Assembly: GCF_001017655.1 (NCBI RefSeq)
Contig: NZ_CP010904.1
Coordinates: 2,010,001 to 2,042,000, forward strand
Reading direction: 5' to 3'
Origin: Kiritimatiella glycovorans
Lineage (GTDB): Bacteria; Verrucomicrobiota; Kiritimatiellia; Kiritimatiellales; Kiritimatiellaceae
DNA length: 32,000 bases
A program made the translations under genes and the position numbers. Shown piece after piece: positions 1 to 32,000 of the stretch (positions are counted from its first letter, which is position 1; every line of letters starts with the position of its first letter). The notes under the pieces are model-generated. The model ran no database searches. It saw only the letters and a program-made list of their open reading frames with translations, and was not told where the DNA came from.

Positions 1-899
1 AGCACCTGCCCGCGCTCCACCTGGTCCTTCTTGACCCCGCGCAGGAGGCAGCCGATGTTGTCGCCCGCCTGTCCCTCGTCGAGGATCTTCCGGAACATCT
101 CCACGCCCGTGACCGTCGTCTTCTGCGTATCGTGAATGCCCACGATCTCGATGTCGTCGCCGGTGTGCACCATGCCGCGTTCGACGCGACCCGTGACGAC
201 CGTTCCGCGACCCTCGATCGAGAAGACGTCCTCGATGGGCATCAGGAAGTCCTGGTCCACGAGGCGCTCGGGTTCCTCGATAAACGAATCCAGCGCGTCC
301 AGCAGCTCCTGGATGCACTTGGTCTTCTCTTCATCCGTGGGATTCTCCAGCGCCGGCAGCGCGGAACCGCGGATGATCGGCGTGTCGTCGCCCGGGAACT
401 CGTACTTGTCGAGAAGCTCGCGCACTTCCAGCTCCACGAGATCCAGCAGCTCCTCGTCGTCCACGAGGTCGCACTTGTTCAGAAACACCACGATCCGCGG
501 CACGCCCACCTGGCGCGCGAGCAGAATGTGCTCCCGGGTCTGCGGCATCGGTCCGTCCGCCGCGCTCACCACGAGCACCGCGCCGTCCATCTGGGCCGCC
601 CCCGTCACCATGTTCTTCACATAGTCCGCATGGCCCGGGCAGTCGACGTGCGCGTAGTGCCGGTTATCGGTCTGATACTCCACGTGCGACGTGGCGATCG
701 TCAGGATCTTCGTCGCATCGCGACGACCCTGAGATTCGGAAGCCTTCGCCACCTGGTCGTACGTGATGGACTCCGCCATGCCCTTGGCGCCCTGCGCCGC
801 GGTGATCGCCGCCGTCAGCGTGGTTTTCCCGTGGTCGACGTGACCGATGGTCCCGACGTTCACGTGAGGTTTTGTCCGCTCGAATTTCTCCTTAGCCAT
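1..899 (-). CDS. tuf: Elongation factor Tu, N-terminal ~299 codons (gene runs off the left window edge)
   Basis: Minus-strand translation from the ATG (complement of 897-899) reads [32 protein letters not shown]...[12 protein letters not shown]...[12 protein letters not shown]...[13 protein letters not shown]. These are the canonical G1, G3 and G4 GTPase motifs of EF-Tu. It is not in the supplied ORF track because it is open at the edge; track ORF 132..974(+) is its antisense shadow. Confidence 0.97.
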
Positions 900-944
900 C
901 TCAGGTTCCTCCTGACTCTTTCCGTTCTTTCCTGCCGCTCAACG

Positions 945-1020
<76 letters not shown>

Positions 1021-1254
1021 CGAATCCGACTCGCATCCCGCTTCATGCCCACGTCCGCCCCTGCAGGCCGCCCGCTTTTCCGCAACGGGAGGCCGGGACC
1101 ACACGCGGCTTTACATTTTGTTCCGCCGACGATAAGTGTCTTTTTTCCGATGCGCGACGAAACACAAGCCGCCATCGCCAATAAAGAGCGAAAAACATAC
1201 CTTAATGAGCAAGACTGTCAACCTATAAGACGAAAAAATTGAGGGGAAATTCAG

Positions 1255-2259
1255 ATGATCCGCGAATGCGTCCATAAACTGCTGGCGGGCGAAGCGCTCT
1301 CGGAGCCCGAGGCGTATGAAACCATGGGCGATATCATGGAGGACCGCGCGACGGATGCCCAGATCGGGGCCTACCTCGCGGCGCTACGGCTGCGCGGACT
1401 CAGCTCGCCGGTGTTCGCGGGATCCGCGCGGGCGATGCGCGAACGGGCGGTGCCGGTGGCATCGCCGGACCCGGTGACGGTCGATATCGTGGGCACCGGC
1501 GGCGACGGGTCGCACACGTTCAATATCTCCACCACCGCGGCCTTCGTGGCCGCCGGCGCCGGGGTGACGGTGGCGAAACACGGCAGTTACGGGGTCTCGA
1601 GCCGCTGCGGCAGCGCGGATGTCCTGGCGGAACTGGGCGTGAACATCAAGTATCCGCCCGAGACCATGGAGCGCGGCCTGCGCGAGATCGGGCTGGCGTT
1701 CCTGTTCGCCCCCTCGCTCCATCCCGCCATGAAACGCGTGGTCGGCCCTCGCCGGGAACTGGGTTTCTGGAGTCTCTTCAACGTGCTCGGACCGCTATGC
1801 AACCCGGCCCGCGCGGCCTACGGGGTGCTCGGCGTCTTCCGCCCCGACCTGGTCGCGGTGGCCGCCGACGCCGCGGCCCATGTCGGCGTGCGGCACCTCT
1901 ACGTGGTCCACGGACAGGACGGACTCGACGAAATCAGCACCACGGCCCCCACCTTCGTGCGCGAAATCCGCGGCGAACGCATCGAATCCTACGAGATCGC
2001 ACCCGCCGCGTTCGGCCTCACGCCCGCCCGCTCCGAGGACCTGGCGGGGGGCGACCCGGCCGTGAACGCGGAAATGATCCGCCAGGTGCTCGAGGGCGAC
2101 AGCGGCCCGCGCCGGGATATCGTGCTGCTCAACGCCGCCTTCGCGCTCGCCGCCGCCGGAAAGGCGGACAGCCCGAAAGAGGCGCTCCCCCTCGCGGCCG
2201 AATCGATCGACTCCGGCGCGGCGATGAGTAAACTGGAGCAGCTCCGGGAATTGAGTTGA
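1255..2259 (+). CDS. trpD: Anthranilate phosphoribosyltransferase family protein (TrpD-like, with divergent anthranilate-site motifs)
   Basis: 334 aa carrying GTGGDGSHTFNISTTAAF (the PRPP-binding GTGGD loop), GSADVLAELG, LFNVLGPLCNPA and DGLDEIS. GAGGGG lies 8 nt upstream of the ATG. The usual KHGNR and G-x-RT motifs read KHGSYG and GFWS (see findings). Confidence 0.8.
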   Translation: MIRECVHKLLAGEALSEPEAYETMGDIMEDRATDAQIGAYLAALRLRGLSSPVFAGSARAMRERAVPVASPDPVTVDIVGTGGDGSHTFNISTTAAFVAAGAGVTVAKHGSYGVSSRCGSADVLAELGVNIKYPPETMERGLREIGLAFLFAPSLHPAMKRVVGPRRELGFWSLFNVLGPLCNPARAAYGVLGVFRPDLVAVAADAAAHVGVRHLYVVHGQDGLDEISTTAPTFVREIRGERIESYEIAPAAFGLTPARSEDLAGGDPAVNAEMIRQVLEGDSGPRRDIVLLNAAFALAAAGKADSPKEALPLAAESIDSGAAMSKLEQLRELS

Positions 2260-2351
2260 GGAACCACGGGTTAGACTTGACCGCGCACGAGGCCGAACCC
2301 AAACTCTTCCACTTTGCGCGAAACAGATACGCACCGCCGGGAGACAGACCG

Positions 2352-3323
2352 TTGAATTACGTGCAACGCGCTTGCGAAATCATCGACACGGAGATTGAAG
2401 GGCTGGAGCGCCTGAAAGCGCGGCTCGACGGCTCGTTCCGCGAGGCCGTGGAGTTGATCCTCGAACGCGTCGCGGCCGGGGGCAAGGTCGTCATTACCGG
2501 CGTCGGCAAGAATACCCATATCGGCCGCAAGATCGCGGCCACCCTGACCAGCGTCGGCACCCCCGCCGTGCCGATGCATCCGATCGAAGCCATGCACGGC
2601 GATTTCGGCCTGCTGTGCGAACCCGACGTGGTGCTGGCGATGAGCTACAGCGGCGCCTCGGAGGAACTGCTGAACCTCATCCCGGCCATCCGGCGCAACG
2701 GCAATCCGATCATCGGCGTAACCGGATTCGCCGATTCCCCCCTCGCCCGGCACGCGGACCTCGTGCTCTCCGTCGAAGTGAACCGCGAGGCGTGCCCGTT
2801 CAATCTTGCCCCGACGGCCAGCACGACCGCCGCGCTGGCTCTCGGGGACGCGCTCGCCATGGTGCTGCTGGAAGCCCGCGGATTCCAGCGCGAGGATTAC
2901 GCCAAACTCCACCCCGGCGGCGCGATCGGACGCTCGCTCCTGCTGCGCGTCTCCGATGTCATGCGCTCGGGCAAACGCCTCGCCCGCGTGCACCGCGACG
3001 CCAGAGTGCGCGAGGCGCTCGTGGCCATGACCGGAGCCCGCTCGGGCTCGCTGGCGGTGGTCGATGACGACGAACGGGTGGTGGGCATCTTTACCGACGG
3101 CGACCTCCGCCGACACCTCGTGGAGACGCCCGACCTTCCCGAACAGCCGCTGGCGGAACTGATGACCCCCGACCCGGTCACCGTGCGCGCGTCGGGGCTT
3201 GCGGTGGACCTGCTGCAGATCTATGAACAACACAATATCGACGACGTGATCGTCGTCGACGACGACGACCGCCTGGCGGGCATGGTGGATATCCAGGACC
3301 TGCCGAAGATGAAGATTCTCTGA
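2352..3323 (+). CDS. kdsD: Arabinose-5-phosphate isomerase (KdsD/KpsF type, SIS domain plus two CBS domains)
   Basis: GKVVITGVGKNTHIGRKIAATLTSVGTPA...HGDFG (SIS domain), then two CBS repeats (VMRSGKRLARV...; LMTPDPVTV...IDDVIVVDDDDRLAGMVDIQDL). The ORF is open from 2256, where it overlaps the trpD stop. I prefer the in-frame TTG at 2352, preceded by GGGAGA, but the exact start is uncertain. Confidence 0.85.
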   Translation: MNYVQRACEIIDTEIEGLERLKARLDGSFREAVELILERVAAGGKVVITGVGKNTHIGRKIAATLTSVGTPAVPMHPIEAMHGDFGLLCEPDVVLAMSYSGASEELLNLIPAIRRNGNPIIGVTGFADSPLARHADLVLSVEVNREACPFNLAPTASTTAALALGDALAMVLLEARGFQREDYAKLHPGGAIGRSLLLRVSDVMRSGKRLARVHRDARVREALVAMTGARSGSLAVVDDDERVVGIFTDGDLRRHLVETPDLPEQPLAELMTPDPVTVRASGLAVDLLQIYEQHNIDDVIVVDDDDRLAGMVDIQDLPKMKIL

Positions 3324-3350
3324 GTACGCCCAACAAAGGAATGACCCATC

Positions 3351-5051
3351 ATGATGCTTGCCCGCTTCCATAAGATCATCCAGTCCAAAGCCGTCTGGAC
3401 GGCGATCTGCATACTTATCTGTATCGCGTTTCTCGGTTTCTTCGCCCCGGGGATGGGCGGCTCGGGAGGCGGCCGGGAACGCTCCCGTGCCGCGGGCGAA
3501 CTGTACGGGAAGGAGATCAGCTCCCGGGAATTCCGCAGCGCCTACCACGACGTGTACCTGCGCTACATCCTGATGTTCGGTCGCGAGCTCAGCATCGACG
3601 AACGCATGGATACGCTCCTCCGTGAGGCGGCCTGGCAACGGCTCGCCATGCTGCGCAAGGCGGACCGCCTCGACATCCGCGCGAGCGACGAGGAGGTGCG
3701 GGCCGCGATCCGGAGCCAGCCGATGTTCCGGGGCGAACAGGGGTTCAACCGCACCCGCTACGACAACTTCGTGAACGCCATGCTCCCCCGGATGGGCTAC
3801 AGCGTCTCGGCGCTGGAATCGCTGTTCCGGGACGAGGTCCGGCTCCAGAAGCTCCGGTTCCGCCCCGCCCTGGCGGCGCTGGTGACCCCGGGCGAGGTAC
3901 GGCAGGCGTTCCACAGCTATGCGGACGAATACGAACTGGAGTATGCGCTGGTCACGACCAATCAACTGGAGGAACCGGTGACCGTGGCGGAGGACCGCGT
4001 CCGCGCGTACTATCAGAATCATGCCGACCGGTTCAAAATGCCGGAAAAGGTCCGCGTGCAGTATGTCCGCTTCCCGGTCGAACCCTACCTGGACGAGGTG
4101 GAGGTCGCGGAAGAAGAGGCTCGCCGCTTCTACGACCGCAACCTGGAACAGTACCGCGCCGAATCCGGACAGGAGGAGGCCTCGACCAACGACGCCCCCG
4201 CCTATCTTCCTTTCGAGCAGGTGCGCGGGGAAATCGAGACGGAACTGCGCCGCCGGCGCGCGCTCAACCTCGCCGCGGATGAAGCCACCGAGCTGGTCAT
4301 TGACCTGACCCCCGGCCGCGAGGGAAAGGCGCCGGCCTTCGAACAGGCGGCGGAGGGCCGCGGCCTCGAAATCCGCACCCTGCCCGCCTTCGCGCGCGAC
4401 GCGGACCTCAAACCGATCGCGTCGGACCGCGCGTTCATCGAAGCGGCGTTCAGCCTGCAGAACACCGCGGACCGCTATTTCAGCGACGCCGTGGCGGGAG
4501 AGGATGCGGTGTATGTCATCGCCCTCGAAAAACGCCTGCCGTCGTTCGTACCGCCTTTCGACACGGTCGAGGCACAGGTTCGGGCGGCGGTACGTCGTGA
4601 AGCGAGACGCGAGGCTCTTGAAGCCAGAGCAGACCTCATCCGAGACCGGGTCGCGGAGGCCGTGTCGGGCGGCAGGACCTTCGCGGAGGCGCTGAAGCCG
4701 TTCGGCCTCACCCCGGAACGCACGCCGCCGTTCAGCCCCATGCAGGGTCCGGAGGACGATCCGCTCGCCCCCTGGCTCAGCACCGCCGCGACGCGCGCGG
4801 GCGAGGGCGAGATCGCTTCGCCGCTGCCCTTCCGCGGCGACCGCTACCTGATCGCCCATGTCGCCGCCTACACGCCCGGCGACGAAAGCGGGACGCTGCC
4901 CGGGCTGCGTCCCGAACTGGTGTCCTTCCTCCGCCGCGACCGGATCAACCGGCTGCTCACGGAGGCGGGCCGCTATACGCTCGAGGAGGCGGGGTTCCGC
5001 GACTACCGCGCCGAGCGCGAGGCGGAAGGCGAGCAGACCGCGGAAGATTGA
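3351..5051 (+). CDS. PpiD/SurA-N-domain-like membrane-anchored periplasmic chaperone
   Basis: 566 aa. An N-terminal TM anchor (AVWTAICILICIAFLGFF) is followed by a SurA_N-like region (ISSREFRSAYHDVYLRY...LLREAAWQRLAMLRKADRL) and a degenerate parvulin-like segment (FIEAAFSLQN...). The assignment is by architecture and motif resemblance only. Confidence 0.6.
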   Translation: MMLARFHKIIQSKAVWTAICILICIAFLGFFAPGMGGSGGGRERSRAAGELYGKEISSREFRSAYHDVYLRYILMFGRELSIDERMDTLLREAAWQRLAMLRKADRLDIRASDEEVRAAIRSQPMFRGEQGFNRTRYDNFVNAMLPRMGYSVSALESLFRDEVRLQKLRFRPALAALVTPGEVRQAFHSYADEYELEYALVTTNQLEEPVTVAEDRVRAYYQNHADRFKMPEKVRVQYVRFPVEPYLDEVEVAEEEARRFYDRNLEQYRAESGQEEASTNDAPAYLPFEQVRGEIETELRRRRALNLAADEATELVIDLTPGREGKAPAFEQAAEGRGLEIRTLPAFARDADLKPIASDRAFIEAAFSLQNTADRYFSDAVAGEDAVYVIALEKRLPSFVPPFDTVEAQVRAAVRREARREALEARADLIRDRVAEAVSGGRTFAEALKPFGLTPERTPPFSPMQGPEDDPLAPWLSTAATRAGEGEIASPLPFRGDRYLIAHVAAYTPGDESGTLPGLRPELVSFLRRDRINRLLTEAGRYTLEEAGFRDYRAEREAEGEQTAED

Positions 5052-5060
5052 GCGCGGGGA

Positions 5061-5690
5061 TCAACCGCAGGCCGCAGCCGTGAGCCCGTCGATGGCCGCA
5101 CCGGGGTCGCGGGCGTTACAGACGGCGCCGATGACGGCGAAGGTGCGTATGCCCGCGGCGCAGATACGGGGCACGGATGCGGCATCCATGCCCCCGATCG
5201 CCACGCACGGAAGCGCGGAGGCGCGGATCAGTTCCGCCGCGCCGGCAACCCCCAGTACGGGATCGCGCACAACTTTGGTGCGCGTCGGAAAGACGGGCCC
5301 CACGCCGATGTAGTCGGCACCGCGCATCTCCGCATCGCGCACCTGGCGCGCGTTGTGCGTCGAGATCCCCATCCATGCGCCGGGATCGGGCCAGAGCCTG
5401 CGCGCCCGTTCCGGATCCATGTCGTCCTGGCCGAGGTGGACTCCGTCGGCCGCGCACTCGCGGGCGAGTTCCACGTCGTCGTTGACGATGAAACGCGTCG
5501 CGCTGTTCCGGGTGATCCGGCGCAGCCTGCGGGCGCACGCGAGCCGCCCCTCCGCGCACTCCCGCACGGGTCGGTACTGCAGCCAGGGCACCTCCCGGGC
5601 CACCGCAGCCTCGGCGCAGGCCTCATATCCCGCGACGGGTTCGGTGAGGATAAGGTAGAGGCCTTCGGAAAACCCGCCCCGCGCCGTCAT
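5061..5690 (-). CDS. thiE: Thiamine-phosphate synthase
   Basis: MTARGGFSEGLYLILTE...FIVNDDVELARECAADGVHLGQDD...GISTHN...ADYIGVGPVFPT.TK...AIGG are typical ThiE motifs. The ATG at 5690 overlaps the thiF stop (ATGA). The longer track ORF (to 5972) is an upstream extension inside thiF. Confidence 0.9.
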   Translation of the reverse strand: MTARGGFSEGLYLILTEPVAGYEACAEAAVAREVPWLQYRPVRECAEGRLACARRLRRITRNSATRFIVNDDVELARECAADGVHLGQDDMDPERARRLWPDPGAWMGISTHNARQVRDAEMRGADYIGVGPVFPTRTKVVRDPVLGVAGAAELIRASALPCVAIGGMDAASVPRICAAGIRTFAVIGAVCNARDPGAAIDGLTAAACG

Positions 5691-6424
5691 GAGGATCTCC
5701 TCCCGCAGACCGGGCAATCCGCGTTCCGCTTTACGGGTAGGCGGCGGAACGACATCTCCGCCAGGTCCATCCTGAGCAGCACGCCGGTCAGCAGCGTCCC
5801 GAACCCGCAGATCAGCTTGATGGCCTCCATCGCCTGCAGCGCACCGAGCACGCCGGGCAGCGGGCCGGGCGGACCGACAGGGCGGTCGTTTCCGTCCGGA
5901 GGCAGTTCGGGAAACACGCAACGATAGCACGGGCTTTCGCCGGGGCGGACGGTCATCACTTCGCCTTCGCACCCCGCCAGTCCGGCATGCACGTAGGGCC
6001 GCCCCAGCCGGTGCGCCTCGCGGGCCAGGATGGCGCGCGGCGCGAAGCGGTCCACCGCGGCAAGCACGACATCGACCCCCTCCATCAATGAAGGCGCCGC
6101 AGCCTCGTCCAGGGCGCGCGGTTCGGATTCGACCCGGATGCCGGGGTTGAGCGCCGCGAGCCGTTCCGCGGCCGCTTCGGCCTTGAGCCGCCCGACGTCC
6201 GACGCCGCGTACAGCACCTGGCGCTGAAGATTACTCTCCTGCACGCGGTCAGGGTCCGCCACGCGCAGCCGTCCCACCCCGGCCGCGGCGAGGTAGAGCA
6301 ACGCGGGGGAACCGAGCCCGCCGGCGCCGGCGACGAGTACGGCAGCGGCGGCGAGCCGCCGCTGCCCCTCCGGCCCGATCTCGGGCAGGTCGAGCTGACG
6401 CCGGTAGCGTGCTTCGAAGTTCAC
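5687..6424 (-). CDS. thiF: ThiF/MoeB-type adenylyltransferase (E1-like)
   Basis: RYRRQLDLPEIGPEGQRRL...VLVAGAGGLGSP...DPDRVQESNLQRQ plus two CxxC pairs (CYRC, CPVC). It sits between thiH and thiE in the thi operon. Confidence 0.85.
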   Translation of the reverse strand: MNFEARYRRQLDLPEIGPEGQRRLAAAAVLVAGAGGLGSPALLYLAAAGVGRLRVADPDRVQESNLQRQVLYAASDVGRLKAEAAAERLAALNPGIRVESEPRALDEAAAPSLMEGVDVVLAAVDRFAPRAILAREAHRLGRPYVHAGLAGCEGEVMTVRPGESPCYRCVFPELPPDGNDRPVGPPGPLPGVLGALQAMEAIKLICGFGTLLTGVLLRMDLAEMSFRRLPVKRNADCPVCGRRSS

Positions 6425-7530
6425 CGGTAGACCGCCTCCCAGTTCTTGAAGACCGGCTCGAGGTTCGCGGCCCGGAGCATCGCGCAGAACTCGTCGATGC
6501 CGCGTCCGTCGCTCACCTCGAACTGCCCCTCGGAGTACTGCGTCCGGCCGCTGTAGCCCCCGACCGTCGTCCGGCTGGCCACGCTCATTTTCGAAATCCC
6601 CACGCCGGCCATGCCGTCGCGCAAGGCGGGGCGCTCCCGGGTGGACAGCACCAGCGGGACATCCGGGAGACAGAGTCGGAAGGCATAGATGAACTGGGCC
6701 AGCTCGCGATCGGACACGGGAAAGTCCGGCCGGAACCCACCCTCCTGGTCGCGGATCCTGGGGAACGATATAGAGATACCGCTGCGCCAGTACTGTTTGC
6801 GGAGCGCCGCGGCGTGCCGGTAGAGCGCGAGCAGATCGTAACGGGGATCCGAAAGGCCCAGCAGAGCGCCGAGGCCCGCGAATCGAAGACCCGCCCGCAG
6901 CGCCCGTTCCGGCGCGTCGAGTCGCGCGCGATAATCCCGTTTCGGCCCCCAGCGGTGAAATCTCTCGTATCGCCCGGGGTCGTACGTCTCCTGGTAGAGC
7001 GTCAGGCCCGAGCAGCCGGCTTCGGCGAGGCCGCGGTATTCCCCGGTTTCCATGGGGAAGACTTCCACATTGACGTTATGGAAATGGCGGGCGGCCCGCG
7101 CGACGCAGTCGCGCACATAGGCGTAGTCCGCGCCGGGACAGCGCTCCCCCGTCAGGAGCAGCACTTCCTCGAACCCCATCGATTTCAGCGCGTCCATCTC
7201 GTCCTCGCTCTGTTCCGGCTCGAGACGATGACGGGGCGCGGCGCGGTCCGAGGCGAACCCGCAGTAGAGGCAGCCGCCGGGACAATGGCTGGAAAGGTAA
7301 AGAGGAACATAGAGCTGAACGGTGCGGCCGAAGTGACGCCGCGTCAGCGCCTGCGCCCTGCGTGCCATCGGTTCGAGCAGCGCCCCGGCCGCAGGCGAAA
7401 GCAGGGCCGCCAGCTCCCGCGGCCCGGGTTCATCCGACGCGAGGGCGCGCATCGCATCCTCGCGGCGTGCTCCGCCGCGGGCCGCAGCGAGCCACGGCCG
7501 CGGGTCGATCTGTTCAGGCACTTCGTTCAT
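6421..7530 (-). CDS. thiH: 2-iminoacetate synthase (tyrosine lyase, radical SAM)
   Basis: The [10 protein letters not shown]... start at 7530 overlaps the thiG stop (ATGA). The radical-SAM cluster motif [10 protein letters not shown] and the C-terminal ThiH region (ISFPRIR...[13 protein letters not shown]) are present. The track ORF extension to 8307 is an artefact inside thiG. Confidence 0.9.
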
Positions 7531-8318
7531 TCGTCCCTGTGCTCCGCCCCGAGAAACGAGGTCAGAGGACTGGTCGCTTCCGCCGAGGCGCCCTGCGCCA
7601 TGAGGCCGGCGCGGCGCGCCGCGCGGCCGGCGCGCACGGCGTCCGCGAAGGCCGCCGCCATCGCGGCGGGGTCCTCCGCCGCGGCGACCGCGCTGTTCAC
7701 CAGTACGGCGTCGCAGCCCGCCTCCAGTGCGGCGGCAGCTTCCGACGGCGCGCGCAACCCGGCATCCACGATGACCGGAATCCGGCTCTCGCGGACGATC
7801 AGCCGCACCATGGCCATCGTCGTCAATCCCTGCCCGGACCCGATCGCGGCGCCGAGGGGCATCACGGAGGCGCAGCCCGCCTCCTCCAGCCGCTTGGCCA
7901 GCACGGGGTCGGCCGCGATGTAGGGCATCACGTGGAAGCCTTCCTTCACGAGCCTTTCCGCCGCGGCCAGCGTCTCGACGGGATCGGGCATGAGGTGGTG
8001 CGGATTGGGATGGATCTCGAGCTTGACGATATCGCTGCCGCTCAGCTCGCGCCCCAGCCGGGCCGCGCGGCACGCCTCGTCCGCGTCCCGCGCGCCGGAG
8101 GTGTTCGGCATCAGCGCGATGCCTTCGAGGGACGCGAGCGGCGCATAGAGATCGTCCTCCGTCTTCTCCCGATTGAACCTGCGCAGCGCCACGGTGATCA
8201 GTTCCGCGGCCGAGGCGCGCACCGCGGCGCACATGCTGTCGCCGTCCGCGAACTTCCCCGTGCCGAGGATCAGGCGCGAACTGAACTTGTGAGGCCCGAT
8301 TTTCCATTCATCCTTCAT
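7527..8318 (-). CDS. thiG: Thiazole synthase
   Basis: [23 protein letters not shown]...[16 protein letters not shown]...[13 protein letters not shown]...[27 protein letters not shown] is a canonical ThiG sequence. The ATG is at 8318. Confidence 0.93.
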
Positions 8319-8344
8319 ACGATACGCTCCCTTGACCGGACAGC

Positions 8345-8545
8345 CTACCCGCCCCCGGCGAACACGAGAATCTCGACGCCGTCGCCATCTTCCAGCACGG
8401 TCGAAGCCCGCTCGGCGGAGGGCACGACTTCGCCGTTGCGCAGCACGGCCACACGGCGTTCGGCGGCGCCGAAGGCGCGCACCAGCTCCTCTGCGGTCGC
8501 TCCGTCCTTCATCTCCCACGATTCGCCGTTCACCGTCAGGTGCAT
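8345..8545 (-). CDS. thiS: Sulfur-carrier protein ThiS
   Basis: 66 aa, MHLTVNGES...[10 protein letters not shown], with the diagnostic C-terminal GG. A GGAGGAG Shine-Dalgarno lies upstream. It is the first gene after the TPP riboswitch. Confidence 0.85.
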
Positions 8546-8567
8546 GGTCCGCTCCTCCGAAACGCGA

Positions 8568-8597
8568 AAGGGACGCCGTTTAACGGGCGTCCCTTAT
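8568..8597 (-). terminator. Riboswitch expression-platform hairpin (putative intrinsic terminator)
   Basis: On the minus strand, GGGACGCC-CGTTAAAC-GGCGTCCC (8-bp GC stem, 8-nt loop) is followed by TTTCGCGTTTCGG. It lies between the THI-box aptamer and the thiS Shine-Dalgarno. Confidence 0.6.
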
Positions 8598-8599
8598 CA

Positions 8600-8698
8600 T
8601 GCTCCAACGCTCCCTGCGCCGGCATTATCCGGGTCAGGTTCATCGGGTATGATCTCAGCTCTCCGGCCCGCGCCGGGGCACCCCGTTTCAAGTACGCC
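8600..8698 (-). promoter_or_regulatory. TPP (THI-box) riboswitch
   Basis: The minus strand reads GGGGTGCCCCGGCGCGGGCCGGAGAGCTGAGATCATACCCGATGAACCTGACCCGGATAATGCCGGCGCAGGGA. It contains the conserved GGGGUGC, CUGAGA, ACCC, AACCUGA and CCGGAUAAUGCCGGCG.AGGGA elements, directly upstream of thiS. Confidence 0.92.
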
Positions 8699-8818
8699 GC
8701 CGAGGGTAGCTGCCGGAGGCTTCAAAGTAAAGGGCCGACTGCGGATGCGGATCAGCGGGGCGCATCGAAAACCCGTTTACCTGCCACGGTTTCTCTCCTA
8801 CGCTTGTCGCGATGCCGC

Positions 8819-9592
8819 ATGGGTCAGAACAGACGTCGTCCTAATAACAGTCCGCCCGAGAACGAGGCCGTTTTTCGTTTCTACGAGGAACTGAACGACT
8901 TCCTTCCGCCGGAGAGCCGGAAGCGCGATATCCGGTATGCGTTCGGCGGCCGGCCGGGGATCAAAGATCCCCTTGAGGCGCTCGGAGTGCCTCATACGGA
9001 AGTCGATCTGATCCTCGTGAACGGAATTTCCCGGGGCTTCGACTACCGGCTGTGCGACGGCGACCGCGTCTCGGTGTACCCGGTCTTCGAGTCGCTGGAC
9101 CTCGCGCCTCTGATCCGCCTCCGGCCGGGACCTTTGCGGCGGACGCGTTTCGTCCTCGATGTCCACCTCGGCAAACTGGCGCGGTACCTTCGCTTGCTGG
9201 GGTTTGACACCCTTTACCGAAACGACTACGGCGACCCTGAACTCGTACGCATCTCTGTCGAAGAGGGGCGGATTCTTCTGACGCGCGATCGCCGGCTGCT
9301 TTTTCACCGCGCCGTGACCCGCGGGTACTGGGTGCGATCCACGCGGCCCGAGCGGCAGGTCCGCGAAGTGGTGCGCCGTTTCGACCTTGCCGCGCGGATC
9401 AAGCCTTTCCACCGCTGCGCCGTCTGCAACGGGATCATCGAACCCGTGGCCAAAGGAGAAATCGCCCATCGTCTGCAACCGCTCACCCGGAAGTATCACC
9501 GGGACTTCTCGCGCTGCCGGTCCTGCGGAAAGATCTACTGGAAGGGCTCGCATTACGAACGGCTTCTGGAAAGGCTGGAGATCGGCCATTAG
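8819..9592 (+). CDS. Mut7-C RNase-domain protein with N-terminal ubiquitin-like (Ub-Mut7C) domain and C-terminal zinc ribbon
   Basis: From the ATG at 8819 (MGQNRRR...). The N-terminal beta-grasp-like segment is FRFYEELNDFL...VDLILVNG...GDRVSVYPVF. The PIN-like Mut7-C core is RFVLDVHLGKLARYLRLLGFDT...ILLTRDRRLL. The protein ends CAVCNG...CRSCGKIYWKGSHY. The track ORF start at 8540 lies inside the riboswitch region and is rejected. Confidence 0.75.
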   Translation: MGQNRRRPNNSPPENEAVFRFYEELNDFLPPESRKRDIRYAFGGRPGIKDPLEALGVPHTEVDLILVNGISRGFDYRLCDGDRVSVYPVFESLDLAPLIRLRPGPLRRTRFVLDVHLGKLARYLRLLGFDTLYRNDYGDPELVRISVEEGRILLTRDRRLLFHRAVTRGYWVRSTRPERQVREVVRRFDLAARIKPFHRCAVCNGIIEPVAKGEIAHRLQPLTRKYHRDFSRCRSCGKIYWKGSHYERLLERLEIGH

Positions 9593-10035
9593 GCCTCGCC
9601 CAGGGCTTCGAGATCAGCCAAGTCTTTCTGCCGGCCGGAGGCGCGTTTGTTTGCCACGAACTCTGATCTGCCGATGTAGGCCACGGGAACGTCACCGAAT
9701 ACGCCAAGCTCCTTGTGAGCCTGCACTTCCTCCCATGTGACCCCGGATATAGACGTGATGAGGTCCACCCGAACCGGTGGAACGCCTAGTTGCACCACCT
9801 TCTCAGGCTTCTGAAAATCCTCAGTGTCGAGATCGGAGGATTGAAAACCGAAAGCAACGAGGGCGCTTAAAATGCGCTCCGCGTTCTCCGGTGCAGGACG
9901 CACAAATACGTCGATATCACCTGTGAAACGTGGTGCACCATGAAAGGCCAGCGCGTATCCACCCACGATGAGGTATTCAACCTTGTGCGCGTTCAATAAC
10001 TCGAGCAGATCTCTGAAGTCTGGTTGTACTTCCAT
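9589..10035 (-). CDS. Minimal nucleotidyltransferase-fold protein (Pol-beta/MNT-like) of unknown function
   Basis: MEVQPDFRDLLELLNAHKVEYLIVGGYALAFHGAPRFTGDIDVFV carries the hGG...DhDh NTase signature. The C-terminal KRASGRQKDLADLEAL motif is typical of this widespread uncharacterised family. G+C is visibly lower than in flanking genes. Confidence 0.65.
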   Translation of the reverse strand: MEVQPDFRDLLELLNAHKVEYLIVGGYALAFHGAPRFTGDIDVFVRPAPENAERILSALVAFGFQSSDLDTEDFQKPEKVVQLGVPPVRVDLITSISGVTWEEVQAHKELGVFGDVPVAYIGRSEFVANKRASGRQKDLADLEALGEA

Positions 10036-10162
10036 GGTATTGACGGCGCAGCAGTTCAACCGTGCTGACGCGCTCCTCAGGGCTCCGCGACATCCAATAG
10101 GACAGATCTTCATGTCCGGATTGATCACGCAAGCTTCGCTTCGATATGACTCTCTGCATCAT
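9977..10162 (-). CDS. Small hypothetical protein (61 aa), putative partner of the downstream nucleotidyltransferase
   Basis: MMQRVISKRSLRDQSGHEDLSYWMSRSPEERVSTVELLRRQYHGSTTRLQRSARVIERAQG. The pattern (acidic segment, YW.S.SPEERL..., then RL.R..RVIER) resembles small proteins I recall next to this NTase family. It overlaps the NTase start by 59 nt in a different frame. There is no recognisable Shine-Dalgarno. Confidence 0.45.
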   Translation of the reverse strand: MMQRVISKRSLRDQSGHEDLSYWMSRSPEERVSTVELLRRQYHGSTTRLQRSARVIERAQG

Positions 10163-10168
10163 GCCTGC

Positions 10169-10196
10169 ATGCTATCAGAATAGAGGGGTAAGTAAA
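10169..10196 (-). promoter_or_regulatory. Putative sigma70-like promoter giving a near-leaderless transcript for the small ORF/NTase pair
   Basis: On the minus strand, TTTACT (10196-10191), a 16-nt spacer and TAGCAT (10174-10169). The ATG at 10162 lies 6 nt after the -10 element. This is a pattern match only. Confidence 0.3.
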
Positions 10197-10511
10197 TCAG
10201 TCTCTCTTGCCGAACGCCCTCACCTTCGGCACAACGGGCTCCTTTTTCGGAGACCGCCGCTCGGTGATACATGCGGGCATGTGGATTCAAATTCGCTGTC
10301 GGGTTCGAAATGGGATAGACCATGAAGGACATGAAGGTTGTTTGAGGGGGAAGGAGGAATCAGAGTAAAAGAGAATTGAAATCGGGATCGGGATCCAAAT
10401 TGAGCTTCACCACAGATCACAGAGAACATGATTCGTACTCCTACGCGTACTCGGAGTGCCGAAGGTACGATCCTGTTCCCCGATTCCGGGATCTCGGGCA
10501 CGAGGGCCGCT

Positions 10512-11054
10512 TTACTCTCTTTCTGACGCTGACGCTTCCTGCTTCTCCCACCGCTCCAGGGCGTTCCGGTACACGTCTCGGTCGGATTCGCTGAAGCAGC
10601 AGAGAATGACTTCCATGCGGGGATGATCCGACAGGAAATCCCCGATCGTCCGCACCGCGATCCCCGCGGCTTTTTCGACGGGAAAACGGTAGGCGCCGGT
10701 ACTGATTGATGGGAAGGCGACGGAAGTAAGGCCGCGTTCGGCCGCCACTTCCAGCGAGCGGCGGTAACAGCATTCGAGCAGGTCCGCTTCACCAGAACGC
10801 CCGCCTTTCCATACCGGCCCGACCGTATGGATCACGTGGTTCGCGGGCAGATGGTACCCGCCGGTGATCTTCGCCTCGCCGGTGGGGCAGCCGCCGAGTC
10901 TCCGGCACTCCTCCAGAAGTTCGGGGCCCGCGGCCCGGTGGATCGCACCGTCCACCCCGCCTCCGCCCAGGAGGCGGGTGTTGGCGGCATTGACCACCGC
11001 GTCGACCTCCAGCGTGGTGATATCGGCGCACAGGACCTTTATACGCGTTTTCAT
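10512..11054 (-). CDS. ymdB: Macro-domain protein (O-acetyl-ADP-ribose deacetylase / ADP-ribose-binding, YmdB-like)
   Basis: CADITTLEVDAVVNAAN..LLGGGGVDGAIHRAAG...C.TGEAKIT.GY.LPA..VIHTVGP...SVAFPSISTGAYRFP are canonical macrodomain motifs. A GGGAGG Shine-Dalgarno lies upstream. Confidence 0.9.
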   Translation of the reverse strand: MKTRIKVLCADITTLEVDAVVNAANTRLLGGGGVDGAIHRAAGPELLEECRRLGGCPTGEAKITGGYHLPANHVIHTVGPVWKGGRSGEADLLECCYRRSLEVAAERGLTSVAFPSISTGAYRFPVEKAAGIAVRTIGDFLSDHPRMEVILCCFSESDRDVYRNALERWEKQEASASERE

Positions 11055-11164
11055 CGCGACCTCCCTTTCAGCGACAGCTTAACACAAAACCCGAGGGAAA
11101 CTTTTCACGAAAAACGATTTGAGCCTGGTAGGGAATCTGCTAGGTTATGCGCTCATTTTTCGGT

Positions 11165-11240
11165 GACCCCTTCGTCTAGTGGTCCAGGACACTGGGTTTT
11201 CATCCCAGAAACACGGGTTCGATTCCCGTAGGGGTCGCCA
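11165..11240 (+). tRNA. tRNA-Glu (anticodon UUC), CCA encoded
   Basis: GACCCCTTCGTCTAGTGGTCCAGGACACTGGGTTTTCATCCCAGAAACACGGGTTCGATTCCCGTAGGGGTCGCCA. Acceptor stem GACCCCT/AGGGGTC, anticodon stem CTGGG/CCCAG with loop TTTTCAT, and T-arm ACGGG-TTCGATT-CCCGT. It closely resembles bacterial tRNA-Glu. Confidence 0.93.
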
Positions 11241-11252
11241 CTTCCTCGCCAC

Positions 11253-11289
11253 AAAAAAACCGCGCCTCCTGAAAGGGCGCGGTTTTTTT
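11253..11289. terminator. Bidirectional intrinsic terminator (tRNA-Glu on +, rpsD on -)
   Basis: AAAAAAACCGCGCC-TCCTGAAAG-GGCGCGGTTTTTTT: an 8-bp GC stem flanked by an A-tract and a T-tract, between convergent genes. Confidence 0.8.
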
Positions 11290-11313
11290 GCGTTTCGCGA
11301 CCGCGGCCGCGAT

Positions 11314-11910
11314 TCAGCGCGAGTAGAATTCGATCACGAGCGGCACTTCGCAGATCACCGGGATCTCTTCCCGCGTCGGCACGCGCTCGAACGTGATGCT
11401 CATGTTTTTCGGATCCACGCGCAGATACTCGGGGGACTGGGTTGAATCGAGCGCCCCGCGAATGGCATCCACTTCGCGGCTCTTCTCGCGCGGCGTGACG
11501 ACATCGCCTTCACGCAGATGGTAGGACGGGATATCGACCTTACGGTCGTTGACCCGAAAGTGGCCGTGATTGACGAGCTGGCGCGCCTGAAAGATGGTCC
11601 GCGCGAACCCTCCCCGAACCACGGCCGCATCGAGCCGCGACTCCAGAAGCTGCATCAGGATTTCGCCCGAGTTGCCCGGCCGGCGCACGGCCTTTTCGAA
11701 GTAATTGGCGAGCTGCTGTTCGCGGAGGTTGTACTGGTGACGAAGCCGCTGTTTCTCGAGCAGCTGCCGTCCGTAATCCGAGAGCTTCGGCCTGCGCCGC
11801 GCCGTTCCGTGCATACCGGGGGGGTGCGGCCGCCTTTCCATGTACTTGTGCGCCTTCGGCGTGAGCGCCACGCCGAGCCTCCGCGAGACCTTGATCTTCG
11901 GCTTGTTCAT
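11314..11910 (-). CDS. rpsD: 30S ribosomal protein S4
   Basis: MNKPKIKVSRRLGVAL..K......RPHPPGMHG..RRRPKLSDYG.QL.EKQ.LR..Y...E.Q...Y...A.......G..L..LLE.RLD..V.R.GFA.T...ARQLV.HGH..VN...V.IPSY. Monocistronic, outside the alpha operon. Confidence 0.95.
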   Translation of the reverse strand: MNKPKIKVSRRLGVALTPKAHKYMERRPHPPGMHGTARRRPKLSDYGRQLLEKQRLRHQYNLREQQLANYFEKAVRRPGNSGEILMQLLESRLDAAVVRGGFARTIFQARQLVNHGHFRVNDRKVDIPSYHLREGDVVTPREKSREVDAIRGALDSTQSPEYLRVDPKNMSITFERVPTREEIPVICEVPLVIEFYSR

Positions 11911-12089
11911 GATCTGTCCGATTCCTTTGTTTGAGTTTCCTTCCGCCGCCCGCCGGACCGTCGCGGGATTAAGCCGGAACCCCTCCGGCCGCCGATCGGC
12001 TCTCCGATTCGTCTTCGGCGCTCGCGCGTATGCGAGAATCCTCCCGCCCCGGCCGCGTCGCGGGGACGCCGCCTTGAGGCAGACCGCGC

Positions 12090-12118
12090 ATTTAAGTATG
12101 ATCGCGCATGCGTGTCAA
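12090..12118 (-). promoter_or_regulatory. Putative sigma70 promoter for rpsD
   Basis: On the minus strand, TTGACA (12118-12113), a 17-nt spacer and TTAAAT (12095-12090). This would give a GC-rich, hairpin-rich leader of about 170 nt before the rpsD ATG. Pattern match only. Confidence 0.35.
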
Positions 12119-12203
12119 CCGTCGTCGGCCGGATAATCAGGTTGCGCGGATTCAGGAAGGACCGGGAAGCCGGGGAGAATTAAACCGCGGAGGAACAGAG
12201 ATT

Positions 12204-12743
12204 ATGCTGCATGAAAACCGGACGCTGACCGTTATTGTGGACGTTCAGGAAAAACTCTTTGACGCCATGGCCGGGCGCGATGAGCTGCTGCGCGGGCTCC
12301 GCATCCTGGCGCAGGGTTCGCGGGCGCTCAGGGTCCCCCTGCTCTACACCGAACAGCTGCCCGACAAGCTCGGCCCCACGGTGGAGCCGCTGCGGGAGCT
12401 GCTGCCGGAACCGGCGACGGCCTCCAAAAGCGCCTTCAGCTGCTGGCGCGAACCGGCCTTCGCCCGGGCCGTCCGCGCCGCCGACCGGCCCGAGATTCTG
12501 CTCGCCGGCATCGAGACGCACGTCTGCATCCTGCAGACCGCGCGCGACCTGCTCGACCGGGGATTCGCGGTGCACGTGGTCGCCGACGCCGTCTCCTCGC
12601 GCAGGACGCGCGACCGCGACCTCGCCCTGCAGGCGATGCGCGACGAGGGCGCCCGGATCACCTGCACGGAGGCGGCACTGCTTGAAATGCTGGGGGACGC
12701 GCAGCGGCCGGAGTTCAAAGAAATTCTTGCCCTGATTCGTTAG
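12204..12743 (+). CDS. Isochorismatase-family cysteine hydrolase
   Basis: From the ATG at 12204 (MLHENRTLTVIVDVQEKLF...), preceded by GGAGGAA. It contains the DVQ motif and the catalytic-Cys motif GIETHVCILQTA, plus VADAVSSR. Confidence 0.8.
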   Translation: MLHENRTLTVIVDVQEKLFDAMAGRDELLRGLRILAQGSRALRVPLLYTEQLPDKLGPTVEPLRELLPEPATASKSAFSCWREPAFARAVRAADRPEILLAGIETHVCILQTARDLLDRGFAVHVVADAVSSRRTRDRDLALQAMRDEGARITCTEAALLEMLGDAQRPEFKEILALIR

Positions 12744-12817
12744 CTTCCCCAATGTAGGGCGCTCTTTTAAGGAAATGCCTGCGGGCGAGGGTCATCAACA
12801 AAGGAAGGGTTTCAGTC

Positions 12818-14047
12818 ATGGCCGCGAAAAAAGAACAGATTACCGGGAACATGCTGATCGCGCAGAGCGGCGGTCCGACCGCCGTCATCAACCAGAGCCT
12901 GGTCGGGGCGGTGCTGGAAGCGAAAAACCAGGACTGCATCCAGCGCATCTACGGTGCGCGCCACGGCATCCAGGGCATCCTGAATGAAGATTTCATCGAC
13001 ATGAAACGTGAGCCGAAAAAGGTGCTCGAACAGGTCGCGCAGACGCCCTCGTCCGCACTCGGTTCCGTGCGCCGCAAGCCGACGGCGGAAGACTGCGCGA
13101 AGATCTTCGACGTCCTCCAGCGTTATGACGTGCGCTACTTCTTCTACATCGGCGGCAACGACTCCGCCGAAACCGCGCATATCATCAACGAGGAAGCGCG
13201 CAAGGCGAAATACGACCTGCACTGCTTCCACATCTGCAAGACGATCGACAACGATCTGCGCCAGAACGATCACACCCCCGGTTTCGGCAGCGCCGCTAAA
13301 TTTGTGGCGCAGGCGTTCATGGGCGACAACCTCGACAACCGCGCCCTCCCCGGCGTCAAGATCAACGTCGTCATGGGCCGTCACGCCGGATTCCTCACCG
13401 CCGCCTCCGCGCTGGCGCGGCAGGACGAGGACGACGGTCCCCACCTGATCTACCTGCCCGAGCGCCCGTTCCGGATGACGCAGTTCGTCCGGGACGTGAA
13501 GGCGACGGTCAAGCAGTACGGCCGCTGCGTGGTCGCGGTCTCGGAGGGGATCGCCGACGGCAATGGAACGCCGATCGTGCAGAAAAATCTCAAGACCGGC
13601 GAAAAGGACTCGCACGGCAATGTACAGCTCAGCGGCACCGGCGCACTGGGCGACATTCTGGCCGCGGAGATCAAGGACAAGACCCCCATCAAGCGCGTCC
13701 GCGCCGACACGTTCGGCTACCTGCAGCGCTCGTTCGCCGGCTGCGTGTCGGAAGTCGACGCCGCCGAAGCCCGGCGCGTCGGCGAAGAGGCCGTCCGGTG
13801 CGCCGCCACCGGCGGGAAGAGCGGCAGCATCGCCATCAAGCGCAAAAACAGCAAGCGCTACGCCGTCGAGTACAGGCGCGTTCCGCTCAAAAGTGTGGCG
13901 AAAGAGACCCGGCACATGCCTGACTCGTTCATCAACAAAGACGGCAACGACGTGACGAAGCGTTTCATCGACTACGCCCGCCCGCTACTCGGTGAAATTC
14001 CTTTGATGGGCCGGCTCAAGCAGGTCGTGGTGAAAAAGAAGGACTGA
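12818..14047 (+). CDS. pfp: Phosphofructokinase, PfkA family, with a PPi-dependent-type signature
   Basis: QSGGPTAVINQSL..., IGGNDS (Asp where ATP-PFKs have the second Gly of GGDG), CKTIDNDL (Lys where ATP-PFKs have Gly), and VMGRHAGFL. Confidence 0.85.
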   Translation: MAAKKEQITGNMLIAQSGGPTAVINQSLVGAVLEAKNQDCIQRIYGARHGIQGILNEDFIDMKREPKKVLEQVAQTPSSALGSVRRKPTAEDCAKIFDVLQRYDVRYFFYIGGNDSAETAHIINEEARKAKYDLHCFHICKTIDNDLRQNDHTPGFGSAAKFVAQAFMGDNLDNRALPGVKINVVMGRHAGFLTAASALARQDEDDGPHLIYLPERPFRMTQFVRDVKATVKQYGRCVVAVSEGIADGNGTPIVQKNLKTGEKDSHGNVQLSGTGALGDILAAEIKDKTPIKRVRADTFGYLQRSFAGCVSEVDAAEARRVGEEAVRCAATGGKSGSIAIKRKNSKRYAVEYRRVPLKSVAKETRHMPDSFINKDGNDVTKRFIDYARPLLGEIPLMGRLKQVVVKKKD

Positions 14048-14065
14048 TCCCGTCCCGGAATCGCG

Positions 14066-14098
14066 AAAGGCCCGGCTTGAAAGGCCGGGCCTTTTTTG
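14066..14098. terminator. Intrinsic terminator after pfp (convergent with the ABC ATPase gene)
   Basis: GGCCCGGC-TTGAAAG-GCCGGGCC followed by TTTTTTG. On the opposite strand only a short T-run follows. Confidence 0.8.
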
Positions 14099-14140
14099 TG
14101 CCTGTCATGGAGTCGCCGTGTCGATATTTACGAGACCGAT

Positions 14141-15244
14141 TCAGATCAGCGCCTGCTCGCTCTCGCGGTCGAAGATGTGGGCGCGGTCGATCATCAGGGA
14201 CAATTTTATATCCTGATTCACCCCGGGGTTCTCGGTTCCCTCCACGCGCGCAACAAACGAATGGCGTTCCGTGGAGAGGTAGAGGATGGTCTCAGATCCC
14301 ATCGGTTCCACGACTTCCACACGCGCCGTGATCTGCTGCGCCTCGCTTTCACCCGAGGCGTATACGGCATCCTTGATGTCTTCGGGGCGAATTCCGAACG
14401 TCACCTCCCGACCCGCATGCGACTGCAGTTCCGCTGCCTGGCGGGATGAGAGCGCGAGTTTGAAATCGTAGCCGTTGAACATCAGGCCTTCCGGGGTCTG
14501 TTCCAGCTCGCCGTCGAAAAAGTTCATCGGCGGACTGCCTATAAATCCGGCGACGAATTTATTGGCGGGGTTACGGTAGATTTCCATCGGTTCCGCGACC
14601 TGCTGGATCAGGCCGTCTTTCAATACGCAGATCCGGTCGCCGAGCGTCATCGCCTCCACCTGGTCATGGGTCACGTAGATCATCGTCGAGTTCAGCCGCG
14701 TGTGCAGCTTGCTGATCTCGGTGCGCATCTGAACACGCAGCTTCGCGTCGAGATTCGAGAGCGGTTCATCGAAGAGGAATGCGGCGGGTTTGCGAACGAT
14801 CGCGCGCCCCACAGCCACACGCTGACGCTGTCCGCCGGAGAGGGCCTTAGGTTTCCGTTCCAGATATCCGGTCAGACCGAGGATCTCCGCCGCCTCGTGC
14901 ACGCGGCGGTCGATCTCCTCACCGGGATACTTCCGCAGCTTCAGCCCGAAGGCCATGTTCTTGTACACAGACATGTGGGGGTAAAGCGCATAATTCTGGA
15001 ACACCATGGCGATGTCGCGGTTTTTCGGCGGCACGTCGTTCACGTGCCGGTCGCCGATATACACGTCCCCGCGCGTGATTTCCTCCAATCCCGCCACCAT
15101 GCGCAACGTGGTCGATTTTCCGCACCCCGAGGGGCCGACCAGAACCATGAATTCCCGGTCGCGGATGTCCAGTTCGACATCTTTGACCGCCTCCACCTCT
15201 CCCGGAAAAACCTTCCAGACCTTGTCCAGCCTAACCTGCGCCAT
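14141..15244 (-). CDS. ugpC: Sugar-type ABC transporter ATP-binding protein (MalK/UgpC/MsiK family)
   Basis: Walker A GPSGCGKST, Q-loop, signature LSGGQRQRVA, Walker B FLFDEPLSNLD, H-loop THD, plus a C-terminal MalK-like regulatory/TOBE domain. No permease or binding-protein gene is adjacent. Confidence 0.9.
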   Translation of the reverse strand: MAQVRLDKVWKVFPGEVEAVKDVELDIRDREFMVLVGPSGCGKSTTLRMVAGLEEITRGDVYIGDRHVNDVPPKNRDIAMVFQNYALYPHMSVYKNMAFGLKLRKYPGEEIDRRVHEAAEILGLTGYLERKPKALSGGQRQRVAVGRAIVRKPAAFLFDEPLSNLDAKLRVQMRTEISKLHTRLNSTMIYVTHDQVEAMTLGDRICVLKDGLIQQVAEPMEIYRNPANKFVAGFIGSPPMNFFDGELEQTPEGLMFNGYDFKLALSSRQAAELQSHAGREVTFGIRPEDIKDAVYASGESEAQQITARVEVVEPMGSETILYLSTERHSFVARVEGTENPGVNQDIKLSLMIDRAHIFDRESEQALI

Positions 15245-15375
15245 CGTCCACGTCCCTCATTTGTAGATAATTTAATAATTCAGCCCGTTAATCTGCAACA
15301 ATTTGTCCGCGACTTCAAATGAAAAGAGGGGGGTTGCGGCAGCATCTCACGGCATTTCGGGAGAGCACATCACGC

Positions 15376-15404
15376 TTGAAACCGGTCCTGCTTTCGAGGA
15401 TTAT
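15376..15404 (+). promoter_or_regulatory. Putative sigma70 promoter for the tat operon
   Basis: TTGAAA (15376-15381), a 17-nt spacer and GATTAT (15399-15404), about 30 nt upstream of the ATG at 15434. It sits in an AT-richer divergent intergenic region. Pattern match only. Confidence 0.3.
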
Positions 15405-15433
15405 GCGCGTTTGGATCGTTCGAGGATACAGGT

Positions 15434-15889
15434 ATGTCCGTACTAAATCCCATAGCGTTTCTGGCCCCCGGAGGCCCGGAGCTGGTTATCATCATGCTGG
15501 TGCTGATCATGCTGTTCGGCGCCAAGGATGCACCGCGCGTACTGCGCAAGATTCAGGACTTCTTCGACCACGTGCGCCGGATCGCCAACAGCTTCAGACA
15601 CGAGATGATGTACAGCGACCTCCACGAAGACCGCGCGGGGTCGGCGGAAGATCACACCCTCCCCGAAGACTACGAAGACGCCGAATTTCTCGAGTACGAG
15701 GACGGCGAGGAGGGGTGGAATCCGGAACCCGGGCCTGAATCGCCTGAACCGGAGGGCGGGGCGCCCGAAGATACCGGACACGGATCCGGGAGCGAACCCG
15801 AACCGGACGGGCGGGATCGCGCCCCCTCTACGCCGCCCGAATCGTCCGACACACCACCCCCGGCCGGGCCGCACGATGAGAAAGATTAA
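15434..15889 (+). CDS. tatB: TatA/TatB-family twin-arginine translocase subunit (TatB-like) with a long acidic, proline-rich tail
   Basis: The N-terminus GGPELVIIMLVLIMLFGAKDAPRVLRKI matches the TatA/B TM helix, hinge and amphipathic helix. About 90 aa of low-complexity E/D/P-rich tail follows. It overlaps the tatC start by 14 nt. Confidence 0.7.
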   Translation: MSVLNPIAFLAPGGPELVIIMLVLIMLFGAKDAPRVLRKIQDFFDHVRRIANSFRHEMMYSDLHEDRAGSAEDHTLPEDYEDAEFLEYEDGEEGWNPEPGPESPEPEGGAPEDTGHGSGSEPEPDGRDRAPSTPPESSDTPPPAGPHDEKD

Positions 15890-16730
15890 GCAAAAGTGGA
15901 CGGAGCGGTTCGCCTATGACGAGGAGGACCGCCCCTTTCTCGACCATCTCGAGGCCTTCCGGGTGACCCTGATCCGGTGCGTCATCACGGTCGTGGTGAC
16001 GATGCTGATCTGCATCCCGCTCGCGCCGTTCATTATCCGGACCCTGCAGCGCCCGCTGAAACGGTCGATCGAGGATCCCAGCTCGCTACTGATCTCGATG
16101 CAGGTGGCGGGTGCGTTTACGCTGACCATGAAGGTGGTCTTCGCGAGCGGGATCATTCTCGGCGCCCCGGTGCTCCTCTTCTATATCGGCGAGTTCGTGC
16201 TCCCGGGAATCAAGGAGACCGAGCGCAAATGGGTCCTGCGCTTCATCGCCGCCTCCGGCGTCCTGTTCGCCGTCGGCGTGGCGATGGGCTACCTCGTCAC
16301 CCTCCCCCTCGCCCTGCGGGTCATGCTCAAGATCCATGAATGGATTCATGTGGGGCCGATGTGGACGATCAACAGCTACATCGGGTTCGCGCTCCAGCTC
16401 CTGCTCGGGTTCGGGCTCGCGTTCGAGCTGCCCGTCATCCTTTTCATCCTGGGCAAAATGGGGATTGTGGATTCGCGCCAGCTCAGACGCTACCGCCGAC
16501 ACGTGATCATCGGCCTGCTCGTCATGGCCATGATCCTCACCCCGCCCGACATCACGACCCAGGTGCTGATGGCTCTGCCCTTGATCGTGCTCTACGAGTG
16601 CTGTATATGGTTACTCTGGTTTACGGGGGAAAAGCAGGAAACGGAAGACGCGGAGCCGGAGACGGCGCCCGATACGACCGGAACGGATGAGGGCGCGTCG
16701 CCGCCCGAAGACTCGGGAGAGGACATATGA
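15876..16730 (+). CDS. tatC: Twin-arginine translocase subunit TatC
   Basis: FLDHLEAFRVTLIRCVI..., six predicted TM segments, and the conserved L.FELP and TPPD motifs (AFELPVILFIL, LTPPDITTQ). It overlaps the tatA start (ATGA). Confidence 0.92.
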   Translation: MRKIKQKWTERFAYDEEDRPFLDHLEAFRVTLIRCVITVVVTMLICIPLAPFIIRTLQRPLKRSIEDPSSLLISMQVAGAFTLTMKVVFASGIILGAPVLLFYIGEFVLPGIKETERKWVLRFIAASGVLFAVGVAMGYLVTLPLALRVMLKIHEWIHVGPMWTINSYIGFALQLLLGFGLAFELPVILFILGKMGIVDSRQLRRYRRHVIIGLLVMAMILTPPDITTQVLMALPLIVLYECCIWLLWFTGEKQETEDAEPETAPDTTGTDEGASPPEDSGEDI

Positions 16731-17026
16731 ACACTGTCGGCTTTATGGGCGGTCTGCCGGGCGGACCGGAAATCCTGATCATTCTCTTCGTAATCCTGCT
16801 GCTCTTCGGGGGCAAGAAGCTGCCCGAACTGGCGCGTTCGCTCGGCAAGAGCCTGGGCGAGTTCAAACGCGGCCAGAAAGAAGGCAACGAATCCCTGAGC
16901 AGCCTTGAGGATAAGACCCAGGACGAGCTTGAGGAAGGCGAATCCAAAGGGGCCGGTAACGACGAAAAAACCGCCCCGCAGAACGCCGGGTCGGGAACGG
17001 AAGACCGGACCAAGGTGTCCTCCTGA
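16727..17026 (+). CDS. tatA: Twin-arginine translocase subunit TatA
   Basis: GGPEILIILFVILLLFGGKKLPELARSLGKSLGEFKRG is the canonical TatA N-terminus. Confidence 0.88.
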   Translation: MNTVGFMGGLPGGPEILIILFVILLLFGGKKLPELARSLGKSLGEFKRGQKEGNESLSSLEDKTQDELEEGESKGAGNDEKTAPQNAGSGTEDRTKVSS

Positions 17027-17315
17027 TCGCCGCTCCGAGCCCTCCCGCACTTCCGGCTTGACTCTGTTTTTCGGCTCCGCTACCCTTTCTTTCCTTAACG
17101 GCTAACGGCTGATGGAACGCGGATCGCTCAGGCGGTACGCTGTTCGCTTGCCGGACGGTCCTGCGCGGAGACCTTGCGCTCCCGCACCGTCCGCGAGTCG
17201 CCCGATATTTCCGCCGCAGAAAGGCGCAGGCGTCTACCGGACGCGCGCCGCGGCCTGCAGATGCGCGAAAGGAGCTGAATCGTTCGCGCGCCACTAATAC
17301 GAAAGGAGAAACGTT

Positions 17316-18773
17316 TTGGAAAAACTCAAACACGATAAGCCGGGGCTGCCCTCTTCGCTCTACCGTCCTCTGACGGAAGGCGGCGTGGAGAACATCGCCG
17401 ACGCCGCGTTCGAGGTGCTCGAAAAATCGGGCATGGCCGTCTACTCCGAGACCGCCTTCGAGGCGCTCAAAGCCGCGGGCGCGCAGACCGATTCCGCCTC
17501 CCGGACCGTCCGCTTTCCCCGGTCGATGGTCGAGGACGCGATTGCGTCCAATCCCTCCTCCGTCACGCTTCACGCCCGCGACCCCGAATATAATGCCGTA
17601 CTGGAAAAGAACCGGGTTCACTACGGCACCGGCGGAACCGCGATCTATGTGATCGACCCGATCACCGGCGAACGGCGCCAGTCGAATCTCTCCGACGTCG
17701 CGCTCAATGCGCGCATGGTCGACGCGCTCGATCACATCCATGTCTTCACGATCAACGTCTTTCCCAACGAGATCACCGATCCCGATCTGATCGACACCAA
17801 CCGCTTCTTCCACGCCCTCAATCACACCCGCAAGCACGTCATGGGCGGCATCTACTCGATGAAGGGCTGCCGCAGCGTGGTCAAAATGGCCGAGATGATC
17901 GCCGGCGGCGAGGGCGCGCTGCGGGCCAAACCCTTCGTCTCGTTCATCACGCTGATCATCAGCCCGTTCAAGATCGACGACAGCTACGGCGAGATCACCT
18001 GCTACCTCGCGCAGGAGCACCTCCCCGTGGTGGTGCCCACAGAGCCGATCTGCGGCACGACCGCCCCGATCACCCTCGCGGGCAACGTCCTGACGCACAC
18101 GGCCGAGACGCTCGCAGGCATCACCCTCGTGCAGTCGGTCAGCCGGGGCGCCCCCGGCATCTGCGGGAGCGTGGGATCGACCACCAACCTCAGCAACATG
18201 GACCATCTCGGCGGATCGATCGAGCGGGCCATGATCAATTCCGCCGTCTCGCAGATGGCGCAGCACTTCGAGATCCCGCTCTATTCGACCGGCGGCACCT
18301 CGGACGCGAAGGAGGTCGACGTCCAGGCCGCGTACGAAACCTCGATGTCCAGCCTGCTCGTGGCCATGTCGGGAGCGAATTACATCCACGACATCGCCGG
18401 TCTCATGGAGGCCGACCTCACCGTGGCCTACGACAAGCTGGTGCTCGACAACGAGATCCTCGGCATGTGCCAGCGGGTACTCCGCGGCGTGGAGGTCAAC
18501 GATGAAACCCTCGCCAAGGACCTGATCATCGAAAAGGGACCCACGGAGGATTACCTCACGGAGGAACATACCATCGAGCACATGCGCGACGAGTTCTTCG
18601 TCCCGAAGCTCGCGAACCGGGATAAGCGCGAGCACTACGACGCCGGGAACAGCGCCCTCGCCCGCGCACGCAAGTACGTGCAGGAATTCTGCGAGACCCC
18701 GCCCGGGAATCTGCTCGACGAGAATCTCCGGACGCAGATCCGCACGGAATTTCCGGAAATCCGGGACGTATAG
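17316..18773 (+). CDS. MttB-superfamily (trimethylamine methyltransferase family) protein, non-pyrrolysine, paralog 1
   Basis: 485 aa from a TTG start, with AAAGGAGA 5-6 nt upstream. Family-typical segments: IADAAFEVLEKSGMAV, FPRSMVEDAI...PSSVTLHARDP, HYGTGGTA, PFVSFITLIISP, LPVVV...CGTTAPITLAG, and the C-terminal DNEILGM..R.L.G.EV..ETLA. There is no in-frame UAG. Confidence 0.88.
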   Translation: MEKLKHDKPGLPSSLYRPLTEGGVENIADAAFEVLEKSGMAVYSETAFEALKAAGAQTDSASRTVRFPRSMVEDAIASNPSSVTLHARDPEYNAVLEKNRVHYGTGGTAIYVIDPITGERRQSNLSDVALNARMVDALDHIHVFTINVFPNEITDPDLIDTNRFFHALNHTRKHVMGGIYSMKGCRSVVKMAEMIAGGEGALRAKPFVSFITLIISPFKIDDSYGEITCYLAQEHLPVVVPTEPICGTTAPITLAGNVLTHTAETLAGITLVQSVSRGAPGICGSVGSTTNLSNMDHLGGSIERAMINSAVSQMAQHFEIPLYSTGGTSDAKEVDVQAAYETSMSSLLVAMSGANYIHDIAGLMEADLTVAYDKLVLDNEILGMCQRVLRGVEVNDETLAKDLIIEKGPTEDYLTEEHTIEHMRDEFFVPKLANRDKREHYDAGNSALARARKYVQEFCETPPGNLLDENLRTQIRTEFPEIRDV

Positions 18774-18857
18774 CGCGAACCGTCACAGAGCAAAACGGAG
18801 CAGTCCGTGCCCCTGCACCTGCGGGGGCACGATCCTACCACGAAACGACAGGAGCAG

Positions 18858-20354
18858 ATGACGATGACGAACGCCACGAAGCAACGCGAAGGGGTGCTGG
18901 TTAAACCGAAGTGCCGGCTCTCGGAAGACCAGATCGCACAGATCGACCGGATGTCCCGCGAACTTCTCGAAAACCCGGGACTGATCTGCTACAATGCGCA
19001 GACGGCCGAACTGCTGAAAGAGGCCGGGGCCGAGGTCCAGGAGGAGACCTCGGAATACACCCGCATCCGCATCCCCTCGAGCCTGATCGACCGCGTCGTC
19101 GAAAGTGCGCCCTCAACCGTCACCCTCGGCGCCCGCAACCCGGACAACCGGCTGGTCCTCGACGCGCACGAGCCGCGCGTACGCTTCGGCAGCGGGTCGG
19201 AAACCAATTTCTGGCTCGATCTGGATTTCGAAAACGGCAAGCCTGTCTTCACGCGCAAACCCGGATCGATCGAACAGCTCTGCCGGACCGCCCGGCTCTG
19301 CGACCGGCTCGAAAACCTCGATTTCTTTATCCGCTGCATCAATATCCGTGACCGGGACATCGACGAGACCAACAAGGACGTCAACAAGTTCCTCGCCAGC
19401 CTGAATAACATCACCAAACACGTGCAGGCGGGCCTCACGTCGCTGGACGCGCTCGAGGATGTGCTCAACATCGGCCGGATCATCGCGGGCGGCGAGGACG
19501 CCTTTCGCGAGAACCCCGTGCTCTCGTTCATCACCTGCGTCATCAAGAGCCCGATGCAGGTGACCGACGACACGGCGGACAAGCTGATCGCCATCGCACG
19601 CGCCGGGGCGCCGGTGGTCATCTCGAGCTGTCCGATGGGCGGCGCGACGGGGCCGTTCGACGAGTTCGGCATGGTCGCGCAGATCAACGCCGAGCTGCTC
19701 GCCGGCGTCTGCATCAACCAGTGCGCGAACCCCGGCGCCCCCGTCCTCTACGGGGCCGTTCCGGTGCGCACGCGGCTGGACAACCTGAACGACATGTACG
19801 GGGCTCCGGAATTCGTCCATTACAACCTCGACTGCGCCCAGATGGCCCGCCACTACGGCCTCCCCTGCTACTCGACCGCGGGCGTGGCCGACACGTCGGA
19901 ACCGGGCATCCAGGCCACCGTCGAAAAGATGCTGACCTACATGACGGTGCCTCAGGGCGGTGCGCAGTATATCCACTACGCCTTCGGGCTGCTCGAGCGC
20001 ACGAACACGTTCTCGCCCGAACAGGCGATCCTCGACGACGCCCAGATCGGCATCGCGAAGCGCGCCCTGGCCGAACCGGACGTGTCGGAAGAGCGGTACG
20101 ACGAGGTCCGCGATACGATCCGCGAGGTCATGGACTCGGACCACAAGTCCTACGTCTACCACCTCCCCCTCCCGACCGAGGAACCCGTCTACGTCGCCTA
20201 CCCTTACGAAGACGGCGACGAGGGACCGCTCAAGGCCGCGCAGGAACGCTACCGCGAGATCCTCGCCGAGCCCGCGGAACCGCTTCCGGAAGATATCCTG
20301 CAACGGCTGCGCGACGAAGTGCCCGGCATTCTCGACGCGACGCTCAAGAGCTGA
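18858..20354 (+). CDS. MttB-superfamily protein, non-pyrrolysine, paralog 2 (divergent from paralog 1)
   Basis: ATG at 18858 preceded by ACAGGAG; the track ORF starts at an upstream GTG (18807). IDRMSRELLENPGLIC, IPSSLIDRVVESAPSTVTLGARNP, PVLSFITCVIKSP, APVVISSCPMGGATGP and LDDAQIGIAKRAL align by eye with paralog 1 at roughly one third identity. There is no in-frame UAG. Confidence 0.85.
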   Translation: MTMTNATKQREGVLVKPKCRLSEDQIAQIDRMSRELLENPGLICYNAQTAELLKEAGAEVQEETSEYTRIRIPSSLIDRVVESAPSTVTLGARNPDNRLVLDAHEPRVRFGSGSETNFWLDLDFENGKPVFTRKPGSIEQLCRTARLCDRLENLDFFIRCINIRDRDIDETNKDVNKFLASLNNITKHVQAGLTSLDALEDVLNIGRIIAGGEDAFRENPVLSFITCVIKSPMQVTDDTADKLIAIARAGAPVVISSCPMGGATGPFDEFGMVAQINAELLAGVCINQCANPGAPVLYGAVPVRTRLDNLNDMYGAPEFVHYNLDCAQMARHYGLPCYSTAGVADTSEPGIQATVEKMLTYMTVPQGGAQYIHYAFGLLERTNTFSPEQAILDDAQIGIAKRALAEPDVSEERYDEVRDTIREVMDSDHKSYVYHLPLPTEEPVYVAYPYEDGDEGPLKAAQERYREILAEPAEPLPEDILQRLRDEVPGILDATLKS

Positions 20355-20390
20355 AGCGACCCATCCCCAACGACGACAAGGAGCGACATC

Positions 20391-21689
20391 ATGGCCCCGA
20401 ACTACAAAGCCGACGACCAGATGCCCGCCTACAGCGAGGCCGTAAAGAGCGGACTCTACGCCAAGAAGAGCGGGCTCACCGGCAAGTACGACAACGTGCG
20501 GCGCTACTGGGAGGACGAGATCACGCGTCATTTCCTCTACCGCCCCATCCACCAGGCGGTGGAACGCTGCCGCTGCGAGATGCGCCGGCTGCGCATCATG
20601 GACCTCGGCTGCGGAAGCGCCGACGGCTACGAGCTGCTGGCCGGCATCCGCGACCGGGATTCCGACCTGCAGGACGACGAGGTGCACCTGCTCGACCCCG
20701 ATGTGCTCGGACTCTATCACGGCACGGACCTGAACGAGGATCTGCTCGACCAGGGCCGCGCGATCTACGGGAACGATCCCAAGCTGCGCTTCTCCCAGGC
20801 GGACTTTTCTCAGGGCATCCCGATCGAGAAAGGCGACAAGCCCTACGACCTGTACTTCACGTCGTTCGGAACCTGCTCGCACCACACCGACGACCGGAGC
20901 TTCGTGCGGATGATGACGGATATCGCGCGCAAGACCGAGAGCTACGCGGTGGTGGTCTGCGACTGGCTCGGGCGTTATTCGTATGAATGGCAGACGCTCT
21001 GGACCAACGATCCCTCACAAAACCGGGTGATGGACTACGTGGTCTCGTACATCTACGACAAGGAGGAACGCGAGCAGCGGCGCGATGAACTCCAGCACCT
21101 GAACCTGCGGCTGATGAGCCGTCCGGAGATCGATAAGCTCATCGCCCAGGCGTCGCAGCGCGCGAAGGTCGAGATCAAGCCCACGCGCTTCTTCGACCGT
21201 TCGGTCTTCGTCGGCCGCCACCTCGACACCGGCGAGTACAATCCCCACGCGCAGCCGATCCGCGCCGCGGTCAACTCGCTGCACGAACCGAACCAGCGAA
21301 CCGACCTCAGCACGCTGCTGATCAACTACTGCCCGCGCGAGGGGTTCGAAACCATCAACGACTACTTCGAAAACCTCCAGCTCTGCTGGAACACGGTGGT
21401 CAAGGACGCGATGAAGCAGCTCGTCAATTACAACCCGGACCGCCAGGAATACATGGAGAAACCGCCCCCCATCCCCAATTCCTACCCCCAGGTGCTGCGC
21501 ACCGCGCTGGAACGCATGCGGCGGATCATTGAAGGCGTCGGGTGGCTGCACGCCGGCCTGCCCCGCGAGAACATCATCGAGCCCCAGCTCGGGTACGCGC
21601 TCCGCTCGCTGGAGATGGGCCTCCAGCGGGGACAGGGCTGCTCGCACGGCCTCGTGGGCGTGTTCGAAATCGACAAAACGGGGAAATAG
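20391..21689 (+). CDS. Class I SAM-dependent methyltransferase with a large uncharacterised C-terminal region
   Basis: 432 aa, with an AAGGAG Shine-Dalgarno. Rossmann MTase motifs: motif I IMDLGCGSADG, acidic motif II YHGTDLNEDLL, FSQADF, and motif IV YDLYFTSFG. About 235 residues after position ~195 match nothing I recognise. Confidence 0.7.
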   Translation: MAPNYKADDQMPAYSEAVKSGLYAKKSGLTGKYDNVRRYWEDEITRHFLYRPIHQAVERCRCEMRRLRIMDLGCGSADGYELLAGIRDRDSDLQDDEVHLLDPDVLGLYHGTDLNEDLLDQGRAIYGNDPKLRFSQADFSQGIPIEKGDKPYDLYFTSFGTCSHHTDDRSFVRMMTDIARKTESYAVVVCDWLGRYSYEWQTLWTNDPSQNRVMDYVVSYIYDKEEREQRRDELQHLNLRLMSRPEIDKLIAQASQRAKVEIKPTRFFDRSVFVGRHLDTGEYNPHAQPIRAAVNSLHEPNQRTDLSTLLINYCPREGFETINDYFENLQLCWNTVVKDAMKQLVNYNPDRQEYMEKPPPIPNSYPQVLRTALERMRRIIEGVGWLHAGLPRENIIEPQLGYALRSLEMGLQRGQGCSHGLVGVFEIDKTGK

Positions 21690-21691
21690 CC

Positions 21692-23215
21692 ATGTGCGGA
21701 ATCGCCGCTCTCTGGAATCAGCGCAACGACGCCATGCTCGACGCCATGCTCGAGCGGGTGGTTCACCGCGGGCCCGACGAACACGGGACGCACCACAACC
21801 GCCGCGGGTCGCTCGGCCACCGGCGTCTTTCGATCATGGATCCGGAGGGCGGACACCAGCCGATCCTGTCCGGCGACGGCCGCCGCGCCGTCATCGCCAA
21901 CGGGGAGATCTACAACTTCCCGTCGCTCCGCCCGGAGCTGGAGAAGGAGCACCGATTCCGTTCGCGCAGCGACAGCGAGGCTCCGCTCCATCTCTATGAG
22001 GACCTCGCCGACCGCGCCGCGGACCGGCTGGACGGCATGTACGCCTTCGTGGTGGCCGACGACGAGCAGCTCTATGCCGCGCGCGATCCGGTGGGCATCA
22101 AGCCGCTGTACCTGGGCCGGACGCCGGAGGGACCGGTCTTCGGTTCGGAACTCAAACAATTCGACGGGCTCACCTCGGAGGTCAGGGAATTCCCCCCCGG
22201 CACCTGTTATCACACGGAACACGGCTGGCGGACCTTCGCCCCCATCCCCGAGAGGGAACCCGAAGAAGGCCGGAGCACGGAGGACTGGTGCTCGGAAATC
22301 CGCACCACCCTCACGAACTCCGTGACTAAACGCATGATGAGCGACGTACCCGTGGGCGCGTTCCTCTCCGGCGGACTCGACAGCAGCCTGATCGCGGCGA
22401 TCATCCGTCGGCAGGTCGAGGAGCTGCACACGTTCTCGGTGGGGGTCGAGGGCAGCCGCGATATCCAGGCCGCCCGCCTCGTGGCCCGCCACATCGGCAG
22501 CATCCACCACGAGTACGTCTTCACCGAAGAGGAAGTGCGGGACGCCCTGCCCGAGATTCTCTATCATCTGGAATCCTTCGACCAGGACCTGGTGCGCAGC
22601 GCGATCCCCTGTTACTTCACCTCGCGCCTCGCCGCGCAGCATGTGAAGGTCATCCACACGGGAGAAGGCGCCGACGAACTTTTCGCGGGATATACCTATG
22701 TGAAGGACATCGATCATCACGACGACCTGCACAACGAACTCTACCGCAGCGTGACCGCGCTGCATAACATCAACCTGCAGCGGGTCGACCGCCTCACCAT
22801 GGCCCACTCACTCGAAGGCCGCGTGCCGTTTCTGGATCTGGACATGATCGAACTGGCCCAGCGGATTCCCGCCCGCTTCAAGCTCTGGAGAGACGAGCAG
22901 GGTCAGCCGGTGGAGAAGTGGATTCTGCGCAAGGCGTTCGAGGATTTGCTCCCGGAGGAAATCGTCTGGCGCGGCAAGGAACAGTTCGACGAAGGCAGCG
23001 GAACGGTGGATATCATCGAGCGCGGCATCCGCCATTTCATTCGTCCGGAGACGGCCGCGGAGTACAGCCGCTCGCAGTCCGGACACCGTCTGCGCTCCCC
23101 GGAAGAATGCGCCTACCACAAGGTCCTCGCCGACCAGTTCGAAACCCCGGAACTCGTCCTCAGCAATGTCGGCCGCTGGGCCGACCGCCCGGAGGGTAAC
23201 GAACTCCCCGGTTAA
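21692..23215 (+). CDS. asnB: Asparagine synthetase B-type glutamine-hydrolysing amidotransferase
   Basis: MCGIAALW (N-terminal Cys2 nucleophile), RGPD, HRRLSI.D...GHQP, and the PP-loop SGGLDSS. The ATG at 21692 lies 2 nt after the methyltransferase stop. The track ORF start at 21542 is an upstream extension inside the methyltransferase gene. Confidence 0.9.
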   Translation: MCGIAALWNQRNDAMLDAMLERVVHRGPDEHGTHHNRRGSLGHRRLSIMDPEGGHQPILSGDGRRAVIANGEIYNFPSLRPELEKEHRFRSRSDSEAPLHLYEDLADRAADRLDGMYAFVVADDEQLYAARDPVGIKPLYLGRTPEGPVFGSELKQFDGLTSEVREFPPGTCYHTEHGWRTFAPIPEREPEEGRSTEDWCSEIRTTLTNSVTKRMMSDVPVGAFLSGGLDSSLIAAIIRRQVEELHTFSVGVEGSRDIQAARLVARHIGSIHHEYVFTEEEVRDALPEILYHLESFDQDLVRSAIPCYFTSRLAAQHVKVIHTGEGADELFAGYTYVKDIDHHDDLHNELYRSVTALHNINLQRVDRLTMAHSLEGRVPFLDLDMIELAQRIPARFKLWRDEQGQPVEKWILRKAFEDLLPEEIVWRGKEQFDEGSGTVDIIERGIRHFIRPETAAEYSRSQSGHRLRSPEECAYHKVLADQFETPELVLSNVGRWADRPEGNELPG

Positions 23216-23367
23216 ACTCAGCAGCGGCTTCCGTCCTCTGAAGTGACTTCAACCCGTTTTTCTCTCGCCAAGCCGCCAAGGTCGCCAAGGATTTTCTTCC
23301 TTTGGGGGAGCACGATTCCTTTGCCTGTGCTCTTCTCATTCCTCTTTGCGAGATTCATTGCTTATGT

Positions 23368-24105
23368 TTATGAACTGATCTTCATTGTTCCCTTGCACGC
23401 CGGGTAACCGGAGCAGCCCCAGAAGGGCTTCCCGGCCATATTCCCGGTTTTCGCGGTGCGTTTGATCATCGGCTTGCCGCACCTGGGACAGTCCGGCGGT
23501 GATCCGGAGCCGCCGTCACCGGACCCGGAGTTCTCCCGCGGGCGCGCGCCATCCCCCGCCCGCGCCAGCGCGTGTCCTTCGCGGTGTCCGCCCTGATCCC
23601 CGAACTTGTTTTCCATCGAAGCGATCCGGCGATCGAGCAGGTCGTTTACCCGTTCGATCAGGCAGATCACCGCGTTGGCCGTTACGGCCGGATCGTCGTG
23701 TTCCAGCCAGCGTGCGTAAAGGGCTTCGCGCTCCTGGTCGGTCAGATCCGACCGACCGGATCCCTCCACGGCCTGCACAGCAGCCGCTTCAGACCCCTCG
23801 TCCTCCCAGAGCGGCAGGCGCCGGCGCCGCAGGATGTCCTCAAAGTCGAGCAGCAGCTCCTCCAGCCTCGCACGCGCCGCATTCATCCGCCGGAGTTCCG
23901 TCCGGGGAGAGGACGCGGAGTGGCGGCACGCTCCCACGATGTGCAGCCGCCCCGAACGCGCGGCCCGGATCATCCGTTCCGCGGCCCCGGATTCCGATTC
24001 CAGGTGTTTTCTGCCGAACCGGTACGTGGCGTCGTAGATGAGGGTGGCGGTCTGGAAGCTGCGGGTGCGGCGGTATCCTCCGTCGGTGCGTGGTTTTCCG
24101 GACAT
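23368..24105 (-). CDS. Four-helix-bundle-suffix-domain protein fused to a topoisomerase-type C4 zinc finger
   Basis: From the ATG at 24105. GGYRRTRSFQTATLIYDATYRF......MIRAARSGRLHIVGA......E..RMNAARARLEELLLDFEDILRRRRLPLWE...........YARWLEHDDPAVTANAVICLIERVNDLLDRRI resembles the four-helix-bundle-plus-suffix family. After a Gly/Ser linker comes CPRCGKPMIKRTAKTGNMAGKPFWGCSGYPACKG (zf-C4_Topoisom pattern). The longer track ORF (to 24618) runs into ftsW. Confidence 0.7.
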   Translation of the reverse strand: MSGKPRTDGGYRRTRSFQTATLIYDATYRFGRKHLESESGAAERMIRAARSGRLHIVGACRHSASSPRTELRRMNAARARLEELLLDFEDILRRRRLPLWEDEGSEAAAVQAVEGSGRSDLTDQEREALYARWLEHDDPAVTANAVICLIERVNDLLDRRIASMENKFGDQGGHREGHALARAGDGARPRENSGSGDGGSGSPPDCPRCGKPMIKRTAKTGNMAGKPFWGCSGYPACKGTMKISS

Positions 24106-24188
24106 GGGACGGCTCCTGGTTGGGGGTGAAAAACCGGGAGTGGACTCGGGAAAAGTTCGAGACGGATAAGCAGACGACCAGAATCCGG

Positions 24189-25340
24189 TTAAACTCTGTT
24201 GCCCTTTTGTCCGCGCCCCGCATTCAGGATCAGTCCGATCATCGCGCCGGTGACGATCAGGCTCGATCCGCCGTAGCTGATAAAGGGCAGCGGAAGACCT
24301 TTGGTGGGAAGACAGCCGGTGACCACCCCCATGTTGATCAGGCCCTGAAGGGTGATCATGAAAACCACGCCCAGCACCGTATGGCGCATAAACCGGTCGC
24401 CGGCCGCCGTCGCCACACGCATGCCGCAGAGAAAGAACACCACGAACAGGAGGAGCACGGCGCCGCTGGCGATGAGCCCCAATTCCTCCGCCATGATCGC
24501 GAAAATGAAATCCGTATGGGCCTCCGGAAGGTAGAACCGCTTCTGAATGCTCTCCCCGAGGCCGACGCCGCAGAGCCCGCCTTCTCTGAAGGCGCACAGC
24601 GAATTGACGAGCTGCCACGCGTCGCTGCGCACATATTCACCCGGATTGAGAAAGGCCAGGATGCGGCCCATCCGTTCCGGGTTGTGCATGATCAGGATGC
24701 TCAGGGCCGACATGCCGAGCAGCCCCACAATGATGATATATCCCACGTGCGCCCCCGCCGCATACATCAGCAGGAGTCCCGAAAACAGGACCAGCATGGT
24801 CGTGCCGAAATCCGGTTCAAACAGGATGAGCACGCCGGTGAGCCCCAGGCAGGCCAGCGGCATCAGGAATCCCTTCCGGATCTCGCTTCCCTTCCTCCAC
24901 CGCGGCGACATCCACCAGGCGATCAGCAGGATGGATCCCAGCTTGGCGGCCTCCGAGGGCTGGAACGTGACCGCGCCCACTTTAATCCAGCGATGGCTGC
25001 CGTTCACCTCGTGGCCGATCACGGGAAACCAGACCGCGAGGAGCAGAAGCAGCGAGACCCCCCAGGCCGGAAGGGCCCAGCGCCGCAGATAATCCGCGGG
25101 GATACGGGCGGTGATCAGCGCCGCCGCGAATGCAAGGACCAGCCATATCGCCTGTCGCTTGACAAAAAAATAAGGATCGCCGAAGCGGTGGGCGGCGCTC
25201 ACGCTGCTCGCGCTGGCCAGCATTACGAATCCGAAGGTGGCGAGAATAAGCACGGCCCCGACCAGAAGCCGCAGCGCATAGGATCCGTCCTGACCGCGCG
25301 CGGCATCCTGATCGGTCGAAGACCACGCCATGCGCCTCAA
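24189..25340 (-). CDS. ftsW: SEDS-family peptidoglycan glycosyltransferase FtsW
   Basis: Multi-TM SEDS protein: GSHRWI, FQPSE.AK, PDFGT, LPEAHTDFIFA...EELG, G..P.KGL.LPF.SYGGSS. It lies in dcw context after murD. The track start is a TTG at 25340 abutting the LysM gene stop; an in-frame ATG at 25331 is an alternative. Confidence 0.88.
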   Translation of the reverse strand: MRRMAWSSTDQDAARGQDGSYALRLLVGAVLILATFGFVMLASASSVSAAHRFGDPYFFVKRQAIWLVLAFAAALITARIPADYLRRWALPAWGVSLLLLLAVWFPVIGHEVNGSHRWIKVGAVTFQPSEAAKLGSILLIAWWMSPRWRKGSEIRKGFLMPLACLGLTGVLILFEPDFGTTMLVLFSGLLLMYAAGAHVGYIIIVGLLGMSALSILIMHNPERMGRILAFLNPGEYVRSDAWQLVNSLCAFREGGLCGVGLGESIQKRFYLPEAHTDFIFAIMAEELGLIASGAVLLLFVVFFLCGMRVATAAGDRFMRHTVLGVVFMITLQGLINMGVVTGCLPTKGLPLPFISYGGSSLIVTGAMIGLILNAGRGQKGNRV

Positions 25341-26323
25341 TCTCCGACGGGTACGAGGATGGTCTGCCCCTGCTGAAGCTGAACCGGGCCTCTGAGCTCG
25401 TTAAGGTCCCTGAGTTTATCGACGGTGGTCGCGTACTGGCGGGCGATCTCCTCGAGCGTCTCACCGGGATAGACCACGTGTTCCATGACCGTCGGGGCCG
25501 CGGCCGGGGACTCCGCCTCTTCCTCCTCGGCGGGGGCCTCCCCTTCGGGAGCCGCGGGAGCCGCCGGTTCCGGCGTCATCGCCGGGGTGGACTCTTTTTC
25601 GCCGTCTTCCGGTCTTTCGCGTTCAGGCGGCTCCGCGGCAGACGTTGTTGTTCCGCCCGGAACCACCAGTTCCTGGCCGACGATGATCCGGTCGCCGCGA
25701 AGGCCGTTGACGTCGCGGAGTCTGTCGAGGGCCACGTTAAAACGCTGCGCGATTTGCGAAAGCGTGTCTCCGCTCTTGACCACGTAGATCTCTCCGTCGC
25801 CGGCCTCCGCGCCGGACTCCCGCACCGCGCCGGGCGAAGGCGCCGACGGCCGGGCGGCGGGTTCGGCCGCATAGGGAGGAAGGAGCAGATCCTGGCCGAC
25901 CACGAGCCGGTCGGGGTTCTGAATCTCGTTGAGTTCGACCAGCGTAGACACACTGATGTCATGCCGGTACGCAATGGCAGAGAGGGTATCGCCCTTGCGG
26001 ATGGTGTAGTGCTTGTACTCGGGCTCGGGCATCGGCGCCGGCTCCGGGGCCATGTCGCTCTCGAAAATCGGTTCCGCGGGAGCCACGGGTTCGGGCTCGC
26101 TCACTTCCGGGGGCAGGTCGGTCGGCGGCGGGGGATCCACATGCCGCGGCACACTCACGTTTTCCATCCATTCCGGGGTTGTTGAGCACCCCTGCACCAA
26201 AAAAATTCCCGCGGCTACCAGCAGATGCGCCGCCATGACCCAGAAAAGAGCTTTCATCAGTACGTGGCCTCCCGTTCGGTGTGACGCCCGGTGCCCCGAG
26301 CGCTTCGCTCTATTTGTATTCAT
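25337..26323 (-). CDS. Lipoprotein with three LysM peptidoglycan-binding domains and Pro/Glu-rich linkers
   Basis: The lipobox LVQGC follows the hydrophobic segment LFWVMAAHLLVAAGIF. Three LysM repeats are present: YTIRKGDTLSAIAYRHDISVSTLVELN, YVVKSGDTLSQIAQRFNVALDRLRDVN and HVVYPGETLEEIARQYATTVDKLRDLN. The ATG at 26323 overlaps the murD stop (ATGA); an internal ATG at 26257 (MKALF...) is an alternative. No peptidase domain was recognised. Confidence 0.8.
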   Translation of the reverse strand: MNTNRAKRSGHRASHRTGGHVLMKALFWVMAAHLLVAAGIFLVQGCSTTPEWMENVSVPRHVDPPPPTDLPPEVSEPEPVAPAEPIFESDMAPEPAPMPEPEYKHYTIRKGDTLSAIAYRHDISVSTLVELNEIQNPDRLVVGQDLLLPPYAAEPAARPSAPSPGAVRESGAEAGDGEIYVVKSGDTLSQIAQRFNVALDRLRDVNGLRGDRIIVGQELVVPGGTTTSAAEPPERERPEDGEKESTPAMTPEPAAPAAPEGEAPAEEEEAESPAAAPTVMEHVVYPGETLEEIARQYATTVDKLRDLNELRGPVQLQQGQTILVPVGD

Positions 26324-27600
26324 GACACCCCCTCCGGTTCAATGCTTTTCTCGACCAAAGCCCTGAATCGATCGCCGCGCTCCTCGAAATCGCTGAACTG
26401 GTCGAAGCTCGTGCCGCCCGGCGAGAGCAGTACCGTATCGCCGCGGCGGGCCTCCCCCGCGGCCGCCCGCACCGCCTCGTCGAGTGTCGAGCACCGGCGG
26501 CACGGGCAGGATTCGCGCCACGCCGCGTATAAGGCCTCCTCGGCTTCTCCAATCAGATAGGCGGCCGCCACCCGCGCACGCATCAGCGATGCCAGTCCGT
26601 CCGCGCCGTGCTCCTTCATCCGCCCCCCCGCAATGAGTCGGACCGGCCCGGGCTGTGCGCGCACGCCCGCTTCCAGCGCGGCGAGGTTGGTCGCTTTGGA
26701 ATCGTCCACGAACCGGACCCCCCCGCGCACGGCCACCACTTCCGTGCGATGCGGCAGCGGCGCGAAATCGCGGGCGGCGTCTTCCGCGGCGGTGGGCGGA
26801 AGGCCGAGCGTGTCCAGGGCGGCGGCGACGGGGGCGGCTCCTCCGGGGCCGCGGACCGGATCCTCGAACCACGTCCCCCGCACATCCATCCGGAACCCGT
26901 CCGGACCTTCCACGCGGCCCTGCGCATACACGTAATCCGCCTCCGTCTCTCCGAAGCTCACCCGGCGCCCCCGGGCGCCGGGCGCGGCCGCAAACAGCCG
27001 GGCCGCCTGCGCCGCGGGGGCAAGACAGGCGTCCTCCGGACCGCTGTTCTCAAAGATCCGCGCCTTGAGAGCCAGGTAGGTCCGCATGTCCCCGTGCCGG
27101 TCAAGGTGGTTGGGCAGCACGTTCAGCACCACCGCCACCCGCGGGCGAAAGCGGTCGACGGTCTCGAGTTGAAACGAACTGACCTCGGCGACCAGCCAGT
27201 CGGCGGACTCCCGCACCGCGTCGCTGAGCGGCCGGCCGTAGTTGCCGCACGGCAGGGCCTTCAGTCCCGCGCGGTCCAGCGATTCCGCGAGCCACTTCAC
27301 CACGCTGCTCTTGCCGTTCGAGCCGGTCACCGCCAGGATCGGCGCGTGCGCGAATCGAGCCCCGAGTTCCAGTTCCCCGATCACCGGCACCCGCGCCCGG
27401 CGGCAGGCCTCGACCCACGGATGGGAGCGTTCGAAGCCGGGACTGACTACGGCCACGTCGGCGCGCAGCTCCGCGGGCGGCGGCTCCTGTTCTCCGGCGG
27501 CGACCGTGACGCGCACGCCCTCTGCTTCGAGCAGGGCGGCGGCCGCACGGCCGCTGCGGCCCCATCCCAGTACGAGGGCGGTCTGGTACGGCGCATTCAT
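26320..27600 (-). CDS. murD: UDP-N-acetylmuramoylalanine--D-glutamate ligase
   Basis: From the ATG at 27600 (ATGA overlap with the mraY stop). VLGWGRSGRAAA, AVTGSNGKSS, the DDSKATN motif, and LLSPGGTSFDQF near the C-terminus. Confidence 0.9.
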   Translation of the reverse strand: MNAPYQTALVLGWGRSGRAAAALLEAEGVRVTVAAGEQEPPPAELRADVAVVSPGFERSHPWVEACRRARVPVIGELELGARFAHAPILAVTGSNGKSSVVKWLAESLDRAGLKALPCGNYGRPLSDAVRESADWLVAEVSSFQLETVDRFRPRVAVVLNVLPNHLDRHGDMRTYLALKARIFENSGPEDACLAPAAQAARLFAAAPGARGRRVSFGETEADYVYAQGRVEGPDGFRMDVRGTWFEDPVRGPGGAAPVAAALDTLGLPPTAAEDAARDFAPLPHRTEVVAVRGGVRFVDDSKATNLAALEAGVRAQPGPVRLIAGGRMKEHGADGLASLMRARVAAAYLIGEAEEALYAAWRESCPCRRCSTLDEAVRAAAGEARRGDTVLLSPGGTSFDQFSDFEERGDRFRALVEKSIEPEGVS

Positions 27601-28742
27601 CGGATCTTGAGGGTGGCAATGCCCAGCAGCGCAAAGATGATGGCGAGAATCCAGAACCGCACCACGATCCTGTTCTCGATAGAATCGGGCGTTCTGCCCT
27701 CCGCCTTCGCGCGGGCGAGTTCCTGCTGTTCGAAATGATGATGCAGCGGGGCGCACCGGAAAATGCGCCGGCCTTCCCCGTAACGCCGGCGCGTGTACTT
27801 GAACCACCCGCGCTGCAGAATCACGCTGAGGGCCTCGAGCACGAAGACCCCCCCCACGATGAGCAGCACCAGCTCTTGTTTCACGATCAGGGCCACCGCG
27901 GCGATCGAACCCCCGATCGCCAGGCTGCCGGTGTCGCCCATAAACACCCGCGCGGGATGGCAGTTGAACCACAGAAATCCGAGCCCGGCGCCCAGCAGCG
28001 CGCCGCAGAAGACCGCCAGCTCACCCGCTCCCGCGACGTGAGGAATCTGCAGGTATTCCGCGAACACGGCGTGTCCGGTCGCATAGGCCATGACCAGGTA
28101 CGCGAGCACCGCCGCGTTACCGCAGCCGACCGCCAGTCCGTCGAGGCCGTCGGTCAGGTTGACGGCGTTGGACGAACCGGCCATCACGCCGAACACGAAA
28201 ACCAGCGTGAACACGAACCCCATCGCCGGCACGACCGGATCTTTGAGAAAAGGAATAAAGAGCTGCTGCGTGCGCTCGCGATTGGCTTCGTCCTGCCACA
28301 GGTACCACAGCAGCGCCAGCGCCCAGAGGCCCTGCAACCCGAGTTTGCCCCACTCCCGGAGCCCCGTCGAATTGCGGCATCGGATCTTCAGCACGTCGTC
28401 CATCGCCCCGACCGCACCCATGAATACCATCGTGGCCAGGCAGCACCAGACGAGCGGCTCTCCGGGGCGGGCCCAGAGGATCGTCGCCGCCGCCGCGCAG
28501 CCCACGATCAGCACTCCCCCCATGGTCGGCGTCCCCGCCTTCACGCGATGGCCGCGCATCACCTCGTCGCCGCGGATCTGCTGGCCTATGTTCCACTGGC
28601 TCAGTCTGCGGATCACCAGGGGGCCGAAGATGAGGCTCAGCACGAACGCCGTACCCGCCGCCCCGAAGGTCCGCACGGTGATGTAGCGGAAAATCCGCAG
28701 CACCGACCAGACCTCGGTCCACTCATGCAGATCATAGAGCAT
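27597..28742 (-). CDS. mraY: Phospho-N-acetylmuramoyl-pentapeptide transferase
   Basis: From the ATG at 28742. K.GTPTMGG, DD..K, NAVNLTDGLDGLA, and the GDTGS and HHHFE motifs. Confidence 0.93.
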   Translation of the reverse strand: MLYDLHEWTEVWSVLRIFRYITVRTFGAAGTAFVLSLIFGPLVIRRLSQWNIGQQIRGDEVMRGHRVKAGTPTMGGVLIVGCAAAATILWARPGEPLVWCCLATMVFMGAVGAMDDVLKIRCRNSTGLREWGKLGLQGLWALALLWYLWQDEANRERTQQLFIPFLKDPVVPAMGFVFTLVFVFGVMAGSSNAVNLTDGLDGLAVGCGNAAVLAYLVMAYATGHAVFAEYLQIPHVAGAGELAVFCGALLGAGLGFLWFNCHPARVFMGDTGSLAIGGSIAAVALIVKQELVLLIVGGVFVLEALSVILQRGWFKYTRRRYGEGRRIFRCAPLHHHFEQQELARAKAEGRTPDSIENRIVVRFWILAIIFALLGIATLKIR

Positions 28743-28791
28743 ATCCGACGAATCCCCTCCACCACCCCGCGGGGTGTCCTCGCTTGCCTTC

Positions 28792-30150
28792 CTACTCCGT
28801 GAGCGTCCTGTACCGGTCCAGCACGGTCTCCAGCCGCTCGCTTCTCGATCCCTTGAAGAGCACGCAATCGCCGGGCGCAACCCGCTCGCACAGCAGCCGC
28901 GCGGCCTCTTCGGGCGTATCCGCGTGGACCCAGTGACCCGGACCGGCATCATGAATCATCCGCGCCCGGGCGCCGACCGTAATCACCTCCGCCAGGGGAA
29001 GTTCCGCGGCGACCTCCGCGATGGCGCGATGCTGTTCGCCCTCCATGTCCCCGAGTTCGCTCATTCCGCCCAGCACCGCCCAGCACCGGCCCCCGTCCGC
29101 CATCCCGGCGAGGGTGCTCAGAGCGGCGCGCATCGACACCGGGTTGGCGTTGTAGGCATCGTTGATCAGCCGGACCCCGCCGCGATCCGTCATCTCCCAC
29201 CGCATCGGCGCGGTGCGGTATCGCGCCAGCGCCTCCGCGATGTCGTGCGGATCGATACCCTGTTCCAGCGCGGCCGCCGCGGCCCGGGCGGCGTTGCCCG
29301 CCGTATGCAGGCCCGGCACCGGGATTTTGAAATCGTGACCGTTCACCGTGATGCCGCCCTCGCCGACCCGTACGCGGTAATCCGCGTCGGCCCGCTCCGC
29401 CCAGGTGACGCAGCGTCCGCGCAGCAGCGAGCGGAAGCGCCTGAACCAGCGACTGTCGGCGTCCAGCAGCGCCCACCCGCCCTCGGCCAGTTCGGCGAGC
29501 AGCGAGGCTTTCTCTTCGGCGATATCCTCCACGGAATTGAAATGCGCCATGTGGACCGGCCCGATCCGGGTCAGCAGCGCGGCGTCCGGCCGGAGCGTAC
29601 GGCTGAGCATGCGGATCTCGCCCGGGCGGTTCATGCCCAGTTCGAATACCGCCGCCGGGCCGTCGGAGGGACACTTCAGCATACTCATCGGCAGGCCGAT
29701 ATGGTTGTTCCAGTTGCCCGGCGACCGGAACACCTCGCCCCGCACCGCGAGCATGGAGGCCAGCATCTCCTTGACCGTGGTCTTGCCGACGCTCCCGGTA
29801 ATTCCGAACACCGTGCCGCTCCACTGGCGGCGGTACCCCGCCGCGAGATCGCGGATGGCCGACAGCGGGTCGGCCACCTTCAGCAACGGACCGGACTCGC
29901 CCCGGCGGGGCGTGGGTGCGGGGCGATAGTCGCCGGAGACCAGTGCGGCCGCCGCGCCGTGGCGGAAGGCGTCCGGGACGAATTCATGCCCATCGCAGCG
30001 CCCCCCCTTCAGCGCCACGTACATCGACCCCGGCGTCACACACCGGCTGTCGTGAACCACGCCGCGCAGGACCACCGGCGGAGCGCCCTTCCACGCCCCC
30101 CCGCTCCAGCGGGCCAGGTCTTCCGCTTTGAATTCCGGTATCGGCGTCAT
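28792..30150 (-). CDS. murF: UDP-N-acetylmuramoyl-tripeptide--D-alanyl-D-alanine ligase
   Basis: HDSR.V.PG..YVAL.G.R.DGH.F, ITGSVGKTT, DAYNANP, and LFKGSR near the C-terminus. The ATG overlaps the murE stop (ATGA). Confidence 0.9.
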   Translation of the reverse strand: MTPIPEFKAEDLARWSGGAWKGAPPVVLRGVVHDSRCVTPGSMYVALKGGRCDGHEFVPDAFRHGAAAALVSGDYRPAPTPRRGESGPLLKVADPLSAIRDLAAGYRRQWSGTVFGITGSVGKTTVKEMLASMLAVRGEVFRSPGNWNNHIGLPMSMLKCPSDGPAAVFELGMNRPGEIRMLSRTLRPDAALLTRIGPVHMAHFNSVEDIAEEKASLLAELAEGGWALLDADSRWFRRFRSLLRGRCVTWAERADADYRVRVGEGGITVNGHDFKIPVPGLHTAGNAARAAAAALEQGIDPHDIAEALARYRTAPMRWEMTDRGGVRLINDAYNANPVSMRAALSTLAGMADGGRCWAVLGGMSELGDMEGEQHRAIAEVAAELPLAEVITVGARARMIHDAGPGHWVHADTPEEAARLLCERVAPGDCVLFKGSRSERLETVLDRYRTLTE

Positions 30151-31604
30151 CGCTTTTTCTTCTCCGCCAGGTATTCCGCGGCGACTTCACGGTCGTCGAA
30201 CGGGATCCGGGTGTCCGCGAACTCCTGTACGGTCTCGTGTCCCTTGCCCGCAATCAGCAGGAGGTCGTCTTCGCCGAGCCGTTCGATCCCGCGGCGGATC
30301 GCGTCGCGCCGATCGAGCACGATCTCATATTGGTCCTCCGAATCAAAACCCTTTGCGATCTCCGCCGCGATTTGAGCGGGATCTTCGCGCCGGGGATTGT
30401 CCGTCGTGATCACCGCCCCGTCGGCCAGGCGCGCCGCCACGCGCCCCATCCTCCCGCGCTTGGCGGTATCGCGGCAGCCGCCGCAGCCGAAGACGACGAA
30501 CAGCCGGCCCCGGCGGAACTCGCGCAGGGCACCGAGTACGTTCTCGAGCGCATCGTCCGTGTGAGCGTAATCCACCCATACGCGGCGGTCGCCCGCGACG
30601 GGTTCCAGGCGACCCGGCACGGGACGCATCCGCTCGAGCGCATGCACGGCCGCGGCGGGGTCCACGCCGAGCGCGCCGCAGGTGGCGATGGCGGCCAGCG
30701 CATTGCAGGCATTGAAGCGTCCCGGCAGCGGAAGCATCAGTTCACCGTCGCCCCAGGGGGTCCACAGCCGGAGCCGCGTGCCCTCGCGGCGGATATCGAC
30801 GACCTCCCCGCGCACATCGGCGCCGGGTGAACATCCGAATCCGATCCGGCCCGAGGCCCCCGCCGGGAGCCGGTCCGCGCGGGGATCGTCCGCATTGATC
30901 ACGGCGCAGCCGGGTTTGCGCTGCTGTCCGAGCATGGTGAAGAGGCGTCGTTTGACCTCGAAATACTCCTCTTCCGTACCGTGGTAATCCAGGTGTTCCG
31001 AGCTCAGGTTGGTGAAGACGGCCGCATCGAATTCGATCCCCCAGACCCGATCCTGGGCGAGGGCGTGGGAGGAGACCTCCAGCACCGCGCTCGTACATCC
31101 GTGGTCGACCATCCGCCGCAGCAGACCCTGCAGTTCCGTGGCCTCCGGGGTCGTCCTCGACGCGGGCATCCGGTGTTCGCCGATCTCGTAGCGCACCGTG
31201 CCGATCAGTCCCGTCTTTTGTCCCGCCGCCCGCAGAATCGTGCGCACCATGAACGCGGTGGTGGTCTTGCCGTTGGTGCCGGTAATGCCGACCAGTTCGA
31301 GATTCGCGGAGGGCCCCTCGAAGCAGGCCCGGGCCAGGGCCGCCAGTGCGCGGCGGGCATCGTCCACACGCACGTAGGGCACGCCGCATTCTCCGGGCTC
31401 TTCGCCCGATCCGACGACCGCGACGGCGCCCCGCGCCACGGCCTCGGGAATGAAATCCGCCCCCTCGTGCTCCTGGCCCGGCACGGCGACGAACACATGC
31501 CCCGGACGGACCCGGCGGGAGTCATGGCTCACGCCCGTGATCTCCCGGTCCGGCGGCCGCCCGCCCCGCAGTTCGACGTGTTCTAGAAGCTCGCTCAGTT
31601 TCAT
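30147..31604 (-). CDS. murE: UDP-N-acetylmuramoyl-L-alanyl-D-glutamate--2,6-diaminopimelate ligase
   Basis: GVSHDSRRVRPGHVFVAVPG...G.DFI..A...GA, ITGTNGKTT, VDYAHTDDAL, a DNPR motif (TTDNPRRED) and AGKGHE. Confidence 0.92.
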   Translation of the reverse strand: MKLSELLEHVELRGGRPPDREITGVSHDSRRVRPGHVFVAVPGQEHEGADFIPEAVARGAVAVVGSGEEPGECGVPYVRVDDARRALAALARACFEGPSANLELVGITGTNGKTTTAFMVRTILRAAGQKTGLIGTVRYEIGEHRMPASRTTPEATELQGLLRRMVDHGCTSAVLEVSSHALAQDRVWGIEFDAAVFTNLSSEHLDYHGTEEEYFEVKRRLFTMLGQQRKPGCAVINADDPRADRLPAGASGRIGFGCSPGADVRGEVVDIRREGTRLRLWTPWGDGELMLPLPGRFNACNALAAIATCGALGVDPAAAVHALERMRPVPGRLEPVAGDRRVWVDYAHTDDALENVLGALREFRRGRLFVVFGCGGCRDTAKRGRMGRVAARLADGAVITTDNPRREDPAQIAAEIAKGFDSEDQYEIVLDRRDAIRRGIERLGEDDLLLIAGKGHETVQEFADTRIPFDDREVAAEYLAEKKKR

Positions 31605-31634
31605 GTCTTACTCAGGTCTCAGGTTTCCCGCTCC

Positions 31635-31700
31635 CTCTGACTCTGACTCTGACTCTCCCTCTGACTCTGATTCTGACTCTGATTCTGATTCTGACTCTGA
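31635..31700. repeat. Tandem hexanucleotide microsatellite (CTCTGA/TTCTGA, 11 units, one degenerate) in the ftsI-murE intergenic region
   Basis: Direct reading gives ctctga ctctga ctctga ctctcc ctctga ctctga ttctga ctctga ttctga ttctga ctctga. On the coding (minus) strand it is the purine-rich (CAGAGT/CAGAAT)n. Confidence 0.95.
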
Positions 31701-31705
31701 TCCCC

Positions 31706-32000
31706 TCAGAATCCTTCCGCCGTATAGAACTCCTCCGTTCCGTCGGCCGGGATGCCGAGAAAGCGGAGCGTCTCTTCGCCTATTTCCGCGAACGCGGGTG
31801 CGGCGACCCGTCCACCGGTTCCCCCGTCCTCGGGATCGTCCACGACCACGATAATGCCGATCTCCGGCCGGTCGGCGGGCACGAATCCGACGAAGGAGGC
31901 GACGGTGCGGCTGCGCAGGTAGCGGCCGTCCGGTCCGATCTTCTGGGCCGTGCCGGTTTTGCCTGCCACCTCGAACCCCTCGATCGCCGCCTGCGGCGCC
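31706..32000 (-). CDS. ftsI: Penicillin-binding protein 3 / FtsI transpeptidase, C-terminal end (gene continues past the right window edge)
   Basis: The minus-strand frame is open to position 32000 and reads ...APQAAIEGFEVAGKTGTAQKIGPDG....ASFVGFVPADRPE..IVVVDDP, including the KTGT motif of class B PBPs. It ends at the TGA at 31708-31706 and lies immediately upstream of murE. Confidence 0.85.
   Translation of the reverse strand, partial: APQAAIEGFEVAGKTGTAQKIGPDGRYLRSRTVASFVGFVPADRPEIGIIVVVDDPEDGGTGGRVAAPAFAEIGEETLRFLGIPADGTEEFYTAEGF

Follow-up and report, generated by a model that had tools for sequence, protein, structure and literature searches.

An MttB pair linked to an undescribed methyltransferase family and asparagine synthetase B in Kiritimatiella glycovorans: a possible module for a betaine-type compatible solute

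Within the 32 kb window of Kiritimatiella glycovorans, by which we mean the whole stretch of DNA that was analysed, four real open reading frames on the forward strand encode two paralogous MttB-superfamily proteins (MttB1 and MttB2), a SAM-dependent methyltransferase (MT) and an asparagine synthetase (AsnB) (Table 1). The genes are separated by 84, 36 and 2 nt; AGGAG precedes the starts of MttB1, MttB2 and MT, and GGGGA precedes that of asnB, which bears out the initial annotation of a tightly packed same-strand set with a Shine-Dalgarno sequence for each gene. GC3 of the called frames lies between 0.80 and 0.89. The mechanically called frame of MttB2 opens earlier, at GTG 18807.

Table 1. 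Features of the cassette; positions are counted from the first nucleotide of the window
Feature	Position	Strand	Description
Upstream intergenic region	17027..17315	+	289 nt, tatA to MttB1; presumed promoter region
MttB1	17316..18773	+	Non-pyrrolysine MttB-superfamily methyltransferase, 485 aa; TTG start; Pfam MTTB 308 bits
MttB2	18858..20354	+	Divergent MttB-superfamily paralog, 498 aa; ATG start; Pfam MTTB 217 bits
MT	20391..21689	+	~430-aa class I SAM-dependent methyltransferase (432 aa), helical C-terminal extension
AsnB	21692..23215	+	Glutamine-hydrolysing asparagine synthetase, 507 aa; start 2 nt past the MT stop

Terminator-like sites are no commoner in the cassette than in shuffled sequence: the scan found none in the intergenic gaps of the four genes and one weak match inside the MT gene (20787-20801). 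With one strand, short gaps, terminators at or below chance and an order kept elsewhere, the four genes are predicted to form an operon. In the presumed promoter region no promoter element was identified and no Rfam family reached its gathering score; a sigma-54-like match at 17113-17128 with 2 mismatches is not above chance (5 found against 9.3 expected). The cassette is flanked by tatA, tatC and a possible tatB upstream and by an inverted dcw cell-wall cluster downstream.

MT matches at 100% identity a K. glycovorans protein that carries the annotation 'class I SAM-dependent methyltransferase', and its sequence and modelled fold place it in this class. The AF2 model (pLDDT 70.9, pTM 0.74) displays a seven-stranded Rossmann methyltransferase core, for which Foldseek returns class I methyltransferases at probability 1.0, all of them generic small-molecule enzymes. 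The SAM-binding residues of the family (DLGCG, D113, D138, D153) are invariant, and the family-wide invariant motifs further include GK(Y/H)DNVRxYWED, DRSxFxGRHxDT and EPQL. Sequence comparison places the protein apart from known families: Pfam Methyltransf_25 matches below threshold only (23.3 bits, cut-off 27), there is no NCBIfam match and no PDB sequence match at E <= 1, and profile searches give only weak generic matches (E >= 1e-4). Membership of the GSMT/SDMT family was rejected on these grounds. MT defines a small, discrete, undescribed family: a set of 1.84 billion proteins contains no more than 321 representatives. The family is found in 236 species-level genomes and in roughly 2,500 protein clusters; it is highly conserved and has no studied member.

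Both MttB proteins belong to the MttB superfamily (PF06253; 308 and 217 bits, cut-off 25), the alignment of MttB2 covering profile positions 34-423 of 500, and they share 30% identity with each other. Their PDB relatives are 2QNE, 9YCE and 7XCL; MttB1 is about 30% identical to the MtgB structures 2QNE/9YCE (E = 4e-60). At the position aligned with pyrrolysine, MttB1 carries Thr328 (codon ACC) and MttB2 carries Val, as do 68 of 70 MttB2 orthologs (Ala in the other 2). We rejected trimethylamine methyltransferase sensu stricto, as there is no in-frame UAG and the TIGR02369 scores (398 and 256 bits) fall below the cut-off of 525. Glycine betaine methyltransferase was rejected as well, since neither protein keeps the betaine-binding residues of MtgB, namely Y97, R312, H348 and F356 (PMC13080624). 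The corresponding residues of MttB1 are G/Y/D/D, invariant in 56 orthologs and placing two invariant Asp in the pocket; in 70 MttB2 orthologs they are Ser (56) or Ala (14), followed by invariant Y, Y and T. The anion-binding Arg, R312 of MtgB, is kept by all characterised members that lack pyrrolysine (PMC13080624), and in both K. glycovorans proteins it is replaced by Tyr, as in the trimethylamine enzyme MttB.

The asparagine synthetase B identity of the fourth protein is apparent from its score against the NCBIfam AsnB equivalog PRK09431 (538.6 bits, cut-off 499), and the substrate that it amidates would be aspartate. Its N-terminus, MCGIAAL, provides the Cys2 nucleophile and its PP-loop reads AFLSGGLDSS, so that the intact amidotransferase features named in the initial annotation are indeed present. 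The AsnB proteins linked to MT elsewhere all exceed the same cut-off (565-621 bits).

Is this set of genes conserved? MttB2 lies directly 5' of MT in 75 of 75 related loci with enough flank, and MttB1 orthologs, 63-73% identical, are present in 57 of 71; protein identity across the related loci is 60-73% over about ten phyla. AsnB orthologs, 54-65% identical across phyla, are encoded at 16 related loci, always on the same strand, and wherever an AsnB-family gene is found it shares the strand of MT (38/38 loci). The K. glycovorans AsnB is 50% identical to that of an AsnB-MT-Opu operon in Labilithrix. A sister branch, MT-II, has overlapping AsnB-MT-ABC-permease/OpuAC operons, with AsnB directly 5' of MT in 15 of 18 loci and MttB in none of the 18, and two natural AsnB::MT fusion proteins exist (P0155, P0159), the former in an operon of the order AsnB::MT, ABC ATPase, permease/OpuAC, MFS. 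It could be argued that the four genes adjoin by chance, asnB being the housekeeping asparagine synthetase and MT having nothing to do with the MttB pair; the equivalog match of AsnB and the rarity of the exact four-gene order speak for this. The fusions, the overlapping AsnB-MT genes of the sister branch, the unbroken MttB2-MT adjacency and the same-strand AsnB orthologs already contradict it, and we consider it extremely improbable.

The linkage and the fusions uphold the cassette as a functional unit, and one part of the earlier proposal that fails is the conservation of this particular four-gene order. In the MT branch of the window, only 17 of 39 well-flanked loci have an AsnB-family gene, and AsnB alternates with ProA plus a GCS2-type ligase: AsnB-family genes are found in 13 loci, ProA+GCS2 in 21 and both in 0. 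Either option, the first of them being AsnB or an AsnB-like paralog, is an ATP-dependent module for acidic amino acids. The conserved core is MttB2-MT, usually with MttB1, and not the exact four genes. Because the two alternatives are mutually exclusive and MT has no residues specific for either partner, asparagine cannot simply be the universal substrate, and the AsnB and ProA+GCS2 modules must converge functionally. The ProA+GCS2 pair is apparently ProB-free. The two MttB paralogs are an addition in a halophile/anaerobe branch of the MT family, and the existence of sister-branch AsnB-MT-Opu operons lacking MttB indicates that MT is independent of corrinoid chemistry. Our literature search found no publication describing this gene module, in agreement with the initial view of it as undescribed.

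The MT family is nearly always linked to an Opu/ProU-type quaternary-amine ABC importer. An Opu-type betaine transporter, the commonest neighbour, lies 3' of MT in 45 of 71 related loci. It matches the ProV, OpuAC and OsmF models; the closest relatives with a solved structure are all binders of trimethylammonium compounds, and its binding protein resembles proteins that recognise choline, betaine, carnitine and ergothioneine. An osmotic context is suggested by MscS channels, encoded at 8 loci, and by MarC, encoded at 13 of the 55 well-flanked loci in the window's MT branch. Going by their record titles, many of the source genomes originate in soda lakes, the Great Salt Lake, and marine and sulfidic sediments. 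K. glycovorans itself grows at 60 g/l NaCl in a defined medium without betaines or vitamins (PMC5148204), and must therefore make its own solutes.

The importer would equally suit a purely catabolic or assimilatory role, in which MttB1 and MttB2 demethylate an imported quaternary amine, and MT together with AsnB or ProA+GCS2 is accessory, modifying the substrate or product or assimilating the released nitrogen. Accessory modification of a substrate has a precedent in MthK, which phosphorylates choline for MthB, an enzyme acting on phosphocholine (PMC12155760), and corrinoid genes in 7 loci fit the same role. Yet SAM-dependent methylation and ATP- and glutamine-dependent amidation are costly and illogical for catabolism, no transporter adjoins the K. 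glycovorans cassette, and the sister branch combines AsnB, MT and Opu without MttB; we hold this role to be unlikely.

The usual partners of MttB are missing around the cassette. None of the annotated large open reading frames of the window encodes a corrinoid protein, a RamA-type activase, a methylcorrinoid methyltransferase or a betaine transporter, and tblastn with corrinoid proteins found nothing there, so the initial annotation was right on this point for the window. Extended to a general trait the observation does not hold, being specific to this genome, since elsewhere Opu follows MT, and 7 of 166 related loci, each of them with MttB, harbour genes for B12-binding corrinoid proteins (L016, L032, L155, L156, L158, L159 and L164; a cognate corrinoid protein was defined by PF02607 plus PF02310). 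Neither a methylcorrinoid:THF/CoM methyltransferase nor a RamA-type activase turned up in the window or in the conserved neighbour families. At 12 loci the MttB genes enclose one for a DUF362 protein, which bears two [4Fe-4S] motifs and might donate electrons when the corrinoid is activated.

The first reading of the locus had the MttB-fold pair carry out a reaction that needs no corrinoid, for example binding or transfer within the methylation and amidation pathway, or had the module modify a macromolecule. The lack of corrinoid, RamA and MT2 genes in the window, the low count of corrinoid genes in MT-I loci (3/55), a pocket unlike that of every characterised member and the strict MttB2-MT adjacency, which suggests a complex, are all in its favour. 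Against it stand the corrinoid genes inside seven related clusters, the putative role of the DUF362 protein, and the finding in Ruegeria pomeroyi that MttB genes can sit far from their corrinoid partner (PMC12478193); the quaternary-amine transporter linked to the module speaks for a small molecule. Non-corrinoid chemistry thus receives no positive support, and we regard this reading as very unlikely.

What, then, could the module produce? Of the products envisaged in the initial annotation, a small molecule that is both N-methylated and amidated, for instance an osmolyte, is the best-supported reading. We hypothesize, with a rough probability of 45%, that a module for a betaine-type compatible solute has spread horizontally, that the cassette is its form in Kiritimatiella, and that the MttB pair turns the solute over. 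AsnB would act as a dedicated high-flux supplier of asparagine, neutralising the side-chain carboxylate of aspartate, and MT would use SAM to methylate the amino group, giving a betaine-like solute that an Opu transporter encoded elsewhere in K. glycovorans might recapture or import. MttB1 and MttB2, probably a heterodimer by analogy with the MtgB homodimer, would take methyl groups from the solute, or from a related quaternary amine that has no carboxylate, and pass them to a corrinoid protein whose gene lies elsewhere; this demethylation would serve solute turnover and methyl-group recovery.

Several observations touch on this hypothesis. The module's demand for SAM is reflected in the cluster with the order MttB-MttB-Corr-MT (L164), where SAH hydrolase and MetF/MetV genes adjoin the module, and was counted in favour of the hypothesis, as were the gene order, the AsnB::MT fusions, the transporter, the saline setting and the corrinoid genes within related clusters. 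Counted against the hypothesis were the mutually exclusive use of AsnB and ProA+GCS2, the replacement of R312 by Tyr in both MttB proteins, which fits poorly with demethylation of a solute bearing an alpha-carboxylate, the futile cycle that synthesis and demethylation in one operon would create unless regulated post-transcriptionally, and the lack of a transporter or corrinoid gene in the K. glycovorans window. Our literature search found no asparagine-derived betaine.

Alternatively, MT and AsnB might make an N-methylated solute while the MttB proteins harvest methyl groups from external carboxylate-free amines similar to trimethylamine or choline, the methyl reaching THF or homocysteine by way of a corrinoid protein and refilling the SAM cycle drained by MT. 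Tyr at the R312 position and the two pocket Asp of MttB1 are consistent with such substrates, as are the L164 genes, which include an FDH-like gene beside SAH hydrolase and MetF/MetV, and a further SAH hydrolase gene in L146; known glycine-betaine synthesis clusters carry SAM-cycle genes, a likeness that also counts here. SAM-cycle genes are nevertheless present in only 2 of 166 loci, a methylcorrinoid:THF or methylcorrinoid:homocysteine methyltransferase was seen in no cluster, an importable quaternary amine could itself serve as the solute, and demethylation of tertiary amines without pyrrolysine has no known precedent. We grant this account a small chance.

The link to quaternary-amine transporters and the fusion with AsnB turn the betaine-type hypothesis into a concrete one: a new solute and a new class of N-methyltransferase. 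In its boldest form, which we think doubtful, the MT family would be an amino-acid or amide N-methyltransferase class making an undescribed solute (in K. glycovorans, an asparagine-derived betaine), and the paired MttB proteins would be the first for a non-anionic quaternary amine, closing a self-contained corrinoid-dependent cycle of synthesis and demethylation. If true, the cycle would belong to abundant bacteria of anaerobic sediments and hypersaline mats (Planctomycetota, Kiritimatiellota, Spirochaetota and others). With an active-site signature unlike that of any characterised member, the linked pair extends the MttB superfamily into the PVC group, Spirochaetota and further phyla that have no known association with acetogenesis or methanogenesis. 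In saline anoxic sediments the non-competitive precursors of methane are mainly methylated amines, so a large bacterial sink or source of them would be of consequence for the carbon and nitrogen cycles. MttB and the sulfatases head the over-represented gene families of the Guerrero Negro mat (Kunin et al. 2008, PMC2483411); the module may bear on this, and the cycle, if real, could help to explain it. The strict choice between AsnB and ProA+GCS2 and the apparent lack of ProB beside the latter both deserve study.

Among known systems, the closest to the paired proteins are those of the MttB superfamily: MtgB/MtgC/MtgA of Desulfitobacterium hafniense, MtpB, MtcB, MtyB and MthB of Eubacterium limosum, and MtgBCD of R. 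pomeroyi. The cassette shares with them the PF06253 TIM-barrel fold without pyrrolysine and, in related loci, linkage to a betaine-type transporter and (in 7) to a B12-binding protein; a corrinoid partner encoded at a distance has its parallel in R. pomeroyi, and accessory enzymes that may shape the substrate have theirs in MthK/MthB. The cassette differs in having two paired paralogs, in carrying Tyr for the anion-binding Arg in both, in belonging to clusters where no methylcorrinoid:THF methyltransferase or RamA was seen and, unlike any described MttB system, in its obligatory coupling to a SAM-dependent methyltransferase. The hosts differ as well, K. glycovorans being a sugar fermenter and most relatives being uncultured MAGs of non-acetogen, non-methanogen phyla.

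Glycine betaine synthesis by GSMT/SDMT in halophilic bacteria and Methanohalophilus likewise combines class I SAM-dependent methyltransferases, salt-adapted hosts and a link to osmoprotectant transport; the cluster can hold SAM-cycle genes (as in L164), and one enzyme family could perform repeated N-methylations. MT, in contrast, has no detectable sequence relationship to these enzymes, GSMT (5H02) does not rise above generic methyltransferases in the Foldseek ranking, and the protein, at about 430 aa, has unique conserved motifs at both termini and is coupled to AsnB or ProA+GCS2, neither of which is needed for glycine methylation. The pathway of N-acetylglutaminylglutamine amide (NAGGN; AsnO and Ngg) resembles the cassette in its AsnB-family amidotransferase, its small, osmotically relevant operon and its amide-type compatible solute, whereas the cassette AsnB fits the true AsnB equivalog (267 bits against the NAGGN amidotransferase model, cut-off 570) and is partnered by a methyltransferase rather than a GNAT/ATP-grasp enzyme. 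Diphthamide chemistry, in which a trimethylation is followed up by an amidation that needs ATP, also unites SAM-dependent N-methylation with carboxylate amidation, as the initial annotation pointed out, through Dph5 and Dph6, families that, from Pfam matches, we take to be different from the class I methyltransferase and AsnB of the cassette; unlike diphthamide, a modified protein residue, the product of the module is likely a free small molecule, as the linked quaternary-amine importer suggests.

The four plus-strand genes that the initial annotation had placed at 17316-23215 were recovered by ORF calling and domain annotation exactly as described there. The genes are spaced by 84, 36 and 2 nt, each preceded by a Shine-Dalgarno sequence of the AGGAG or GGGGA kind, and the called frames are backed by GC3; the AsnB scores 538.6 bits on the NCBIfam AsnB equivalog (cut-off 499). 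Housekeeping genes flank the cassette on both sides, with tuf, trpD, thiamine genes and their TPP riboswitch, rpsD, pfk, a MalK-like ATPase and tatB (uncertain)/tatC/tatA upstream, and an inverted dcw cluster downstream, whose edge is formed by zinc-ribbon, ftsW and LysM genes. The reported lack of corrinoid protein, activase and betaine transporter genes near the cassette holds across the whole 32-kb window. Elsewhere in the window, an islet at 8540-11054 may represent a toxin-antitoxin or defence element.

Coordinates of features in the window and in related loci (L numbers)
Feature	Location	Strand	Description
MttB1	17316-18773	+	485 aa; TTG start; Pfam MTTB 308 bits
MttB2	18858-20354	+	498 aa; Pfam MTTB 217 bits; 30% identity to MttB1
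MT	20391-21689	+	432 aa; Methyltransf_25 sub-threshold only; no NCBIfam model
AsnB	21692-23215	+	507 aa; N-terminus MCGI; PP-loop SGGLDSS
PYLIS_3 match in MttB1	18297-18396	+	38.2 bits, gathering score 38
MttB1 stop to MttB2	18771-18857		TAG in MttB2 frame, no other stop
ThiE	5061-5972	-	thiamine gene
ThiF	5687-6424	-	thiamine gene
Radical-SAM/BATS protein	6421-8307	-	thiamine gene
TPP riboswitch	8593-8695	-	56 bits; ahead of thiamine genes
Mut7-C RNase + ubiquitin-like domain	8540-9592	+	islet
AbiEii-like nucleotidyltransferase	9589-10128	-	islet
Macro-domain protein	10512-11054	-	islet
ftsW and neighbours	23368-26323	-	ftsW flanked by topoisomerase-type C4 zinc-ribbon-ending protein (start uncertain) and three-LysM-repeat protein
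L020	5432-6964		AsnB-like paralog
L042	14037-15500		AsnB-like paralog
L048	7127-8389		DUF362 protein
L052	5474-6835		ProA with GCS2/YbdK-type ligase
L081	4082-6828		ProA with GCS2/YbdK-type ligase
L084	1-73		Rieske/LigXa_C-type oxygenase
L085	13189-14421		Rieske/LigXa_C-type oxygenase
L101	13187-14410		Rieske/LigXa_C-type oxygenase
L164	1-17251		metagenomic cluster

Some apparent signals in the cassette did not survive scrutiny. A putative sigma-54 promoter upstream of MttB1 was dropped, its match being no better than chance, and no riboswitch reached the Rfam gathering score 5' of the cassette. The match to PYLIS_3, the pyrrolysine insertion element of mttB, begins at the codon aligned with the pyrrolysine of M. 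barkeri MttB; because this codon is ACC (Thr) and UAG is absent, the match reflects coding homology and was rejected as a real element. Amber read-through of the MttB1 stop would join MttB1 and MttB2 into one protein. Across 40 related loci, the MttB1 stop codon varies and the frame is common to 13, 8 of these being stop-free up to MttB2; the shared frame thus looks like chance, and programmed read-through was rejected. Long ORFs that resembled MttB1::MttB2 or MttB2::MT fusions in two related loci (L011, L072) are ORF-calling artefacts.

The MT of the window is 100% identical to a K. glycovorans protein at NCBI. Its homologs fall into about 1,900 clusters, and relatives are present in 236 GTDB species genomes, from which 80 related loci were retrieved. 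Relatives 60-70% identical are spread over Planctomycetota, Kiritimatiellota, Lentisphaerota, Verrucomicrobiota, Spirochaetota, Latescibacterota, Hydrogenedentota, Gemmatimonadota, Rhodothermales and Anaerolineales, many of them from soda-lake, salt-lake, marine or sulfidic sediments. Where the flank sufficed for counting, MttB2 lies directly 5' of MT in 75/75 loci, an MttB1 ortholog (63-73% identity) is found in 57 of 71, downstream of MT in Spirochaetota, and a ProV-type ABC ATPase stands directly 3' of MT in 45 of 71, followed by a permease and then an OpuAC/OsmF-type binding protein. An AsnB ortholog (54-65% identity) occurs in 16 loci and a divergent AsnB-like paralog in 29; any AsnB-family gene is found in 38 of the 80, always on the MT strand. 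What is conserved is thus a core of MttB1-MttB2-MT, and not the exact four-gene set that the initial annotation had put forward as an operon. The rarity of the full four-gene order might be taken as a sign of chance adjacency of the cassette genes; next to the constancy of the core such a coincidence is hardly credible. There exists, then, a conserved, horizontally mobile module built on a new MT family, obligately associated with an Opu/ProU-type quaternary-amine ABC transporter (Opu), with either AsnB or a ProA+GCS2 pair and, in one branch, with the MttB pair.

The AF2 model of MT (pLDDT 70.9, pTM 0.74) displays a class I Rossmann methyltransferase core with an N-terminal helical segment and a helical C-terminal extension of roughly 130 residues. 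Foldseek searches with this model returned generic small-molecule methyltransferases only, and no meaningful PDB relative was found by phmmer or with the family profile. The same profile retrieved only 321 proteins among 1.84 billion representatives, which marks the family as small and discrete. The profile search also yielded two fusion proteins, P0155 (934 aa) and P0159 (901 aa), in which a full AsnB is followed by MT. Cys2 is kept in P0155, and its operon on a 70-kb contig runs AsnB::MT, ABC ATPase, permease/OpuAC, MFS.

A metagenome scan added 80 further loci; branches were defined by clustering of MT sequences, and their neighbours counted in well-flanked loci, whose flanks extend 3 kb or more to either side. 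MT-I, the branch of the window MT, comprises 83 loci, and in its 55 well-flanked ones MttB is universal (55/55), accompanied by Opu in 38, a 450-aa GCS2/YbdK-type ligase in 25, ProA in 24, AsnB in 19, the AsnB-like paralog in 11 and a corrinoid protein in 3. MarC/NAAT transporters lie near the module in 13 of these 55; MarR regulators adjoin it in 17 loci and MscS channels in 8, with 5 matches to MFS transporters. The sister branch MT-II shares 33-38% identity and many invariant motifs with the window MT; it includes about 700 clusters from Myxococcota, Binatia, Nitrospiraceae and others. Here AsnB lies directly 5' of MT, often with overlapping start and stop, followed by the ABC ATPase and a permease/OpuAC fusion; among 18 well-flanked loci (52 in all) AsnB is present in 15, Opu in 11 and MttB in none. 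Two smaller branches have the order ProA-GCS2-MttB1-DUF362-MT-Opu, without MttB2 (branch C; 9 loci, 3 well-flanked), and ProA-GCS2-MT-Opu, at times followed by a corrinoid protein and an MttB (branch D; 13 loci, 4 well-flanked). These counts indicate that MT is independent of MttB and corrinoid chemistry and that AsnB is its genuine functional partner. A role of MT in MetH-like reductive methylation of the corrinoid, or as methylcorrinoid acceptor, was rejected in view of the MttB-less AsnB-MT-Opu operons of MT-II. Oxygenase genes of the Rieske/LigXa_C type stand near three of these operons and could be an oxygen-dependent counterpart of the MttB demethylases.

What do the alternative partners of MT have in common? 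The MT-linked AsnBs of other loci, the fused one included, score 565-621 bits, above the equivalog cut-off. The AsnB-like paralogs, which occur alone or adjoining a true AsnB, score 332-341 bits and are 32-37% identical to AsnB; their N-termini read MAGI or MSG instead of MCG, so that the glutaminase Cys nucleophile is absent and their nitrogen donor may be free ammonia or another amine. Wherever a bona fide ProA occurs, the GCS2/YbdK-type ligase accompanies it, sometimes along with an SDR, and no ProB was seen beside these pairs in loci L001-L081; the pair may lead to glutamate semialdehyde or proline without ProB. Of the MT-I loci whose flanks reach at least 7 kb upstream and 5 kb downstream, 13 carry only AsnB-family genes, 21 only ProA/GCS2, none both and 1 neither. 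In the NJ tree of MT-I the two partner types are intermixed, and no alignment column separates their MTs, the best one being a variable loop position with an accuracy of 0.86 (baseline 0.61). Partner-specific residues in MT were thus rejected, and the two modules can stand in for each other around a single MT chemistry. Each depends on ATP and takes away the omega-carboxylate charge of an acidic amino acid: as predicted from sequence, AsnB converts Asp to its amide, and GCS2 with ProA takes Glu through an acyl phosphate to the aldehyde, towards P5C and proline. Any specific product proposal is weakest at this point, where the two modules would have to converge on one pathway.

In MtgB, glycine betaine is bound by Y97, R312, H348 and F356, and the other characterised non-pyrrolysine members MtcB, MtpB, MthB and MtyB keep R312 for the anionic group (PMC13080624); choline must first be phosphorylated for MthB (PMC12155760). 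In 56 MttB1 and 70 MttB2 orthologs, respectively, position 97 is Gly and Ser (56) or Ala (14), 312 is Tyr in both, 348 is Asp and Tyr, and 356 is Asp and Thr; the pyrrolysine position of M. barkeri MttB is Thr (51) or Met (5) and Val (68) or Ala (2). Apart from these variants the positions are invariant within each subfamily. The pyrrolysine trimethylamine enzyme likewise has Tyr in place of R312. By this signature the substrates are unlike glycine betaine and probably carry no anionic group. MtgB forms a homodimer, with the pocket of each subunit completed by the C-terminus of the other (PMC13080624), and by analogy an MttB1/MttB2 heterodimer is plausible.

The absence of a corrinoid gene near the cassette had been read initially as a hint that the MttB proteins do something other than corrinoid-dependent demethylation. 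Genes for B12-binding proteins (PF02607 + PF02310) lie inside the cluster directly after MttB1 in two related loci (L016, L032), and in four others (L155, L156, L158, L159) in the order Opu-Corr-MttB. A further metagenomic locus, L164, encodes, in this order, SAH hydrolase, ProA, GCS2, two MttBs, a corrinoid protein, MT, FdhA-like and NuoEF-like proteins, MetV, a histidine kinase and MetF. In Ruegeria pomeroyi the mtgB genes are located apart from mtgC and mtgD (PMC12478193). The missing gene is thus no evidence for corrinoid-independent chemistry, which we now regard as very improbable. Between the two MttB genes, 12 of the 55 well-flanked MT-I loci encode a DUF362 protein that has two [4Fe-4S] motifs; in one branch this protein replaces MttB2. 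Examples among the related loci are L048, L146, L148 and L153. Since a RamA gene was not seen, the protein might serve as electron donor in the activation of the corrinoid.

The solved structure nearest to the binding protein of the linked transporter is the Thermoanaerobacter OpuBC scaffold on which acetylcholine and nicotine sensors are built; Lmo1422, the ergothioneine binder EgtUC, OpuCC, OpuBC and ProX are further solved relatives. Those of them that are named by function bind trimethylammonium compounds. We propose that MT and AsnB would synthesise a betaine-type compatible solute, which the Opu transporter would retrieve or import. The MttB pair would demethylate that solute, or else a related quaternary amine lacking a carboxylate, through a corrinoid protein whose gene lies elsewhere. 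We put the probability of this joint reading at roughly 0.45. K. glycovorans grows at 6% NaCl in a defined medium without betaines or vitamins (PMC5148204) and must therefore make its own solutes; its describers predicted glycine betaine and sucrose from genome annotation alone (PMC5148204). That the solute is a new one with a corrinoid-dependent demethylase pair of its own is a minority reading of low probability. In L164 the module stands together with methyl-cycle and C1 genes, as might be expected if the MttBs took methyl groups from external amines to feed the SAM cycle; we consider this unlikely. A purely catabolic or assimilatory pathway would accommodate the MttB pair and the transporter; with AsnB, MT and Opu retained in loci devoid of MttB, it seems somewhat less probable again.

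PVC-group phyla, which dominate among the related loci, are rich in sulfatases. The module may thus bear on the MttB and sulfatase excess of a hypersaline mat, where these were the two most over-represented families (Kunin et al., PMC2483411). Literature searches returned no description of the cluster, the MT family or an asparagine-derived betaine, nothing relevant on MttB in these phyla or on aspartate betaine, and no published pathway with this composition, in line with the initial annotation. The components themselves are of known kinds, namely the MttB superfamily, a class I methyltransferase, AsnB and Opu; new are the combination of genes, the MT family and the pocket signature of the MttB pair.
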